Origin: Candidatus Atabeyarchaeum deiterrae | GTDB taxonomy: Archaea; Asgardarchaeota; Atabeyarchaeia; Atabeyarchaeales; Atabeyarchaeaceae | Assembly (NCBI GenBank): GCA_037310415.1 | Contig: CP147780.1 | Coordinates: forward strand, 64,001 to 128,000 | Length of the DNA stretch: 64,000 bases | Direction: 5' to 3' | Part shown: positions 1 through 64,000 of the stretch, in pieces | Position numbering within the stretch: the first letter of the stretch is position 1 | Layout of the letters: each line of letters begins with the position of its first letter | The notes under the pieces: model-generated | Database searches by the model: none | Seen by the model: only the letters and a program-made list of their open reading frames with translations | What the model was told of the DNA's origin: nothing | Translations under genes and position numbers: made by a program

Positions 1-909
1 GTTCTCAGCCAAAGTGGCGGCGTTGGAGCAGCACTCATAGATTGGGCGATTTTCTATGGAGAAGGCATTAGCAAGTTTATTTGGCTTGGCGATAAGGCTG
101 ACGTCTCTGAGGTCGAATTGCTAGACTACCTGGGTCAAGATGAAGATACCAAAGTCATTACGATGTATCTTGAGAGTGTCAAAGATGGCCGCAGATTTCT
201 GAAAACGGTAAGGCAGGTGACTGAAAGAAAACCGATTGTGGTACTCAAGGGCGGAGTTTCTGAAGAGGCAAAAGCTAGGGCGCTGAGCCACACGGCAGCG
301 ATAAGCGCCGGAAGCGATATGATATTCAGAGTCGGAGCCAAGCAGAATGGCGCCATCGTTGTTGATTCAATGGAGAAACTGTTCATTGCAGGTGAAGTTC
401 TTGAGAAACAGCCTCCGATGAAGGGAAACCAAGTGCTAATAGTGTCGAACGTCGGAGGCCCCGCTGTTCTTGCTGCCGATGCAGTTCAGCAGTATGGATT
501 GAGACTCGCTAAACTCTCAGAAGAAACAGGCAGAAGAATAGAAGCGAAATACCCCGGGGTTGAATCGATAAACCCTCTTGACATTATTGCCGACGCGAGA
601 GCCGATCGCTATGAGGATATTCTGGAGAACTCAATGGCAGAAGACCAGGTTAGCGGCGTTATGGTGATCAACATGTTGAAATCGTGTCTCACACTTCCTG
701 AAGATGTCAAGGTTATTGCGGAAGTGGCTTCGAGACACCCAGACAAGCCTATCGTGGATTGTATTCCCGGCGGTGATGATTATGAGAAGATACGTGAAAC
801 TCTGAGTGACACAACGGTGCCTGTGTTTAACACGCCTGATAAGGCTGTCTTTGCACTCAAGATACTCAGTGAGTATGGTGAATATCTCTCAAGAATCAGA
901 AAGAAATAA
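1..909 (+). CDS. acdA: ADP-forming acetate/acyl-CoA ligase alpha subunit, 5'-truncated by the window edge
   Basis: Frame is open from base 1 (VLSQSGGVGAAL...GDKADV...YLES). It has the SQSG motif, the phospho-His motif SHTAA, and NVGGP and NPLDI motifs. Confidence 0.9.
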   Translation, partial: VLSQSGGVGAALIDWAIFYGEGISKFIWLGDKADVSEVELLDYLGQDEDTKVITMYLESVKDGRRFLKTVRQVTERKPIVVLKGGVSEEAKARALSHTAAISAGSDMIFRVGAKQNGAIVVDSMEKLFIAGEVLEKQPPMKGNQVLIVSNVGGPAVLAADAVQQYGLRLAKLSEETGRRIEAKYPGVESINPLDIIADARADRYEDILENSMAEDQVSGVMVINMLKSCLTLPEDVKVIAEVASRHPDKPIVDCIPGGDDYEKIRETLSDTTVPVFNTPDKAVFALKILSEYGEYLSRIRKK

Positions 910-988
910 CTCGTGGAGTGACTCCTTCCCGATAAATGATCGGTGCCTGTCTTCTCTCAGAAGAATCAGTTTCCGAACTCATGTAATT

Positions 989-2317
989 CTATAACTTGAT
1001 CTTCTTTAGAAAATTCGAGACTACGTCGTCGAGGTTTGGCTTAGTTATCTCCTCAAGTTCGTAAGAGACTTTCGCCAGTGGTTTGTCAATTTTCATTATC
1101 CTGTTGAGGTCTATTGGTGTGGCCGAGAGCACTGTGTCGCAGGGCGTGGCCTTGATCGTCTTCTCAAGGTCCTTTATCTGTTCTGGGGAGTAGCCCATTG
1201 TTGGCAATAGTGCCCCTACCTGCTTGTACTTGTTGAACGTGTCTTTTATTGATCCAGCGGCGTAGGGATGTGGATCTATTATCTTTGCTTTCATTTGCTT
1301 CGCCGCGACAGTTCCCGCCCCATAAGGGGTTTGTCCATGTGTGACGGTGGGGCCGTCTTCAATGACTAATACGCTCTTACCTTTGACTAGTTCTGGTCTG
1401 TCTATCTTTATTGCTGATTTTGCCTCAATAATCTCCGCCTTTGGATTCACTTTCTTAATATTGGATTTGATGAGTTCGACATCTTCCTTTTTTGCTACGT
1501 CAACTTTGTTTATCACTACCACATCTGACATGATCACGTTTGCTTCTCCGGGATAGGCTCCAACCTCTTGTCCAGGTCTTAATGCATCCGCCACAGTGAT
1601 CAGTAGGTCAGGCACGTAGAAAGACATGTCATTGTTACCGCCATCCCAGAGGATTACTTGAGCTTCCTTCTCAGCTTGGCGAAGTATCCTTTCGTAGTCA
1701 ACTCCAGCATATACTATTGTTCCAGCAGATATGTGAGGCTCATACTCTTCTCTTTCCTCGATGGTGCAGCGGGCTTTGTCCATATCTTCCAGCGTCGCGA
1801 ATCTCTGAACAGCCTGCGAAGCAATATTAGGATCGTAGGGCATTGGGTGGCGAACAGCGACGAGTTCTATGCCTCTGTTCCGAAGAATCCTTGCTATCCT
1901 CCTAGTCGCTGTGCTCTTGCCAGCACCTGTTCTTACTGCACATATTCCTATGACTGGAACCTTAGATTTCAGGCAGGTAGACTTAGGTCCCATTAACCTA
2001 AAATCCGCACCCGAGGCTAAAACCACGGAGGCTTTGTGCATGACAAGGTCGTAGGTGAGGTCACTATAAGCCAGGATGACTTCATCCACTCCATGTTTCT
2101 TAACGAGTTCCGCCAATTCCTCTTCCGGACGAACAGGAACCCCATTTGGATACAGTTTCCCTGAAAGCTCAGGAGGATAAGTTCTGCATTCGATTCCAGG
2201 TATTTGGGTCGCGGTAAATGCGACAACCTCAAAATTCCTATTGTCCCTGAAGAACACGTTGAAGTTGTGAAAATCCCTTCCTGCAGCACCCATTATGATT
2301 ACTTTCCGCCTCTCCAT
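989..2317 (-). CDS. arcE: COG2403 P-loop protein, ArcE arginine synthetase-like (often annotated cyclic 2,3-DPG synthetase or GTPase)
   Basis: GAAGRDFHNFN, AVRTGAGKS P-loop, RHPMPY, CTIEEREEYEPH, WDGGNND and EDGPT motifs. Confidence 0.8.
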   Translation of the reverse strand: MERRKVIIMGAAGRDFHNFNVFFRDNRNFEVVAFTATQIPGIECRTYPPELSGKLYPNGVPVRPEEELAELVKKHGVDEVILAYSDLTYDLVMHKASVVLASGADFRLMGPKSTCLKSKVPVIGICAVRTGAGKSTATRRIARILRNRGIELVAVRHPMPYDPNIASQAVQRFATLEDMDKARCTIEEREEYEPHISAGTIVYAGVDYERILRQAEKEAQVILWDGGNNDMSFYVPDLLITVADALRPGQEVGAYPGEANVIMSDVVVINKVDVAKKEDVELIKSNIKKVNPKAEIIEAKSAIKIDRPELVKGKSVLVIEDGPTVTHGQTPYGAGTVAAKQMKAKIIDPHPYAAGSIKDTFNKYKQVGALLPTMGYSPEQIKDLEKTIKATPCDTVLSATPIDLNRIMKIDKPLAKVSYELEEITKPNLDDVVSNFLKKIKL

Positions 2318-2536
2318 CTCGAACCCTTCCTAGGCCAGTCTTCAGTACCTGAGATCTGCTCATCCCATTAACTGAAACGCGGATTTATCGGCGTCATAGT
2401 TGATGAGTAACATTCGCAATGATGACGAAGATGACTAGCTCAAGGGCGATTTAAAAAGGTATTGTATTGAAAATTCAAGCAAGGTCTGCTCAAAAAAGTC
2501 GGAAACAGTCAAAAAGCAAGAGGATTTCTAATCCTA

Positions 2537-2568
2537 TCAAGGCTCTCATGTTCCTCCCAGAGCCTTGA
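2537..2568. terminator. Perfect 10-bp inverted repeat (hairpin); terminator or binding site
   Basis: TCAAGGCTCT-N12-AGAGCCTTGA, intergenic between two minus-strand genes. Confidence 0.4.
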
Positions 2569-2710
2569 ACGAAAAATCAATTCACGTTCCAACTCATAGT
2601 CCCAGCGAGCAGGCATATAACATTCGAAACCAGATGCACACATTTTTCTCGCCCATCGATAGGTAACTGGCAGATCAATTCTTCAACGCCGTGCACGACG
2701 GAGTGAGGGT

Positions 2711-2965
2711 TCATGATTTTGTCCAGTATTCCACTCCGCAGTGTTCACAAACCACTTTCTGCCTGAATTTGCCGGACGAAGAATAGTAGACTTCTATTTT
2801 GAAGTTGCTGTCACAAGACGCGCATCTGCATTCTGGGCCTGCGTCTTTGACCTCGATGAGTATCAGATCCTTTTCCGGTTCGCTGTTGTCTTTGAGTTTC
2901 TTTTGGAGGATGTCCTTCCAGCATGTACCTTCGGCATTCGTCACATTTGATTCCTCACAGTTCAA
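2711..2965 (-). CDS. Small Zn-ribbon protein
   Basis: CRCASC and CEHCG cysteine motifs. Confidence 0.6.
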   Translation of the reverse strand: MNCEESNVTNAEGTCWKDILQKKLKDNSEPEKDLILIEVKDAGPECRCASCDSNFKIEVYYSSSGKFRQKVVCEHCGVEYWTKS

Positions 2966-3303
2966 AAATCAGAACCTGTATCACATCTTCCTTCGATTCG
3001 TTCGATTAGTCTACTTCCAGAAAATAGCATGTTCCCGAAGTGACATCGCGGAGGACTGCGAGTCAATTCAAGTATCACAGATCTAACCTGACCATATTAA
3101 GTTTTTGTGACTTTCTGAAGTTCAGCCCATTTCAGATGCAAAGTTATCAAAAGCGGAGATACACCGTTTTCGATCACACCGCAAAGTATCGCAAAAAAGA
3201 AAAGCGTATTAGGATTTCGATACTGCGGAATCGGGCAGCGAAACCGCATCACCAACTCATACCCAACGAAGTCAGCGCTAGCTTTATTGTAAGCGTAGGT
3301 CTT

Positions 3304-3672
3304 TCATTCTTTCTGCACTGTTATGCTGATCGTGGACACGTTTCTTGTTCTTCCGTCTTCTTCCTTGATTGCTTCTGTCCCGATTTCTATTGCCTTGACT
3401 TTGCATTTTCCTTGCAGAAATCTTGTTCTGGCTATTTCAACGACGTCAACGGCCTTTGAGATAGCTCTACCACGGGCTTTGATGGAAATGTCGCCCGGGC
3501 TCTTGTTGAACTGAAAGACTGTCGCAACGACGTAGTTCATGGTGTCTTTGTTCCCCACAAAGATCACATTCTCAGGGGAACGCTCACCTTGGTACGAACG
3601 TTCTTTCGGAGGAGCACGCTCCCTTGGAGCTTCAGCTGCTGCTTCTTGATCCGTTCTCTTTTTTCCAGGCAT
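3304..3672 (-). CDS. albA: DNA/RNA-binding protein Alba with N-terminal extension
   Basis: NVIFVGNKDTMNYV, IKARGRAISKAVDVVEI, IEIGTE and VSTISI motifs. Confidence 0.95.
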   Translation of the reverse strand: MPGKKRTDQEAAAEAPRERAPPKERSYQGERSPENVIFVGNKDTMNYVVATVFQFNKSPGDISIKARGRAISKAVDVVEIARTRFLQGKCKVKAIEIGTEAIKEEDGRTRNVSTISITVQKE

Positions 3673-3782
3673 TTTTGGTCACACTCTATCTACAAGTCTC
3701 GACTCATCGTTTCCGTTTGGGTAAGTAACAGTCCAGCTCTGTTAGAGTTCTTCACTCTGTTTTGGATTAGAGAAATGTACGC

Positions 3783-3799
3783 ATATTTAATCCTTTTCC
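3783..3799 (-). promoter_or_regulatory. BRE-TATA promoter of albA
   Basis: Minus strand reads GGAAAAGG-ATTAAATAT about 110 nt upstream of the start codon. Confidence 0.6.
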
Positions 3800-4065
3800 A
3801 GTAGAGCTCATGATCCATAGGTGTGGAAATTTGCCCCCCTATTCTTCTGCTTCGGTCAAACGCTCACCCATAACTGCGATGGCACATTGTTGAAGTGTCT
3901 TTTTGCGCATATCAATATGTTTTTAGGGAGCGAGGATGGACTGATGCATTATGGTGTGAGACGCGGAGGTATATCTTACAGTTGATCAGACAACCGATTC
4001 TTACAAACAAGGTGAGTCTCGAAGGGAGAAAGGTATCTTCGCGGCAGGTGACCACGCGAAAGCCT

Positions 4066-4575
4066 ATGAAAATGCTTCTTGTAATGGGAGTATTTCTTTA
4101 TTTAGCGCTCAGCAGGATTCTCCTTGCTGGTCAGATAATCTACAACTTCAATGCTTACGCTCAAGCTTATCCCCAATTGGCCACAACTCTACTTGCGCTC
4201 GACGGTGTTGAAATCATCATCGCCGTCATACTCATTCTAGGACTCTACTCCGCTTTGGTGTATCGGAGAAGTTACTTAGGTAAGATTGCCTGTTTGGCAA
4301 TGATTATCGCAGGAATTGTTGATCCACTTAGTCAGTTTGGTCTTATTGAGAGCGCGCTTGGAGCGTTTCTATTCTTCATATTCACGATGCGGGACGTCAA
4401 GAACGCCTATGCACTGAAAGAGGGGCGTCCGATAGAGAAAGAGGGAGTAGAATCTGCCGATTTGACTTATCCCCGAGAGAAACGGAAGGTGGGCGTGATA
4501 TGCCCGAAGTGTGGGATGCATTTGCCTCCATCAGCGACGGTATGCCGCCGCTGTGGAACAAGAATACCATACTAA
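4066..4575 (+). CDS. Membrane protein (about 4 TM) with C-terminal zinc ribbon; start uncertain (4012-4066)
   Basis: Hydrophobic helices followed by CPKCG...CRRCG; AGGTGA SD-like site near 4046. Confidence 0.75.
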   Translation: MKMLLVMGVFLYLALSRILLAGQIIYNFNAYAQAYPQLATTLLALDGVEIIIAVILILGLYSALVYRRSYLGKIACLAMIIAGIVDPLSQFGLIESALGAFLFFIFTMRDVKNAYALKEGRPIEKEGVESADLTYPREKRKVGVICPKCGMHLPPSATVCRRCGTRIPY

Positions 4576-4643
4576 CAGATTTGAAAGAGCAGACACAATG
4601 ACTGACATTCAAGAGATGAATAGTATCAGGAGAGGATTACGGT

Positions 4644-5033
4644 TTGGGGATAGTTAAGAATAGTTCGTTGGTCTTGTTGTTACTAGTAAGCGCACTTTTG
4701 ATTCTGCCGTATATGATTCCAGGATTTGAATGGACGCTGGAGGAGCTTCTGGTGCTGTACGGCTTTGGATTCGCTTGCATTATCCTATACTTCGCTACAA
4801 GCTCAAGCCCGAAAAAGGGCGAGAAAAGACCTGCTCAGGGCAAAGACGTTCAGTTCAAGACGGTGACCTCAGTTGCATGCTACAAATGTGATTTCAAAGA
4901 AGAAAGAGAATTCAGTAGAGGCGACTACGTCGGCAAAACTGTTGGCAAATGCCCCAAGTGCAATGGCGAAAGCTACATCAAAACCATTTACGCGATTGAA
5001 GAAAAGAAAGGAAAACATGCTCAGACTCCTTGA
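4644..5033 (+). CDS. 2-TM protein with archaeal Zn-ribbon domain
   Basis: Two TM helices, then CYKC...REFSRGDYVGK...CPKCNG...IKTIY. Confidence 0.8.
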   Translation: MGIVKNSSLVLLLLVSALLILPYMIPGFEWTLEELLVLYGFGFACIILYFATSSSPKKGEKRPAQGKDVQFKTVTSVACYKCDFKEEREFSRGDYVGKTVGKCPKCNGESYIKTIYAIEEKKGKHAQTP

Positions 5034-5059
5034 GTGACAAAACTACTTTTCCCCCCTTC

Positions 5060-5527
5060 TTATTCTGGGGGAGCAGTTATGCCCATTTTGTCCAGTGTTT
5101 TCCTGAGCCAGTAGTTGTCTTCTATCAAATAGGAGAACTTGGCATAGATTTCCTGCTTTGCTTTTTTATTGCCGCCTTCGATTACCTTGATCAGTTCCTT
5201 TCCTAACTTAATGTTGTCGGTTCCACCAAGTCCCTTGGTATCGGCCAGCTTCACGGCTTTCGAGGCCTCTTCTTTGTTGCCTGAACGCAGCAATATGATG
5301 GTAGCGCAGAGGAATGAATCAGATGCTCCTGTCTTGTCTTTTCCCTTTATGCTTTCTTCAGCCGAGTTGAGAAAGCATTGTGAAGCCTTGCTGAAGTCTT
5401 TGGTATCGGAGTAGCAGAAACCAGCGCTCTTCCAACGTTCCGCGGTAATGGTATGGTCACCAGTTTTCGCCTCAGCTTCAGCTTCTTCAGTGAAGTTTTT
5501 GCACTCGTCGGACAAAAAGGCATGCAC
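5060..5527 (-). CDS. Helical-repeat protein, TPR/SNAP-like
   Basis: AERWKSAGFCY...FSKASQCFLNSAE...ASDSFLCA has the small/aromatic periodicity of SNAP and TPR repeats. Confidence 0.55.
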   Translation of the reverse strand: MHAFLSDECKNFTEEAEAEAKTGDHTITAERWKSAGFCYSDTKDFSKASQCFLNSAEESIKGKDKTGASDSFLCATIILLRSGNKEEASKAVKLADTKGLGGTDNIKLGKELIKVIEGGNKKAKQEIYAKFSYLIEDNYWLRKTLDKMGITAPPE

Positions 5528-5719
5528 CTCTTCTCTTGAGTATTTCTTTCGTTGATGAGACTGCGTACGACCTTAAAAAGCTATTCTCTGATGAGGGAAA
5601 GAGTCTAAATAACCGAATTGGTAATCTCTGGGAGGGACTCTCTGAGTCATGTTCTCTTTGATATGACGGCGGATGGCAGCTATTGTTACGAATCTCAGCA
5701 ATAAGGGAGAGAGAAGCGT

Positions 5720-6583
5720 TTGCGAGTTGCATTGAGTACGAGTTGCTTTCTGGAGAAATATGAGGGATACATAGCTCAGTCAGAGGTCCCTGAGAGTGTT
5801 GTCAACAATTCTGATTTGGAGCTGCAGATTGACAGAGGTTTCACCTTCAACGACTTCGCCAAGGCTCATGTGAAATCTATCCACCTTCCTTTTGCTCGAT
5901 TCATACCAGCCATGAAAGGCGGCAGAAGGGTTTGCCTCGAAGGGAGAAACGTGAACATAGCAAGCATAGATGAGAAAAAATGGATACGCGATCTCGAGTA
6001 CTACAAAGATGTAATAAAGCTGTCTCGCGGAAGAGGAATCGAGAACGCCATAGTGCACTATGGCAACTGCACCTGTGGTGGGGAGGCCTACAAGAATCCG
6101 CATCATAGGGAGCTCCACTGGAAGATGGAAGTAAGGTTTCTAAAAGAAGTTAGTAGAGACTTGAAGGAGGCTGGGATAAGATTACTCGTGGAGAACCATC
6201 CGTACCAGGATCGAGTCTTCAAGAATCATGGCACGCATATTCAGAGGATTATCGATGAGAAAGTGGCTCATCTTTGTTTGGATCTTCCTCATGCTTTCAT
6301 AAGACATTCCAAGTTTGGCGATGAGGAGCCTATGAAGTTAATAGAGAAGTTTTACAGGAGTATTTTTGAGATACACCTTGCTGATAATGATGGGGAAGTG
6401 AACGAGTCACTTAGTTTGGGAACTGGGAAAATGCCTTGGCAGAAGCTTATCGATGCTATCGGCGACAAACAGAGGAATATGCTTGTTGTTCTGGAGTTGC
6501 ATGGTGATCCGATGCCATCCATGGATCAGCTCAAAGCGCACATAATAGAAAACGACGCAGAAATGGGCACAGGGAAGACGTGA
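5720..6583 (+). CDS. Sugar phosphate isomerase/epimerase (AP endonuclease 2 TIM barrel)
   Basis: SIHLP, LLVENH, LCLDLPH, EIHLADNDG, LGTGKMPW and VVLE metal-binding motifs. Confidence 0.85.
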   Translation: MRVALSTSCFLEKYEGYIAQSEVPESVVNNSDLELQIDRGFTFNDFAKAHVKSIHLPFARFIPAMKGGRRVCLEGRNVNIASIDEKKWIRDLEYYKDVIKLSRGRGIENAIVHYGNCTCGGEAYKNPHHRELHWKMEVRFLKEVSRDLKEAGIRLLVENHPYQDRVFKNHGTHIQRIIDEKVAHLCLDLPHAFIRHSKFGDEEPMKLIEKFYRSIFEIHLADNDGEVNESLSLGTGKMPWQKLIDAIGDKQRNMLVVLELHGDPMPSMDQLKAHIIENDAEMGTGKT

Positions 6584-6721
6584 TGCGGATCTGATGAGGG
6601 TAGGAGTCCTTATTTTTCCGTTTCTTCTTGATTCTTCCTTCTGAAGATCAGCTAAACTGAGCATCGTTCATGAGCTGGGCTCATGCACTCATTTCTGATC
6701 TCGCCGTAGTGCCCGATCAAA

Positions 6722-6739
6722 AACCTATTAATATAGGTT
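6722..6739. promoter_or_regulatory. Palindromic operator overlapping the TATA box of the thiolase operon
   Basis: AACCTAT-TAAT-ATAGGTT, a perfect 7-bp inverted repeat about 65 bp before the TTG start at 6802. Confidence 0.55.
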
Positions 6740-6801
6740 GCTGGATAAACGAAATCGCGATAATATGGCTTTACAGTATTCACTTGGAGGGTCTGAGATT
6801 A

Positions 6802-8001
6802 TTGAGAAAGGTAGCAATTGTCGGAGCAGGTTTAACACGGTTCTCTGCTTCAAGACACGACGCAAACCAAGAAGAGATGCTCGCCGAGGCGATGAGACAA
6901 GCCACAGAAAATATGGGGACCACGTGGAGTGATTTGCGCAACGAGGTCAACATGGGAATAGGATCTTATTGTAGTGATTTCTTCAATCAGCAGCTGATGT
7001 TCGGCGCGACAGTCCAAGACTACTTTGGGCTGTGCCCAAGATCAAACGTAAGAGTTGAAGCTGTCGGCGCTACTGGCGGGCAGGCGATACGGACTGCTTA
7101 TGCGTATATAGCTGCAAACACTCTGTACGATGTTATTGTCGTGTTCAGTTGGGAGAAGATGTCAGAGGTCAACTATGAGCAGGCGTTGGACTTCCTGGGA
7201 AGAAACTTGGATCTTGATTTTGAATACTATCCTCTAGGAGTCACCATCCCTACGATACATGGTATGATGGCGCAAGCTTACACTAGGAAGTACGGCACTG
7301 GTAGAGAGCAGATCGCCAAGGTGGCCATCAAGAATAGGAAGAATGCATTAGGAAACCCATTCGCAGGATTTGGAGCAGAAATCGGTGTTGAGGATGTACT
7401 GAATTCTAAGCTCCTTTACAGTCCTCTGGGAGAGTTGGATTTTGCTCCAGCTTCCGATGGAGCAGCGGTTCTAGTATTGGCATCAGAGGAAAAGGCAAAG
7501 CAGTTTACAGACACTCCCATATGGATCTCTGGAACTGGCTGCGGAACAGATAAGACGTTTTACAGAAGAACCCGAGATGAAATACCAGCACTAAATTCGA
7601 CCAAGGTAGCCGCCGAGCAGGCTTACAAGATGGCTGGAATAGGAAACCCAGTAAAGGAACTTGACTTTGCTGAAGTCTATGACATGTCAACGATCTATGA
7701 GATCATGGCTTACGAGTCGCTGGGGTTCTGCGCCAAGGGTGAAGGAACTAGACTTCTTGATGAAGGATTGACTGAGAAAGATGGAGAGCTTCCTGTCAAC
7801 GTTGGAGGAGGATGCTTTGGGGCAGGCACGGCGTTAGGAGCAATTGGAGTAAAACAAGCGGTTGAGGCTTTTTGGCAGTTGAGAGGCGAAGCAGACAAGC
7901 GACTCAAGAGTGGCATGCAGGTTGAAGACGCGGAGAAAGCCCTATTACATGTAGAGTCAGGATACGGCGCTTATGGCGTGGTTCACATACTGGAGAAGTG
8001 A
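6802..8001 (+). CDS. Thiolase-superfamily protein (SCP2-thiolase-like), catalytic residues degenerate
   Basis: MRKVAIVGAG start after GGAGG. Has KNRKNALGNP, SDGAA and LPVNVGGG. Cys is absent (EAVGATG), HDAF has become YDMS and GHP has become GTA. Confidence 0.9.
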   Translation: MRKVAIVGAGLTRFSASRHDANQEEMLAEAMRQATENMGTTWSDLRNEVNMGIGSYCSDFFNQQLMFGATVQDYFGLCPRSNVRVEAVGATGGQAIRTAYAYIAANTLYDVIVVFSWEKMSEVNYEQALDFLGRNLDLDFEYYPLGVTIPTIHGMMAQAYTRKYGTGREQIAKVAIKNRKNALGNPFAGFGAEIGVEDVLNSKLLYSPLGELDFAPASDGAAVLVLASEEKAKQFTDTPIWISGTGCGTDKTFYRRTRDEIPALNSTKVAAEQAYKMAGIGNPVKELDFAEVYDMSTIYEIMAYESLGFCAKGEGTRLLDEGLTEKDGELPVNVGGGCFGAGTALGAIGVKQAVEAFWQLRGEADKRLKSGMQVEDAEKALLHVESGYGAYGVVHILEK

Positions 8002-8049
8002 GTAGAAGGCAAGACACGCAATAAGATGTGATATGAGGAGGATTAAAGC

Positions 8050-8514
8050 ATGACAAGAATCTCCAAGACAGAACCTTTGACAATAGTGAAAGATTACAGA
8101 ATAAGATACCAATCCACGTTAGGAGAGGTATCGAAGTTCTTCCTAGACATGGCGAATGAGGGGAAGGTCATGGGAACCCGATGCGAAAAATGCGGGAAAA
8201 CGTATGTCCCCCCTTACCCAAACTGTCCTGACTGCTTCGGCAAAACAAGTTGGGTTGAGGCGCCTAGCAGCGGAGTGGTAGAAGCTTTCACAGTATGCTA
8301 TACGCAGCCTCGCCACTTCAAGAGAAAGCTGCCCTATACGATCGCGTACGTAAGGTTGGACGGGGTAGATACACTGCTCCCAGGTGTGCTCGAAGGCGAT
8401 TCAAGCAAGGTTGAAGAAGGAGCCAAGGTCGCCCTGAAAACAAGGACTCCAAAGAGTGGGTCCAGATGGGGAGTATACGAATCAGACTACTACTTCGAAT
8501 TGGTTAAGGAGTGA
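8050..8514 (+). CDS. DUF35 Zn-ribbon/OB-fold acyl-CoA-binding protein
   Basis: GTRCEKCGKTYVPP...CPDC...GVVEAFTV...PYTIAYVRLDG. Confidence 0.92.
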   Translation: MTRISKTEPLTIVKDYRIRYQSTLGEVSKFFLDMANEGKVMGTRCEKCGKTYVPPYPNCPDCFGKTSWVEAPSSGVVEAFTVCYTQPRHFKRKLPYTIAYVRLDGVDTLLPGVLEGDSSKVEEGAKVALKTRTPKSGSRWGVYESDYYFELVKE

Positions 8515-8520
8515 GAGGAA

Positions 8521-9801
8521 GTGGATAAACGAGTCGCAATAGTTGGAGCAGGATTGGGAAAGTTCGACAAGCCGAGAGAAGACAGGAGAGTCAGAGAACT
8601 CGTAGCCGAATCAGTTAGAATGGCCTTTGACTTCACACCAAATCTCTCGAAAGACGACATAGATATGGGCGTTGCGTCTTATTTCGCAACACACTTTGAT
8701 CAAGAGCACAACCCGGCAATAAGCTGCTGGGATTACATGGGCATGACACCAAAGCCGCTTCTGCACATTGAAGGAGGTGGCGCAACTGGAGCGCTGGCCA
8801 TTTGGGCAGCTTGGCACTACATAAAATCTGGTTTAGCTGATGTAATATTGGTTTATGGACTTGAAACCCAGTCAACCGTGGATTCATCTCTGGCAAACGA
8901 GTTCATAGCCGCTGCATCCGATACTGACTTTGACTACAGTCTGGGAGGATTCTACACTGGCTACTATGCATTGATGTGCACGAGACACTACGAGTTGTAC
9001 AAGACTAATCCTGTGCACACAGCAATGATAGCAGTGAAGAACAAGAGAAACGCTCTGAATAAACCGTTTGCTGAGTTCGGCGCAAACATTACCGTTGAAG
9101 ATGTGTTGAAGTCAAGGTTCATTGCGAGTCCACTTAAGATCTTTGATTGCTGCATGTTGACTGACGGTGCAGCATGTGTCGTGTTGGCATCTGAAGAAAA
9201 AGCGAGAAAATTAACTGATTCACCTATCTGGATCACGGGTGCTGGTGGCGGAAGCGACGCAATGAGACCAGGAGATAGACCCATCGCTGCAGCAGGGACT
9301 TGGGAGAAGGGCGCAAAGACGCCAATCATCAATCCTGATGAAAACATCCAAGCGCTCGCCAAGGTATTATACCCTGACATTCAGTCATTCGGCGCTTGCA
9401 GAGAGGCTGCGAGACAGGCTTACAAGCTGGCAAACATTACCAACCCACTTAAGCAGATCCATCTGGCAGAGTTGCATGACGCCTATACTTCAAGTGAAAT
9501 GCAAACCTACGAGGACATAGGATTCATCCCACATGGAAAGACAGGCAAATGGATTGAGGAAGGCGGACCTTTCGTGGATGGAGATCTCCCCTGTAATCCA
9601 AGTGGTGGACTGATTGGAGTGGGTCACCCCGTCGGGGCAACGGGAATCATGAGCGCGTTCTTCGCATACCATCAGGTGCTGGGAGATGAACCGAAGTTCT
9701 GCACAAACAAAAGCACCGAAGTTCAACGAGCAGAGAAGGCAGTTGTACACTCACATGCTGGGACAGGGACCTACATAGTTGTCATGGTCCTTGAGAAATG
9801 A
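8521..9801 (+). CDS. Thiolase-superfamily protein (SCP2-thiolase-like)
   Basis: EGGGATG (no nucleophilic Cys), TDGAA, ELHDAYT and GHPVGATG. Confidence 0.92.
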   Translation: MDKRVAIVGAGLGKFDKPREDRRVRELVAESVRMAFDFTPNLSKDDIDMGVASYFATHFDQEHNPAISCWDYMGMTPKPLLHIEGGGATGALAIWAAWHYIKSGLADVILVYGLETQSTVDSSLANEFIAAASDTDFDYSLGGFYTGYYALMCTRHYELYKTNPVHTAMIAVKNKRNALNKPFAEFGANITVEDVLKSRFIASPLKIFDCCMLTDGAACVVLASEEKARKLTDSPIWITGAGGGSDAMRPGDRPIAAAGTWEKGAKTPIINPDENIQALAKVLYPDIQSFGACREAARQAYKLANITNPLKQIHLAELHDAYTSSEMQTYEDIGFIPHGKTGKWIEEGGPFVDGDLPCNPSGGLIGVGHPVGATGIMSAFFAYHQVLGDEPKFCTNKSTEVQRAEKAVVHSHAGTGTYIVVMVLEK

Positions 9802-9824
9802 TAGAAAAGGAGAGGATAACCAAA

Positions 9825-10307
9825 ATGTCCGACCAACCTGATGTTTTGAGTTCCGAACCCCTGAGAGTGACGAGAATCCATGACATGACCTGGAATCACA
9901 GTTATGGTAAAATAGATAAGTTCTTCAAAGCATTCGCAAAAGGAAAGCTCTTGGCCACGAGGTGTGAAAAGTGTAACAAGGTCTATGTTCCACCACGAGC
10001 TGACTGCCCATCCTGTATGGCAGACTTGACCCAGAGTTGGGTTGAACTGCCCAAGGAGTGCGAGCTACATACCTTTTCGGTACTCTACTTCGCAGGACCA
10101 ACGTTTTACAAAGACCTACCTTTCATTCTTGGACTTGCAAAATGGCCAGGAGTAGACACTTACCTGATGGCCAGACTCAAAGAAGCCAAACCAGAGGAAG
10201 TCAAGATTGGTATGAAACTAAAAGTGAGATTTGCCGAGCCGCATAGGAGAACCTGGACCGTCCTAGATTTCTGGTACGAGCCAGCAGAAAAGGAAGATAA
10301 GAAATGA
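9825..10307 (+). CDS. DUF35 Zn-ribbon/OB-fold protein
   Basis: ATRCEKCNKVYVPPRADCPSC and VKIGMKLKVRF; SD-like GGAGAGG upstream of 9825. Confidence 0.92.
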   Translation: MSDQPDVLSSEPLRVTRIHDMTWNHSYGKIDKFFKAFAKGKLLATRCEKCNKVYVPPRADCPSCMADLTQSWVELPKECELHTFSVLYFAGPTFYKDLPFILGLAKWPGVDTYLMARLKEAKPEEVKIGMKLKVRFAEPHRRTWTVLDFWYEPAEKEDKK

Positions 10308-10322
10308 AGGTGAGCAAGAAAG

Positions 10323-10589
10323 ATGGCGGAAGAAGTGAGAAAATGTCCAAAATGCAGTACGGAGATGAAGAGCTACAACGGTGGAGCTGGAGTCGTTTGG
10401 ATATGTCCTAAGAAGGGATGCGATCAGTCAGCAATACAGGAATACGAAGTTTCAGTATACCAACGATTTGAAGGAGTAAGGCTGGTCCCAGATTCGAAGG
10501 TATTCTTGCCAGTGGATCAGAGACTCGGCGCCAGAAAGAAGGAAATCTATGATCAGGCTAAACCATATCTCAAAGGAAAGAAGTATTGA
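10323..10589 (+). CDS. Small Zn-ribbon protein, last gene of the thiolase operon
   Basis: CPKC...WICPKKGC; AGGTGA SD site. Confidence 0.75.
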   Translation: MAEEVRKCPKCSTEMKSYNGGAGVVWICPKKGCDQSAIQEYEVSVYQRFEGVRLVPDSKVFLPVDQRLGARKKEIYDQAKPYLKGKKY

Positions 10590-10729
10590 CTTCCTTACTA
10601 TTCTCCAAAATCCTTCCTTTCTTGTAGTGGTTTGAAGGAAGTGTATTTTCTTTTAAGCATCGAATAGTACATCGAATCAAGATCGAAAAAGAGAAAGAGA
10701 GAATCCAGAATAGTGTGATTCTCACGGTC

Positions 10730-11899
10730 TCAGTACCCGAATTCCTTGAATACTTCACGTTGTATAAGGAATCTCAGTACCTCGGCAGTTCCGCCGCCAA
10801 TCATCATTAGCCTTGAGTCTCTGAGCATTCTTTCAACCGGATATTCCCTTGTATAGCCTATGCCTCCGAGTATCTGGAGCGCGTTGCTGGCTACCTCGAA
10901 TGCGGTTTCAGTAGAGTATATCTTTGCCATCGTTGCTTGCTTGGTGGCGGCTATACCTTTGTCGAGTATTCGTGCCGCTTGGAGTGTCAATAGCTTGGCT
11001 GCTTCGATCTTTGTGGCCATTTCTGCTATCTTGAAGCTAACCCCTTCAAATGATCTGATTTTCTTGTCAAATTGTGCGCGTTCATTGGAGTACTTAACAG
11101 CAGCCTCGAATGGGGTTCTGGCATAACCCAGCGCTTGTGCAGCGATGCACACCCTTTCTCTGTCAAGTTCATCCATAAGTACCTTGAAGCCATCATTCTC
11201 TTTTCCTATCATGTTTTCCTTCGGCACCTTGACGTTCTTAAATTCAAGTTGGGATACCTTCGCACCGTGCTGACCGAGCAACTCGTAATCCTTCACGGCA
11301 GTGAAACCCGGCATTCCTTTCTCGACCAAGAAGGCGGACATTCCTTGGTGAGGGTGAACTTCAAGGTTAGTTATGGCGAATACGCAAAGGAAATCTGCCT
11401 GACTCCCATTTGTTATGAATCTTTTTTCACCATTAATCACGTAGTCTTTTCCTTCTAGTTTTGCTCTGGTCTTCATGCCAGCTGTGTCTGAACCTACGTC
11501 TGGCTCTGTGATTCCTATCGCTCCGATCTTTTCTCCCTTGATGACTGGAACTAGGTATTTCTTTTTCTGTTCTTCGCTTCCGAACTTGAACACTGGCATC
11601 GAGTAGAAAAGTGATGATGCTGCTCGTGACATGTCCGTGCCAGGGTTCATGGCTGAAACTTCCTCAGCAACAATGATCTCAAAAGCCATGCCCTTTTCCG
11701 TGCCGCCATACTTGGCCGGATACGGTGACCCCAGGTAACCCTTCTTCCCCATCTTACCTATGAACTCTCTGACAAGCGAGAAATCTTCTTTCCGCTCAAT
11801 CTCTTCAGACACTGGAGCTAATTCACTTTCAACAAATCTTCTGACTTCTTTCCTAAACTTGTTTTCAGCTTCACCGAACAGTATTTCAATCATTTTCAA
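10730..11899 (-). CDS. Acyl-CoA dehydrogenase
   Basis: ITEPDVGSD, INGEKRFITNG, RAQFDKKI, LQILGGIGY and IGGGTAE motifs. Confidence 0.95.
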   Translation of the reverse strand: MKMIEILFGEAENKFRKEVRRFVESELAPVSEEIERKEDFSLVREFIGKMGKKGYLGSPYPAKYGGTEKGMAFEIIVAEEVSAMNPGTDMSRAASSLFYSMPVFKFGSEEQKKKYLVPVIKGEKIGAIGITEPDVGSDTAGMKTRAKLEGKDYVINGEKRFITNGSQADFLCVFAITNLEVHPHQGMSAFLVEKGMPGFTAVKDYELLGQHGAKVSQLEFKNVKVPKENMIGKENDGFKVLMDELDRERVCIAAQALGYARTPFEAAVKYSNERAQFDKKIRSFEGVSFKIAEMATKIEAAKLLTLQAARILDKGIAATKQATMAKIYSTETAFEVASNALQILGGIGYTREYPVERMLRDSRLMMIGGGTAEVLRFLIQREVFKEFGY

Positions 11900-12228
11900 T
11901 CACCGTGATATCATATTGATCCCGTACGTTCCTACTATTAGACGCGCCATCACATATTTCAAGGATGTGATGCAGGTGGATCGTTCGACATCGGTTGTAT
12001 GTGCTTTCTTCTCCAGTATTATATTAGGGATTCGATCGAAAGTGGGCCTTGGCCCGAGTTTCACGTTGCGAGTCTTTGTTTTTGGTGGTTTTCTGCGAAC
12101 TTCTCAAGGAGATCACAAGGTTTTTCTTTAGATTGCCACTAGGGATATGAACACGGTAAGTCCTAGTGACACTTGTCAATCATCTGCTAGCATAACTGCC
12201 TCCAATAGATCGATAGGAGATAAACCAC

Positions 12229-14052
12229 ATGAAGTTTAGAGACGCTTCTGAAGATGAACCATCGTCATCGACCCAAGGAAAACGGGTCATCATAAACCTT
12301 GATGAAACTGATAAATGCGCCGTTGACCGTGAGAACAATTCAAAGGAAATCTCAATCAATGGCGTCCTGAGCATAAAGAATACGAGTAGTAGTTACAGAA
12401 TTTACAACACCTATCTATCCGTGAGCAATCACGGTTTGACCGATATCTCTGAAGGTCGATATCCTGTTGGCGAGATTGGTCCGGATAAGTCTTGGTCAAA
12501 GGACTATTCGGTTTCGACCGACACACCTACTCTGATGTTGAGAGAGACAGTCGATGCCAATTATGAAGACGAAGCCGAGGAACTCCACAGAACTTTCTAT
12601 GCGGGCAAGGAGAATCCCACGTTGTTCAAGATCTCGCTCAGAAACAACTTCGATCACGAAATCACCGACATTGTTTTGAAGAAAGCCATGATACCTGAGC
12701 TCTCCGGGGTTGAAGCTTCGGTTCAACTAGGGGAGGTTGATGTTAATGAGGACAACAGGGTCATTCAATGGACAATCGAGCGATTGAAACCAAGTGAAGA
12801 TAAGACTCTAACCTTGAAGGGAATTGTCAAACCCAAAAGTTCGGAGCCAGTCAAGTGCGGAACAACCGAGGTGAAGTTCAAGGTCGAAGATGGAGCCCGT
12901 TCGGGGATTGACTTGGACCTTGAGTCACTGGTGAAGAGTTTGTCAGGATTGAATATTAGTGAAACAACGTCGGCAGGAAAATGGAGTTTCGAGATATCCT
13001 TCAATAACGCTAGCGATCTGACTACGACACTTGAGGAGTTTATCGTAACGGGGCCAGAAGGGGAAGTCGCCCGCTTCACTCCAGCAGCTGATGTGCCAGC
13101 TGGGGAGTCGTGGACAAAGACTATGGAGTTTGAGTCAAAAGAGGTTCCTGAGCTTCACAAGGAGATTAAGTTCAGAGTTGCTCATGAAGTTCATAGAAGC
13201 ATTGATGGCTATATTTTTAGGGAAGACGACATCTTGCCGGTCGGGCAGATAACCGTTTTGAAGCAATTTGAGCCAGCGGAGATACCAGCATATGAGACTT
13301 TTAACCTAGTAGCGAAGTTGACTGTCGAGAACACTGGATCCGCGGAATTTGATTCAATTAAGTTGGTGGACAGATTGCCCAAGGATTTCAAGCCACCAAG
13401 AGCTGGCGACGTGAGGGCTGCTATCGGAACCTATGAGATTGAATGCAGGGCTGAGATAGATCCAGACGACCAAGAACATGGTACAGAGCACACCATTACT
13501 GCCACGGTGCCCAACTTGTTACGCGGCAAACGTGGTTTGAAGCCATCAGACAAATTGATTATCAACTACCCGATTACTGCCATAGGCGCTAGACCTCCTT
13601 CAGAAACAAAGTACCCTGCACCACTACATGCAACTGCTTTCTCACGACCACCAGGACTGGGAACCGATGCAGAGACGTCAGTGGAAAACCCGCCAGAGAT
13701 AGCCGTCAAGTATGTCAAGAGAATATTGACGGGTGCAACAGGTTTTGAGAGCGTTGAGGAAGGCGTCTACGAAATAACCATACAGGTCAACAACAAGGGT
13801 GAAGCAGGGCTGGAGAATGTCTCCGCTGAGCACTGGATACCTCCTGACTTTGAATTCGTCGAGTACACTCCGAAAAGACTAGTTATGGAAGAGGAAGAAA
13901 CTCCTGATGGGAAGAAAGTGAAGTTCGTGATCCCGAGGATGATCAAGGGAGCAGGAGAAACTATAGTCTACAGAGTCAAAGGTAAACCAGGTGCACATTA
14001 TAAACAGACAGAAGCGAGGTTCAAGGTTCTTGGTGCGCAGAAGAAGGAGTGA
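12229..14052 (+). CDS. Cytoplasmic beta-sandwich protein with a probable mu-homology domain plus Ig/DUF11-like domains
   Basis: No signal peptide. Segments [10 protein letters not shown]...[18 protein letters not shown]...[28 protein letters not shown] and [16 protein letters not shown] parallel the AP mu-subunit C-terminal domain. Confidence 0.6.
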   Translation: [607 protein letters not shown]

Positions 14053-15119
14053 CAGAAGCTTCAAGGAGGGAAATTAGCAGAATGGATCTTCTAACACTGA
14101 TCTCGAGAGGGGTCGTCCCCATCATTGACTTCAAATCCATGAAGGGCGACGTGAAGCCCTTTATGGCTAAATACGGAGGACACATCAATTCAATCGGCAT
14201 TGTAGTCAAAGATGAAACCGGACGGGGGTATTTCGACAACAGTGCGGCGCCTCCTGCATCTCCCGACCACGCAAAGTTTCTGCGCTCCTCGGCTGAACTG
14301 TTTCAGTCTCTTGAGATCAAAGTATACGCCATAGTCGATGCTTTTCTTGACTCTAGAGCAATAAGGGAGCCGAGACGTAGGTCGATTGATCGATTCGGAA
14401 AGCAAAGTGAAAGGTTCTCGTGTCCAAGCAACGTTAGTAATCAGAATGATTTGGCGAAGTTGGTTGAAGAGCTTGCATCTACGAAGCTCGTAGATAACAT
14501 AGTTGTCACCGATAGCGGATTTGTGAGAAGAGACTACTGTTTTTGCGACTCTTGTCAGAAGGAGTTTGCGCAGAGGAACAAGTTACCTCTTCCAGTAACA
14601 AGCAACTCGCTGGCATCCAAGCAGGGGATGTACGATGACTGGATCAAATGGCGTTCGGAGGTCGTAACTAGAGTACTTGACCAAGCGTCGAAGCGCGTTG
14701 CGGAAGTTTCATCGAAAACACAGAGAGAAATTGCGTTCTACGGTGCAGTCGATGTTGATGAGAGAACGGGGTACTTTGATGGGGCTACACGAGATTTCGG
14801 GCAAAAGGCAGAGGACATCATGAAATCATCCAACCTTGCTGTGAGAATCCAGCCGTGGACCCCTATAATACCGTCGAACGATACGCCGGAGTATAGCAGG
14901 ACCATAAACGCATTGAAGACGGTCTCCAACCTTCTGAGTGATAACAATCGCAAAGGGCTAATCTTAGTTTGGAACATAGAGACTGAGGAGGACTTGGCTA
15001 CGACGAAGGACATGGAGAAGGCGCTATCTGCTAGCGGAGTGTTGTCCTTCTTAGGCTATCCCCAAAGCATTGGACCACAAAGAGACGCACACTTAGGATT
15101 AGACCTAGAAGCTAAGTAA
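14049..15119 (+). CDS. Glycoside hydrolase-like TIM barrel (GHL10/GH42-like) with CFCDSC motif
   Basis: IVVKDETGRGYF, FSCPSN, YCFCDSCQKEF and WIKWRSEVVT; 4-bp overlap with the upstream gene. Confidence 0.65.
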   Translation: MTEASRREISRMDLLTLISRGVVPIIDFKSMKGDVKPFMAKYGGHINSIGIVVKDETGRGYFDNSAAPPASPDHAKFLRSSAELFQSLEIKVYAIVDAFLDSRAIREPRRRSIDRFGKQSERFSCPSNVSNQNDLAKLVEELASTKLVDNIVVTDSGFVRRDYCFCDSCQKEFAQRNKLPLPVTSNSLASKQGMYDDWIKWRSEVVTRVLDQASKRVAEVSSKTQREIAFYGAVDVDERTGYFDGATRDFGQKAEDIMKSSNLAVRIQPWTPIIPSNDTPEYSRTINALKTVSNLLSDNNRKGLILVWNIETEEDLATTKDMEKALSASGVLSFLGYPQSIGPQRDAHLGLDLEAK

Positions 15120-15127
15120 TGCGTATT

Positions 15128-15649
15128 CTACTTCTTGCGCTCTTCAGTTTTTCTCTTCTTATCTTTTTCCGTCGTCTCTTTCTCTAAGTGACTCATCTCA
15201 TAAAGCATTCTACCTTCAACAATCTTTGCTTCAGGTTTAACCTTCTCGGACACCATCTCGTACTTTTCAACAGTATACCAGACCCCGTCTGCGACCTTCT
15301 TGTAAGATTTCTTCAGAAGTTCCTGAAGTTCAACAAAGCTGGAGCTGGTCTCGCTGGTCGACTCTATTAGTGATTGATCGATTTCGATGATTCTGCAGTC
15401 TCTTCCCACAGGGAATTCCAGCCCCTTTGCGCGGAGCCCGAATATCGGAATGGAGTTTGCAGCCCTTTTTGCAGTCATTCTGTTGTTCTGAGAGCTTCCC
15501 ATTCCCAGCCACATGTAAATCCTTTTTGAAGATTCATCGATTACCATTACGACCTTGCCTGGTGCCAAGATTCTCGTTGAAAGCTCAGCCGGATTCAATT
15601 CTCCAGAAGGGCTAGCTTCAAACACCGCCACAAATTTCCTAGAGTTCAT
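15128..15649 (-). CDS. Single gelsolin-like domain protein
   Basis: LAPGKVVMVIDESSKRIYMWLGMGSSQNNRMTAKRAANSI matches the gelsolin repeat pattern. Confidence 0.75.
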   Translation of the reverse strand: MNSRKFVAVFEASPSGELNPAELSTRILAPGKVVMVIDESSKRIYMWLGMGSSQNNRMTAKRAANSIPIFGLRAKGLEFPVGRDCRIIEIDQSLIESTSETSSSFVELQELLKKSYKKVADGVWYTVEKYEMVSEKVKPEAKIVEGRMLYEMSHLEKETTEKDKKRKTEERKK

Positions 15650-15749
15650 CTCTACTCACACTTCTTGCTTTCTGCCTATTTCTATTCGAGAAAGTAAAGT
15701 TTCAATTGTTTTTTTCTCGTAGGATGTAAACTTATGAGTTCACTATCTA

Positions 15750-16358
15750 TTAGGATGGAATATGTTCCATGTCCGACAAGAGGAATTCAAGGAGATCTTT
15801 CACGTTAGGGGTATTTATTCTTTCACTCGCAACTAGGTCGTTCCATCTCTTGACTTTCTTTCGAAAGACACTGCTCTCCTTTTCCATCAGAAGTACAGAT
15901 TTTCTAAGTCCGTTGAAATCGAACTCCTTGGATCCTTTGCCCAACCCTCTGCAGAAGCCAGGGGCATCGTCATTGACTGTGAATTTGACCGCTCTCTGAT
16001 TTTCAATACTATAGTAGAACGGAAATGGTTTGCATACGAGAGGTCTCGCTCTGTATATGTTACACTTATTATCGTGCAGAAAAATGCATGATTCTTCGTC
16101 TTGCATAAGCGCTAGCACATTATCTTCAGCGCCATTGATTTTTATCTTAGGAATGTCAGCATATGTGTCGGCAACACTTTTGTCTGGTCTTACTATTGTC
16201 GAGAAGGCCTCGGGGCTCTTGCCTATAAAATTCGTTATTCTGTAGATGTCTGACTCTGTGACAGGCACGTTGTAGATTCTGCAACAGGTGCCACATGACT
16301 GACAGGAAAAGTGCATTTTCTCCGTTTTGTCTCCCTCGAAAAAGCTTAAGACATCCAT
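15750..16358 (-). CDS. YkgJ-family cysteine-cluster (Fe-S/Zn) protein
   Basis: CQSCGTCC...CIFLHDNKCNIYRARPLVCKPFPF...CRGLG. Confidence 0.9.
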   Translation of the reverse strand: MDVLSFFEGDKTEKMHFSCQSCGTCCRIYNVPVTESDIYRITNFIGKSPEAFSTIVRPDKSVADTYADIPKIKINGAEDNVLALMQDEESCIFLHDNKCNIYRARPLVCKPFPFYYSIENQRAVKFTVNDDAPGFCRGLGKGSKEFDFNGLRKSVLLMEKESSVFRKKVKRWNDLVASERINTPNVKDLLEFLLSDMEHIPS

Positions 16359-16409
16359 GAATCAATATATCGCTAGGACCCTACACTGTTCCAGAGTGGG
16401 ACACAAACC

Positions 16410-18683
16410 ATGGATCTTGTTGAGTCTTCCGCGATGATCCTGCTCAATCTGATTCCTCTTTTCGCAATATTGCTCTTCTACCCTTTTATACGTAGAGATG
16501 TGTGGAGAAGAGCATATGTCAGACTGAGTCTTTGCTTCATAGCGTTCTGGCTTGGATACTATATATTTCCAGTTGCACTCTTCAGCTTGGCAAACATACC
16601 ACAGACACATTTTGACTTGTCTCCCCCTGTTAGCTACAATCCCTGGATATCGGCAATAGGGTATTACATAACAATATTCCTCAACCTTGTTGCCGTTTTT
16701 GCGAAGACGACTCTGTTTGTGATGCCCTTCGCCTTTCTCTTCGCTCCACTTATCGCAGTTGCCATCCTGGCCCTGTATTTGAGAGGCCAGAAAGGCTCAT
16801 TTGGGGAGAAGATAAATGAGGTGGGTTACCGGTATGAGTCGAGTCCACTTCAGAGAGTCCGCGACAGACTTAAGGAAGGACAATGGAAAGAAGAGAAAGA
16901 ACTGTTCAAGTTGATGATCGTATTTCTTCCTATTTCCCTTTTCGTTCTTACTTTCATACTCGCCGTCTCCGGTCAACTTGCAGTGACTCACACTTTCGTC
17001 GACGCAGGTTTAATCGTATTCATAGAGGACTTGGTAGCTTATTTGGCAAGTTTCCTTGCTGCTGTCTATTTGCTATATTCCTCGAAGCTTAGTTTTCGTG
17101 GCAAATCGTTGGGAGACAGGATAAAGTTTTCTGTTAACAATTCCTTGTTGAGAACTGGAACATTCATCGCCCTTCTCTCATTAGTTGCTTTCATCGCGCA
17201 GTATTCTCTAATGTGGATTACGATGAGTTACTTCATTGTTTACTACATTATGATGAGTGTAATCTTTGCTATTCTGCTGCCATTTTTTGAACCCTTTAGT
17301 TCGCTACTATTTATCAAGTTGGTCAACTTTACCAGGGGTTCCAAGCTCAGTGCCAAGCTTAGGAGTGTCTTCAGCCGGAGATCGATTTCCCCTATAATCT
17401 TCGGATTTGCAGTGGCAAGCACTGCAGTAGTAATGCGAGGGCTTGTTGATTTGGGCATAGCATTTTCCAGTAGTCTCAGTTCCCTGGCAATCTGGTATAA
17501 TTCCACTTTGCTACCGGCAGTCTCAATCCTTGGTTCTCCGTCGTTTACAGATGAACTCTGGTACATCAGGCTGTTCTTGATCTTCGCAACCAGGGATGTT
17601 TTGGAATTTTTTGTTGTGGCCTACATTTTGGTGTGGTTTGTGAGACAGCAGAACTCTTCTATAACTGCAACAGTTCTGTCAACCGCTGTCTTCTCCTCCA
17701 TATACTACCTGGTGTCAAGTATTCCTGTCGCAGCCAGCTTGATTCCTCAAAGCACGCCTTTGTACTGGTTTACGGCTGCCCCTGCTATCATGACGGCGCC
17801 AGACTTCTACCTTCCAGTTTCTAGGATCGGTACGCTACCTGTTCAAAACTCCCTCTTGGGCAACGCGGAGCTACTATACCTATCGCTCAGCCCTCTCTTG
17901 TTGCTACTCCTTTTGTCATACTTGATCAAGTACCGGAAAGACCCGCTATATCTGACAGAGAAGATCGGAGAAGAAACAGTAACCGAGAAAGCCTACTCAA
18001 GACTCTCCGTCATGCCAAGCTTAAGTGACGTGAAGAGTCCGACTAAGGATAATGTATTCAAGTATGGTCACCCTCCGAAGAAGAGTAGAACCTTGAAGGA
18101 TGTCTCCCCTGAAACCCGAGACGATATAAAGAAGGTGACCGAAGCACTCGGTAAGAATATGCTTACTGGTTTCTCAAATCTGGCTGGCGAAACTGGTGTG
18201 GAAGCAAAGAAACTCTATGGCATTCTACGGTATATGGTTTCCACTGGATTGGTTGAAGCGTATGGCGTGGAATTCACATCAGTGACTCCGAGGGCAGCGC
18301 TTCAGAACCTCTATGTTACAACAAAGGTTGGGTTGAACATTTTCAATTACTCATTTGGTTCGCTGACGATTGATCCTGCGCTTGTCTCAGGGATGCTGAC
18401 GGCTATAACTAGCTTCATAAAAGAGGCTACAAGGTCCAAGCAGTCTCTTAGAACCATCGAGCATGGAGATGTTGTCCTGATGATCGAGTATGGCAACTTT
18501 GTCTTCGGAACAATAGTTGCCGACGAAGAGACGCCCGATCTCAGAATGGCATTGAGAAAGTTCGTGGATCAGTTTGAGAAGAAACATGGTGCTGCTGTGG
18601 CGAATTGGACAGGACGAGTGGAGGAATTTGACCAGGACAAGAGCATGGTAGTGTTGATTTTCAAGCAATACTTGAATGCGTAA
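16410..18683 (+). CDS. Polytopic membrane protein (about 12-13 TM) fused to a winged helix and a C-terminal longin-like domain
   Basis: Many TM helices; wHTH-like FSNLAGETGVEAKKLYGILRYMVSTGLV; longin-like LYVTTKVGLNIFNYSF...DPALVSGMLTAITSFIKEA...FVDQFEKKH...WTG. Confidence 0.8.
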   Translation: MDLVESSAMILLNLIPLFAILLFYPFIRRDVWRRAYVRLSLCFIAFWLGYYIFPVALFSLANIPQTHFDLSPPVSYNPWISAIGYYITIFLNLVAVFAKTTLFVMPFAFLFAPLIAVAILALYLRGQKGSFGEKINEVGYRYESSPLQRVRDRLKEGQWKEEKELFKLMIVFLPISLFVLTFILAVSGQLAVTHTFVDAGLIVFIEDLVAYLASFLAAVYLLYSSKLSFRGKSLGDRIKFSVNNSLLRTGTFIALLSLVAFIAQYSLMWITMSYFIVYYIMMSVIFAILLPFFEPFSSLLFIKLVNFTRGSKLSAKLRSVFSRRSISPIIFGFAVASTAVVMRGLVDLGIAFSSSLSSLAIWYNSTLLPAVSILGSPSFTDELWYIRLFLIFATRDVLEFFVVAYILVWFVRQQNSSITATVLSTAVFSSIYYLVSSIPVAASLIPQSTPLYWFTAAPAIMTAPDFYLPVSRIGTLPVQNSLLGNAELLYLSLSPLLLLLLLSYLIKYRKDPLYLTEKIGEETVTEKAYSRLSVMPSLSDVKSPTKDNVFKYGHPPKKSRTLKDVSPETRDDIKKVTEALGKNMLTGFSNLAGETGVEAKKLYGILRYMVSTGLVEAYGVEFTSVTPRAALQNLYVTTKVGLNIFNYSFGSLTIDPALVSGMLTAITSFIKEATRSKQSLRTIEHGDVVLMIEYGNFVFGTIVADEETPDLRMALRKFVDQFEKKHGAAVANWTGRVEEFDQDKSMVVLIFKQYLNA

Positions 18684-18731
18684 CTGAATTCCTAGTGATG
18701 TGCGTCTTTCTGGGAATGGTGAGAGAAGCCA

Positions 18732-19910
18732 ATGGAATCGCTTTTGGAGACAGTTAGAAAGCAAGAAGAGTGGCGAGGAAATCAGACAATAAACTTGATC
18801 GCATCAGAGAACGTTGCGAGCCCTCAGGTGAGAAAGCTCATGAGTTCAGACCTGTTACACAGGTACACGGCTCCTGACAAATTCTATATGGGAACGAAGT
18901 ATATTGACGAGATTGAAGCTTCAGCGGGGAAGATCGCCAAGGAAGTCTTCAGGTCGGATTATGCCGATCCGCGCCCACTATCTGGACATATAGCAGATTG
19001 GATACTGTTGTCATGTTTCACCAAAGCGAATGAAAGCATTCTAAGTGTATCACCTAAAAACGGGGGATACCCAGGAATAGGAGACCAGGGACTGGGCAAG
19101 TTCATGTCCCTCAGAAATCTCTACTTCCCGTTTAACGAACAGAAATGGAACATCGACATCGATGAAACATCGGGGTTGATTGAGAGTAAGAAACCAAAAC
19201 TCGTGATATTTGGTGCGAGCTTCATACTGTTTCCGCATCCAGTTAAAGAACTCTCAAGGACTGCTAGCAATGCAGGCGCCAGAGTCGTGTTTGACGGCGC
19301 GCATGTCCTCGGTCTTATTGGAGGAGGGAAATTCCAGGATCCTCTGCGAGAAGGAGCCAGTGTTCTTATCGGTTCGACCCATAAGAGCCTTTTTGGGCCT
19401 CAAGGAGGGATAATTCTAAGCGATATGGCCGCGGGTAAGACAATCAAGGAAGCCATTCACCCTGGTCTAGTTGACAACGCTCATTACAATAGGATTGCCG
19501 CACTTGCAATGGCATTGTATGAATTGAAATCATTTGGCAAGGCTTACGCTGAACAGGTGATAAGGAACTCCAAGACTATAGCGAAAGCAATGGATGAACA
19601 TGGCATCCCTGTAAGGTGCAGAGAATATGGTTATACTGAATCCCACCAAGTCATCTTGGATAATAGCAAACTTGTGAAAGGGCTGGATCACACGAAGATC
19701 CTTGAAGACGCAAACATAATCGTTGATAATGGAACACGAGTTGGAACTTGCGAAGTCACAAGACGGGGCATGAAGGAGCCAGAGATGGAAAGGATAGCTG
19801 AATTCGTCGCTCGATTGATAGTCAGAAAGGAAAGTGTGGAAAAGGTCAAGAAGGAAGTAGTGGAGCTTAGAAAAGAATTCAATAAGCTGGAGTATTGCTT
19901 TAGAGAATGA
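18732..19910 (+). CDS. glyA: Serine hydroxymethyltransferase
   Basis: NLIASEN, FDGAHVLGLI, STHKSLFGPQGG (PLP lysine) and RVGTCEVTRRGM. Confidence 0.95.
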   Translation: MESLLETVRKQEEWRGNQTINLIASENVASPQVRKLMSSDLLHRYTAPDKFYMGTKYIDEIEASAGKIAKEVFRSDYADPRPLSGHIADWILLSCFTKANESILSVSPKNGGYPGIGDQGLGKFMSLRNLYFPFNEQKWNIDIDETSGLIESKKPKLVIFGASFILFPHPVKELSRTASNAGARVVFDGAHVLGLIGGGKFQDPLREGASVLIGSTHKSLFGPQGGIILSDMAAGKTIKEAIHPGLVDNAHYNRIAALAMALYELKSFGKAYAEQVIRNSKTIAKAMDEHGIPVRCREYGYTESHQVILDNSKLVKGLDHTKILEDANIIVDNGTRVGTCEVTRRGMKEPEMERIAEFVARLIVRKESVEKVKKEVVELRKEFNKLEYCFRE

Positions 19911-20040
19911 ACATGACTTGTCTCGTTTGACTGTTGTCCGAGATGTATCCAAAAGGTTATCTAATTCCTTTTCCGTATTAGATAGTGGGTAAAGAGAGAA
20001 ATATATAGAGAAACCCACTTTTCAATGGTAGGGAATACAA

Positions 20041-20193
20041 GTGGGAGGAATATTCTGTCCTTGGTGTTCAAGCGACGACTACTTTAAGCGGCATAGAACA
20101 GCCAAATGTCCCACATGTGGGACAAGCTCAAAGGTATTCGAGTGTGAAGAGTGCGGCCGCACATTCCTTGAGTGCGGACACAGGTATACTTGA
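20041..20193 (+). CDS. 50-aa multi-CxxC zinc-finger microprotein, missed by the ORF track
   Basis: GTG start; MGGIFCPWCSSDDYFKRHRTAKCPTCGTSSKVFECEECGRTFLECGHRYT*. AAATATATA upstream and a T-rich terminator downstream. Confidence 0.8.
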   Translation: MGGIFCPWCSSDDYFKRHRTAKCPTCGTSSKVFECEECGRTFLECGHRYT

Positions 20194-20258
20194 AAACTTC
20201 CTTCCTTTTTCTTTTTTAGTTGTGTTTTCCCGTCAAAGGGAGAAGCGTAGGTCTTAAA

Positions 20259-20786
20259 CTATTCCTGCCGTTTTTCGAGTCCTTGCGCCTTGTACTTCTT
20301 ACATAGGTCCATATAGGCTTTGTTTCCTGCCTTGATCATTGTCACATCGCTGTCGGTAAGTTGCCTTAGCGGTTTTGCAGGTAGACCCGCCATCAAGGTT
20401 CTCGGAGGGACTTTCGTGTCAGCGAGAACTACTGCTCCAAGAGCAACCATTGATTCTTTACCTATTACCGCTCTATCAAAGACAATTGCGTTGATGCTTA
20501 TGAGGGATCCACTTTCTATTCGAGCTCCGTGTATACAACACCCATGAGCTAGTACGCAGTTATCGCCGATCGTCGTTGGTCCGTCACCGTGGATTACGGA
20601 GTTATCTTGTATTGTATTGAATTTACCTATCCTTATTTTGGCCAAATCGCCTCTTATTACCGCGCCATACCAAATGCTGGTTCCCTCTCCTACTTCCACA
20701 TCACCTATTATAGTTGCATTTGGAGCCACAAAAGCAGTAGGATCTATTTTTGGTTTTTTCCCATCCAATTCGACTAAAATGGGCAT
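20259..20786 (-). CDS. Gamma carbonic anhydrase family protein (left-handed beta-helix)
   Basis: IWYGAVIRGD, TIQDNSVIH and LAHGCCIHG (three His ligands). Confidence 0.93.
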   Translation of the reverse strand: MPILVELDGKKPKIDPTAFVAPNATIIGDVEVGEGTSIWYGAVIRGDLAKIRIGKFNTIQDNSVIHGDGPTTIGDNCVLAHGCCIHGARIESGSLISINAIVFDRAVIGKESMVALGAVVLADTKVPPRTLMAGLPAKPLRQLTDSDVTMIKAGNKAYMDLCKKYKAQGLEKRQE

Positions 20787-20956
20787 TCATGCGTCACCTT
20801 CCTATTTCGCGTATTCCGGAATCTGTCGATCAAACGACACTAGGTTCGTTTTTTGTTTCACTCATCTGTAGCAGCAGTATGACAACATTTTTAGTTAAAG
20901 AGAACAGATGATCTACTTATACTTTGGGAAGCTGGTGCTCACATGGTGGAGTATCA

Positions 20957-21679
20957 ATGACTGATAATCTTGATGAGGATAAGAGGGAAGCAGAGAAGAT
21001 CGATCAAGCATGGAAGAAAAAGAAGATTGAGTTCATTCAACAGGAATCCGACGGATCACTTGACAATCGCCAAATTCTGAAGGAATGGATCAGACGTAGC
21101 ATAGATGGGCATGGGAATATCCCGCCCAAAATAAGGGATAGAGTTGACAATGTCGGGAAAGATTTTGGAATTACGGTCGACGACGTTGTCGAAGAGGTCA
21201 TGGAGGAGCAGGTGCTTGAAAAAGGTGGAAAGGTGAACGATGAGAAACTTGCATTTCTGCTATTGCAGAAGGCACAAAGACTGCGCGACCAGAATGGTGG
21301 AATCATGACCTTAGCTGAAGCGCTACTAATGGCAGAAAGAGGGGGCTGCCTATCAGGTAAATTAAGAAACGAAGACATAGAGAAGGCAGTAGAGATACTG
21401 TCAAAGCAGAAGTTAATACCAGGGATGAGGAAGCTGAGTTCTGGCCTGAAAATCATCTACTTCTTTCCTATCGAGTTCAGTCCGGATCAGAACACGTTAT
21501 TGTCAATTGCCAGCGAACAGGGTTGGACAACATTAGAGGAGGTAATGATGAGAACTAGTTGGTCTCGGGAGAGAGCGGAGTTAACCCTAGGCGAACTCGA
21601 GAGAGCGGGAATATCACGGCTCGATTCCAGCTACTCTGCCGGCAAGAAGTGGTACTTCCCAGGGTTCATTACACAATAG
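20957..21679 (+). CDS. ESCRT-II Vps22/Vps36-like (EAP30) tandem winged-helix protein
   Basis: QNGGIMTLAE...EDIEKAVEIL...PIEFSPDQNTLLSIASEQGWTT...WSRERAELTLGELERAG...WYFP parallels Vps22/SNF8. Confidence 0.85.
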   Translation: MTDNLDEDKREAEKIDQAWKKKKIEFIQQESDGSLDNRQILKEWIRRSIDGHGNIPPKIRDRVDNVGKDFGITVDDVVEEVMEEQVLEKGGKVNDEKLAFLLLQKAQRLRDQNGGIMTLAEALLMAERGGCLSGKLRNEDIEKAVEILSKQKLIPGMRKLSSGLKIIYFFPIEFSPDQNTLLSIASEQGWTTLEEVMMRTSWSRERAELTLGELERAGISRLDSSYSAGKKWYFPGFITQ

Positions 21680-21847
21680 AATAATGACTGCCCCATCGAT
21701 AGCGAGTCTTTCATCAGGTAATGGAGAATCACAGCAAAGAAGTACATGGCGACCGAAAACAAGTTTTATATTGATCTGTCAGATAAGTAAGTATCTCTAG
21801 AAAGGACACATGGGAGAACCCGCTCCTAGTTCAGGGGGGGACTTACT

Positions 21848-22324
21848 TTGATCGGCCTCGACGCAATTGATGAGAGTGAAAAGGACAAACTGTTCAAAGA
21901 TGTTTATGTGATAGTTGATGGAGCAGTTGTTCTTCACAAGAGTTACAGCAAATCATCAAAGGAGCCCGCTTTGATATCAGGGTTTATTGGCGCGATAGCA
22001 TCATTCGCTAGGGAGATAACTACCACTGGTATCTTGAAAAAAGTTCTCATTCCCCCTGTCAAATTTGTCGCGTCTCAGGTTATGGAACACCCTCAGGTGA
22101 TAATAGCACTTCTCGTTTCAGACAAGCTTGCCGACGACATTTCGGAGCAACTTCTTCAGTCTATTGCTGATGCTGTCTTGGAAAAACACTTGAATGACAT
22201 TATCGACTCTAAAGGACAGGATCTTACCGAGCAAGTCTCAAAAGAAGTCCACGAGGCAATGATGAGAACCATAAGAAGCCGCATAGACAAGAAGAAAGCG
22301 GAGGAAGAGCTTAATAGGTTATGA
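21848..22324 (+). CDS. Stand-alone longin-like domain protein
   Basis: DVYVIVDGAVVLHKSY...EPALISGFIGAIASFAREI. Confidence 0.7.
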   Translation: MIGLDAIDESEKDKLFKDVYVIVDGAVVLHKSYSKSSKEPALISGFIGAIASFAREITTTGILKKVLIPPVKFVASQVMEHPQVIIALLVSDKLADDISEQLLQSIADAVLEKHLNDIIDSKGQDLTEQVSKEVHEAMMRTIRSRIDKKKAEEELNRL

Positions 22325-22480
22325 TTCGCAGCTTGATGCCATTCTTCCTCGCGCGCCCATGGTAGGCTTTTGTTCTGTGGAGAAAGCCTGAAGTTGGTAT
22401 CTAAGAATTAGAGAATTAGTGTTTCCAGTCTGACCATTCGTTGGAAGGAAGTTCCCGTATCTTTTCGTAACAACCCAAGG

Positions 22481-22528
22481 CTTATATATTGAGGTCTGAT
22501 CAGTTATTGATAGTTACATTAAGGTAAC
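22481..22528 (+). promoter_or_regulatory. TATA box plus GTTAC-N6-GTAAC operator upstream of the ArsR-Hsp20 pair
   Basis: CTTATATATT at 22481-22490; inverted repeat at 22513-22528. Confidence 0.55.
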
Positions 22529-22532
22529 AACG

Positions 22533-22961
22533 ATGCAGGTGGTATCAATGTCATTCAAGTTACTGCTGGTCAAAGATGGCAAGGTACTTGCAGAGGTTCC
22601 TCTATTCAATGAACATGAATCACACATAGAATTTCTGGAAAAGGAGTTAGAGGAGTTCGAGGATGATGAGTTCAAGGATCTGTCGAAACTATTTGACACC
22701 TTATCCAACCAAGACAGACTAAGGATGCTCTCCAAGATGCTGACTAGTGACAAGCCAGTGAGGTTTGTTGACTTCATGAACGATCTTGAGTTGAATCAGA
22801 AACTCGTTTCGGATTACTGCAAACGTTTGATGAACAGTGGACTCGTAACGAGCAATGAAAGAGGGAAGTATGAAGCTTCCCCGCTTGGTATGAATAGTTT
22901 CCTTGTCATGACAGTGGCCTTGAGGACCATTCTCCAAGCTCTTGAAGATGAGATGAAGTGA
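22533..22961 (+). CDS. ArsR-type wHTH regulator, probable heat-shock regulator
   Basis: FDTLSNQDRLRML...LVSDYCKRLMNSGLV...GKYEASPLG; directly upstream of Hsp20. Confidence 0.8.
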   Translation: MQVVSMSFKLLLVKDGKVLAEVPLFNEHESHIEFLEKELEEFEDDEFKDLSKLFDTLSNQDRLRMLSKMLTSDKPVRFVDFMNDLELNQKLVSDYCKRLMNSGLVTSNERGKYEASPLGMNSFLVMTVALRTILQALEDEMK

Positions 22962-23047
22962 CTCATTGAATTGCCCAGCAAAGTTAATTAGCTGAACGCT
23001 GGGAATCTGAAACTGCAGCATTGAACATGAAAGCTGATGAGTGAGAA

Positions 23048-23659
23048 ATGGCATTCAACAATTGGTTTGAAGATGATGATGACGAGGATTTCTACGAACA
23101 GCTGAGGGAAATGCAGGGAAGAGTATCTCGGATCATGAGAAACCAGCTGAAGGAAATAATCGAGGCCCTCAAAGAAGAAGATATGGGTGCAGAAATGCAC
23201 ATTAGACCCATTGATGGACCAGGTGTTAAAGGCTACATTATGTGGGGCCAGCTTAGCAACAGTCCAGACGTGCCTGAAACAAGGAAGAAGGCGAGGTCCC
23301 TCATCAGTGAAAGATCAAGAACCGAGAAGGTAGAAGAGCCAGAATTCTCCTTGGGAAGAAGACAAGAAGAAGATGAAGAGGAACAAGAGGATCTGGAATT
23401 AGCTATTGAACCAGCAAAACCATTGATCGAGAAATTCAAGTCTAAGGACGAATATGTGATCTTAGTGGTGATACCGGGCGTCGATGAATCTGATCTCAAG
23501 GTGAATATCAAAGGTGGCATGTTGTGGATAAGCGGTGGAGAAAAATTCACACCGAGCAGAATACGTCTTCCGATTGATGCACGACCTGCACGTTTGAAGA
23601 AAAGCTACAAGAATGGGGTTCTGGAGATAAAGATACCCCGAGTCACAGATCGAAGATGA
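23048..23659 (+). CDS. hsp20: Small heat shock protein (Hsp20/alpha-crystallin)
   Basis: VIPGVDESDLKV...IRLP...SYKNGVLEIKIPR. Confidence 0.88.
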   Translation: MAFNNWFEDDDDEDFYEQLREMQGRVSRIMRNQLKEIIEALKEEDMGAEMHIRPIDGPGVKGYIMWGQLSNSPDVPETRKKARSLISERSRTEKVEEPEFSLGRRQEEDEEEQEDLELAIEPAKPLIEKFKSKDEYVILVVIPGVDESDLKVNIKGGMLWISGGEKFTPSRIRLPIDARPARLKKSYKNGVLEIKIPRVTDRR

Positions 23660-23708
23660 GAGGAAGTGAGCGATCGGGCTCTCTATTCCTGTCAGAGTTG
23701 CCCTGAGG

Positions 23709-24662
23709 TTATCGCCTGATGCTCCTGTTGACCAGTGTGAGTTCGTGGGCGCATTTCTCAAGATCAGCGCAGTAAGCTGATGCACAGCAGGATCGCCTGA
23801 ACACTCTTGTCTTCTTGCCAAATTGCTGCTCTATCTTTCTTTGGATGTCTGATACGTAAATTGCCCTTTGTTTCTCATCAACAGTGGGTGCGCGCTTGAG
23901 AATTTCGGACAAGTCAAGGTTTTTCTTTCTCATCGACTCGACTATTCTTCGTGTGACTCTGAAGTTCCCAAGAACAACTCCTTCTGCACCATGTTCAATG
24001 CATTCGTCAATCAATCTCTCGTTTTCCTTCATTGTTATGATCCCCGGAAGTATCGGTCGCAGGAATAGGAAAGGCTTCAATCCGGCTTCAGTTAGATTAC
24101 TGATCGTTTCTAATCGTTCTCTGGTTGTTGGAGCGATTGGTTCTAGCACTCGTGCTTTTGATTCTTCCAGCGTTAGTATCGTTATTAGGGGGCTGAGCCA
24201 CTTGCATGAAGAGCTTAAGGATTCTGCTTCAGCTCCACTGAGGAATGACTTCGATGAAAACTGGATCGGGTTGCCTAGCTTAGCCAGCTCCTTTATGTAG
24301 TTCATTGTCAAGAGCTTTAGTTCTGGTTGGAATGGCTCCACGACGCTCCCTATCGCGATGTAGGTTCCATGCCTACCTGGAACAAAACCTGGGTTGAGCA
24401 GAAGTGATAGCACAAGCTGCTCGGGAGTTAATTCGCAGGGTTTCGGCTTCCTGAACCTGAAACCCATATCAGGAATATAGCAGTAAGTGCATGAGTACGC
24501 ACAATCATTGCCAGGATGGACTGTAAGACCGCACTGTATCGGTCTTCTCCGAGAGTGGTCATTCACTCTAGCTTTCCTGATGCCTTCATCTCCGACAGTC
24601 TCCTCGTATTGTCTGATCAGCGCCAACCTTTCCTTGTCGTCGCGTGAGAACAAAGATTGCAC
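23709..24662 (-). CDS. Radical SAM protein (SPL-like family)
   Basis: CAYSCTYCY motif, GSVVEPF, LEPIAP...RL and LRPILPGI. Confidence 0.88.
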   Translation of the reverse strand: MQSLFSRDDKERLALIRQYEETVGDEGIRKARVNDHSRRRPIQCGLTVHPGNDCAYSCTYCYIPDMGFRFRKPKPCELTPEQLVLSLLLNPGFVPGRHGTYIAIGSVVEPFQPELKLLTMNYIKELAKLGNPIQFSSKSFLSGAEAESLSSSCKWLSPLITILTLEESKARVLEPIAPTTRERLETISNLTEAGLKPFLFLRPILPGIITMKENERLIDECIEHGAEGVVLGNFRVTRRIVESMRKKNLDLSEILKRAPTVDEKQRAIYVSDIQRKIEQQFGKKTRVFRRSCCASAYCADLEKCAHELTLVNRSIRR

Positions 24663-24878
24663 CCCAACCCTGGTTTGGTTATGCCTCCAACCTGCCTCGC
24701 TTGTACCACAGTTAGTTTTAAGACATAGTTCCAGACGGTCTAGTTAGAGGAAGAGAACGCATACAGTTAAATCCCTTTGTCACTAGCACCAGACTGGAAA
24801 GAATTGAAAGACAGGACGGGCATTCCCAGAATTACGATGACATTATAGCAGAACGCTGAAGCTTGGCGGTGATTCACA

Positions 24879-25394
24879 TTGGCAGAGCAGAAGCTTTTCG
24901 AACACATAGGGAACGTGGATAACTTCAAGAAATACGTGAAGCTTCTTCTGGATCATTACCAGATTGTCGACGGATATTGGTTCACGTACGTCGAAAAAGA
25001 GTTGGGCCTTGAAACTGCCGTCAGGATAAATGAAGAGATCTGGGGCAAGATTGCCACAAAGACCGCTAAAGACATAAAGGCGTCGTTTGGGATTGAGGGA
25101 AAAGGCATAGACTACGTGTTAAACGCCTTGAGATTCTTCCCTTGGTACACTATTACGGATTACCACGTTTCAAGAGAAGGAGATGCTTTCAAGATAGAGA
25201 TTCCGAAATGTCTGCCACAGGAGATACGCAAGAAGAAAGGTATGGGAGAGTACCCCTGCAAGAAGATGCATTCCATAATACTGCAGAATTTCGTTAAGGA
25301 GATCGATAATTCAGTCGAGGTTAAGTGTATCTTCGCACCACCGGACGAGCACCCCAAAGACTTGTGGTGCAAATGGCTTCTCAAGGCCAAATAG
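24879..25394 (+). CDS. DUF6125-like protein
   Basis: VDGYWF...LETAVRINEEIW...C.PQ..RKKKGMGEYPCK...CIFAPPDEHPKDLWCKW. Confidence 0.8.
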   Translation: MAEQKLFEHIGNVDNFKKYVKLLLDHYQIVDGYWFTYVEKELGLETAVRINEEIWGKIATKTAKDIKASFGIEGKGIDYVLNALRFFPWYTITDYHVSREGDAFKIEIPKCLPQEIRKKKGMGEYPCKKMHSIILQNFVKEIDNSVEVKCIFAPPDEHPKDLWCKWLLKAK

Positions 25395-25492
25395 GATAAC
25401 CCCAATTCAAAAAAGGAAAAATGGAAATCGCCTTGAGGCTTCCCCTATTCTCATTCTTCTTGGTGGAATCCTTCGTATTTCGCTGGTCTTTT

Positions 25493-26512
25493 TTAGTACT
25501 CCCTGTCTATCACGAAGTCCACCAGTTGGGAAATCGAGCCTGCTGCACTGCTTGATCTGAAAGACGGGGCAATGTGATTCTTCAAAATGTCTTTGCTCTC
25601 TGAAGCAAATTCTCTCGCCTTCTTCTTGCCCTGATCTATGCTTCCATACTTCTTCATCAAATCGAGTATGTATTCCAATTCATCCTTGCTTTTGCCTGAT
25701 CTGTCTTTGCTCAGTATCTTCGTCGCCCTGTCCTTCTCTGTATGGTTACAACTATTCAGCATGTTTATCAGCATCAGTGTCCTCTTTCCTTCCGCTATAT
25801 CTCCAGCAATTTCCTTGCCGTACTTCGCCTCTTGTCCAACAAGATTCAAGAGATCATCTTGGATCTGAAAACCAATTCCGAGTTTCATTCCGAAATCGAC
25901 TAAGTGATTCATTACCTTCTCCTCTGCTCCAGCTATTATGGCACCAGTTCTAAATGGCGTTATTATCGTATACCAGGAGGTCTTCTTTCCTGCCATTTGA
26001 TAGTAGTCTTCATCCGTCAAGTCAAATCTTCTGTTTGCAATCCAGCTGAGCTCCATCGCCTGTCCTTCCACAGTTTCCATGCATAGCTTCTTGAACTCGT
26101 CAAGGATGCGAAATGTCAGTCCATCTCCCAGCAATTTTCTGTTGTCGAATAGTATTTCCCACATTTTTGCGTGTAAGCCGTCTCCAGCGTTAATCGCAAG
26201 TGGAATTCCGTAGATCTTGTGTAAACACGGCTTGCCTCTCCTCATTTCGGATTCGTCCTCTATGTCATCATGTATTAATGCCCAGTTCTGAAAGGCCTCC
26301 AGAGCAGCGGCTGTGCGAAGCGCTTGCTTGGAATCGCCTCCAAAAGCTTCGCAGCTGAGCATGCAGAAAGCTGGTCTTAGCCGTTTCCCGCCTCTCATGG
26401 GATACTCTCTCATCAAGTCGTACAGTTCGTTCGGCTTCTTCGAGGGAAGGTAGGGGGCTAGCTCGCCTTCTACAGCCTTTCCTTTTTCTTCAAGAACTTT
26501 CATTATGCTCAA
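25493..26512 (-). CDS. idsA: Short-chain polyprenyl (GGPP) diphosphate synthase
   Basis: GGKRLRP, FARM HDDIED...RRG with Trp at position -5, GQAMEL, KT and SARM FQIQDD. Confidence 0.92.
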   Translation of the reverse strand: MSIMKVLEEKGKAVEGELAPYLPSKKPNELYDLMREYPMRGGKRLRPAFCMLSCEAFGGDSKQALRTAAALEAFQNWALIHDDIEDESEMRRGKPCLHKIYGIPLAINAGDGLHAKMWEILFDNRKLLGDGLTFRILDEFKKLCMETVEGQAMELSWIANRRFDLTDEDYYQMAGKKTSWYTIITPFRTGAIIAGAEEKVMNHLVDFGMKLGIGFQIQDDLLNLVGQEAKYGKEIAGDIAEGKRTLMLINMLNSCNHTEKDRATKILSKDRSGKSKDELEYILDLMKKYGSIDQGKKKAREFASESKDILKNHIAPSFRSSSAAGSISQLVDFVIDREY

Positions 26513-26581
26513 GGAAACACCTTCTTCAAACCTTCAATCGGATAACACGATTCAGCTGAAGAGGAATAATCCTCCGCTGGT

Positions 26582-26815
26582 TTATGAAGCGCTGACCCGA
26601 GTACACCTGATCTTCTCTCCATTCAAAAATGCCTTAAGGTTACCATGTTCCATCATAGAGACAATGCCGACCTCAAGACCTTCTTTAATCTCATTCCTGC
26701 ACAAATCAAGGCTCCGTAGCTTTTGTTTCATACCGCCGCTCGCATCAACCGTCTGTGATTTGCCCATTCGGGCTAAGATCTGGTCGGTTTCATTGAGGTT
26801 GATCTCTACCTTTAT
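26582..26815 (-). pseudogene. ipk: 3' remnant of isopentenyl phosphate kinase
   Basis: IKVEINLNETDQILARMGKSQTVDASGGMKQKL...GNLKAFLNGEKIRCTRV* resembles the IPK C-terminus (DVTGGMxxK). It lies directly upstream of idsA, and the frame is closed upstream. Confidence 0.65.
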
Positions 26816-27134
26816 TCATCCTTATTATGTTTTCCAAAATCAGTTCTCTTGGGACAAGACCCTGATGCTATCATAAGTCAGGTTTGAAATGCTGATCTTT
26901 GTGAGTGACCACCTCTTTCCCCTATTCTAGGCAAGTGTGAATTGAAAAGAAAGGTCGACACCAAAGATGCGATCTCGGCAATGGAACGTCTTCGATTGAG
27001 CAGACCCAATATCTTGAAGATACCCATCAATAATAGGAAGCTATAGCAACTTACTAGGTACAGCTAATGATTCCGAATCCGAGGATTAGTGTACCTATAG
27101 TGAGAGGCATCGGAGCCAAAGGTTTGTCTGGGTT

Positions 27135-27605
27135 ATGCCCGAGAGAAAACTTGACGGTTATCCCTGCCCAGTCTGCAGGGCGATGATCACTGGGATAGTG
27201 ATCAAGGAGGAAAATATCCTCGAGTCCAAGCGTAGTCCCGCACTAGTGCCGGCCAAATGCCCTAGCATGCACGATATTGCACTATATGTCGACAAACAGT
27301 TCAAGATAAGGGATGCAGAGCCTCTGGTTGACTTGAAACAAGATCTAGGGAGGTGCCCTTATTGTGATTTTCATGGTTCTTCAGATGAGACAATAGCGCA
27401 CATAAGCGGTCATATACTCTCAGTGAACGCAAGAATTGATAGTGTGAATGTTGATTACGGAAACAAAGTAGCTTTCGTTCATGTTGTAGTCGGGCAGGGG
27501 GGTAACGCTAAAGGTTTTGACGTGGCGGTTCCTCTCCCACGAGACATGAAGATACTCGGCAAGGTTGTGCTTGAAAGTGTCTCCTTTGGTCTTTATCCAG
27601 AATGA
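27135..27605 (+). CDS. Zinc-finger protein (CxxC...C-x3-H domain plus C2H2 finger)
   Basis: CPVC...CPSMHDIALYVDKQFKIRD and CPYCDF...AHISGH. Confidence 0.7.
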   Translation: MPERKLDGYPCPVCRAMITGIVIKEENILESKRSPALVPAKCPSMHDIALYVDKQFKIRDAEPLVDLKQDLGRCPYCDFHGSSDETIAHISGHILSVNARIDSVNVDYGNKVAFVHVVVGQGGNAKGFDVAVPLPRDMKILGKVVLESVSFGLYPE

Positions 27606-27813
27606 CCGTATCTACGTCTTGTCCTATCACCATTGAATCGCCCGCTTTAGGACAAAAGTCGACGCTGCAATAGTGCCAATTTGAGGAGATTTCCAGGATT
27701 AGATGAACAACCAGATAAATGTGGGAAACACGATAATTGTCTAGTTATTTTTCCCTGATCTACGGGCAACACGCAAGACCAAATGTCAATATAATGTGAA
27801 GTGATCCTTTAGA

Positions 27814-28896
27814 ATGAGAATTGGCATGATGACTTTATGGAATGCTGCCAATGGTGCATCTATACATGCTGAACTAGTAGGAAGAGCGTGGGTGAAGCAG
27901 GGGCATGAGCTCAAAGTCTTTTCAGCTAAGAAACACCCTGATGGAAGGCCCACATCACAGCCTGATGAGAACTACGTAATTAGGCATTTCACTGTTGATG
28001 AGGTCACCCCCTTTACTAAAGTCAGTTTTTTTGACCCAGCTCCGCTCTTGGAAGAGGACTACGAAGTCTTCGTCGCCCAGAATGTTGAACGCTTGCCTGT
28101 TGGGAGGCTCTTGGAGCTTTTCCCCAAGGTAAGGAAAAAGGCAAGCACGATCAACATTGTTCATGAACCGTACCCACCTAAGGACTCACTCTACTACAAG
28201 TTTAAGTGGGATGCAATAGTCTGCTTCGATCACCGCTACAAAGAATACCTCACCAAGTACTTCCCTGAAGACATCATTCACATAATCCCGTACCCATATC
28301 ACCCAATGGTTTTGGGTAACAAGATCGAAGCTAGGAAGAAATTGAACCTCCCATTAGAGAAGAAGATCTTGTTCTCCTTCGGGATCAGAGCACGATGCAT
28401 ATCGCTTCTCCCGCCTGTTCTAAGAGAAGTCAATGAAAAGTTCCCACTTAGATACGTCGTCGTAGCAAACCCTGGCAGCAAAGTTGAGACTCTGCGCAGA
28501 TTGACCGGTGAATACGAATTCATGGATCTTCGCATTGAATCTATTCCGTTGAACGAAGCCTATACGTATCTCCACGCGGCAGACGCCCACCTCATTCACA
28601 GACAGCTATCAAACAAAAATAGCATAGTTGTCTCAAGCACCATATTCCAAACACTTGGATCAGGCTGCCCGATCCTTTTCAACGACTCAAAATATGTCGA
28701 ACTCCAAGGAGATGAAGTGACGAAATATTCGGACGAAGAGGATTTGAAAGCCAAGTTGGCGGAAATACTCCAAAATGGATTCAATATTAGCAAAGTAGAG
28801 CGCCTCCTGAGTCGACAGAGCTCTGATGTGATTGCTGAGAAATTCATCCAACTTTTCAAAAGAACACGCGCAGTTCATCATTTCTCTGGGGCTTGA
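27814..28896 (+). CDS. GT-B fold glycosyltransferase (GT4-like)
   Basis: MRIGMM...GASIHAEL...GHELKV, ARKKLNLP...ILFSFG, YLHAADA and TLGSGCPI. Confidence 0.8.
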   Translation: MRIGMMTLWNAANGASIHAELVGRAWVKQGHELKVFSAKKHPDGRPTSQPDENYVIRHFTVDEVTPFTKVSFFDPAPLLEEDYEVFVAQNVERLPVGRLLELFPKVRKKASTINIVHEPYPPKDSLYYKFKWDAIVCFDHRYKEYLTKYFPEDIIHIIPYPYHPMVLGNKIEARKKLNLPLEKKILFSFGIRARCISLLPPVLREVNEKFPLRYVVVANPGSKVETLRRLTGEYEFMDLRIESIPLNEAYTYLHAADAHLIHRQLSNKNSIVVSSTIFQTLGSGCPILFNDSKYVELQGDEVTKYSDEEDLKAKLAEILQNGFNISKVERLLSRQSSDVIAEKFIQLFKRTRAVHHFSGA

Positions 28897-29675
28897 GGCC
28901 TTCCTCCAACGCAATTGCACACCTGCGCAACACTGGGATTGTCGTAGTAGTCTCTGGCGACTCTGATCAGATTCTGGTCCTGTGTCAACATGGCAGTTTG
29001 GTCAATCCAGTCTGACAACGTTACAAGCGTTTTCATGTCGGAGATAAGCATCCCAACAGAGCAGCAAAGGAGGCGTATTTCACCAAGGTTTGAAGAGTCT
29101 TCTCTTTCAAAAAGTTCCTGAGTCATGGCGACGTTCAGCTTGACTCTCCGCCTTTGTCTGGCATCAGTCAATGACTCTTTGAGTCCTTTGAGAACTGTTG
29201 AGTGTGAAATGAAAACTGTTATTTCTTTCTGTGCTGTCTCTATCAGTGCCTTCATTCTGTTGATGATGTTATTTTGCCCCTTGATAATATATGCAAACTG
29301 CAGTTCCTCCGATTTCTTTGCGCTCTCGTATATTGGCGTCATCATGTCGATTAGAACATCTGCTTGTTTGACTTTCTCATTGAGACTTTCAGTCAGCTGT
29401 TGTTTCAGATTGGCGATAGCTTCTTTTGGCGCTACGGGTAGGTAGATGCTTGGATTACTCTTCTGAACTATGAGCATGCCTTTCTTAGAGAGTGCGTCAA
29501 GAGCGTAGTAGATTTTTGAATCGGGGATGCCCGTTTCATTGCACAGCGTGCCAGCAGTTATGCTGGGTTGCGTCAGAAGTGTAACGTAAGTCAATGTTTC
29601 ATGGGTTGACAATCCCAGTTCTTTAAGTTGTGAGACCATTCGATCTCGGATGACTGTCTCCATCTTGCTCACCAC
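28878..29675 (-). CDS. TrmB-family transcriptional regulator with C-terminal Cys pairs
   Basis: LKELGLSTHETLTYVTLL...GIPDSKIYYALDALSKKG...IKG...LIETAQKEI; LLCCS and VCNC. Confidence 0.9.
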   Translation of the reverse strand: MVSKMETVIRDRMVSQLKELGLSTHETLTYVTLLTQPSITAGTLCNETGIPDSKIYYALDALSKKGMLIVQKSNPSIYLPVAPKEAIANLKQQLTESLNEKVKQADVLIDMMTPIYESAKKSEELQFAYIIKGQNNIINRMKALIETAQKEITVFISHSTVLKGLKESLTDARQRRRVKLNVAMTQELFEREDSSNLGEIRLLCCSVGMLISDMKTLVTLSDWIDQTAMLTQDQNLIRVARDYYDNPSVAQVCNCVGGRPQAPEK

Positions 29676-29683
29676 TGTTCTCC

Positions 29684-29746
29684 CTACTTCTAATGAGTAT
29701 GTGTCAGAGAATCCTTAAATAGTTTTCTACTACTTCTTGGTAGTAG
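29684..29746. promoter_or_regulatory. Two TACT-N7-AGTA boxes flanking the divergent trmB/cmd-arsM TATA box
   Basis: CTACTTCTAATGAGTA (29684-29699) and CTACTTCTTGGTAGTA (29730-29745). The second sits inside the perfect inverted repeat CTACTAC-N6-GTAGTAG. Confidence 0.65.
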
Positions 29747-29771
29747 GTAAAAGTGAACGGAGTGGTATGAC

Positions 29772-30071
29772 ATGGAAGACAAAACGAAACTGTTGATAGC
29801 GGTCGGGGCCTCGGTCACGGCAAATTGTCAACCTTGCCTAAAAACCGCCGTCACAGAAGCGCAGGGAGCAGGAGTAGAAAAGAAGGAAATCCTTGAAGCA
29901 ATCGCCATAGGGAGAGTTGTTAGAAAAGGCGCATTTGGTAAGATGGACAAATTCGCCTCAACCCTAACCGGAAAGGATTTTGAGAACGGTTCAGATGAAT
30001 GTCCATTCGGCTCGACAGAGAAAGAAGTCAAAGAATGGGTAGCACAAGACGATCAATGTGGCTGCCATTAG
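29772..30071 (+). CDS. Carboxymuconolactone decarboxylase/AhpD-like CxxC protein
   Basis: LIAVGASVTANCQPCL...AQGAG...EILEAIAIG; Cys-rich tail. Confidence 0.85.
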   Translation: MEDKTKLLIAVGASVTANCQPCLKTAVTEAQGAGVEKKEILEAIAIGRVVRKGAFGKMDKFASTLTGKDFENGSDECPFGSTEKEVKEWVAQDDQCGCH

Positions 30072-30092
30072 TGGGGCACGAGGTAAGAAGAT

Positions 30093-30929
30093 ATGAAGGA
30101 CGAGAAAACAAAGAAAATTGTCCGGGAAGGCTACGCAAAAGTCGCCAAGAAGCAAACCTCTTGCTGTACAGCCGCACCAACTTCTTGCGGCTGTTCGGCG
30201 CCCACTAACAAAGAAATCAGCGAGAAAATAGGTTACAGTGAAGAGGAAATAAGTTCAGTCCCAGAAGGCGCAAACCTCGGTCTGGGATGCGGCAACCCCA
30301 TCGCGTTGGCCTCCCTGAAAGAAGGAGAAACTGTCCTCGACCTTGGCTCTGGTGCGGGATTCGACTGCTTCCTAGCAGCTAGCAGAGTCGGCAGAACCAG
30401 TAAGGTAATCGGCGTCGACATGACACCCGAGATGATAGGAAAAGCAAGAGAAAACGCAAGAAAAGGCAAGTACCAAAACGTAGAGTTCAGACTCGGAGAA
30501 ATAGAGAGCCTCCCAGTTGCAGACAGCACGATCGATATCATCATCTCCAACTGCGTAATTAACCTCTCACCAAACAAGAAACGCGTGTTCGAAGAAGCCT
30601 TTAGAGCTCTAAGAGCTGGCGGCAGACTAATGGTCTCAGACATAGTCCTTCTGAGAAAACTTCCTGAGAACATAAAGAAGAGTGTTCATGCATATCTCGG
30701 ATGCGTTGCAGGAGCAGAAATGAAAAACAAGTACCTGAAACTAATCAAAGAAGCTGGTTTCCACGAAACCAAGGTTATTGAAGAAAGCTTCTTCCCGATC
30801 GAAAACATTGCCAGCGACCCAACCGCACAAGCAATCATGAAAACCTCAGAAATGTCTGAAGGTGAAACTAGGGAACTTGCTAACACGGTCGCGAGCATAA
30901 GAGTCTCAGGGATCAAACCCAACAGCTAG
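30093..30929 (+). CDS. arsM: Arsenite S-adenosylmethionine methyltransferase
   Basis: N-terminal CC/CGC, LGLGCGNP, VLDLGSGAGFD, GVDMTPEM, IISNCVINL and GCVAGA. Confidence 0.95.
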   Translation: MKDEKTKKIVREGYAKVAKKQTSCCTAAPTSCGCSAPTNKEISEKIGYSEEEISSVPEGANLGLGCGNPIALASLKEGETVLDLGSGAGFDCFLAASRVGRTSKVIGVDMTPEMIGKARENARKGKYQNVEFRLGEIESLPVADSTIDIIISNCVINLSPNKKRVFEEAFRALRAGGRLMVSDIVLLRKLPENIKKSVHAYLGCVAGAEMKNKYLKLIKEAGFHETKVIEESFFPIENIASDPTAQAIMKTSEMSEGETRELANTVASIRVSGIKPNS

Positions 30930-31135
30930 CTTAACGCATCCTGAAACGCCACTCTTTCTAAACATCCGTCTCCTCCCTTTTTTCTTAAGACACCTCACAC
31001 AAAGAAGAGAGAATAGATCGCCTTCGTACCAATCACAGTCACCTACTCCTACCAAAAGAACACCCAATACGAAGGAGTACATCAACCAAGACAAAAAACA
31101 AGAAGCGAATAACACTTGCCGCAATACCTGAAACT

Positions 31136-31642
31136 TCATTTCAAGCTCTTGACAAACGGAATCGTCTTGAAACCATATTTCGTGCGCAGTCGCTCACCAG
31201 TATCCCTGTACCCCATCCTGGTCCAAAAAACATAAGATTTCCAAGGAACGCCTTGCGCATTCTCAGTAGTATCAGTCTTCATCAAGGAATGCCCACTTGT
31301 TATAGCAATATTCTCAACGTGAGTCACAAGAGCCCTACCCACACCCTTCCCCTGCTCATCCTTCCTAATATCAACGTTATCGATATCGACGTAACCACGT
31401 TCCTTCTTGAACACGATGAAACCGACTACCCTCCCATCCTTCTCAGCAACGATGACCTCAAAACCATCCTTCAACCTGTTCCTCCTAGCCCAAACCTTCG
31501 CAAGCACATCAGGCGAAGAAAAAGTAGCAAACTCCGGTGCGGTAAACCCCGCGATCTCGCTCCTAGTCTTTGACGATAGGTTAACCTCACATATAGACGG
31601 AATATCGTCGCGAATCGCGGGACGTATAACCAGTTCTGTCAT
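31136..31642 (-). CDS. GNAT N-acetyltransferase
   Basis: IRPA...VAEKDGRVVGF...EQGKGVGRAL...FWTRMGY. Confidence 0.9.
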   Translation of the reverse strand: MTELVIRPAIRDDIPSICEVNLSSKTRSEIAGFTAPEFATFSSPDVLAKVWARRNRLKDGFEVIVAEKDGRVVGFIVFKKERGYVDIDNVDIRKDEQGKGVGRALVTHVENIAITSGHSLMKTDTTENAQGVPWKSYVFWTRMGYRDTGERLRTKYGFKTIPFVKSLK

Positions 31643-31814
31643 AGCCCAAACGAGTGACGACTCATCGTATAACCATTTCTATCACACGCCAGTAATCAAG
31701 ACACAACCCACAAACATGAAAGTTCATTTCAAGGGTCTACCGTGACAACTGCCTTGCTTCGCTTCCTTCTTTGAACCCTGAGTCAATGTCACGGTTTAGC
31801 GCATCCCATCACGC

Positions 31815-32147
31815 TTAGAGTGCTTTCAGGATCTTTTCAAGATTCTTTGTTGCTATTGGTTCTTTTGACAGAAATTCCTTCAGCTTTCCGCATGGGTAAT
31901 CGCCACAGTGCGCGCATGTCTTTACTTTTCTTTCCTCAGAGCAGGGCCTTATCTTGCAGATTTTCCGGCACCAACCAGAAATTCTATTAGACATGCACCC
32001 GTCACAGTCAATGTCTTCTGGTTTGAACTCGACATTGAGCCCTTCGGTCCATTGTTTGGCCAACTGTTTTTTCCGTTCGGAATCTTTGGCTTGGGTTGCT
32101 TTGAACGCGTTACACTCAGCGCAGTCCAATCCACAATAAGCAATCAT
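31815..32147 (-). CDS. DUF3795 cysteine-rich protein (copy 2)
   Basis: IAYCGLDCAECNAF...CDGC...C.IRPC...CAHCGDYPC. Confidence 0.88.
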   Translation of the reverse strand: MIAYCGLDCAECNAFKATQAKDSERKKQLAKQWTEGLNVEFKPEDIDCDGCMSNRISGWCRKICKIRPCSEERKVKTCAHCGDYPCGKLKEFLSKEPIATKNLEKILKAL

Positions 32148-32182
32148 TTCAGATATGATTTTGTTCCCTCCTTCTTCAGGTC

Positions 32183-32563
32183 TTAAGTCAAGGTCATAGT
32201 CTGGCACTTCCCGCTAGACTCGAGTGTTTTCCGAATTTCTTCGAGATTTCTTGTGGCGACGGGGTCGCCTGACAAATACTCTTTCAGTTTTTCGCAAGGA
32301 TAATCGTCGCAGTGGCCACAGGTCTTGACTTTCCTTTCTTCCGCGCACGGTCTTATTTTGCAGAGTTTTGGGCAAAAACCAGAAATCACGCCAGACTTGC
32401 ATCCGTGACAGTCAACGTCTTCTGGTTTGAACTTAATCTCACCTTGATCAGACCAGTGTTTGGCTATCTGCTTTTTCCATTCAATGTCTTTCGTTTCGGT
32501 CGCTTTGAACGCTTTGCACTCGTTGCAGTGCAGTCCACAATAGGCAATCATTTCAGACATCAT
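32183..32563 (-). CDS. DUF3795 cysteine-rich protein (copy 1, tandem paralog)
   Basis: Same cysteine pattern; strong DNA similarity to 31815-32147. Confidence 0.88.
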   Translation of the reverse strand: MMSEMIAYCGLHCNECKAFKATETKDIEWKKQIAKHWSDQGEIKFKPEDVDCHGCKSGVISGFCPKLCKIRPCAEERKVKTCGHCDDYPCEKLKEYLSGDPVATRNLEEIRKTLESSGKCQTMTLT

Positions 32564-32870
32564 TTTTGCCTGCCTCTTTTTCAACGGTATAACGTATTGA
32601 ATGATTGTAGTCGACAAGATAAGCGTTCTACAGTCATATGCTGGTTGAATCCATGCCATGAAAGACTTGGCCATGGCTTGACCTCTGAACGGGAAATTGA
32701 GGAGTCGGTGATAGACCTGCTCACTCATACATCCCCTAATCGTCTCACCCATTCCACCTCAAGTGGCTCTAAGCTGGGAAACAGGATAGGAATTCTGGCG
32801 TCATGTGACTGAGCTGTCTGCGAGGCATGTGACGCACCCTCCGTAAGGAAGACGCGTGCCCCACCCAGCC

Positions 32871-33602
32871 CTACTTCAATATCAGATTCCGCCTTCTATC
32901 TGGAGGAATCAGCTTGAAGAGCTGGATATACGGAGCCAATGAAGACACAAGCTTATTTTCAGCCTTCTTCAGATGCTCCTGAAAAGTCGTCCTGGACACC
33001 TTCTTGTTTCGAGCTATTGTCTTGACATCAGTCTTCCGAGGCAACCTGTAGTAGCCGTAATTATACGCTGTCATTAGGGCGTCTATCTGCTTCCTTGTCA
33101 GATCTGAGAATAATGCGTCCGCAGTGAGCGTTAGTAGAGATGCTATGAAACCGTCGAAGGGCACCTTACGCAGCATCTTAAAGGAATAGCCTCTCTTCTC
33201 AAACTCTCTCAGTAATTCATCTATGTCCTGATGTCTGAACGCAATCACGCGGTAGTATTCCCATCCTGCCTCGTATGCAATAGGCGAGATCTGCAGGAGA
33301 TCGAATCGATCAATGATCTTTGTGATGGAGTTCTCCAGTGTGCAGGAACACGTCCTCGTAATCATATGGATTTTGCCGCCGTCGGATGACTCCTCGATTA
33401 TCCCAGCGATCTTGGATGCTTCCTTCACTATGACCTGGTAGTCCTCCTTTCTCTCTATGACCAACTCGATGACTTCTTTCTCTCCATTACACCAAGTAAA
33501 CATTCTCAAATTTGGGAACTGCTGCGAGAGATTACAGAAAGGACAGTCGTGGGCTACCTTGAAAACAATCTCAAATAGCGTCATATGACGTAATTTGTTC
33601 AT
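32871..33602 (-). CDS. Bat/HTH_10-family archaeal transcriptional regulator
   Basis: N-terminal HDCPFC; C-terminal LTRKQ..AL..AYNYGYY.LPRK...IA...SRTTFQEHLKKAENKL. Confidence 0.9.
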   Translation of the reverse strand: MNKLRHMTLFEIVFKVAHDCPFCNLSQQFPNLRMFTWCNGEKEVIELVIERKEDYQVIVKEASKIAGIIEESSDGGKIHMITRTCSCTLENSITKIIDRFDLLQISPIAYEAGWEYYRVIAFRHQDIDELLREFEKRGYSFKMLRKVPFDGFIASLLTLTADALFSDLTRKQIDALMTAYNYGYYRLPRKTDVKTIARNKKVSRTTFQEHLKKAENKLVSSLAPYIQLFKLIPPDRRRNLILK

Positions 33603-33637
33603 TCTTCACTTATTAGTTCCACCGTCACATGACGGTG
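33579..33637. promoter_or_regulatory. CGTCA-N2-TGACG palindromic operators at the start of the HTH_10 gene
   Basis: CGTCATATGACG (33579-33590) and CACCGTCACATGACGGTG (33620-33637); similar sites at 32799-32834. Confidence 0.6.
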
Positions 33638-33726
33638 CCCTTTTCTGATCGTCCTAACATCTCAAATCGACAACTTTAGAACCACATCCCCAAAAAAGGC
33701 GCCCAACAGAGAACGCTTCCATCCAG

Positions 33727-33854
33727 AAGAAAATGCATTCCAGAATCCTTGAGCATTTCGTCAAGGAAATCGATAATTCAAATGAAGTAAAAAGTTCTTT
33801 TTTGGACCGCCAGATGAGCATTCTGAGAATCTATAGTGCAGATGGATCCCGAAG
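33727..33854 (+). pseudogene. Degenerate 3' fragment of a DUF6125 paralog
   Basis: KKMHSRILEHFVKEIDNSNEVK / frameshift / FGPPDEHSENL*CRW aligns with the C-terminus of 24879-25394. Confidence 0.8.
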
Positions 33855-33997
33855 GTCAATAGAGTTATCCTGGGACGATTGCAGCTAGTGTGCACGCCCG
33901 CTGCACAAGTAGTGCACAAAGATTTGGCAACTGATGACTTGCGGCGTATCGAGAAGAGAAATCTCAAAGATGATTGATGGCAATTCCGATTTCCCGT

Positions 33998-35140
33998 TCA
34001 AACGCTCGGATCCCTTGAGTCATATGCTGTAGGCACCTCGACCAAAGGTTTCAGCATCTCGGCACTGCTTCTCTCTTCCTTAATTTCTTGTATTATCTTC
34101 TCTTTCTGATGATCACTTACCCCGAAGATCGGCTTAAACACGATGGGCAAGTCCCTTGGTATCAAGCTGCAGGCTTTCTGCAGTTTTCGTCCCGTCCTTG
34201 CTAAAGTGTCGACTAGGTAGAGCCTCTTACATCCATTCAAATCCTCAGGTCTGATTTTGAAGGAGTAAGGCTCCTTGTATTCTATTGAGTAGGTCAAAGG
34301 TATTGACAGTTTGTAGCTTACTTCAGCTGCAAAAGGAAGCCCGTACGTCGATATAGAAGCTACAGCGTTGCAATCCTCTTCGTAGCATTCGTAGGCAAGA
34401 AGGCTGCACACGTCAGAGAATCCGTCAGCATCCGCGAATATCTCCCACGACCTTAAAGCGACGGCTTTATCCTTTTCCCAGATTAAGCATCTGTCCTTAA
34501 GTTTTTTCAGGATAGTGGTCGAGTCCCTGCTCGCCTCAGACCGAGTAGGAGTACTCGGGCATTCAACCGAAGCCTTTTTCAACTCCTGTTTCCCTTGCTC
34601 TAACTCTAGATCTCCGAAGACTCTGTCTATCCCCTTCAGAAAGGTGGTTGCATTTTCTTGTCCCATTTGCCCTTTCAATGGATCAACAATCGTTACAGGT
34701 AGGGACACCAATGCTACTAGCTCAACTGACTTCGACTTTTCCAAAAGGCGCTCAACCATTTTGTTGGCAAGGAAGAGTTTGTAACCAGTACTCACAATGT
34801 CATCAAAGACGAGAACTCTGTTCAGAGGGCTCGGAGGCTTGCCCGCAGGTCGCGGTTCAGGTCTCACGATGGGAAGGAACATTCTCGAAATGGAGAAGGG
34901 TTTTCTCAACTTCTGTGCAACCCGAACAGCAAGAGGAATGCCTGAGGTTTCTACTCCAATGATCCAGTCGCAGGTGATAGCTTTGCCTTCTAGATTCTTG
35001 GTCAAACCCTCAAGGAGTTCTCGATTCTTCGGCTCGAAGAGTTTGCATGTCAGCCACTTGTGTCCTTCTTCTGGACTCCATCCAAGATAGCAGGTGCTAA
35101 TCAGCTTCTGAGTCAACTGATTCTGGTCGCCCAATTCCAT
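33998..35140 (-). CDS. Tandem double type I phosphoribosyltransferase-domain protein
   Basis: Domain 1: IIGVETSGIPLA...VLVFDDIVSTG. Domain 2: VASISTYGLPFA...LYLVDTLARTG. Confidence 0.85.
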   Translation of the reverse strand: MELGDQNQLTQKLISTCYLGWSPEEGHKWLTCKLFEPKNRELLEGLTKNLEGKAITCDWIIGVETSGIPLAVRVAQKLRKPFSISRMFLPIVRPEPRPAGKPPSPLNRVLVFDDIVSTGYKLFLANKMVERLLEKSKSVELVALVSLPVTIVDPLKGQMGQENATTFLKGIDRVFGDLELEQGKQELKKASVECPSTPTRSEASRDSTTILKKLKDRCLIWEKDKAVALRSWEIFADADGFSDVCSLLAYECYEEDCNAVASISTYGLPFAAEVSYKLSIPLTYSIEYKEPYSFKIRPEDLNGCKRLYLVDTLARTGRKLQKACSLIPRDLPIVFKPIFGVSDHQKEKIIQEIKEERSSAEMLKPLVEVPTAYDSRDPSV

Positions 35141-36113
35141 TAGACCCCGCGTAGAGGAAATCGTTCAAAGAAATGATCTCTTTCCACATCAATTGATAAT
35201 CAGGCACCTCTAGCGCCTCGGCTATTCTTTTCATATGATCTGCAAACATTCTGTTCTGGGACAGTAGCCGCTTTCCGAGAAAGGTAGGCCCTGTAATGTA
35301 CACGGCTCGCGAGCACCAATCCACAAGATCGATCACGAATCTAACGTCAGGGTCCTCGTCATAATGCACGACCTGGTTCTCTTCTTCCCTCTTTTCAAGC
35401 CAGCGTTCTGATATGGTACTAAAGGAGTCGGTACACATTGGTTTTTCATCTGAGTTCGTTGTTCCTGCCTCGTCGGTCGGTTCTCCCTTGAGATTTCCAC
35501 ACAACTTTCCAAGACTTGCAGCCAAATCTCTCTTTGCAATATTGTTGCCCTCATTTAAGATAGGCGGCTCTAGGGTGTGATCGTCGGAATTTCCTGTTAC
35601 GTGGTAGCAGACGTTGCAGAAGTTTCTTAGGAACTCGTACATGTAATGGCGGTTCCCGACTCTCCATGCCCTGTAAAGCCTCCTAAGTTCCTTTGACATC
35701 AGTGGCATTATTTTAACTGGTGAGAATTTAACTATGGCTTCGCCATATTCGTAATCCGCGATTCTAGTGCTTGAGAAGCCGAAAAACAGAAACGGGAAAG
35801 ATCCATGTAGTGCACTCGCTGCCCCCTGAAACTCTTCCAACTTCACGTAGAACTTACTAAGATTATCGATCACGCTACCTTGCCTTTTCAAGTAGTACCC
35901 ACATTCAGCAATAGCATCCCACAATCTCAACTTATTGGGCCTAATCCTATCCCCAGCCCTAAGGACAAGCGGAGGGATGGTTATTGCGAGGTACCCCATA
36001 ATCAGGAGATAAACCAGCGCCCACTCATATACTCCCACCAGACTGCCTAAATAAAGAATAACAAGACAACCTAGCACTATAGGCAAAGCACCGATCAGAT
36101 AGTACTTACGCAT
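35097..36113 (-). CDS. 2-TM membrane-anchored hypothetical protein
   Basis: ATG at 36113 overlaps the upstream stop codon. Two N-terminal TM helices, then a helical soluble domain. Confidence 0.7.
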   Translation of the reverse strand: MRKYYLIGALPIVLGCLVILYLGSLVGVYEWALVYLLIMGYLAITIPPLVLRAGDRIRPNKLRLWDAIAECGYYLKRQGSVIDNLSKFYVKLEEFQGAASALHGSFPFLFFGFSSTRIADYEYGEAIVKFSPVKIMPLMSKELRRLYRAWRVGNRHYMYEFLRNFCNVCYHVTGNSDDHTLEPPILNEGNNIAKRDLAASLGKLCGNLKGEPTDEAGTTNSDEKPMCTDSFSTISERWLEKREEENQVVHYDEDPDVRFVIDLVDWCSRAVYITGPTFLGKRLLSQNRMFADHMKRIAEALEVPDYQLMWKEIISLNDFLYAGSNGIGRPESVDSEAD

Positions 36114-36573
36114 AGAAATCCCCCACTCCGCCAATCCTTTCCCGCAGTCCTGAAGAATAAAGCAACAAGAATCCAGATGAGAGCCCCACAAGGAGGTAGG
36201 ACATTGCAACACAGGCAAGCTGTGTGGACCCAAGGTTAAGGAACTGCAGGAAAGTTATTGCCAGTACAAGAAAGTAAATGCTCCCGACTATCCTTACGGC
36301 AATATAGACATCCTGCGAATGCTTCATATACCAGTAGAAGATCAGGACTGGGAAGCCCATCAATGCTAGTATGATTATTGCGACGCAGATCCAGTGTATC
36401 AAGGAATTCGAATAGACGAACAAGTTTGATAGGAAGATGCTAACCGATGCTCCAAAAGACGCTCCAATCAAAGCGTCTTCAAATACAAGTGGAGTATCAG
36501 TTTGTGAAACATTTGGCAAATAATTCAACCTCACTGAAAGGTAACACCAAGATAGTGAATTCACGCGTTCCAA
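36106..36573 (-). CDS. 4-TM membrane protein, 5' end uncertain or possibly degraded
   Basis: Four hydrophobic helices; coupled to the downstream gene. Confidence 0.6.
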   Translation of the reverse strand: MERVNSLSWCYLSVRLNYLPNVSQTDTPLVFEDALIGASFGASVSIFLSNLFVYSNSLIHWICVAIIILALMGFPVLIFYWYMKHSQDVYIAVRIVGSIYFLVLAITFLQFLNLGSTQLACVAMSYLLVGLSSGFLLLYSSGLRERIGGVGDFYA

Positions 36574-37396
36574 TCAATCTTGCCTGCTTCTTATTCTGGA
36601 GTCAGACCGAGGTTCGAAAAGGTCGCATCATTGCTCAGGATCATTCCTAGCTTCGCGGCGTAAATTCGAGAGATAATTGCGTTGATCATCGGTAATGAGA
36701 ACCGCGTCAACGTGTTCGAGGTTCTCCACCTCATCTCTCCCCAGGAGCAAGAAGCTTCCTCTCATGCTCCCACCTGCGTCATACTAGGTATGACTTCCCA
36801 AGTAATATATAAGATCTTTGGGAGACTACTCAAGAAAAATTGAGTAACCTCCCCTATGATCTGGACTAATGCACCGAAACTACGGCACCTGTGAATGAGC
36901 CATTTGCACGGGTTCAAAGATACCACTAAGGGAAAGAGACTCCTTCATGAGACTGATCACACTATTCATTCCTGATAGCAACTCTGAATTCACTGAAACC
37001 CTGAAGGAAGAAACGGGCCCCAATCCCTATTCTTCGTAGTATAAAGCTCGCACGTGACTCTCCTCGCGCGGGCATAAACCTTATATCCACGACCCCATAA
37101 AAACAACATCGTCAGATGCGGGGGAAGCTCTGACCTGCCAGTCAGCTCGACGAGGAGGAGGAAAAGGCAAAGTTTCTCGAAATTGGTATTGGTCCATTCT
37201 GCACCATAAATCACGGGACGTACCGAGTTCACGAAACTCCTCCCTAACGAATGCGAGCACTTACTTGGTTTGAGTTCAGTCCAATCATGTTGTGGCCATC
37301 TGAAAAACCGAAGAACTCATGCCTGAAGAAAGCAACAGACTGACCGGGAGGTGATGTTGTATCCCAGTAGAGAAAAAGGACCTTGAAGGTCTGCCA

Positions 37397-37849
37397 GTGA
37401 CGATGAGGAATGTCCTGTTACGCGCTATAGGTGTCCCATCGTTTGCAGATGCGGCAAAAGTAATAAACGCAAACCCCACCAAGCTTGGAGCCCCCTCCGG
37501 GATGCTATGCAAAATTGCCCAGGAAGAACTTAAGCGTGAGACAAAGAGAGAGAACAGGATGGAGAGCGTATTCGAGGGTTTCCTATATGTAACACTTATT
37601 CTTGTAGTCATCACAGCCATATTGGTCCTGTTTAGTCTGATCACAGAGCCAATTGCTTCAGCTGCCATGGCGCTAATAACAGGAACCGCCACCGCCTTTT
37701 ACTTTAGTAGGCTCAAAGATCAAAGGAAACTCACGGGCGAAAAAGAGAGAAAGGTCAAAGAATACTGTGAGAGACATAAAATTGTCAAACGAATGTTACT
37801 CGCCAAGATGCCATCAGAGCAAATCGTGAGGATGTTGGGATCAGAGTGA
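37397..37849 (+). CDS. 2-TM hypothetical protein
   Basis: Helical hairpin TM pair. A strong SD GGAGGTGA at 37347 precedes an in-frame ATC at 37361. Confidence 0.6.
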   Translation: MTMRNVLLRAIGVPSFADAAKVINANPTKLGAPSGMLCKIAQEELKRETKRENRMESVFEGFLYVTLILVVITAILVLFSLITEPIASAAMALITGTATAFYFSRLKDQRKLTGEKERKVKEYCERHKIVKRMLLAKMPSEQIVRMLGSE

Positions 37850-38049
37850 GCGCGCTGAAGCGTAGCGCGCGCCTCTTCGAACTAGGCGTCGGAAGAATCT
37901 TAGAGAAACAAGGCATACAATCCAAGGAAACCACGCTAAAACTCGGCAAACACACCCACTGCCCAGACTTCCTTCTTCCTTTGGAACACGGAATCTGGTG
38001 CTTGCCTCAAACCTGCGCCTTTAAGCAGTCCCTCAGGAATCCGAAGTGA
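37846..38049 (+). pseudogene. Truncated PD-(D/E)xK nuclease fragment, paralogous to 59787-60971
   Basis: FELGVGRILEKQGI...TLKLGKHTHCPDF versus FELQVRKILDEHSI...TLKLGKRRYFPDF. Confidence 0.7.
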
Positions 38050-39134
38050 CACCACAGCCAGAACAGATAAATGTAAAAGAGAACCATGACAACAGCGCTT
38101 AGCTCCTTCGTCTGGTGGATGAACTGGTCGTACTTGAGAATCGCCACAGGGTGCGAGTCCAAAAACTCTATTCTTCTCTCAACATAATCTGGCCTATATG
38201 ATCCATGAGCAATTGAGTTTCTGATGTCCTTATTCAGGGGGGAGACCAGGAGCCTGAAAGATGGCGATGCCTTGCTGATGAGATTCAGGTTCAATCCTAG
38301 TGGATATTTTCGTATTCTCCTGTACTCGAGTTTTTTTCCTATTGACATCTGGTGAAGTCCAACTAATGTTCTTAGTTGTTTCTCGAATATTCCTGATAGC
38401 CAGCGGTAGGTGTCTATGAGTTTCTCGACTGTTCTCTTTGTCATTCGTCCAAATCTTCCATTCATGTATTTGTAGTGATTCTCAGCGTGTATTGACATGG
38501 AAAGTAGAACGTACGTGTCATTGCTCTTAGAAAGTTGGTCAAAGAAATCACCCGCAGCGATGGCGTCTTGTTTATTAGATCTGTATAAAGCCGCGATAAT
38601 GGCTTCAGCAGCGGACTTGCACTCAAAGAAGCTAGTGCCGGCCAGATATTGGTAGTCTCTGAAATCAGACTGTAGAAGCGTCTGATACAAGTCGTGATAG
38701 CCTTGGATCAGCATGTCTAGAACATCCTCGTTTGATGGAACTCCTAATAAGGAACTCAGATTGCTTAGAGACCTTCTAACACGCCGATATTTCTCTTCGC
38801 CGCTAAGGTTCTGGTTCTTGGCAGTGTTTTCGAGTTCGCGCTGAAGGTGTGGTATCAGAGAAACGAAATCTTCTGCACGCTGACTCAGCTGGTGCTTTTC
38901 ACTCATAGATAGTTCAAGTTTTCCGAGATTTCTGGCGCCGAAAAGCTTTGAAAGGAATTCCTCCTTTGTTATCCCCGATAGCCTCGAATAGTACTCTAGT
39001 AGTAAGTAGAGAATTCTATGCTTCTCTCTATCTCTCTGTTTCCGATTGGACGTGAAATCGGTTGATGCCGAATCCCCATTCATGAATCCTATGCCCTTCT
39101 CACTATTTCTGTCGAGGGGTCTGCTGTTTCTCAT
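38007..39134 (-). CDS. Hypothetical protein with C-terminal HEPN-like Rx4H motif
   Basis: All-helical C-terminal domain with DIRNSIAHG. Confidence 0.65.
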   Translation of the reverse strand: MRNSRPLDRNSEKGIGFMNGDSASTDFTSNRKQRDREKHRILYLLLEYYSRLSGITKEEFLSKLFGARNLGKLELSMSEKHQLSQRAEDFVSLIPHLQRELENTAKNQNLSGEEKYRRVRRSLSNLSSLLGVPSNEDVLDMLIQGYHDLYQTLLQSDFRDYQYLAGTSFFECKSAAEAIIAALYRSNKQDAIAAGDFFDQLSKSNDTYVLLSMSIHAENHYKYMNGRFGRMTKRTVEKLIDTYRWLSGIFEKQLRTLVGLHQMSIGKKLEYRRIRKYPLGLNLNLISKASPSFRLLVSPLNKDIRNSIAHGSYRPDYVERRIEFLDSHPVAILKYDQFIHQTKELSAVVMVLFYIYLFWLWCHFGFLRDCLKAQV

Positions 39135-39798
39135 TGCGCTGCAGCGCTCTCTGATTGGCCATCAGGTTCAACTAGGCTGATCTCGCGCTCATCTTTGCTA
39201 AGTTGATATTTCCTGCCTTGAATGTCGTAATAGACTACCTCTATCCATATTCTTTCCAAGGTCTTTTCTGTTTCTTGTTCGTTTGTCCGCTGCTTCAAAA
39301 GGTGGTCTGCAAGCTTAGGATGTCTACGGTTTGGATAAAGGCGCATCTCGCCAGGCGGAATCATGTCAAAACTGTATTTGTCACCTTTCTCGATCAGCGG
39401 GATCTTTTCCTTTCCTTCAAGAAGGAAAACCTTACCCCTAATCGCATAACCTGGGCCAATGTTCTGCAGCCATATTCCCGGCCGGTTTACTTGGTAATCT
39501 GAGATTTTCCGCTCCTAGCGCACGTCTCCCGATCGATCTTGTAGGAACCCCGAACGATAATGAATGGCTGAATGATCGTCTTGTTTGTCTCGGTGATGGC
39601 ATTGCCTAACGCAGGAGCCGAAACTAGACTGAGGAACGCAATTATGGCTAGGAGAAGAGTAGCTGCGGTAAGACCGAGGTCTGACGTGTAAGACAGCGAT
39701 AGTTCCGACAGGACTATCATAACATAAGCCAACAGTATGATTGTTGCCACGCTCAGTCCAAGCAGGATCATTTGAAGGACAGTTTTCGTCTTATTCAA
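39131..39798 (-). pseudogene. Frameshifted TM plus beta-sandwich hypothetical gene
   Basis: The ORF at 39487-39798 continues in another frame as GIWLQNIGPGYAI...MIPPGE...IEVVYYDIQGRKY; the shift is near 39500-39520. Confidence 0.7.
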
Positions 39799-40112
39799 CT
39801 CTGCAACCTCGTAATGAAGATGAATTCTCGTAGATAGGCAATTACTTATTATGGTTTCTGGATAAGATCGACGACATGACTATTCTCCTGAACCGCTACT
39901 CCTTGAACCCTAGAAAGCCGAGGCTAAGAAAGAGGGGCGCTCACCGATGTCTTTTCCCTCCGAATGCTTGTGCGCCGAAGTCAGATGATCTAGAAATATC
40001 GGACATATCTGGTCTCGGAACTCTAGACTCACGGAGACGGAACAGGTCCTCTATGCCTAGCAATCTATAAATAGCATCCTCTAATACTCGTTGGTGTGGA
40101 GGGGAGCAAAGA

Positions 40113-40997
40113 ATGGCTGTCGAGTTGAAACCAGTCTACGGGAATACCTGGGTCAACGAGAGTTCAGTACCTCCACGAATAACATTCACTGTGAATTTTG
40201 AGCCGCTTCGTGAAACAATCTACCTTCTCCTCGCAGGGGGGACACTATATCTCACGACCTCCTCTTCAGGTCGAGTTGAGATTGGTCGAGTCTATTCAAG
40301 AGAGATGTTCATTGCATTGTTTGGTGGAAGAGAACCCCGTAGGCTCGAACTACACTTCGATGTGGATCCGTGGAAGCTGGAAAAGATAGAGCAAATTCGT
40401 GCTGGAAGTGACTTGATGCTCCAACTCATACTGCATTTCCACAAGAAGAGAGAGAACGAACCGACATATCAGATGTCCAGTTCAATGATTGTTACCCACC
40501 CAGAGTACGGTGAACAGATTAAAATTGCCAAGTCCGACTGGGTTGAGAACTATCTTCCGAAGCTCGGTTACCGAAGGAGCAGGATACTAGAGATCCCCAT
40601 GCTTGAGCCCACACCTGAAGACTTCAGACAAGTTCCCCTATACTTGGATGAGGCTTGGAAACACTACTCGCGATGTGATTGCGACGATGTCATGACCAAC
40701 TGCAGAAGAGCGTTAGAGTCTCTAACTGAGGCAATCAAGAAACTGGGTTTCAAGAAGACAGAACCCGATGAGAGCGGCAGGGAGAGAACTGTTCCAAATT
40801 GGAAGTCTTTCTTTGGAGAGCATGGGACACTGGCTGAGAACTTTGAGAAGACATTCAGGGGAACGATCGGCTTCCTCCAGCCAGGAGCCCATACGGGCAG
40901 AGCCATATCCGGATCGGAGGCTGAGTTTGCATTGATGAGTACTTACAGCCTCTCGAACTACGTGATCAAGACCAACAATAAGTCAAGAGGAAAATGA
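40113..40997 (+). CDS. Hypothetical protein with C-terminal HEPN/Abi-like helical domain
   Basis: LDEAWKHY...VMTNCRRALESL...QPGAH...EAEFAL pattern; good TATA and SD. Confidence 0.55.
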   Translation: MAVELKPVYGNTWVNESSVPPRITFTVNFEPLRETIYLLLAGGTLYLTTSSSGRVEIGRVYSREMFIALFGGREPRRLELHFDVDPWKLEKIEQIRAGSDLMLQLILHFHKKRENEPTYQMSSSMIVTHPEYGEQIKIAKSDWVENYLPKLGYRRSRILEIPMLEPTPEDFRQVPLYLDEAWKHYSRCDCDDVMTNCRRALESLTEAIKKLGFKKTEPDESGRERTVPNWKSFFGEHGTLAENFEKTFRGTIGFLQPGAHTGRAISGSEAEFALMSTYSLSNYVIKTNNKSRGK

Positions 40998-41350
40998 GAC
41001 CTACGGCTGGAATGAGGTTGAAATATATGAAGAGGGTTCACAAGGACTAATCGGTTCCGAGGAGTTGGGATGAGAAATAACACGTGAGCGCACCGAATGG
41101 GTTCACACTTTCAGATGTCCAATATGTGGAGCAGAGTTCACTGTTTCTGGCGGCTTCAGAGAGAAAAAGCGAAGATGATAACAGCGCGTATGCGCTGATT
41201 TGAAAACTCTGAGTGTTCCTAGTGAGCCCGACTGTCGCTCAATTCTTGCATGGTAGTTCCTGCGACCTGTGAAAACCAACTTATTATGAGAGTCTGAAGG
41301 AATCGACACAGATAAGTGCCCGTTTCGCAGTGATGTGTGTTCGAGGACCG

Positions 41351-42307
41351 ATGAAGGCAGAAGATAGTCGATTGGCAGGTCTCATGAAGGCCTTGTCAAT
41401 ATTGGGATTGGATGACAACTGGGCGACGTCGGTAATTGCGTTTTGTGGAATGGAGAACGCGATCAGAAAGAAACTCGAGATGCTGGGTGGCGATCCGGGA
41501 AAACATGATTTTCAGAAGGCTACCGACGCACTTGTCGAGAGGATAAGAGAGGATGGTGATAACCCGCCTGACATCTTGATATCCTTAGCTAAGGCCTATC
41601 CTGAAATTCGTGGAAAGCTGGTTCACTGGGGCTATAGGAATTCCTTATACGAAACTGAATGTCATAGCATTGTCACGAATACTGTTGATCTAGTGAGAAC
41701 GCTGTTCGAATTGATGCCAGAGAAAGGACGGTCGTACGAACTGGCCGAGAGTCTTCTTGATTCAGATAGCAGTGAGTTGGCGCAGAAGGTTGAGCAACTC
41801 AATTCCTCGGAAAAGAAGGAGTCTATTCCGCATCTCCTTGAGAAGTTTTCTCTGCTTGAACCCGGTCAACCCCACTATTGGAAAAGGAGAGAAAAGGTAA
41901 ACAAAGCAGTGCGAACACTCTTCAAATCTCTTGAAACAAGCGATATGGTTTCTCTCCTTGACAGCGTAATTCGACAGTACTCTACAGTTGCACCAGAGCT
42001 CGTTATGGGAATGATAGGCGATACCTGTAGTATGTCTGCAATCATCACGTTCCTTAAGGAAAAAGGCTACATTGGCTGGATCGTGTCTCACTTTGCTAGG
42101 AGCGATAGTTATGATGCGGCAACAGCGAACGCGAACGTAATTGCAAAGATAAGTCACGTTCTTAGTGATTCTCAGATCAAAGAAATTCTTACTGCAATAG
42201 CTGAAAATGGTCAAATAAATGACTCTTGGGGAGCTCAGAAAGAACTCAGGGATTTCATTGCCTTGTACAAAAACAGAGTCGATAAACACTTATCGAAAAG
42301 GTTCTAG
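41351..42307 (+). CDS. HEPN-like N-terminal domain plus HEAT-like helical repeats
   Basis: AFCGMENAIRKKL...EIRGKLVHWG (Rx4H). Confidence 0.6.
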   Translation: MKAEDSRLAGLMKALSILGLDDNWATSVIAFCGMENAIRKKLEMLGGDPGKHDFQKATDALVERIREDGDNPPDILISLAKAYPEIRGKLVHWGYRNSLYETECHSIVTNTVDLVRTLFELMPEKGRSYELAESLLDSDSSELAQKVEQLNSSEKKESIPHLLEKFSLLEPGQPHYWKRREKVNKAVRTLFKSLETSDMVSLLDSVIRQYSTVAPELVMGMIGDTCSMSAIITFLKEKGYIGWIVSHFARSDSYDAATANANVIAKISHVLSDSQIKEILTAIAENGQINDSWGAQKELRDFIALYKNRVDKHLSKRF

Positions 42308-42804
42308 ACATCCTCAAACGGAGATAGTCGCCTCCGCGCAGAGCGGGCCACCCGACTAGAGGAAGTTCTCGATCCCTCTAACCTGCAAAATCGATGGACT
42401 CAAAGCTTCGACTTGGATCAACCTTCTCTCGGTGCGACTTCAGCTGAGAATCCTCTTGCCTGGATCTTTCTATCTGGGTCTATAATAGGTATCCTCTTGC
42501 CTCTGTTATATGGAAAAGTGTATTTCGTTCTGATTTATTCTTCTATCTTGACCAACTTGTGGAACAATGCCCTTGTCTAGATCATATAGCATTTCGAAAT
42601 CTTCCTAGGTCTTGTACGCACCGCGCCAGCATTCGGTGGATGTCCCAAACGAGTGCGGAAAGGTTTTCGGAATGCTATTGCTATTCCCGAGGGAGGCCAC
42701 CTTTTCGTCCGACTTCGACCTTCATTCTAAGCGGTTATCTGGGGCATAAATATGATTTGTCTCCAACATTGCTTCGACATCTACCTTCCTGAAGGAAATG
42801 CACC

Positions 42805-45699
42805 TTGCCACTAATGTCTTCGAATCACGCCAGCGATGAAGTACCCATCGTTTTCCCCCTGAGGTACGGGGGGTTTGCCGCTCTCGCAGGCGTATCTGTT
42901 TCCAGTTTGCCACACACTTATCCAAGCCCTGGCAGCAAACTCACTCAAGACGTTGAAGGAATATTGTCTTCAAGGGAGGATCTTGGCTCTTACTCGACAG
43001 GCTTCCTAACCTCCTTGAGAAAACTCAATGAGGAGCTGGTCTTTGAGGCCCAAGTTGCGAAAGCAAAGGTCTCAGTATTCTTCTACGTCGTCGTAACTTC
43101 GAGAAGCCTGAAGAAAGCGATGAGGCGCGCAATTTCTGCTGTACAGGGGATACGTGGGGCTCTAGGTGGAGCCTATGGCAAGAATGTGGAAGTTAGAGTT
43201 CTGAATCGAGAGGAACTCGTCTCCGCAATGAGTAACAGCTTAGCAGGATCGCTGGCACCAAGAATAAGGCTCATGAAGAAGGATGAAGAAAGGAATCAAG
43301 GATTTTATGGTCATGGGATGGTAGCAGAAGTTGATGCATTCGATCAAAACGATGGTTATCCCATCAACACTGGGACGGATGTCAAGTATCTGGGGGTCTT
43401 GGAGCTTGAGGAGGGGCTTCCTGCACTCAAGGCGAGTGACCGTGAAAACCAGATAAGTAGGCTGATCAACAGCTTACTCGAATTGGAGATCGCTAATGCT
43501 AGCTTCATCGTGAATCTCAAACCTCACAAGATCTCATTCCTAAGAAAGCACTCTGCCAGAGGAAAAGCGAAGACATTGATGTTTGGTCATGATCTGAAGG
43601 ACAGCCTGCGGTCATTTCAGGACTTCTTAGGCGACGAGAAGACCGTTAGAGAGCTAAATGAAATCAGGTATGGGGAGTGGTCTGGCTATTGGAAGGTGTC
43701 AGCCCACGTAGTCTTGGATTCGAAAAGCGCTCTAGGTGTTCTCAGGAGTCTGGAGACGGTCAAGGCATCCTTAACAAGCATATTCTCTGATCCACATTTC
43801 GCGATTGAACTGAGGGCACTGAAAGGAGGGGAACTAGTCAGAGCCTTGCGCAACCTCCTTCTCAGAAGACTGAACTCTAGTAGACCAGTGGAGATGTCGA
43901 GTGTCCGTTTGTCTGCTTTTGTTCACATGCCGACTCAAGCATACCCTGGAATAGAACGCAGAGAGCTACCTGAATTTGAGGTTCCCAGACCTATTAGTGA
44001 GTCTAACGGTGACATGTTGATCCTTGGCAAGGTATTACATGGAGATAGGGAACTGTATCCTGTTGGCGTCGAGCTTAGGGACTTGACGTTGAACATGGTT
44101 GTCGTGGGACACATCGGCTCAGGCAAGACCATGTTCGTCTCACAGCTACTTCTCAACCTATGGGATGCCAATCCAAAGATCGGCTGGCTTGTCTTCGATG
44201 TAAAGGGAGAGTATACGCCAATAGCCACACTTCTTCCTAGATCGGTCGCGATCTACAGACCTGGCGACGAAGCTCTACCGTTAGAGCTTAACATATTTGA
44301 TCATGGGGTTGACGACGCCGAAAGCCATGCGTTGAAGCTTTTCGCCACACTAAGAGACACACTGTCTTCACTATTCGAGAGCGGAACGGAGCTCTCACCT
44401 CAGATGGAGCGACTATGCAGAGAGGCACTCGTCAAGACTGTAGCTGACCCTGAGCGGTGGAGCTTCGAAGGCTTCTACACATCTCTTGAGGATCAAGCTG
44501 AACTCATGGAGTCACACACTCCCACGATCCACTCGTCACTTGAAGCAATAAAGAATAGGGTTGAGAAGTTTAGACACGGAGTACTGAGAAAGGTCTTCGA
44601 TTCGGGGTCGACGAACATAGATTTCAACGAGATCACTCGCAATAAGCTGATAATTGACCTCAGCTATCTCCTCTCCAATGGCGGAACTAAAGATGATGTT
44701 AGGCTACTGATGAATGTCGTCCTGAAGAACATGTTTGATATGGTTATGAAGCTGGGACTCAGCAGAGCACTTTGACACATCCTTGTTGTGGAGGAAGCTG
44801 GGCTTCTCGTCCCTGAAGTGTTTTCAAGAAAAACAAGTAGTGAAACAACTCCAGCTGAAGACATAGTCTTGGTTGAAAGGGCTCTGGGCGAGGGGATGAT
44901 TTTGGTTTCACCGAGACCAACCATATCGGAGAACATCTTAGCAAACAGTGGAACGAAAGTCATTTTCAAGTGTCCATACGACTCGAAAAGGGTGGCGAGG
45001 TTTCTTAACCTCAGCGAGCAACAGGAGATGTTTCTGAAAGTGCTTCCGAGGAGAGAGGCAATAGTAACGGTACCGGACTTTCCGTATCCCTTTCGGATCA
45101 GAACACTTGACTCCACTTTGTCAACTCTGGCTACTGCAAGCTTGAAAAGCGCTGAGCCCTCGACCATTGCCTACCACAATAGGCAAGACAACCGCCTGCC
45201 ACTCAAGGAAGACGAGGATTGCATGGACGAGATCAGCATCAATGAGGAGCACAATAGCGAAAGCAACTACGACAGTAATGCATCAGTGTCTGAGAAGGAT
45301 GCCTTCATTAGTAACTCTTCCATCAATAATCGTGGCGTCGATCAGCCAAACAAGGGAGACTTGGAAAGGCTTCTGAAGAAAGGCATCGACTCTGATAGGT
45401 TCAAAGTCTTCAAAGCTGTGGCATTAAGAAACCCAGATCCTGTTGAGGCTTCAATAATAGTTGAAGAGGAACTCGGCGGGCAATGGTGGAGGCTCTTAGA
45501 TGCATACAGAAGCTTGCAGGATACCAGATTGTGGAAACAACCACTTATAAGAAAAGTTCGCAGTGGACCGATTGAAAGGAATGAGGATGAATGTGTCGCC
45601 TTTCAACTCACGGAGTATGGGGACAAATTCTGGAAGGCATTTACGGTTGAACCGACGACAGAGTCCAGAAGGCCACACCTACCCGATCGTATTACGTAG
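42805..45699 (+). pseudogene. HerA/VirB4-like (DUF87) ATPase interrupted by one in-frame TGA at 44773-44775
   Basis: Walker A GHIGSGKT and FDVKGEY. SRAL*HILVVEEAG places Walker B immediately after the stop in the same frame. RALGEGMILVSPRP and ILANSGTKVIF follow. Confidence 0.85.
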
Positions 45700-46147
45700 C
45701 AGGAACCGTATCCTCATCGATGGCCAAGAATCTAGCGCAGCTCAAGGTCATACCACTAGTTTCTCAATTCGTGGAAGAACTCACGGTTTCGCCGTTCCCT
45801 ATCGTCAGCCGCTGTCTACGTGACGTAGCCATCAAATAGTCCTCTTCGGGTCTTGTAACCGCCCCTCAAGAAAATGGCATCGTCCCGGCATCCTATGCTT
45901 TGGCGAGCAGTCTCTCCAGTGCGAGCTTCGCATTCATTGCGTAATGTATTTAGCACACTTATGGCAGTGACCTTAGATGTGTCGGCTCCGGATGGTCTTG
46001 GGCGTGGGGGGCTTGAGCCGCAAAGTGTATCGCAAGAGGAAGATTGTTCGGATTCTAACCTGTCAAATAGGATTTGGCAGGCAAGTCTGATGAAATGTAG
46101 GGAAAAGTATATTGTCTCGCTTGGTCGCGGAATCTGAGGTGTGACAA

Positions 46148-47869
46148 ATGGTAGGAATAGAGTATTGTCCCGTAATTGGTGGAAAGTGCAGTAAAACTGT
46201 GGCCATGAAGCTTGAGAAAGACACCTTCTTCCTTGCAGAAGCCTTCAATCCTGATGAAGACAGAAAGAGGAGAGAGTTCGCCATAACGAACGTACTCATG
46301 GAGGAGTTCAAAAGCGGATTCCATGAGGGGTCTCTCAAAATAGCAGACAAGGACCCAAGCAATCCCTCATTCTTCTGCGATATATGTCGTATGATTCAGT
46401 GCAGCGCCTACGGGATCGCCGACATAAGTGGGCTGAACCCAAACGTCATGCTGGAACTGGGTATGATGCTAGCTCTGGGCAAGCCAGTCTTCGTCTTAGT
46501 AAGAAGGGGTGAAGAAGAGAATCTCGGCACGATACTCCCTTCAGACATCGCCGGCAGGAGAGTCGTTCCATACAAGGAGTACATAGACATCCAAAAAGAC
46601 TTCGCAAAGCATCTTCAAAATCGTCCTCAGATTGAACCATTGCCCATACCTGCGGAGGAAGCCAGAAAAACGCTCGCCGACATTGCTCCCAACGCACTTA
46701 TCGCCGTGGATAAAAAGATTCAAGAAATGCAGAAGAACCTGCAGGCACTTATAGAGCGGACAGAGCTCATGGGGGTGGTAACGAGTAAAAGCGAAGTTAA
46801 AGTACCTGCCTCTCTTGAGAAGCAGATAGGCGAAGTAAACGAGAAACTTGAAAGAATGGAGACGCTTCTTGGGCAACCCCAAGACTCCAAATCGGCTTTC
46901 TACAGGGGAAACTGGTATTCCAACAGGAAGGCATACGAAAAAGCGATACAATCCTACGACTGGGCACTAACCCTCAAACCAGATGCCTATCAGGTTTGGA
47001 ATAACAAAGGTAACGCACTGATCAACCTTGGGAGGCCTGAAGAAGCAATAAAGTGCTTCGACAAAGCCATCCAGCTAAAACAAGATGCCTATCTAGTTTG
47101 GAATAACAAAGGTGCCGCACTAGGCAAGCTTGGTAAGAATGAAGAAGCCTTAGAGTATTTCGACAAAGCCATCCAGCTAAAACAAGACTATGAAAACGTT
47201 TGGAACAACAAGGGTGCCGTACTGATCGACCTCGGGAGGCCTGAAGAAGCAATAAAGTGCTTCGACAAAGCGATAGAACTGAAAAGCGACGATGAAGAGG
47301 CCTGGAGTAACAAAGGTGTCGCACTAGGCAAGCTTGGTAAGAATGAAGAAGCCTTAGAGTATTTCGACAAAGCCATCCAGCTAAAACTGGATTGCATTGG
47401 CGCCTGGGTTAACAAAGGCGCCTCTCTAGTCAAGCTTGGAAGGCTGGACGAAGCAAGAAGCTGCTTCGAGAAATCTCTGAAGATAGACCCGAGCGACATT
47501 ACCGCCTTGACGGATCTCTCAGAGGCTCTGCTTATCCTGGGGGAACCAAAGGAGGGGTTGGAGGTGGCGGAGAAGGCACTGACCCTAGCGAAGGAGCCTG
47601 AAGACATCGTTGTATTACGGTTCTTATGCGTCTCAGCCTGCTTCCTCAAAGGTGAGAATGAGAGAGTTCAAGAGAAGCAGGAGGAACTGACGGTCTATTT
47701 AAAGGGCCTCAGGGAGGGTTTTAAGGTTGCCAGGTGGGATTTCTCTGATCTGCTTCCAACAATACAGAAGTTGGATACGGAAGACAGGGAGAAGTTGCTC
47801 TCACTTATGTCTCTACTCAAAGGAGAGATTAACGTCACAGAGTTCGAACAGAAGACTAGAAATCAGTAG
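46148..47869 (+). CDS. Nucleoside deoxyribosyltransferase (NDT)-like domain plus coiled coil plus TPR array
   Basis: IADISGLNPNVMLELGMMLALGKP...LPSDI; about seven 34-aa TPRs (WNNKG.AL..LG..EEA...FDKAI). Confidence 0.85.
   Translation: MVGIEYCPVIGGKCSKTVAMKLEKDTFFLAEAFNPDEDRKRREFAITNVLMEEFKSGFHEGSLKIADKDPSNPSFFCDICRMIQCSAYGIADISGLNPNVMLELGMMLALGKPVFVLVRRGEEENLGTILPSDIAGRRVVPYKEYIDIQKDFAKHLQNRPQIEPLPIPAEEARKTLADIAPNALIAVDKKIQEMQKNLQALIERTELMGVVTSKSEVKVPASLEKQIGEVNEKLERMETLLGQPQDSKSAFYRGNWYSNRKAYEKAIQSYDWALTLKPDAYQVWNNKGNALINLGRPEEAIKCFDKAIQLKQDAYLVWNNKGAALGKLGKNEEALEYFDKAIQLKQDYENVWNNKGAVLIDLGRPEEAIKCFDKAIELKSDDEEAWSNKGVALGKLGKNEEALEYFDKAIQLKLDCIGAWVNKGASLVKLGRLDEARSCFEKSLKIDPSDITALTDLSEALLILGEPKEGLEVAEKALTLAKEPEDIVVLRFLCVSACFLKGENERVQEKQEELTVYLKGLREGFKVARWDFSDLLPTIQKLDTEDREKLLSLMSLLKGEINVTEFEQKTRNQ
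46994..47401 (+). repeat. Four 102-bp TPR-coding units in A-B-A'-B' order with long identical DNA tracts
   Basis: Units start at 46994, 47096, 47198 and 47300. B and B' are identical over about 68 nt, A and A' over about 38 nt. Confidence 0.9.
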
Positions 47870-48163
47870 GTGCATGATTCTGGCAAGGACGCAGAGTCGG
47901 TTCTGATTAAGGTTGGAGCAGTAAAGGCAGAAATGGCGTGCGCTGCAGGGGAACCTCCCCCGAGCTATGGATTCGATATGTGAACATGCTATCAGACAAC
48001 TAAGACTTGCTACTGCAGTTTTGAGCACATCTGACTCGGCAACATACCACCTTCTTGGGAGTCGATATATGAATTTATCAGGAGCGGATTTCTTGGGGTT
48101 ATTCTGACTGCTAGTATGACAACGTTCGAATATGGTCAAGTTGTCTTTGACAAGATTCAAATG

Positions 48164-48814
48164 CTATGGGTGAACACTCAGAAGACTCTGATAGACAAGC
48201 AATAGATGGACAATTGCTGTTACAGCAAGCAATACCCCAACTACACTCCAGAATCGTATTGGACTTATCCTGACAATGCGATAGCCTTTGTATGCACGCT
48301 CCCTCAAGTATCGATGGGCAGTGATGTCGATTAGTGCCTCAAGCGAATGGATCCGTGGATAACTAGAAACATTAAGCCGACGAGCGCGAGAGTAGAAGTA
48401 CAACCAACCAACGTAGCATGTCCCGGCTACAGCCATGAGCAAAGTTTTATTGATCAGGAGCGTAAGATCCTGTGGGATAGAGTTGTAGATGATCGTGTAA
48501 GCAACTATTAGGAAGGATACTGGCACGAAGAATGGCCCCAGCATGAACGTTTGATGGGATCGTTCATCGATCTGTTGAGAAAGAAAACTATGTTCCAACT
48601 TGTAGCCATCTAGCAGCTCTTTCCGATTGTGACTTCTTGACTTTTGAAATAGCTCTCTTATCAAATCGCCCACGCATCTTTCCACTTCTTTCCTGTATTG
48701 TTCGTCTTCTTCCTTCGTTTCTGTTCTGCGCCAGAAGCTACATAATCTTTCCACAAAAGGTACTAGCTCGTCCCCAGTGGTTAGATTTTGTTGGTTTGCA
48801 TGCCTTTCTCCCAA
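48164..48814 (-). CDS. 3-TM hypothetical protein resembling small pore-type defence effectors
   Basis: YKL...QIDER...TM...TM-W...RRLN...RIHSLE...TM architecture. Confidence 0.55.
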   Translation of the reverse strand: MGERHANQQNLTTGDELVPFVERLCSFWRRTETKEEDEQYRKEVERCVGDLIRELFQKSRSHNRKELLDGYKLEHSFLSQQIDERSHQTFMLGPFFVPVSFLIVAYTIIYNSIPQDLTLLINKTLLMAVAGTCYVGWLYFYSRARRLNVSSYPRIHSLEALIDITAHRYLRERAYKGYRIVRISPIRFWSVVGVLLAVTAIVHLLLVYQSLLSVHP

Positions 48815-49026
48815 TGTATCAGCCCCACCCCAGTTGCAGTCAGATAGAACTCGGTGAGAGTATGAGAAGCCAAGTATATAAGAAGATGCGTTCTACTCGA
48901 TAATTAGCTCTTCTCTGGACTGCAGCGGGACTTGGAGGTAAGTCTTGGTTACGGACTTGTCCCAATTCTCGAAGGGGGGAAGCCACAACATAAGGGAAGG
49001 ACTTTCAGATCAGAAGGATACGACAC

Positions 49027-49806
49027 ATGGACCAACAGAAGAGAAGGAAGCTCAACGCAAACAAGGATACAGCGCTGCGTTCGATGGCATCCCGTTTGAA
49101 GAAACTTGAGAGATCGATCGAGGAAAAAGGCACTCTCTCATCTTTTGACAGCGCCTTTCTATTTACATTTACGATAATCGCTTTTCTCTATGCCATATTG
49201 AACATATATTTCGGTTCACTCACTGGGTTTACGTTTATACCTCTGCTTGTCCTCATCATATGCATGTATCCTTTCTACATCGGTGTCTATCACGGAATAA
49301 TGCAAAACGACATCTACGAGAGACTCGCTGCGTGGCAGTTCCTCTTTCTGCTTATCATGTTGGTCTGCTGCTTGCTAGGTGGATATGGTAGCATTTTCAC
49401 AGTCATGACGATAGTCAAATTCCCTCAGGTATTTCCATCTGACCTCTGGGGAAGTGTCATGGTTATCGTGATCATGATAGTAGTCCTGCTTATTTTCTTC
49501 GTATTTGCGATGCTTCTGCCGGCTTGGAATGGGCTACTGGAAATCTATGGCAAACGTCTTGGGGACAGGGAATTGGATGAGCAAGAAAGGAGGAGGACTT
49601 TTTCGGGTCATGCTTTTATAGGGGCATCCTACTTGTCAATCACTTATCTGTTTGCAGTGAACGCGCTCATAGAAATGTACAACAGTGCCATCCCGGTCAT
49701 CCGCATTGCAGCGATTGACCCATTTACAAACTTCGTTGCGATCTTGATATTCCTAGTGGTATGGGCCATCTTCTACTTGGGTATACGATTCTACAAGGAT
49801 TGGTAG
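49027..49806 (+). CDS. Multi-pass membrane protein (about 6 TM)
   Basis: Hydrophobic helices; no recognisable motif. Confidence 0.7.
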   Translation: MDQQKRRKLNANKDTALRSMASRLKKLERSIEEKGTLSSFDSAFLFTFTIIAFLYAILNIYFGSLTGFTFIPLLVLIICMYPFYIGVYHGIMQNDIYERLAAWQFLFLLIMLVCCLLGGYGSIFTVMTIVKFPQVFPSDLWGSVMVIVIMIVVLLIFFVFAMLLPAWNGLLEIYGKRLGDRELDEQERRRTFSGHAFIGASYLSITYLFAVNALIEMYNSAIPVIRIAAIDPFTNFVAILIFLVVWAIFYLGIRFYKDW

Positions 49807-50023
49807 GTGACTGGTGATTTGGGTCTATTTGTTTTGGCCATTTAACGTGGGTTCGTCAACCTGTGTCAAGACCCCCGAGTCTCTCAAGTGGCTTCTTCTC
49901 TTCTCCAACCAATAGGATCGTAGTGATGGCTGTGATAACTGGACTGATGGCGCTCCTATGTTGGAAACTAGGCAAAATCTTTGCTGTCTGGATTCGATCC
50001 GGATTTTCGTGAAGGGCGACTCG

Positions 50024-50083
50024 CACTCGTGGGCTTCATATGAGTAGCGCCCAGACCGTGATAATGAAGAAGGGTGAGTATTG
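50024..50083. repeat. Partial copy of the dispersed non-coding repeat
   Basis: TCGTGGGCTTCATAT...AGCGCCCAGACCGTGATAATGAAGAAG matches the starts of the copies at 51366 and 58676. Confidence 0.85.
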
Positions 50084-50280
50084 GCGGATGTGGAACAGCC
50101 TAGAGACCGACTGTAAACCAGGAAACTACCAGGAACTTTGACGAGCTCTCTCTTCCCTGGACACGTTATTCAGCCTTATAATGCACCTAAGGTTGATCAT
50201 CAGTCATGTGTCTCTGTCCGCTACCACCAATCTGTAAGACTGTAGCCCCTTCTAATCTAGTTTTGGGGTTGAAATGAGAG

Positions 50281-51221
50281 ATGACTTCTCGAGGTCATAT
50301 GCTGGAGTTGCGCGGAATGCAAGGTGACTCAAAGAGAAGTGAATCCCGAGACGAGTTTCCAACTAGGCGGGATCTATCTGTGAAGGAAATACTGACGAGG
50401 TTCAAAGGGCTCCTGGGAGAGATGGGCGTCCAATACGGTTCTCTCACGATTAATAAGATAGGCGAGACATGGCCGGCCAAAATCAGTGTTGACGGGCAGA
50501 GGAATATTAAGCTTCTCTTCAACCCTAGCATGCTGCAATACTTGACCGTGAAGCAGGTTGATTCACTGCTTTATCATGAAGCTTGCCATGCTGTGGCGTT
50601 GCCAGCTACGGTTATGCCATGTGTTGATGGGGGTGCGCCGATTCCGCTACTGACGGACTACTTTGATTGCTATGCGGAGTACCTCGCGCATGTCGAGTTC
50701 TTGAAGAGGTACAGGGCGACTGAAATTCACGAGGGGCTAAGTAAGGTACACCTCTGGCTTCTCGATAACATAGAGATGATCATACGGTACTTGAGGCAGG
50801 AACTGGATCCAGATCCGAGCATTCGGTTAGGAGAGGATGCGTTTCAGATGAGGGAACCTTCCTCTTTTCCATAGTGTATGACTCAATGTTCTTCTTCGCA
50901 GCAGGAGATAATGCGTTTCTTGATAGGTGCCGTAGTCTGAATGTCGTAGGTTTACACAGGTTCATCGAGTGGGTTTACGAGGATTTCGAGTACATCAGGA
51001 AACTTGCTCTGCCACTTGAGACAATGATGGACGCAGTAATCTTTTCCGGTAGGCTGAGTAGTTGCATCGAGCCTCGTTTGCTCATGTTGCGCGGCGAGAT
51101 CGTGTTTTACCCAGATATTCTGCAGTTCATACAAATCGGAACACGAGCAAATGTGAAGTGGACAACCGATCTGGCTACAGCCTGGCAGGAGAGACTACCT
51201 TGCCAGACCCAACAAACCTGA
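50281..51221 (+). pseudogene. HExxH zincin-like protein split by a frameshift near 50820-50870
   Basis: LLYHEACH...AEY.A; the second frame continues DEGTFLFSIVYDSMFF. Confidence 0.65.
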
Positions 51222-51365
51222 TAATGACGAGGGTGACCCCTAAATGCGTTTGACATGAAAACAGTCTGGGCAACCCCGCTGCGCCAAGCTGCACAGTCGT
51301 CTGAACTCGATGGCCCTCACTTGCCACTATTGTGCGCTTCCCCGTTTTCCCGAAGTGAGCTATGT

Positions 51366-51760
51366 CATTCGTGGGCTTCATATAGGGAGCATCCAGACCG
51401 CGCTGATGAAGAAGCGTAAACATTGAAGGACGAAGATTGAGTCCAGAAACCCGATGTCAACCAACCTCATGCGACAATGCTGCTACAATGGCAGGGATGA
51501 ACCTTCGACCAAATCACTCGGCAACCAAGAAACCGAGAAAGAAACAGACGCTTATTGGCGCTAAACTGGAAGGGTGAAATGTCAGAGGCGATGTGAGTTA
51601 TACACAGAGAATGCATGCCCTCCGCTAGTCGCTGGAATCTGAAGGAAAGCGTTAGGACATCTTTGGGGAAAACACCCAACACAATGAATAACCTCTTCTA
51701 CGAAACAAAGTAAACCCACCAAACTCCTCCCCGAATTCGTTCCTCAACAAACACCCTCTT
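51366..51760 (-). repeat. ~395-bp dispersed non-coding repeat, copy A (candidate structured RNA)
   Basis: Collinear conserved blocks shared with 58676-59077; no conserved ORF. Confidence 0.85.
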
Positions 51761-51836
51761 TCGTTGGCGGTAGCACGAGACCCCGAAAAATCAATATAGG
51801 TGTCATTCCAACTCAATCGCCAGAGGAGGGGTTAAG

Positions 51837-52034
51837 ATGAGAAACACCCAACAGAAGATGCCAAATAAATTTCTGACCAAGCTACACAAAGGCTCGTCAA
51901 CGGAAGATATTGAGAGGGCATTGTTTGAGAGATTTTCGAAGGGCCCGCGAGACAACAAGAAAATCAGTGGCGAGATCGAGGAGTTTGTGAAGACCCTGCC
52001 AGACAAAGACATCATGATCGAGGTACATTCATGA
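51837..52034 (+). CDS. Small hypothetical protein coupled to the MFS gene
   Basis: GGAGG SD; ATGA overlap with 52031. Confidence 0.55.
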   Translation: MRNTQQKMPNKFLTKLHKGSSTEDIERALFERFSKGPRDNKKISGEIEEFVKTLPDKDIMIEVHS

Positions 52035-53239
52035 CTGAAAAAGGCTCGGTGACAGGCTTTCTAGCCTTGGAAAGAAACGTCATCACGATCTCCATCAGCG
52101 GCTCCATAGCTACTGGCTTCAACGCAGTCTGGATGCCTTTCGTACCACTCTTCATGAGTGGTTTTCTACGATTAGGCCCAATGCTGATAGCGGGTCTGTA
52201 TACAGCTATGTCTCTTACAGCGGCAGTCTTCATGATCATTTCAGGCCGCGCATCAAATCGTTTGGGGAGGAAACCCACAATAATCCTCGCTCGTTGCCTA
52301 CTGGTACTAGCACCGCTGTTCCTGCTTCTTTCAATAAGCGCAAATGCGTACATCGCCCTCCCGGCGATGGTTTTGCTTGGAGCTGGGATGGGTTTAGGTG
52401 GCCCGGCTGCATCGACGCTCCTCACTGAGAGCGTGAAGGCTGAAAAGAGAGGGACGGCGCTGATGGTTGCTACCCGAGTCTTCCCGTCGCTACCGCCAAT
52501 AGCTACATCGATTGTTGGAGGTCTCTTGACCGCCCAAGGTGCCTTTGCATTTACGTATCTCCTTGGAACCGTGGGTCTCGCCACCATGCTCATAGTAGAG
52601 CTTATCGGCTTAAGGGAAACACTAAGACCAGAAATGGAAAAACCAGCGCAAAAGATGGAAAGTGGGAAGTCAAAGTCTACTTTGCGTCCCAGAGATCAAT
52701 TCATCATAATCCTCTCAATCGCTTACGCACTCGATTCAGTTTCTACACAAGCGATAAGTTGGTACATTCCTCTGTACGTAACGAGCCTCGGGTACACAGC
52801 ATTTCTCGTGGGCATAATGGGCTCCGTTCTGGGGGCTGCAGTCGCAGTGTCAGCATTGATCGGAGGAAAAATAACCGACAAGATAGGTAGATATCAGGCC
52901 ATAATCATCAGCTGGGGTGGCTTGGTACCCATGTTGGTGCTGTTCACGATAACCCAGAACTATTACCTCCTGCTCGTTACCTATGCTCTTTGGGTTTCCT
53001 TTGACTTGATCGACATGGCGGCACCTATTGCCTGGATAAGTGACAGAACCGAACCAAAAGAAAGAGCTTTAAAAATCAGTTTCTTCCAAAGCGTTTCCAG
53101 CTTTGCATCGATTATCGGCCCAACTATAGGGGGCCTCATGTTACTGCTAAGTAGTCAAGGCCCATTTCTATTCAAGATGGTGGCGCAACTAATCGCGCTA
53201 ATACTTATTGTTGTACTGGTGCGCAGGAAGCGGTCCTGA
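52031..53239 (+). CDS. MFS transporter
   Basis: 12 TM; motif A variants GRASNRLGRK and GKITDKIGRY. Confidence 0.93.
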   Translation: MTEKGSVTGFLALERNVITISISGSIATGFNAVWMPFVPLFMSGFLRLGPMLIAGLYTAMSLTAAVFMIISGRASNRLGRKPTIILARCLLVLAPLFLLLSISANAYIALPAMVLLGAGMGLGGPAASTLLTESVKAEKRGTALMVATRVFPSLPPIATSIVGGLLTAQGAFAFTYLLGTVGLATMLIVELIGLRETLRPEMEKPAQKMESGKSKSTLRPRDQFIIILSIAYALDSVSTQAISWYIPLYVTSLGYTAFLVGIMGSVLGAAVAVSALIGGKITDKIGRYQAIIISWGGLVPMLVLFTITQNYYLLLVTYALWVSFDLIDMAAPIAWISDRTEPKERALKISFFQSVSSFASIIGPTIGGLMLLLSSQGPFLFKMVAQLIALILIVVLVRRKRS

Positions 53240-53949
53240 AGCCCTAGTCGTTGACCCTAAATTTGCGCAGTGAAGGTATTCTTTGCCGTGAGGGACTGGA
53301 GAAGTATTAGAAAGTATAGGAACGAAATCTGAGCGGGTATGGATAGAGACACTCCCTTCAACGGCATTCTCTTACTGGGTTTTTATGTTATTTAAGATGC
53401 TTCAGTGAAAGCTCTGATTGCTTTCATGCGGGCAGTCGCAACCTTGACAAGCCATAGGAGCATGGGAGTCCATTTCGCTAGCCAAACGCCTCGTAGAGAA
53501 GGGATTTGGTCCCTCTAACCTACTGGCTGTCCCAGGTATGTATCGAGGCTAAGGGGATAGTTTCACGCAAAAACCATTCCCAGAAGGTTAGAGGGTTAAG
53601 CACTGCCGCCTACCCGGGATCGATGTCAGAAACATGCCTCACTGTGTCCCCTGCCCCCTCAGGCGGAAGTACGTGACAACATATTCTCGCCAACTATCTA
53701 TATAGATTGGCGCAAATGTTGTGAATTTCGACACAAGGATTGCGGAGTTCTCAACATGTTTCTCGGATATGCCTATAGATTGCCCGAAATGATCTCCTTT
53801 TGTGGGAGTTCAGCTGTGTTTTCGGCTCGAAAACCCATAGGCCCGAAGGCATCAGTTTACGTGTGAACCCGCAACATGACGCAAGCTTCTTATCGAGATC
53901 CACGTGACATATTTCGAGGCGCAACAGAGCAATGAGGAGGGAACGCTAG

Positions 53950-54204
53950 ATGTCACCTATCAGAGCTGTAATTCCCGTCGAAGCTGATCAGGTGGATAAG
54001 ATCAAAGACCAGTGGAACAGGCTCAAGGACGAATATCTGTTATGCGGTTTCCTCGTGCTCACCAACAAAGACCAAGGCATCGCGAAGCACCTTCAGGACC
54101 ATTTCCGTGATTTCCACGAAATGTCGGGATCACTGAACGATATTCTATATCGGAGAACCACTCGGCAGGAAAAAGAAAAAGGCGATGGAACAGAGAAAAG
54201 GTGA
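53950..54204 (+). pseudogene. Truncated hypothetical gene
   Basis: GGAGG SD and a plausible globular N-terminus (GFLVLTNKD...HFRDFHEMSG), then a low-complexity tail and stops. Confidence 0.45.
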
Positions 54205-54406
54205 CAAAGGATTCCCATAGATAAGAGGGATAATGTGGTCAAGATAATTCCTAGCTGATCCCTCGCTCTCTGTGGCAGATCGAATTGAGAAATTGACGGA
54301 TGCACATAACGCTCGCATCTGCAACGGAGAAGGATTCATCGAGTTCTTCATACTTTTCTTAAACGGTTACCCTGAGCGGATTATGCAAAGGTGTTGGAAA
54401 AGGAAA

Positions 54407-56170
54407 ATGAGCGATATGCTAATGTTAGGGCGAATTACAGAGTTGCTAGGCAACAGACACACTATGAAAGTTTGCGTCGTTGGGTCAGATGCTGTAGGAA
54501 AGAGGTCACTCATTTTCCCGGTAGCGACTAGTAAGTTCAGTGATAGCTACTTTTCAAGTATCGGAACAGACTTCGGTGTGAAAGTGATTAAATGGGGCAA
54601 TACCGATATCCGCTTGCAGTTCTGGATTCTCAGACCAGGGAATCAATTCGAACGTGTTAGGCGATTTTACTTCGAAAACTCAAAAAGTGTAATCTTTTGT
54701 TTCGATTTGAGCAGGCCCCAATCCCTTATGGATCTGTCGGATGGTATAATAGAGGAAACGTTGACGCCTATCGCGGACGCACGACTGTCTGTACTGCTAG
54801 TTGGATGCAAAGCTGATCTCGCAAGCGAGAACGCTTATCTGACGAAACCTATAGAGGACGCGATAAGTCTCATTCGTCGGATCAAAGGCGGCTTGGAAGA
54901 AGTTCCATTCATCAGTACGTCGGCGCTAACTGGAATGAATGTTCATAAGGTATTCTATAAGAGCGCCGAACTTTACCTAAGATTTGGCGCAAAGAAGATC
55001 AGCGAGATTTCCGCGGGACAGAAAGAAATGCTCAAGGAACCCGAAGAGAAGTCTAGGGAGCGAACCCAGCTATTAATGCGCCTCTTTGGTCCAGAAGAGC
55101 TGTTCAGAATAGGAAAAAGCTTGAACTTGGACTATTTCAAAGGATTCTCCAGCCAGTTAAATATGAAACAGCATCAAGCAGCGCTAGAGATTGCGTGGAA
55201 CATCGATGATTCGGATTTGATTCGCTTGACGGGCGGGCTAGCTCCCGAACGCAAGCTGACGTTCGGCGGTTTTTATGGAAAGTACTACAGCGTGTCAGAG
55301 ATAGGCCGACTGACACATGGGGGTTCATGGAATATTGTGCGCGAGAATTGCCAAACGGCTCTTGGGAATTGGGGAGACGGAGCCTATGGAGTGCTTCGAG
55401 CGTTCGTGAATAGGAACGGAGTGGCTACCTACCTCGATCTAGTCGGCGAGACTGAAAGCATTCTGGGGTACGAAATCGCTCCCTCTGGTATGTTGAAGAA
55501 TCTTGAGTCCCTCAGACTGGTGTTTGAGACGGGAAGCAGCAACTATCCCAACTGGCAGATGCCACCCGAAATCATCACGCTGATTAGAGAAGAGCTAGAT
55601 GAGTTCAAGAGACCCCTGAAGCCACATGTCACATTAACGCCTGGTGACAAAATGCTAAGCCTCGAGAAAAGAGTAGATAACACTGTTCGTAGTATAGTCG
55701 AGGCTAGGCGCAACCTTAACCTGATTTTCAAGTCGAGATTTGGAACCGGTCTCTTCATACATGATGAAATCGCAATCAGCTACATACGAGAACCCTGTAG
55801 TAGCGAAGAGGAGTTTAACAGCAGAATATTGTCTCTCGCTACACTCATAGACGGGATAGAGACCAAACCTATCAAAGCTCTAATCAAGTCTTCAACCCCA
55901 GATAGGGGTTCGGTTAACATAATCGATGTACTCCTCCGTGAGGTTTCACCCGATTTTGATGAGGATATCATCAAGACGCTGAGAAACATTATTACGTTGA
56001 GAAGTAAAAAGTACCCTGTTCACCGAGACGAACCAGAATTTCTGAAGGCTTTGCGATATTTCGGTTTCGAAACTTTTCCTCCAGATTGGCAAGCACTCTG
56101 GGAAAAGGTTCTCCAGAAATACTTGAATAGTCTGGAAAGATTGGTCTCAGAATTTGGCAGCATTGAATAG
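54407..56170 (+). CDS. Rab/Ras-like small GTPase domain (degenerate G3) fused to wHTH and a HEPN-like C-terminal domain; start uncertain (54272-54464)
   Basis: KVCVVGSDAVGKRS (G1), YFSSIGTDF (G2), LQFWILRPG (G3 lost), LVGCKADL (G4), TSALTGMNV (G5); C-terminal ITLRSKKYPVH. Confidence 0.8.
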   Translation: MSDMLMLGRITELLGNRHTMKVCVVGSDAVGKRSLIFPVATSKFSDSYFSSIGTDFGVKVIKWGNTDIRLQFWILRPGNQFERVRRFYFENSKSVIFCFDLSRPQSLMDLSDGIIEETLTPIADARLSVLLVGCKADLASENAYLTKPIEDAISLIRRIKGGLEEVPFISTSALTGMNVHKVFYKSAELYLRFGAKKISEISAGQKEMLKEPEEKSRERTQLLMRLFGPEELFRIGKSLNLDYFKGFSSQLNMKQHQAALEIAWNIDDSDLIRLTGGLAPERKLTFGGFYGKYYSVSEIGRLTHGGSWNIVRENCQTALGNWGDGAYGVLRAFVNRNGVATYLDLVGETESILGYEIAPSGMLKNLESLRLVFETGSSNYPNWQMPPEIITLIREELDEFKRPLKPHVTLTPGDKMLSLEKRVDNTVRSIVEARRNLNLIFKSRFGTGLFIHDEIAISYIREPCSSEEEFNSRILSLATLIDGIETKPIKALIKSSTPDRGSVNIIDVLLREVSPDFDEDIIKTLRNIITLRSKKYPVHRDEPEFLKALRYFGFETFPPDWQALWEKVLQKYLNSLERLVSEFGSIE

Positions 56171-56732
56171 AGGAGTTTTGTTCGTGGTTATTATGGTTCT
56201 GACTGAGGCAAAAGCGTCATATCTGAACATGCCGCATGAACTGAAGTCTCTGGATACAGAGCCTGAAAGGTTCTTGCTGCAATCGAGCAGAACAGACCAT
56301 GCATTATGATTGTTATCTATTTACTGACCAGTAATGTCACGCAAGTATTGTTGGAAGATATGCGTGAATGGACATACGGCGCCATCTATTAAATTCCGGC
56401 ACCCTCCAGCAAATTCCACACAAAAGGCGCGACCGCGTTTTGGAAGAAGTTGAAGCCGGCAACCCAGTCGAGGCATACTGCGAAGAGGAAAACGAAGGCA
56501 GCGAGTTGAACACCGAGCCAGACGCGAACCTAGAGGACAGCGCCCTCCAAGGGGATAACATTGACTCAGCGAACATGATTATGGCACCAATACCGAAAAT
56601 AATATCCAGAATAGGCTCCAAGCCACCTGCAACGAGCGTAGCCTTGCTCATAAAGCTGCTAACGCCTCACTGTTCAACATTTCAAGGCGCACCGTACAGG
56701 GATCCCTCGACGATCCCCACTCTGGGATTGCC

Positions 56733-57095
56733 TTGTGGAAGTTCATTAACCGAAGTCAACAGGACATGCCGTCTCCGGTTAGCTGGATAGATAAAAGCTC
56801 GGCCATCGTTTTCTACTTGGAGGGGAACTTGGTGGGAGAGTGTCGAGTCGCCAAAGTTGAACGCGACTTTGAAGCCACCACAGAACTCAATGAGTTCCTG
56901 TATAGGGTTGGGTACTTTTCCAAATCCAGTTCCACATTCTTCAAAACGCTAATCGTCTACGATGTCCTCAAGAAGTATCACCCGTCGAAGTCGTAGGACA
57001 GCTTTAGAAAGAGATTCCCACGTCACAAGGGACGTATCCTACGGCGTTCGAGAGAGATATTTGAGAACGAGCTAGCTTGGATAAGAGGAGAATGA
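56733..57095 (+). pseudogene. Degraded hypothetical gene, possibly PUA/EVE-like
   Basis: IVFYLEGNLVGECRVAKV. The frame continues after the TAG at 56994 as DSFRKRFPRHKGRILRRSREIFENELAWIRGE*. Confidence 0.4.
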
Positions 57096-57304
57096 CTCTA
57101 GACAGTGCTGGCTGAATCGAACAGTCTGACATCTGGCCTTTGGCTCTTGCCCACTTCGGCAACTTCTTCTGGATCTTGGGGTTCTGCTGAGATTTCCTCA
57201 TACGGGTCGTCTTACTATAATATCCTACTCAGCTTCGAATCTCTATGGTCTTTCGATTAACCTTCTGAATGTCATCTATACGAGTAATTACGCATAATAA
57301 TCTT

Positions 57305-57766
57305 TCATAAGCCAAGACCTCTGCTTGCTCTACATAAAACCTCACTAACATAATTCTCGTGCCTAATCCTACTCTGAGTCTCACCAAAATCCCAATCTCC
57401 AATTATATCTGCCAGATCTTTGCCATCAAATCTGGCAAAATCGAATTGCGTACTCTCATTGCGTAAGCCAATCTTCTGCAGAACGGAATGTATAGTCTCA
57501 TGCGACAATATGAGGCTCATTACAATATCCTCTTTTCCAATGTAATTTCTGAGGGTCTGCCCTAATCCAAACCCAACGTACACATTGTCATTACCCGTCC
57601 AGTAACCAGTGTCACAACCTTTGGATAAACGCACGCCTGTCATATGTTTTGACAAACCCAACCCATAACGAATAAATCGCGATAAGAAGTACAGGACCAT
57701 TACCAATGCCAATATGATGGTGATAACAAGGAAAACACAAAGCAAGTCAAACATATCAATCATCAA
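57305..57766 (-). CDS. Membrane-anchored HExxH metallopeptidase-like protein
   Basis: N-terminal TM; ILSHETIHSVL. Confidence 0.6.
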   Translation of the reverse strand: MMIDMFDLLCVFLVITIILALVMVLYFLSRFIRYGLGLSKHMTGVRLSKGCDTGYWTGNDNVYVGFGLGQTLRNYIGKEDIVMSLILSHETIHSVLQKIGLRNESTQFDFARFDGKDLADIIGDWDFGETQSRIRHENYVSEVLCRASRGLGL

Positions 57767-57891
57767 CTAGCACCAGCACGCGTTGTCGGCAATCATCTCG
57801 TGGCTCAATCTTTCCCTGATCTCTCACATCATCTCACTGTGGGTAATGCCATGTATGAGTTTCTACTTGATATCGTGAGTACCTAATTCGC

Positions 57892-58482
57892 TCACACCCT
57901 TCCCTTTTTTCTTTTGCGAATGGCTTCTACCTCTTTGTTCGCAAGTGGGCGAGCCTCGCCAATTCCAATCCTTTGTTCCACTGCAATCAAAGAAGCAATA
58001 GCCCCTTCCCCTTGATTATACACTTTATCACAGAGATCAGCCGCATTTCTGAGATTCGTACCATCGCGAGTCTCCAAGTGTTCCCATATTAGCTGAAGTC
58101 GAATTTCTGAATTCCTATAGAATGTTAAAGTACTAACGATAGTATCCTCAGGCAGAAGTGGTAGCTCTGGCAAAAAGGCCATGAACGTATCTCGACTAAA
58201 TGCCGATTTGTAGCTCTCGATGGTTTCAATGATTTTTCCCTGCATCTGCTCGGAGGTCAAAGTCAAAGTTTTCTCCAATTCCTCAAATATGTCTCTCAGG
58301 TCCCAAATCGCTATCAGGCGAGAAAGAATGTCAATGTGTAAGATTGAGGCAACTCCGAGTTTTCTATTTTCCTTTTGTCTTTTCTCTTGTCTTATTGAAA
58401 ACTCGTATGTTAATAGAGCGCCCACAAATAACCCTGCGAGGAGCAATAAAACGTTCGTTAGTAGCTCTACGAGTTCAACCAT
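57892..58482 (-). CDS. Single-TM helical hypothetical protein
   Basis: N-terminal TM, GGAGAGG SD and a GGTTATAT TATA upstream. Confidence 0.7.
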   Translation of the reverse strand: MVELVELLTNVLLLLAGLFVGALLTYEFSIRQEKRQKENRKLGVASILHIDILSRLIAIWDLRDIFEELEKTLTLTSEQMQGKIIETIESYKSAFSRDTFMAFLPELPLLPEDTIVSTLTFYRNSEIRLQLIWEHLETRDGTNLRNAADLCDKVYNQGEGAIASLIAVEQRIGIGEARPLANKEVEAIRKRKKGRV

Positions 58483-58675
58483 GATCCCTCTCCACTAATC
58501 AAGGCCGCGCCCAAGAGATATAACCATGCCAGTTCAGAAAGCGGATGCTCAAATGCTTGTCATTCCCTATCGACGAGATGCCACCTTTCCTCCAGCCCTT
58601 TGGCCCTTCGTGCAGTTTCTCTTCCATATCGCTTCTCTACTTCAATCCCTAGAGAATTCTGTGACTTCAGTGTTA

Positions 58676-59077
58676 CATTCGTGGACTTCATATAAGAAGC
58701 GCCGAGACCACGATAATGGAGAGTGAGCACCGGGGGACGAAGATCAGCGTAGGATCCTGATGCTTCTCTAAAACGATTCATGACGTTAGCGGCAACGCCG
58801 AGGAATGAACCTTCGACCAAATCACCCAAAGAACGAACAAAACAAGAGAGAAGGCAAATGACGCACCTGTGAAACTGGTCAAGATGGGTGAAATGTCAAA
58901 GGCGATGCAGGTCAGATACAGAGAGATCGCATGAACCTCACGGTAACGGTCGGATTTCAGAGGAAAGCGTCAGGACACCTTTGGGGAAAACATCCAACAC
59001 AACGAACAACTCCTTCAACCCAGTAAAGCGACGCAGCTAGCTCCTCCGCTGAATCCTCCCTCAACAAACACCCTCTT
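58676..59077 (-). repeat. ~400-bp dispersed non-coding repeat, copy B (candidate structured RNA)
   Basis: Shares ATGAACCTTCGACCAAATCAC, GGGTGAAATGTCA, GGAAAGCGT.AGGACA.CTTTGGGGAAAACA.CCAACACAA and CCTCAACAAACACCCTCTT with copy A. Confidence 0.85.
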
Positions 59078-59786
59078 CCCCCTTTTTTGCTCAAAACCTC
59101 ATCGTGTACTCTCAAACACTCTCTCCTACCCCACCAACATCAAACAAACAACCTTTTTCACAACGGTATGCAACTTCACTGATTGGGCCATCGTCTCGAA
59201 ACAAGAGAACTTTCGCAAGCGCGTGTTAGTATGTGCTGAGAGGGTTGGAGAGAGAGCCAACGGGTAGCCGGCAGGCTAACCCAGAGCAACAAAGAAGAAG
59301 AGAACATCTGTCAGGAGGCTGGAAACCGGAAGGCGGAACGCTAGCCTGACAATACGTTGAGAAGAAGAGGAATCCAACTGAGGAGAACCATCAGCCAAAA
59401 GAATGGAACCACAACCAAGACGACATGTAACCTGAAGAAAACGACAGAGGGAATTGTAGGAAGTGAACGAAATGAAGAAACTACTCAAAACTTCTCTGAC
59501 AAACTCCCTTCCTGCAAAGAAATAGACTATGCAGAATTTTAAGAAACCACAAACTGACAGGTAATTGCACTCCTCAACCATGGCGATTTCGAGGAGGGCG
59601 GCACAAAGGTGTAGGCGGAGGGCAGCTCACTTCTCAAAAATACCCTCAGACAGAACCGCAGAGTCTTCAGCGAACAAGAGAAAGCGGGAAACTACCGCTC
59701 CTCCCTCTATCATCAAAGAGTAGGAAAAACAACCCTCCACCACACCGTGCAATCGTAAGTAAATCACGTGCAGGAAGAGAGGTTAA

Positions 59787-60971
59787 AAAAGAAGAGGGAG
59801 GAAACCAGCAAAGAAAGTCGTACGAGAGATATTCCAGAGATGGCAAAGCGGAGAACCAAGCGGGAAACTTCGTCGAGAGTACAATGTACCAAAGACCACA
59901 TTTTACAGGGGGCTACGACAACTTAACCCAAGGAAATACAGAAAGATCGTGAATGAGCGACAACCACACCACAAAATACCAATATCGATTATCTGGAGAA
60001 GACTAGACAACGGAGAGTCAGCTAGGAAGATCGCTGAGAAATACCACATTTCCCACAGCAACCTACGTGAGAGATTAGAGCGACTTGACAAGAAGAGATA
60101 CAAGAAGATCATGATTAAACGAGGAGCACAACACATAGTACCAATATCCGAAACCTGGAAGAAACTAGAAGATGGAGAACCACTCGGAAAGATTGCACAA
60201 AAATACAGCATACCACCAGAAACGCTCCGACGCAGGCTAGTAAAAGCTGACAGAGACAGGTACATGGCCATAAGGAGAAAGCGAAAACTGGGAACAGTAC
60301 CCCCAGAGATACTATTCAGGAAGCTAGCAGGCGGAGAGTCAGTCAGAAAGATCGCCCAAGAATATTGCATGTACCCTGAGAAACTGCGTCGCAGATTACT
60401 ACAATTTGAAAGAGAAATATACGAGGAAATCATCGATCGAACGAGAGCCATCAAGTCAGAAGGATATGGCTCTCAAGAAGCCAAGGCAGAAGGAGCAGAC
60501 AGCGACTTCGAACTGCAAGTCAGGAAGATCCTAGACGAACATAGCATTAAGTTTTGCAGCCCTACACTAAAACTGGGAAAGCGTAGATATTTCCCAGACT
60601 TCATGACATCCGATCGAACAATCGTTGAAGCCGCGGGAGTCACCAACAGAGAATACTGGGAACGTTACAGAGAGAAAACGAAGAACTATCTTAAACATGG
60701 CTATCCAGCACTCATCGTGGTACCATACAATCTGAGAAAAAGAGCCAAGGATTATCTTCCACACAGCTACATGATCGCGTCAGTCTGGATCAGCGATTTC
60801 AAAAAAGATCCGAAGAAGTATCTCAGAATCTTGAGGTCCCTAAGAAAGGTGCCCATCAAAGAACGCTTTCCTCCAGAACCAAGACTCGCTCTGAGAGTCA
60901 GGACAGAGGTGATGGCGACTCTCTGTTGTTCCCCTCCAGAGCGTTCCCGGGCAGCGACAGACATAGGGTGA
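59787..60971 (+). CDS. Four tandem HTH repeats plus a PD-(D/E)xK-like nuclease; canonical start codon missing for the first repeat
   Basis: Repeats of the form I.....GE...KIA.KY.I....LRRRL. The frame is open from 59787, adding EIFQRWQSGEPSGKLRREYNVPKTTFYRGL upstream of the GTG at 59949. C-terminal FE...YFPDF...IVEAAG. Confidence 0.8.
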   Translation, partial: KRRGRKPAKKVVREIFQRWQSGEPSGKLRREYNVPKTTFYRGLRQLNPRKYRKIVNERQPHHKIPISIIWRRLDNGESARKIAEKYHISHSNLRERLERLDKKRYKKIMIKRGAQHIVPISETWKKLEDGEPLGKIAQKYSIPPETLRRRLVKADRDRYMAIRRKRKLGTVPPEILFRKLAGGESVRKIAQEYCMYPEKLRRRLLQFEREIYEEIIDRTRAIKSEGYGSQEAKAEGADSDFELQVRKILDEHSIKFCSPTLKLGKRRYFPDFMTSDRTIVEAAGVTNREYWERYREKTKNYLKHGYPALIVVPYNLRKRAKDYLPHSYMIASVWISDFKKDPKKYLRILRSLRKVPIKERFPPEPRLALRVRTEVMATLCCSPPERSRAATDIG

Positions 60972-61076
60972 CTCTGCAGGCGAACCTGGAATGGCTCCGA
61001 GCAGAGGCGTATGCGGTGCTTTCCGGCACTCTGGAGACCTGAGGACTGTTTATTAGGCTGAGTTATCTTTTCTATC

Positions 61077-62300
61077 TTGGATAAATCGAACAAATGGACA
61101 GTTCTTGATCCCATCATGAAGCCCAATTGGAGACATGACCAATGTCCGCATCTTCTCATTGATACGGAAGGGGGTAAAAATCACTGGAAATGTGAATCTG
61201 GGTACGATATCGATTTCTTCGCTGACAACACATCATTCGGTGATCCTAATAACATTGCCAAAGCGGCTGGATGCATATTCGCTGAAGGAACCTGCCCGCT
61301 CAGGATTCAGGAGAAATGGAAGAGCAACCAAAAAGAAGAACTGTCTAGACAAAAAGTGGAAGGGAAGCCTCGCTCACCTCCAGCGATCCTGATATCAATG
61401 AAAAAAGGTGGACAAGAAGCCAAGCAGTTTAGAGTTCTCGATTCTCTTGAGAATACTGGAGGGAGTACAACAAATGATCTTCGTATGGCTACTGGATTCA
61501 GCCAGTCAACACTTGCTGAGATCTTGGGTGAACTTAGCGAGAAAGGTCACATTTCCAAGTTGAGAAGGAAGGGAGCCTGGCAACTTACCGAGAGCGGGAA
61601 GGATAGCGTCCATCTTGAGAGGAACATAAGTCTTGTTGGGTATGCTGCAAAAGAGAACTCCATGACTTTTGTTGTTGATGACCGCAAGAGCCATGGCAAC
61701 ATTAGAGCTGCAGTGTTGCGTTTTGATCCAATGCTTGGGAATCGCCTCATGAAATTGCATAATGACAAGAAGCATGTTCAAGCCCTAGTGGAGCTTCTCA
61801 ACATCTCGGCGATAATCTGGTGCGAGTTTGCAGAATCGGAGGGAACCAAAGGAATGGGAATGTCCACTTCCGGAGATTCAAGAGACTCACTTGTATTCTG
61901 CGTACTTACCATGCCAAGAAGTGGTTATCCAAGTGTACACGATGCGATAGTAACACAAGGGACTCCTCCTCTTATAATAGGATCAATGGCTCTGGCAGCG
62001 CTTGAAAGACAATTAAGTCTCAGAAAAAGACTAATGGCAGCTGACGGCACGAAAGTGTCAGAGAATCAGTTCTGTCTACCACTAGGTGACTACCTAGCGG
62101 TCGCCACAAAACTCCCTCAGAAACCAAGCGTTGTGAGATCGAAAGGCATACTTGAGTATCAATTGATATGCTTAAGATGCGATCAAACTGGTAAGTGCGA
62201 AGATTCTCGGGAACCTTGTCGTTTTTCTGGAGATCCGTTATCGTGCGATGTTGTAACAAAAGATCTCAACTTACACTTGTCAGAACTTACAATAAACTGA
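61077..62300 (+). CDS. Cys-rich N-terminal domain plus MarR-like wHTH plus uncharacterised domain with a Cys-rich tail
   Basis: CPH...WKC...C...CP; TNDLRMATGFSQSTLAEILGELSEKGHI...WQLTESG. Confidence 0.7.
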   Translation: MDKSNKWTVLDPIMKPNWRHDQCPHLLIDTEGGKNHWKCESGYDIDFFADNTSFGDPNNIAKAAGCIFAEGTCPLRIQEKWKSNQKEELSRQKVEGKPRSPPAILISMKKGGQEAKQFRVLDSLENTGGSTTNDLRMATGFSQSTLAEILGELSEKGHISKLRRKGAWQLTESGKDSVHLERNISLVGYAAKENSMTFVVDDRKSHGNIRAAVLRFDPMLGNRLMKLHNDKKHVQALVELLNISAIIWCEFAESEGTKGMGMSTSGDSRDSLVFCVLTMPRSGYPSVHDAIVTQGTPPLIIGSMALAALERQLSLRKRLMAADGTKVSENQFCLPLGDYLAVATKLPQKPSVVRSKGILEYQLICLRCDQTGKCEDSREPCRFSGDPLSCDVVTKDLNLHLSELTIN

Positions 62301-62471
62301 GCGCGCTACTGATTATGAAGCCTGTCAAGAAAAAGGCTGGAGTCTATAAGAGAAAAGCGCGCTTAACCCTTGAATAATTCCCTTTTTCTGTATTCCACTT
62401 GTTTCTGGGTATGGTTGGTTATTATGGTTAGAACGTCGAGTAGATTCTAAGACTTCGAAAGAGGCGATCGT

Positions 62472-62590
62472 CTACTCCTTCTCAAAGAACTCCTCATACG
62501 ACGGCGGCCGAGGATAGAGACCTCTGCGCTTCCTAATCTGACCAATCATGTCAACCCGCATGTTATCCCAAGCTGGTGCCCAGCGAGAGC
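62472..62590 (-). pseudogene. Probable 3' fragment of an elongation factor 2 gene
   Basis: SRWAPAWDNMRVDMIGQIRKRRGLYPRPPSYEEFFEKE* resembles the archaeal EF-2 C-terminus (SRW.P......I..IR.RKGL.P.PP..E.F). Confidence 0.6.
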
Positions 62591-62755
62591 GATGGGATTG
62601 TATCCCACGACTCCACCTGACTAGTGACGCTTCAGCCACCACAGTTCCTCCGGCTGTCTCAAACCGTTGTGCGAAGCGATGCCTTTAACGTAATACTGAA
62701 GTATCGCTGATGACATACAGCATGTAAAGAAGACTCAGACCCCGTGAAGAAAGAC

Positions 62756-64000
62756 ATGGCTATATTCACCGACGTTTTGCCTCATATTCAGAAAGAGGAG
62801 GACAGCGACCTTAGGCGCTTCGCCGACTTCCTGTTTGGGAATGGAATCCAAAAGATCACAGTTCTAGACAAACCAGACAGGACAAAGAAGAATGGATGTC
62901 GCCAAGGCAACTTTGACTATCTTCTCCAGATTGAACAGAGCGGAAGGCTGGCCGTGGAGTTCACCCGGCTCTATGGAACAAAGGAGCAGATAAAGAAATT
63001 ACACAAAAGAGTCAATCTCGTGGAAGCCTTCATGCAAGAGCAACAAAGACACCTATCAAAGCACGGAACAATGGATTTTCAAGGTCTCTGGAATGTCGAA
63101 GATCCCGAGAATTTCGGTGCGACTCTCACAAAGTCGAAGAGGATTGCGCATGAAAACTTCCCTCGTTTGGTAAGCGCAATAAAGGAAAAGAGATCTACCA
63201 TTGAGATAGCGGGTTGTACGCTAAGACTGAGACAGGCGGGATTCGAGCAGTCTGGTCGCCTGTATTTCATGATGATGACGATGATTATAGAGCGATCAGC
63301 GGATTTTGAATCGTCTTTGAGAGACATGTTGTCAGCTAAGAATGAGCAACTGACAGTGGAGGGAGCAGAGCGTGTTCTTGTCATAATCAACAAGCATGGT
63401 GTACACGAGTCAAATACAGTTATAGGGGCACTCTCCAAAGTTGCCGAAATCTGGCACTACAGTAACTTTGATAAGATATACTTCGAGCAGAATGCTGGCT
63501 ATTTCGTTCTAATTTTCAGCAAGGAGTTGAGAGATGCCTGGATATCAAATGCTCTTTCTTTCAACCACTCTTTCATTAAGCCTTTCCAGTTATGGATATC
63601 CCATTTGCGAGACTCGGATCCGAGCAGGTTTTTTGTGCTCACTAGAGGAATTCTGACCGGAAATCCTCATGAGATCTTTCCTGACAGTCGTGTCAGAGAG
63701 AATCTTGTGAGAATTGGGGAATGGCTAACTGAACAAGGAAGATATGAGGACGTCACGTGGCTCATTGACAGATTCATCGATGATCCAGATCCAGAAGAGC
63801 CAGGTTCTCTGGGAGACCACGGGCTTAGATATCATAAGGACATCCTTCTCGGAGAAGACATCCCAGTCTCCGAGACGGTACTGGGTAATCTTGCTTGGGT
63901 TATACAAAAACTCGCCCTCCACATAGAGTACGTGAACACAGCTCTGGATTACACGAAGAAGCTTGCATCTCACAAAAACATGTACGTGAAACTACACGCT
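62756..64000 (+). CDS. Large protein running off the window (absent from the ORF track): PD-(D/E)xK-like N-terminal domain plus helical repeats
   Basis: 415 stop-free codons from the ATG at 62756: MAIFTDVLPH...KPD...NFDYLL...LAVEFTRL..., then helical VLGNLAWVIQKLA. Confidence 0.8.
   Translation, partial: MAIFTDVLPHIQKEEDSDLRRFADFLFGNGIQKITVLDKPDRTKKNGCRQGNFDYLLQIEQSGRLAVEFTRLYGTKEQIKKLHKRVNLVEAFMQEQQRHLSKHGTMDFQGLWNVEDPENFGATLTKSKRIAHENFPRLVSAIKEKRSTIEIAGCTLRLRQAGFEQSGRLYFMMMTMIIERSADFESSLRDMLSAKNEQLTVEGAERVLVIINKHGVHESNTVIGALSKVAEIWHYSNFDKIYFEQNAGYFVLIFSKELRDAWISNALSFNHSFIKPFQLWISHLRDSDPSRFFVLTRGILTGNPHEIFPDSRVRENLVRIGEWLTEQGRYEDVTWLIDRFIDDPDPEEPGSLGDHGLRYHKDILLGEDIPVSETVLGNLAWVIQKLALHIEYVNTALDYTKKLASHKNMYVKLHA

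Follow-up and report, generated by a model that had tools for sequence, protein, structure and literature searches.

The window analysed here is a 64,000-nucleotide stretch of the closed genome of Candidatus Atabeyarchaeum deiterrae (contig CP147780.1). It contains two collinear genes, ORF A and ORF B, which had been described in a first-pass annotation of this DNA and which we find to exist as described there. ORF A is present in one copy in the genome, and the pair is bounded by one divergent and one convergent gene. The features of the locus are as follows (MHD, mu-homology domain; AF2, AlphaFold2):

12216–12220, + strand: Shine-Dalgarno-like AGGAG, 8 nt 5' of the ORF A start, read from the sequence
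12229–14052, + strand: ORF A, 607 aa, cytosolic, with an MHD-like module at the N-terminus and two CLIPPER/DUF11 domains behind it
12271–13233, + strand: mu-homology-domain-like module, residues 15–335 (AF2 model, Foldseek, VIA)
12286–12555, + strand: D1, residues 20–109, six strands, equivalent to the N-terminal portion of MHD subdomain A
12613–12930, + strand: D2, residues 129–234, counterpart of MHD subdomain B and also the best DUF11/CLIPPER-matching stretch
12940–13221, + strand: D3, residues 238–331, the enlarged C-terminal part, whose final strands match the C-terminal ones of mu2
13246–14049, + strand: two C-terminal DUF11/CLIPPER-type beta-sandwich domains, residues ~340–607 (Pfam DUF11, TIGR01451)
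14065–14069, + strand: GGAGG ribosome-binding site of ORF B, read from the sequence
14082–15119, + strand: ORF B, 345 aa from ATG (356 aa from GTG 14049), a glycoside-hydrolase-like (beta/alpha)8 barrel
14421–14555, + strand: invariant four-cysteine set of ORF B, C114 + C153-x-C155-xx-C158 (alignment of 24 sequences)

The first-pass annotation had placed ORF B in a 4-bp overlap with ORF A and considered the two genes to be translationally coupled. Such an overlap needs the GTG at 14049, but the relatives of ORF B all start at an ATG matching 14082, and the GGAGG lies 12 nt upstream of that ATG. The gap between the two genes is thus most likely 29 nt, as judged from the sequence, and the proposed 4-bp coupling probably results from a misassigned start codon. 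In this lineage, the two genes would form a unit, probably co-transcribed, with a ribosome-binding site for each gene.

The structure of residues 1–339 of ORF A was predicted by AlphaFold2 from an alignment of 103 sequences without templates. The model of the module has a pLDDT of 95 and a pTM of 0.86, and the five models span pLDDT values of 94.4–95.0. The six strands of D1 were read from the secondary structure of the model; this domain carries the family motifs 'LDE' and 'NxS..R.WN' and the conserved residues E26, G45 and N51. When the module was compared with the PDB using Foldseek, all 41 matches listed (ranks 1–50) were MHDs of AP1–4 mu and of delta-COP, with E values from 1.8e-12 to 2e-9. 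VIA, a structure search independent of Foldseek and covering 48,161 representative chains, likewise returned only MHDs at ranks 1–10. The best of them was AP2 mu2 (Z 16.7, rmsd 2.6, 219 residues aligned), and the other MHDs scored as follows: AP4, Z 15.9; AP3, 15.8; SGIP1, 15.4; AP1, 15.4; delta-COP, 15.0 and 13.5; Syp1, 13.2. Single-sandwich adhesin (CnaA) and CLIPPER domains began only at Z 12.0 or less.

In a second alignment to AP2 mu2 (Z 17.2, 3.1 A), 228 of the 250 target residues were aligned, and model residues 15–333 corresponded to residues 168–435 of the chain (to 335 and 437, respectively, in VIA). The same 228 residues make up the aligned part of the 319 residues of the module; about 90 residues are insertions relative to mu2, and these apparently sit mostly in D3, as judged from the domain sizes and not from coordinates. 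The predicted model contains both elements of the MHD fold, namely two sandwich subdomains and C-terminal strands returning to subdomain A, where the return of the chain and the interleaved topology were deduced from aligned ranges and residue counts and not from a residue-level superposition. The structure prediction and fold search proposed in the first-pass annotation thus place MHDs at the top of both searches and cover the whole domain including its C-terminal strands, while the outcome that was to speak against its proposal, matches to DUF11 or S-layer Ig domains only, was not what we obtained. On the basis of this predicted, not solved, structure, residues 15–335 of ORF A are very probably homologous to the MHD fold, and a high-confidence model supports the core of the earlier proposal, a stand-alone prokaryotic MHD in an Asgard archaeon.

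At the sequence level, the identity between the module and MHDs is only 10–15%. ORF A matches the Pfam family Adap_comp_sub (PF00928) in residues 125–230 with an E value of 6.2e-6 and 26.2 bits, under the gathering cut-off of 31.6 bits. The low identity and the score under the cut-off are what might be expected if the MHD likeness were an artefact, produced by a chance Pfam match together with a structure prediction biased to a familiar fold. This explanation appears extremely improbable, given the narrow range of the five template-free models, the agreement of two different structure search methods and the independent evidence from sequences of relatives. Among the latter, P0071 matches PF00928 above the cut-off (34.4 bits), and P0054 matches it with 30.6 bits over profile positions 18–233. 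Moreover, the top 12 matches of the family profile in the PDB were all AP-3 or AP-2 mu chains (E 0.03–1.4), and the alignment with AP-3 mu covered ORF A residues 132–229. The family profile was needed here, since a PDB search with the single ORF A sequence gave chance matches only. Of the three collinear segments on which the likeness to mu subunits had originally been recognised, the second and third (residues ~125–230) coincide with the stretch aligned both by PF00928 and by the family profile to AP-3/AP-2 mu. The first one fits the structural alignment (model residue 15 against mu2 residue 168) and the Pfam span of P0054.

The strongest Pfam match of ORF A is DUF11 (PF01345), found in three stretches, D2 included (2.3e-13, 50.9 bits, cut-off 24.6). 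In addition, TIGR01451 was revealed in residues 517–548 (28.5 bits, cut-off 24). The extra Ig-like domains seen earlier downstream of the module correspond to the DUF11/CLIPPER domains found there by Pfam. The best DUF11 stretch in D2 is 133–202, and this domain matches DUF11/CLIPPER better than PF00928; some of the sequence signal is thus common to sandwiches of this kind in general. Bacterial multi-DUF11 proteins match the module profile only at positions 130–203, and the solved CLIPPER domain 9ifr aligns with the module at Z 11.5 in VIA.

DUF11/CLIPPER domains are reported to form the extracellular stalks of fibrillar adhesins, often tandem and isopeptide-stabilised, some DUF11 domains being devoid of the isopeptide triad (bioRxiv 10.1101/2025.04.25.650565). 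In accordance with this description, ORF A could be a surface adhesin or an S-layer-type protein that is exported by an unrecognised route and resembles MHDs only incidentally; in public records its relatives are labelled 'DUF11 domain-containing protein'. We regard such a role as very improbable. As had been noted earlier for the signal peptide, ORF A has neither a signal peptide nor a TM helix or anchor, and the same is true for nearly all of ~150 relatives checked. Its N-terminus is acidic and polar, its partner ORF B and the neighbouring genes encode cytosolic protein types, and the MHD matches lie far above the adhesin matches. ORF A is thus similar to CLIPPER/DUF11 and CnaA-like proteins in its Pfam score, which exceeds the gathering score, and in its structural match, but differs from CLIPPER proteins in that it carries no signal for an extracellular location and in that its first three sandwiches together adopt the arrangement of an MHD.

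It should be mentioned that the idea of a stand-alone MHD in Asgard archaea is not new. Our literature search on the Asgard mu-homology domain found nothing relevant in main texts, and the relevant listing comes from Eme et al. (2023; Nature 618:992; PMC10307638, Extended Data Fig. 3, supplementary discussion and Table S3), where Asgard proteins with the Adap_comp_sub domain (PF00928) are listed as candidate eukaryotic signature proteins. According to these authors, the domain stands alone in Asgard proteins and is not fused to the Clat_adaptor_s longin; their conclusion rests on Pfam/InterPro matches, and the distribution is termed sparse (PMC10307638). ORF A belongs to the same family, as the first candidate listed, a Jordarchaeia protein, has its N-terminal motifs. 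What is added here is the confirmation at the level of the fold, which was checked against solved MHDs, the wide distribution of the module, the description of the C-terminal CLIPPER domains and the linkage to the gene of a GH-like barrel.

The predicted fold of the module is similar to that of the MHDs of AP-1 to AP-4 mu and of COPI delta (6bnt, 1bw8, 7ohz), with Z scores of 15–17 and 210–228 of ~250 residues aligned. There is also a weak but consistent sequence likeness to AP mu and delta-COP MHDs, comprising the conserved Glu that follows strand 1, a Gly in strand 2 and a Trp in subdomain B. However, ORF A lacks the N-terminal longin of these subunits and is therefore not a mu or delta subunit. 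The absence of a longin had been proposed earlier and was confirmed by a search with Clat_adaptor_s (PF01217), which gave no match in ORF A or in 10 relatives with N-terminal extensions. Many relatives carry unrelated extensions of this sort, some of them proline-rich. No longin or sigma-like gene was detected with PF01217 in the A. deiterrae genome, the control genomes being equally silent, and ORF A is not known to occur together with large or small AP subunits. Furthermore, ORF A has ~90 more residues than AP mu MHDs in the module itself and two extra C-terminal sandwiches.

Parallels are also found among the muniscins (FCHo1/2, SGIP1, Syp1), whose MHDs, like that of ORF A, occur outside the AP tetramer and without a longin. 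Their structural matches to the module are near that of mu2 (SGIP1, Z 15.4–15.7; FCHo1, 14.8; Syp1, 13.2). The order of domains is different: in muniscins the MHD is C-terminal and follows an F-BAR domain or a disordered linker, while in ORF A it is N-terminal and is followed by the CLIPPER domains. The tyrosine pocket of mu2 is formed by F174, D176, K203, W421 and R423. By an ungapped offset (model 15 = mu2 168), the counterparts of F174, D176 and K203 are I21, N23 and K50, and positions 23 (N/S/R/G) and 50 (K/N) vary even among close relatives of ORF A, the alignment being at the level of the offset only. The counterparts of the YxxPhi pocket thus seem not to be conserved in the ORF A family. 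Muniscin MHDs bind motifs other than YxxPhi, and by analogy motif binding of this type is the more likely model for ORF A.

We further studied the distribution of the module. A search with the module profile covered 301 sampled Asgard genomes and revealed the module in 237 of them (79%), including 77 of the 90 high-quality genomes and 61 of the 70 genera sampled. This extends the published Pfam-level listing, since a domain present in about four-fifths of the sampled genomes is not sparse. The named relatives of ORF A are all from Asgard archaea, and those sharing 65–70% identity with it are found in records of Njordarchaeota and Atabeyarchaeia. The profile search was far more informative than a scan of genome contigs, in which only two close loci were found.

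The product of ORF B was modelled with AF2 at a pLDDT of 87.5 and a pTM of 0.90. Foldseek matched it to beta-amylase, the PgaB C-terminal domain, Cwp19, GH35/GH42 galactosidases and GH156 sialidase (E 6e-12 to 3e-8, TM ~0.6). Its family profile matches alpha-L-fucosidase 6tvk (E 5e-5), the CxCxxC part aligning with that of 6tvk, and weak matches to Pfam GHL13 and NCBIfam PgaB were also found; at the sequence level ORF B does not belong to any curated GH family. None of the residues C114, C153, C155 and C158 varies among 24 sequences, whose identity goes down to 22%. This four-cysteine set within the barrel, typical of GH42/GH151-type proteins and recognised here in the sequence, is probably a structural metal site. 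GH42 enzymes bind zinc via a C...CxCxxC-type motif, and we take the cysteine set of ORF B to resemble that site.

The barrel fold of ORF B is shared with the PgaB C-terminal domain (GH153), Cwp19, GH14, GH35/GH42 and 6tvk of GH151, but the catalytic Glu residues with which strands 4 and 7 end in the retaining glycosidases of clan GH-A are not conserved, and neither place holds any other conserved acid. The end of strand 4 reads D-x-G in close relatives and L-T-G in distant ones, and that of strand 7 reads W-N-I-E or W-S/P-P. Instead, the mouth of the barrel carries three conserved aspartates, D16, D90 and D226, together with conserved aromatic residues. The first-pass annotation was thus right about the missing acidic motif. 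With the three aspartates at its mouth, the barrel may be catalytic or, as suggested there, non-catalytic.

The distances between the two genes in other genomes were obtained by comparing the places found in the module and barrel profile searches. The barrel gene adjoins the MHD gene on the same strand in Asgard families f1, f8 and f14, lies 3–4 kb from it in f12 and 7–10 kb in f18, and is ~16 kb away in f6, where no barrel gene was found within ~700 nt downstream of the MHD gene. In family f9 the barrel was found in none of the 68 genomes, while 64 of them contain the MHD module, so that the two proteins do not represent an obligate complex. With regard to the conservation of the gene pair, a check proposed in the first-pass annotation, the genes are adjacent or near each other in at least six Asgard families, but the barrel was not found in f9. 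The stricter assumption that the barrel gene always adjoins the MHD gene was rejected in view of f6 and f9.

Beta-sandwich domains flank the barrels of GH35/GH42 enzymes, and on this model ORF A might be an array of CnaA/CLIPPER sandwiches that serves as a non-catalytic carbohydrate-binding or oligomerising partner of the barrel, its likeness to MHDs reflecting shared descent from prokaryotic Ig-like repeats and not adaptor function. Such a role would agree with the prominence of DUF11 among the Pfam matches, with the alignment of 9ifr, with the repeated matches of bacterial multi-DUF11 surface proteins to D2, with the recurrent proximity of the barrel gene and with the conserved aromatic residues and aspartates at the barrel mouth. 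Nevertheless, it seems rather unlikely to us. The whole-module matches to MHDs exceed those to any single sandwich by 4–5 Z units and cover ~90% of the MHD; family f9 keeps the MHD protein without a detected barrel; the genes of f6, ~16 kb apart, share no operon; and the unrelated, e.g., proline-rich, N-terminal extensions of many relatives suggest protein–protein roles.

We therefore lean slightly toward the view that ORF A is a cytoplasmic Asgard MHD protein with an adaptor-type mechanism and a lineage-variable barrel partner. Its first ~320 residues would have a true MHD fold, the two-lobed beta-sandwich of AP mu, delta-COP and muniscins, here longin-free and extended by two CLIPPER/DUF11 sandwiches. 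While the fold is directly supported by the model, we infer the function of ORF A: its most likely mode of action would be that of other MHDs, a rigid platform to which short linear motifs or other proteins bind, perhaps on a membrane, and its binding pocket is probably not the YxxPhi pocket of mu2. Taken by itself, the adaptor-type mechanism is drawn by analogy and is put forward tentatively, as a possibility with slightly less than even prospects. The barrel would be a partner that varies between lineages and not an obligate subunit.

Vesicle-coat adaptors are a eukaryotic hallmark, and ORF A bears on the question of where their cargo-binding domain came from. The fact that the middle lobe, D2, is recognisable as CLIPPER/DUF11 suggests a source of the MHD fold. 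It might be speculated that the MHD arose in Asgard archaea when CLIPPER-type beta-sandwich repeats were welded together and became a fixed module of three lobes. This cytosolic and nearly universal Asgard protein would be the direct ancestor of the AP/COPI/muniscin cargo-recognition domain and would have acted as a first, longin-free adaptor, in several lineages together with the Cys4 GH-like barrel, the longin being fused later in eukaryotes. As a complete scenario this is unlikely; the prokaryotic precursor proposed in the first-pass annotation is likewise an evolutionary claim. The findings also raise the question of what an MHD binds in a cell without AP complexes. ORF A is well defined, probably soluble and single-copy, and comes from a closed Asgard genome in which it has a conserved neighbour, which makes the question accessible at the bench.

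Finally, upstream of ORF A we observed an additional open reading frame (11760–12131, + strand) whose coordinates overlap those of the acyl-CoA dehydrogenase gene at its 5' end.

Two open reading frames lie on the same strand in the 12229-15119 stretch. They are listed here with their translation signals and the following gene.

12229-14052, + strand: ORF A, 607 aa with an acidic polar N-terminus, candidate mu-homology domain (MHD) protein
8 nt upstream of the ORF A ATG, + strand: Shine-Dalgarno-like AGGAG, read directly from the sequence
14065-14069, + strand: GGAGG, ribosome-binding site of ORF B, read from the sequence
14082-15119, + strand: ORF B, read from ATG, predicted glycoside-hydrolase-like (GH-like) barrel
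15128-15649, - strand: gene of a 173-aa protein, convergent with ORF B

The first-pass annotation had proposed that the two genes overlap by 4 bp, and such an overlap is possible if ORF B is read from GTG 14049. The ATG at 14082 is the likelier start, since it corresponds to the initiator methionine of both aligned relatives, nearly all of the 24 family members have the length expected from it (326-345 aa), and GGAGG is located at 14065-14069. Thus, the genes are likely separated by a 29-nt spacer and have a ribosome-binding site each. The pair looks like a two-gene unit: an acyl-CoA dehydrogenase gene diverges from it on the upstream side, and on the downstream side a convergent gene follows after 9 nt. 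Close relatives of both proteins (60-70% identity) belong to records named Njordarchaeota, Njordarchaeum guaymaensis and Atabeyarchaeia; the source is an Asgard archaeon.

In Pfam searches ORF A matched DUF11 (now CLIPPER, PF01345) in three stretches (2.3e-13) and, below the 31.6-bit cut-off, the MHD family Adap_comp_sub (PF00928; 6.2e-6, 26.2 bits; residues 125-230 against profile positions 121-231). A profile of the N-terminal 339 residues, built from six relatives, was searched against all PDB sequences; its top 12 matches were all AP-3 mu or AP-2 mu (E 0.03-1.4) and covered the same stretch as PF00928. These alignments reproduced the pairings suggested earlier for the second and third of three mu2-like segments. 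Distant relatives scored higher with PF00928: P0071 reached 34.4 bits, and P0054 reached 30.6 bits over profile positions 18-233, spanning both lobes. At the sequence level, the mu-homology signal is weak in ORF A itself and consistent family-wide.

Searching 1.84 billion representative proteins with a profile yielded 318 relatives, 116 of them with the whole module; an alignment of 102 of the latter was used for an AlphaFold2 model of residues 1-339 (mean pLDDT 95, pTM 0.86). The predicted fold is all beta, with three sandwich units, D1 (20-109), D2 (129-234) and D3 (238-331). In a Foldseek search of the PDB, all 41 matches listed within ranks 1-50 were MHDs; the best of those listed was AP2 mu2 (E 1.8e-12), followed by AP3, AP1, AP4 and delta-COP. 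An independent VIA-align search of 48,161 representative chains placed MHDs at ranks 1-10, led by AP2 (Z 16.7, rmsd 2.6 A, 219 aligned residues), with AP4 at Z 15.9, AP3 at 15.8, the AP2 core at 15.6, SGIP1 and AP1 at 15.4, delta-COP at 15.0 and 13.5, and Syp1 at 13.2. Single CnaA- or CLIPPER-like domains ranked below these ten (Z 12.0 or less).

When the Foldseek list was re-examined, model residues 15-333 aligned with mu2 168-435 at Z 17.2, and the alignment covered 228 of the 250 target residues. Since D1 and D2 together comprise only about 200 residues and the alignment extends to the extreme C-terminus of mu2, some D3 strands of the predicted model must, judging from ranges and counts, occupy the place of the returning C-terminal strands of mu2. 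This would correspond to the interleaved MHD topology that the first-pass annotation had named as the point to check. Compared with mu2, the module has about 90 inserted residues, most of them probably in D3, judging by domain size.

ORF A was rejected as a mu or delta subunit: its MHD begins at residue 15, and no longin domain was found in ORF A, as noted before, or in ten relatives with N-terminal extensions. DUF11/CLIPPER domains have been described as extracellular (bioRxiv 10.1101/2025.04.25.650565). ORF A contains no hydrophobic segment, a signal peptide or membrane helix was found in almost none of its approximately 150 relatives, and ORF A is, on its sequence, unlikely to be a surface protein. 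By the offset of the structural alignment, I21, N23 and K50 are the counterparts of the mu2 tyrosine-pocket residues F174, D176 and K203. Two of the three differ among close relatives, and ORF A probably does not use this pocket. The MHDs of delta-COP and muniscins bind other motifs, and ORF A would then stand nearer to them.

ORF B is predicted to form a (beta/alpha)8 barrel (pLDDT 87.5, pTM 0.90). The best Foldseek matches were beta-amylase, the PgaB glycosidase domain, Cwp19, GH35/GH42 galactosidases and GH156 sialidase (E 6e-12 to 3e-8, TM about 0.6), and the family profile matched alpha-L-fucosidase 6tvk (E 5e-5) across the CxCxxC motif. C114, C153, C155 and C158 are retained without exception in relatives with as little as 22% identity; GH42 enzymes bind zinc via the same cysteine pattern. 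The suspected lack of the usual acidic catalytic motif was borne out, as neither strand 4 nor strand 7 ends in an acid conserved in the family. The barrel mouth has conserved D16, D90 and D226 and several conserved tryptophans, which makes a ligand site likely, and ORF B may be catalytic.

The barrel family was detected in 202 of the 301 sampled Asgard genomes, and its positions were compared with those of the MHD module. The two genes are adjacent on the same strand in genome families f1 (that of the window), f8 (G007) and f14 (G018, G047). They lie 3-4 kb apart and divergent in f12, 7-10 kb apart in f18, and at a constant distance of about 16 kb in f6. A relative with 33% identity also has a barrel gene directly downstream (24% identity, E 3e-39). 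In f9 the MHD module is present in 64 of 68 genomes, and the barrel was found in none of the 68. A complementary gap was seen in f2, a family of small genomes (barrel 4/4, module 0/4). The observed association is recurrent, not obligatory. By analogy with other MHDs, ORF A would act as a rigid platform, perhaps membrane-located, that binds partner proteins or short motifs, with the barrel as a lineage-specific partner. The main alternative is that ORF A is a non-catalytic, glycan-binding or scaffolding companion of a barrel enzyme, its MHD likeness reflecting ancestry and not function. Both could be partly true.

A module-profile search revealed the MHD module in 237 of the 301 genomes, including 77 of 90 of high quality, and in 61 of 70 genera. 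Its copy number is usually one to three; the window's own genome (single contig, 2.76 Mb) has one copy. Named relatives come from Thorarchaeota, Ranarchaeia and Promethearchaeota and are annotated as 'hypothetical' or 'DUF11 domain-containing'. Bacterial multi-DUF11 surface proteins matched D2 only, many times each, in the family-profile search; D2, the middle lobe, is therefore recognisably of CLIPPER type in sequence. This suggests that the MHD may have been built from CLIPPER-type repeats.

The idea of an Asgard mu-homology domain is already published, since Eme et al. 2023 (PMC10307638) found all five AP-complex Pfam domains, including the mu C-terminal domain, unfused in Asgard archaea. 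They reported Adap_comp_sub from most of the Asgard phyla, 'with a sparse distribution' (44 PF00928 occurrences in their Table S3), whereas the family profile gives a much wider one. The first PF00928 entry of that table shares the N-terminal motifs of the ORF A family. Besides this wider distribution, the present analysis adds: (i) the fold-level comparison with solved MHDs; (ii) the architecture of ORF A, in which the third lobe is enlarged and two CLIPPER domains are present; (iii) the recognition of the middle lobe as a CLIPPER-type domain; and (iv) the observation that a Cys4 GH-like barrel gene is recurrently linked to the module.

Many family members carry N-terminal extensions of several kinds, some proline-rich; in P0069, P0072, P0093, P0107 and P0118 long extensions with PPAPPG-type repeats precede the module. 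In eukaryotes proline-rich tracts bind profilin or SH3/WW domains.

It should be mentioned that the order of the 5720-11899 block upstream (a xylose-isomerase-like TIM barrel, two thiolase and ChsH2-type OB/zinc-ribbon pairs, a small zinc-ribbon protein and acyl-CoA dehydrogenase) is retained in related metagenome contigs. At loci L003 (2977-3612) and L007 (136-831), from the lineage to which relatives P0016 and P0017 belong (the P0017 cluster is named Thorarchaeota), a Lactamase_B_3 metallo-hydrolase gene stands upstream of the MHD gene in place of the acyl-CoA dehydrogenase block. Downstream, neither the 173-aa protein nor a 757-aa protein (16410-18683, +) has a Pfam match. The latter is preserved downstream in relatives, has a poor Atlas model (pLDDT 0.44) and resembles only Asgard clusters without a family. 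An ESCRT-II-type EAP30/Vps36-family gene (20924-21679, +; PF04157, 6.4e-13) follows the pair at a distance of about 6 kb; it is preceded by a gene of a hexapeptide-repeat protein (20259-20786, -) whose match to dynactin subunit 5 is below threshold (PF21711, 34.7 bits, cut-off 40). The 173-aa protein gene keeps its place in close relatives. In the ESM Atlas its product falls among Asgard clusters, some with Gelsolin (PF00626; feature scores 0.92-0.94); its model gives TM 0.80 with a 124-aa Asgard cluster (15% Gelsolin) and 0.45-0.50 with eukaryotic gelsolin/villin clusters, a lead towards an Asgard gelsolin-like protein.

Follow-up and report, generated by a model that had tools for sequence, protein, structure and literature searches.

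Described systems and the locus under study

Integron arrays combine a tyrosine integrase, IntI, with neighbouring attC elements, which are imperfect palindromes of 57-141 bp, and genomic islands with tRNA or tmRNA genes as their integration targets leave partial copies of those genes as direct repeats. Genes of the ermC/cat type have mRNA leaders under leader-peptide control, a form of translational attenuation. Genomes of wetland Asgard archaea carry ICE-like elements, defence islands, HTH proteins and a type IIG restriction-modification gene (PMC11529989); the terms 'noncoding', 'non-coding' and 'direct repeat' do not occur in the main text of that paper, and the 11-nt att motif of that paper is absent from our window (the whole stretch of DNA analysed, 64,000 nucleotides) and from the relative loci examined.

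Like integron arrays, the locus described here, from an Asgard archaeon, holds unrelated cassettes in one orientation with related non-coding elements of differing length between them, but its conserved core lies at the left edge only and no IntI-type integrase was found. An attC array was rejected, as the copies, with lengths of 97 nt, 395 nt and ~1130 nt, are not imperfect palindromes of ~57-141 bp bearing R''/L''-L'/R' cores, and no integrase domain was detected in the ORFs scanned from 23.7-64 kb, from 62-81 kb in window coordinates (L051) or from the locus of a further copy, D, although divergent archaeal integrases could escape such a scan. As in islands targeting tRNA or tmRNA genes, foreign blocks are delimited by truncated copies that share one boundary and point the same way as a full copy at one end; here, however, no integrase was found, identity is 63-78%, the repeated stretch is at most 395 nt long and no known RNA gene serves as the target. 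With HEARO/omega RNA (RF02033) the locus shares a long conserved non-coding stretch, paired stems, a fixed partner gene and a variable island, but in place of IscB or TnpB it has a HerA-like ATPase and a tandem-HTH protein as partners. The HEARO/omega RNA of IscB was rejected, there being no RF02033 match in the window and no RRXRR or HNH protein beside copies A, B, C and D.

No Rfam 15 family matches the window at gathering score, and none matches 49800-59400, L004 or the five metagenome loci considered below at E<=1; between 58400 and 60200 there are only two sub-threshold matches, group-II-D1D4-3 at 17.5 bits (threshold 32) and DUF805b at 16.2 bits (35.6). The element thus matches no described Rfam family; an earlier note on this DNA had supposed either an undescribed ncRNA or the structured end or recombination site of a mobile unit. 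A group II intron was discarded, the D1D4-3 match (E 0.98) being the only one and the neighbouring ORFs lacking an RT domain. A sole HEARO-like match, at 38.5 bits (family threshold 83), belongs to a separate IscB gene in another genome, G002; the window and its relatives give no HEARO match.

Copies of the repeat and their cargo

The earlier note had reported a dispersed repeat of ~400 bp with two long copies and one partial copy in the same orientation. Direct-repeat families, nhmmer and an 18-mer count recover all three at the positions given there and on one strand, among the following features:

45700..58675, no strand: three unrelated cargo blocks, with copies C, A and B as their respective right bounds
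45.7-50.0 kb: cargo block 1, a TPR protein and others
50024..50120, + strand: copy C, truncated, with the 5' block (50024-50041) and ~80 nt of Domain 1; nhmmer E 4.4e-13
50.1-51.4 kb: cargo block 2, a SprT-like ORF and a 115-aa ORF
51366..51760, + strand: copy A, Domain 1 only, first 395 nt; 142.5 bits
Parts of copy A: 5' block 51366-51383; stem H1 51502-51508/51582-51588; stem H2 51514-51519/51572-51577; 19-mer 51656-51674
51.8-58.7 kb: cargo block 3, an MFS transporter, a 632-aa Ras-like GTPase and small ORFs
58676..59088, + strand: Domain 1 of copy B, with 5' block 58676-58693 and invariant 19-mer 58974-58992
Stems of copy B Domain 1: H1 58810-58816/58896-58902; H2 58822-58827/58886-58891
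End of copy B Domain 1: C-rich stretch 59075-59082; T6 run 59083-59088

Direct-repeat families tie 51366-51760 to 58676-59077 at a constant offset of 7308-7318 nt, and match copy C over 50024-50088, which nhmmer stretches to ~50120. The 18-mer CAYTCGTGGRCTTCATAT of the 5' block occurs three times against 0.13 expected (at least three in 0/100 shuffles) and is 16-18/18 identical among copies. Homology begins within a few nucleotides of one point beside TCGTGGRCTTCATAT in A, B, C and the relatives L020 and L034, with a sharp left border at CATTCGTGG. The right end of A lies at CACCCTCTT, just before the position where full copies continue with a T-run, and its final 19 nt are 19/19 identical in B, exactly at the end of A's homology. 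The only inverted pair in the 5' block is one of 6 bp (CTTCAT/ATGAAG), and no reported inverted repeat extends over an entire copy.

Overall identity between copies is only 63-78%, with A and B at 69.9% over 409 columns, and is distributed as the earlier note had described it, in conserved blocks (79-96% identical) between indel-rich spacers. Identity of copy A is 62.7% with B, 65.4% with L034 and 63.0% with L020; judged by these similar distances, the copy is no recent duplicate. It matches 83 of the 98 columns conserved in the other seven sequences but 50 of 115 variable ones, and this higher agreement at conserved columns suggests that it is under constraint. Upstream DNA is unrelated in A, B, C, L020 and L034, in keeping with the claim of unrelated cargo genes beside the copies; the flank of L034 holds an NYN-domain ORF. 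In the window the SprT-like ORF (50281-50874) lies 160 nt downstream of copy C, and a 65-aa ORF starts 77 nt downstream of copy A, followed by the MFS transporter gene. The shortened copies A and C may mark places where unrelated genes were inserted.

A longer conserved region between an ATPase gene and a tandem-HTH gene

The proposed unit of ~400 bp proved too short, since conservation of B with its orthologues continues ~0.7 kb beyond 59077. By this conservation, the repeat is the first domain (Domain 1) of a conserved non-coding region of 1.1-1.2 kb and not a unit of its own. Copy B at full length runs from 58676 to ~59805, reaching the tandem-HTH gene. Collecting copies across related genomes, as the earlier note had suggested, yielded a fourth, diverged full-length copy (D) outside the window, 2.5 Mb off in the same genome and directly behind a HerA-like ATPase gene, together with relatives on five metagenome contigs and in one sister-genus genome. 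The features that complete the region around copy B are:

42805..45699, + strand: HerA/FtsK-like ATPase gene, split in two ORFs (42805-44775 and 44788-45699)
59089..59471, + strand: Domain 2 of copy B, with helix Y, hairpin P and the invariant CCGGAAGG at 59326-59333
59119-59132 and 59242-59254, + strand: arms of helix Y, pyrimidine/purine (CU/GA), nearly invariant and without covariation
59264-59280, + strand: hairpin P, in Domain 2
59472..59525, + strand: upstream ORF of 17 codons (MKKLLKTSLTNSLPAKK), with an in-frame start and an L-T-x-S/F-L core in 7/7 full-length copies
59495-59516 and 59769-59787, + strand: 5' arm (within the upstream ORF) and 3' arm of helix X, which closes ~250 nt
59787..60971, + strand: tandem-HTH protein gene, frame open from 59787, with a purine-rich SD-like stretch at 59791-59803

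B can be aligned with L034 and L020 from the 5' block through to the HTH gene, and D with L019, L024 and L031 across the same succession of blocks. The region comprises about nine distinct conserved blocks with variable spacers between them, and B-type copies are ~125 nt longer at the front, where they start with block CAYTCGTGGRCTTCATAT. Domain 1 begins 0-30 nt past the ATPase stop codon in four of the five ATPase-linked copies. On contig G002:C211 it begins 6 nt past the stop codon of a HerA-like ATPase gene, whose product shares 39.5% identity with the ATPase beside D; this spacing ties Domain 1 to the ATPase. The window ATPase is a paralogue of the ATPase directly preceding copy D. The ATPase bordering the region has DUF87 and TrwB matches and a weak CedD/VirB4 match; the HTH protein has 4-5 HTH repeats and a weak match to the repeat-binding protein Cbp1, and the first ATG, GTG or TTG of its frame is at 59949. 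This arrangement is best explained as a gene module, in which the HerA/FtsK-like ATPase would be followed by the non-coding region and then by the tandem-HTH protein.

Compensatory base changes

In Domain 1 a predicted stem in two parts, H1 (7 bp) and H2 (6 bp), closes a variable loop of ~40-70 nt. In an alignment of eight sequences made without the model, 94.2% of 104 cells are paired on the + strand against 90.6% in shuffles (2/500 reach this), 4/13 pairs have changed on both sides (2/500) and slid partners are paired in at most 52.9%. With twelve sequences, including the sister genus, in an alignment that was fitted to the model, 94.2% of 156 cells are paired (0/500) and 6/13 pairs have changed on both sides (1/500). 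For helix X the figures are 96.2% of 78 cells paired (11/500; slid partners at most 56.4%), three pairs changed on both sides (36/500) and a covariation score of 0.241 versus 0.163 (1/500). The family sampled amounts to only 7-12 related sequences from ~4-5 lineages. Helix Y and the 19-mer never vary and so are uninformative on structure. Folding of the alignment gives z of -3.9 to -8.4 in all three domains (0/40 column shuffles as low), values that are overstated because column shuffles break the pyrimidine/purine tracts; copy A folded alone does no better than its shuffles (z +1.95 for the minus and +0.82 for the plus strand).

Compensatory changes above the controls are thus found in the predicted H1/H2 and helix X, as expected of a structured non-coding RNA, and the region probably folds as RNA. 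Judged against shuffles, covariation supports these two stems but not the minus-strand hairpin and distal pairing that the earlier note had drawn; of the undescribed structured non-coding RNA that it had envisaged, a conserved non-coding element with paired stems is retained, while the minus strand and the ~400-nt unit are not.

Strand and a proposed leader RNA

Pair counts barely separate the strands: H1/H2 scores 94.2% on either strand with eight sequences, and helix X has three G.U versus two C.A cells. RNAalifold gives the minus strand the lower energies. In H1/H2, 10 cells are G.U on the + strand (12 sequences), versus four A.C or C.A cells that would be G.U on the minus strand (eight-sequence table). 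The region is A-rich and T-poor, with the same composition as the HTH gene. The upstream ORF starts with ATG in six of the seven copies and GTG in one, has spacers of 6, 7, 8 or 10 codons before its L-T codons and is 15-37 codons long, and GGTGA/GGAGG-like stretches, identified by eye, precede its starts. The in-frame upstream ORF, the SD-like purine stretches, the base composition and the excess of G.U over A.C cells favour the + strand, against the minus strand of the earlier note.

With moderate confidence, we therefore read the region as an undescribed structured leader or intercistronic RNA on the + strand, its first domain being portable at cargo junctions. It would be transcribed on the same strand as the flanking genes; Domain 1 would contribute the H1/H2 stem, the invariant 19-mer and an end made of the C-rich stretch and a T6-7 run, and Domains 2-3 the CU/GA helix, small hairpins and the upstream ORF. 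The L-T codons of the ORF fall in the 5' arm of helix X, and the 3' arm stops a few nucleotides short of the purine-rich stretch ahead of the HTH frame, leaving that stretch uncovered. Because the 5' arm lies inside the ORF, translating ribosomes would open helix X, and HTH expression would thereby be tuned. What is found, a short ORF that is conserved, has a start codon and a ribosome-site-like stretch and overlaps a predicted helix, is characteristic of a leader peptide. As in ermC/cat-type leaders, a short ORF with an SD-like stretch overlaps one helix arm and the other arm lies near the ribosome-site region of the regulated gene; here, however, the helix spans ~250-300 nt and forms no compact hairpin, the SD-like stretch is beside the helix and not inside it, the leader exceeds 1 kb with an extra upstream domain, and the host is archaeal. 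The model is less clear for B than for D-type copies, as B-type HTH frames have no canonical start codon near the purine-rich stretch.

Block CAYTCGTGGRCTTCATAT, with the TATA-like TTCATATA, might be a promoter that B-type copies carry as their own; we take the TATA-like label as putative, and it matches no tested consensus. A promoter in the 5' block would explain both the sharp start of homology there and Domain 1 as a portable upstream module, A and C preceding unrelated cargo genes. What we infer from sequence is that the region is transcribed, on which strand and from which promoter, that its upstream ORF is regulatory, and how A and C originated.

Alternative explanations

It is very unlikely that the repeat is a ~400-nt structured non-coding RNA standing alone and transcribed from the minus strand. 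The minus strand is G/U-rich with lower RNAalifold energies, its hairpin reaches -11.7 kcal/mol in A and -8.2 in B, and H1/H2 pairs equally well there with eight sequences, but the hairpin is paired in 77.7% of 112 cells against 74.5% in shuffles (47/500), with covariation within chance; its outer eight pairs fail in four D-type sequences (D, L019, L024 and L031) and its inner six fall within the invariant 19-mer. Two of the three A/B differences in it are A/G changes opposite U, as had been claimed for all three, but the third puts A opposite C in the register of copy A, pairing being retained only through a bulge shift. The proposed pairing of distal blocks is no better (66.3% of cells versus 65.9% in shuffles, with no pair changed on both sides), and the conservation past 400 nt, the evidence for the + strand and the poor minus-strand fold of copy A (z +1.95) also speak against such an RNA. 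A decayed protein-coding gene or a worn 3' end of the ATPase gene is scarcely credible, although short ORFs cross from unique upstream DNA into the 5' block (A 51255-51419, B 58526-58726) and one frame of that block yields similar peptides (IRGLHI...) in A, B, C and L020. The absence of a conserved ORF held good, with no Pfam family at E<=1 for any of 11 ORF pieces; a pair of minus-strand ORFs that occupy corresponding places in A and B has just 15 residues in common, and tblastx matches across the stretch fall in several frames with similar identity. We take the region as non-coding on the mixed frames and the lack of a Pfam match. Moreover, spacer indels are not multiples of three, stop positions differ in every copy, and the 5' extension scores 26-35 against the ATPase 3' end where shuffles average 30, with a maximum of 45.

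Two further readings place the function in DNA. It is quite unlikely that the region acts in cis for the neighbouring proteins, as HTH operators or as an origin, transfer or packaging site of the ATPase, with its stems formed in single-stranded DNA. Its location between a DNA-translocase-like ATPase and an HTH protein of 4-5 repeats would suit this, as would the nine or so distinct blocks with variable spacers and the strand-symmetric pair counts; yet the blocks have no common motif, unlike repeated operators or iterons, H1/H2 differs from origin or transfer hairpins in closing a variable loop of 40-70 nt, an mRNA is suggested by the in-frame upstream ORF and its SD-like stretches, and neither relaxase nor replication initiator was found in the scanned ORFs. 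A DNA-level recombination or insertion site, with the 5' block or all of Domain 1 as an att-like target or mobile-unit end, is unlikely too. Each cargo block would have brought its own copy of the crossover-adjacent sequence, as in tRNA/tmRNA-targeting islands, and several observations fit: three direct-orientation copies share one left boundary at lengths of 97 nt, 395 nt and full, the full copy being last; the flanks of five copies are unrelated; A is as far from B as from orthologues of other organisms, as an imported copy would be; the homology of A ends in 19 nt identical to B; and the 9-mer AYTCGTGGR, with eight matches in the window against 1.43 expected, occurs also at 45767, 68 nt past the ATPase stop. 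Against it, integrase, recombinase and transposase domains are absent from the scanned island ORFs (Pfam, NCBIfam, PHROGs); identity is 63-78%, not the near-identity of a recent site-specific event; the right end of C has no clean core; and the compensatory changes in H1/H2 and the conserved columns kept in A are left unexplained. The recombination-site and RNA readings can both hold together.

It is a distinctly improbable extension of the RNA reading that Domain 1 and the 5' block form a portable RNA/promoter module of an integrase-less cassette platform in Asgard defence or mobile islands, where each incoming gene block would bring a module copy of its own and recombine with the one already in place. 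If so, each new cassette would land behind a ready-made promoter and structured leader, and acquisition would be integron-like, through homology to a structured RNA gene and not attC and IntI. The locus of copy D carries a type IIG gene, as do the wetland Asgard genomes in the account given of them (PMC11529989).

An undescribed non-coding element at gene-block borders

The comparisons below delineate a candidate element that is new: a lineage-restricted, ~1.1-kb non-coding region with covariation-supported stems and a conserved, predicted leader peptide, tied by its position in the sequenced loci to a HerA-like ATPase and a tandem-HTH gene, and with a first domain that recurs at putative insertion borders. 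The idea of an undescribed structured non-coding element at the borders of 'cargo' (the unrelated genes between copies), put forward in the earlier note, survives, while the structural details and the minus strand proposed there are not supported. To our knowledge, hardly any structured non-coding RNA has been described from Asgard archaea, and a full-text search of the literature, judged by titles and abstracts, found no description of such an element. A region of >1 kb with supported stems and a leader peptide would rank among the longest candidate cis-regulatory RNAs in archaea, and the shortened copies that flank blocks of unrelated genes offer a testable handle on gene gain in variable (defence-type) islands without a recognisable integrase. 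As the element belongs to a single family and its expression and function are only putative, we regard it for now as a promising candidate whose reach is still narrow.

Copies and extent of the element

Four copies occur in the genome, and the three in the window share one orientation, as first reported:

Copy A, 51366-51760, first domain
Copy B, 58676 to ~59805, full-length
Copy C, 50024-50088 by repeat search, reaching ~50120 by nhmmer, partial
Copy D, outside the window at a distance of 2.5 Mb, diverged, found with a two-sequence HMM

The repeat itself is real, as a direct-repeat search joins 51366-51760 and 58676-59077 by five families of blocks, each offset by a steady 7308-7318 nt, and the partial third copy C is likewise present. 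In pairwise alignment the A/B homology sets in abruptly at CATTCGTGG and ends, on the right of copy A, at CACCCTCTT; the left-edge 18-mer (hereafter the 5' block) has three occurrences in the window, against 0.13 expected. The repeat contains no conserved ORF, again as proposed: at E<=1 Pfam matches none of 11 ORF pieces, and a pair of minus-strand ORFs that occupy equivalent positions in A and B have only 15 residues in common. No tRNA genes were found in the window, and a search of the window against Rfam gave no match.

A scan of metagenome contigs with the best-conserved 19-mer, an invariant stretch of the repeat, returned 25 loci, five of which are true relatives: L034 and L020 are orthologues of the B locus, and L019, L024 and L031 of the D locus. 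Alignments with these orthologues show that the ~400-bp unit was drawn too short, with conservation continuing past 59077. In B-type and D-type loci about nine blocks follow in the same series over 1.1-1.2 kb and reach the start of a tandem-HTH gene; we refer to the original repeat as Domain 1 and to the remainder as Domains 2-3. The whole region is considered non-coding because tblastx identities are scattered across several frames. A full-length HMM recovers B and D over their full length and A at model positions 3-324, with no further copies in the 2.76-Mb genome (C was recovered via an earlier HMM).

Base-paired structure

Neither pairing proposed for the minus strand is borne out by the family, and copy A, folded by itself, does not surpass shuffled sequence on either strand. 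Among eight sequences the hairpin has 77.7% of its cells paired versus 74.5% in shuffles (47/500), its two-sided changes are at chance level, its outer eight pairs are missing in all four D-type sequences and its inner six lie within the invariant 19-mer. The distal pairing fares no better (66.3% paired versus 65.9% in shuffles, with no compensatory changes). The stems with covariation support are instead the following:

H1, CCTTCGA/TCGAAGG, within the repeat, part of a two-part stem around a variable loop
H2, TCACCC/GGGTGA, within the repeat, second part of the H1/H2 stem
Helix X, UGAC-NNN-CUCUCUCC ... GGAGAGAG-GUCA, closing ~250-300 nt immediately 5' of the HTH gene

For H1/H2 in the eight sequences, 94.2% of 104 cells are paired, where slid partners reach at most 52.9%, and two-sided changes occur in 4 of 13 pairs (2/500 shuffles). 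Inclusion of the sister genus gives 12 sequences, in an alignment fitted to the covariance model itself, with two-sided changes in 6 of 13 pairs and 94.2% of 156 cells paired (0-1/500). Helix X is paired in 96.2% of 78 cells, with two-sided changes in three pairs and a covariation score that 1 in 500 shuffles matches. Helix Y, which pairs a pyrimidine with a purine tract, is nearly invariant and therefore uninformative, as are two small hairpins, and the alignment-folding scores (z -3.9 to -8.4, all three domains, both strands) are inflated, as column shuffles break the homopurine and homopyrimidine tracts. Pairing of GGGGAA in the 19-mer with UUCCCC before a downstream T-run was not counted, several registers being possible in the pyrimidine tract. 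Separately, a weak full-length match to the Rfam family group-II-D1D4-3 (58786-58902; 17.5 bits against a threshold of 32, E 0.98) overlaps the H1/H2 stem, and we take it as chance.

Distribution

Collection of copies from relatives by blastn, as the earlier note had suggested, came back empty (copy A as query, no matches in 60 relatives). The full B region gave only chance BLAST matches (E>=0.46) in G001 and G002, two genomes of the sister genus, and a covariance model was needed to detect copies there. The model (R1), which comprises the H1/H2 part, was run against 150 further genomes from the phylum, and its strong matches are confined to the sister genus, with three copies in G002 (E 3.8e-11 to 4.4e-7); G001 has a single weak copy (5.2e-4). 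The copy on G002:C211 begins just past the stop of a HerA-like ATPase gene whose product is 39.5% identical to the ATPase of the D locus. Across 185,579 species genomes the exact 19-mer occurs at 11 loci, all chance matches, and at these as well as at six viral loci (four from the 19-mer scan, two from a scan with the 5'-block 18-mer) similarity never extends beyond the searched motif. The tandem-HTH protein has only one relative, at 65% identity, among 5.8 billion proteins. Taken together, the BLAST, 19-mer, R1 and HTH-protein searches confine the element to one small lineage, a single family represented by two genera and metagenome relatives.

Twenty-three other genomes with R1 matches at E 3e-4 to 0.1 were not counted as members. 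The three loci inspected, L058 (G120), L060 (G083) and L062 (G053), all from distant genomes of the phylum, were rejected since they lack H1/H2 and match only by a 19-mer-like motif. These motifs, around CTTTGGGGAAAA (E 3e-4 to 3e-3 per genome), have no ATPase gene nearby, and may have arisen by chance or belong to a short motif of wider occurrence.

Strand, upstream ORF and T-run

Pair counts are near-symmetric between the strands, and it is four other observations that lean towards the plus strand as the sense strand, contrary to the original minus-strand assignment. An upstream ORF is found in all seven full-length copies, its start (six ATG, one GTG) in frame with L-T-x-S/F-L codons that sit in the 5' arm of helix X, at start-to-core spacers of 6, 7, 8 or 10 codons. 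Purine-rich, ribosome-site-like stretches can be read in the sequences ahead of both this ORF and the HTH frame, and the composition of the element is A-rich and T-poor, like the sense strand of the HTH gene. Finally, H1/H2 with the sister-genus copies has 10 G.U cells on the plus strand; the eight-sequence table has four A.C or C.A cells, which would be G.U if read on the minus strand. Domain 1 ends in a conserved T6-7 run in all seven full copies. This run could be an archaeal terminator on the plus strand, or it could be the TATA element of a downstream leader, a reading that stems from its position ~22-30 nt ahead of the next block.

A bulge-helix-bulge splice from the upstream ORF into the HTH frame was rejected, as helix X has one 3-nt bulge rather than two 4 bp apart, and a simple junction, worked out by hand, is out of frame. 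The start of the HTH gene itself differs between loci. In B and in L034 (1-648, minus strand) an open frame extends from the purine-rich stretch across the whole of the first HTH repeat, and in B no ATG, GTG or TTG occurs in it before 59949, 54 codons downstream (window 59787-59949); D-type copies have an ATG at the purine-rich stretch. Either the B-type HTH gene uses a non-canonical start, or its first repeat is untranslated.

Truncated copies at cargo borders

Copies A, B and C and those of L020 and L034 begin within a few nt of one point, and the DNA upstream is different in each (on the opposite strand, a NYN-domain ORF in L034 and an unassigned 196-aa ORF in the window). In Domain 1, copy A shares 62.7% identity with B, 65.4% with L034 and 63.0% with L020, and so is no recent duplicate of B. 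It retains 83 of 98 columns conserved in the other seven sequences, versus 50 of 115 variable columns, and its H1/H2 stem is intact save one C.A cell, such that Domain 1 seems to be under selection of its own, without Domains 2-3. Copy A lies 77 nt ahead of a 65-aa ORF followed by an MFS transporter gene, copy C lies 160 nt ahead of a SprT-like ORF, and the 5' block contains a TATA-like TTCATATA. On the basis of this placement before cargo genes, we propose that Domain 1 and the 5' block may form a portable promoter-and-leader module. As to their origin, A and C may have been imported with cargo, or left behind when tandem related modules suffered deletions; the island ORFs scanned yielded no integrase or transposase domain.

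A 9-mer of the 5' block, AYTCGTGGR, occurs eight times in the window (1.43 expected), including positions 909, 6184, 40172, 41606 and 45767-45775, the last of these 68 nt past the ATPase stop, the expected place for a 'copy zero' junction. Given the ~1.8 per 64 kb predicted from the genome-wide rate, these five additional matches exceed expectation only mildly. A derivation of the 5' extension from a worn ATPase 3' end was rejected, given that alignment scores fall within the shuffle range and that ATPase tails are unlike the 5'-block peptides.

Gene context

The copies in the window lie in an island from ~38 kb to ~67 kb (window coordinates), which stops short of an elongation-factor gene and hyp genes. 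Upstream of D, L019, L024 and L031 stands a gene for a HerA/FtsK-like ATPase (DUF87, E 3.6e-8). Between its paralogue in the window (42805-45699) and B lie 13 kb of unrelated genes, with C and A inside. This paralogue is split into ORFs 42805-44775 and 44788-45699, which jointly correspond to the one 595-aa ATPase at the D locus; the split may reflect a pseudogene with a frameshift or stop, or else an error of assembly. ORF 42805-44775 also carries an extra N-terminal part of ~400 aa.

The D locus (L004 6242-15024; genome 2654241-2663023) encodes a type IIG restriction-methyltransferase (strong match, E 3.6e-99), and its proteins weakly match the mad8 (ATPase), mad1 (HTH) and mad2 models of a methylation-associated defence system. 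The module may represent a defence cluster of this methylation-associated kind and not a mobile element. HEPN, PIN and HepT genes are found in the vicinity. Asgard genomes from wetlands have been described that contain ICE-like elements, as well as defence islands in which HTH proteins and a type IIG system occur (PMC11529989). The main text of that paper makes no mention of a non-coding repeat, and the att motif that it gives for an Asgard ICE occurs neither in the window nor in the loci.

Several neighbouring genes merit a remark. In the first cargo block, a 573-aa TPR protein (46148-47869) has weak N-terminal PADLOC matches to a TIR effector and PDC-S35 (E ~4e-5). Between A and B, a 632-aa protein (54272-56170) contains a Ras-family GTPase domain (E 2.2e-21), a eukaryote-like signature protein within variable DNA that is in keeping with an Asgard host. 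At L068 (G002:C211), the front part of the element (Domain 1, T-run and a block-5-like stretch) is followed by an IscB-type gene (5251-6489; RRXRR and HNH, E 6.5e-52), directly behind which lies a sub-threshold HEARO match (6485-6729; 38.5 bits, threshold 83); the IscB gene and HEARO look like a separate insertion sequence.

Assembly and read contigs

Contigs from sequencing runs X1, X2 and X4 span the A-cargo-B arrangement without differences (X1 record 6 covers 48280-60594 and X4 record 21 covers 51345-58914), and are not independent support because the runs may be the source of the assembly. None of the 10 runs listed for the element is an RNA run. A joint at 45516>50045 is no proof of a cargo-less relative, as unknown letters lie between its sides and the short side has 30 letters. 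Three further joints (51384>51493, 51517>58873, 51432>58805) were rejected as deletions and represent a third element variant matching A and B blocks. This further variant, seen in X4 contigs at 51384-51517 and 58805-59233, differs in its spacers, with 40 and 30 other letters separating the blocks, and a close relative with its own version of the element therefore coexists in that wetland sample.
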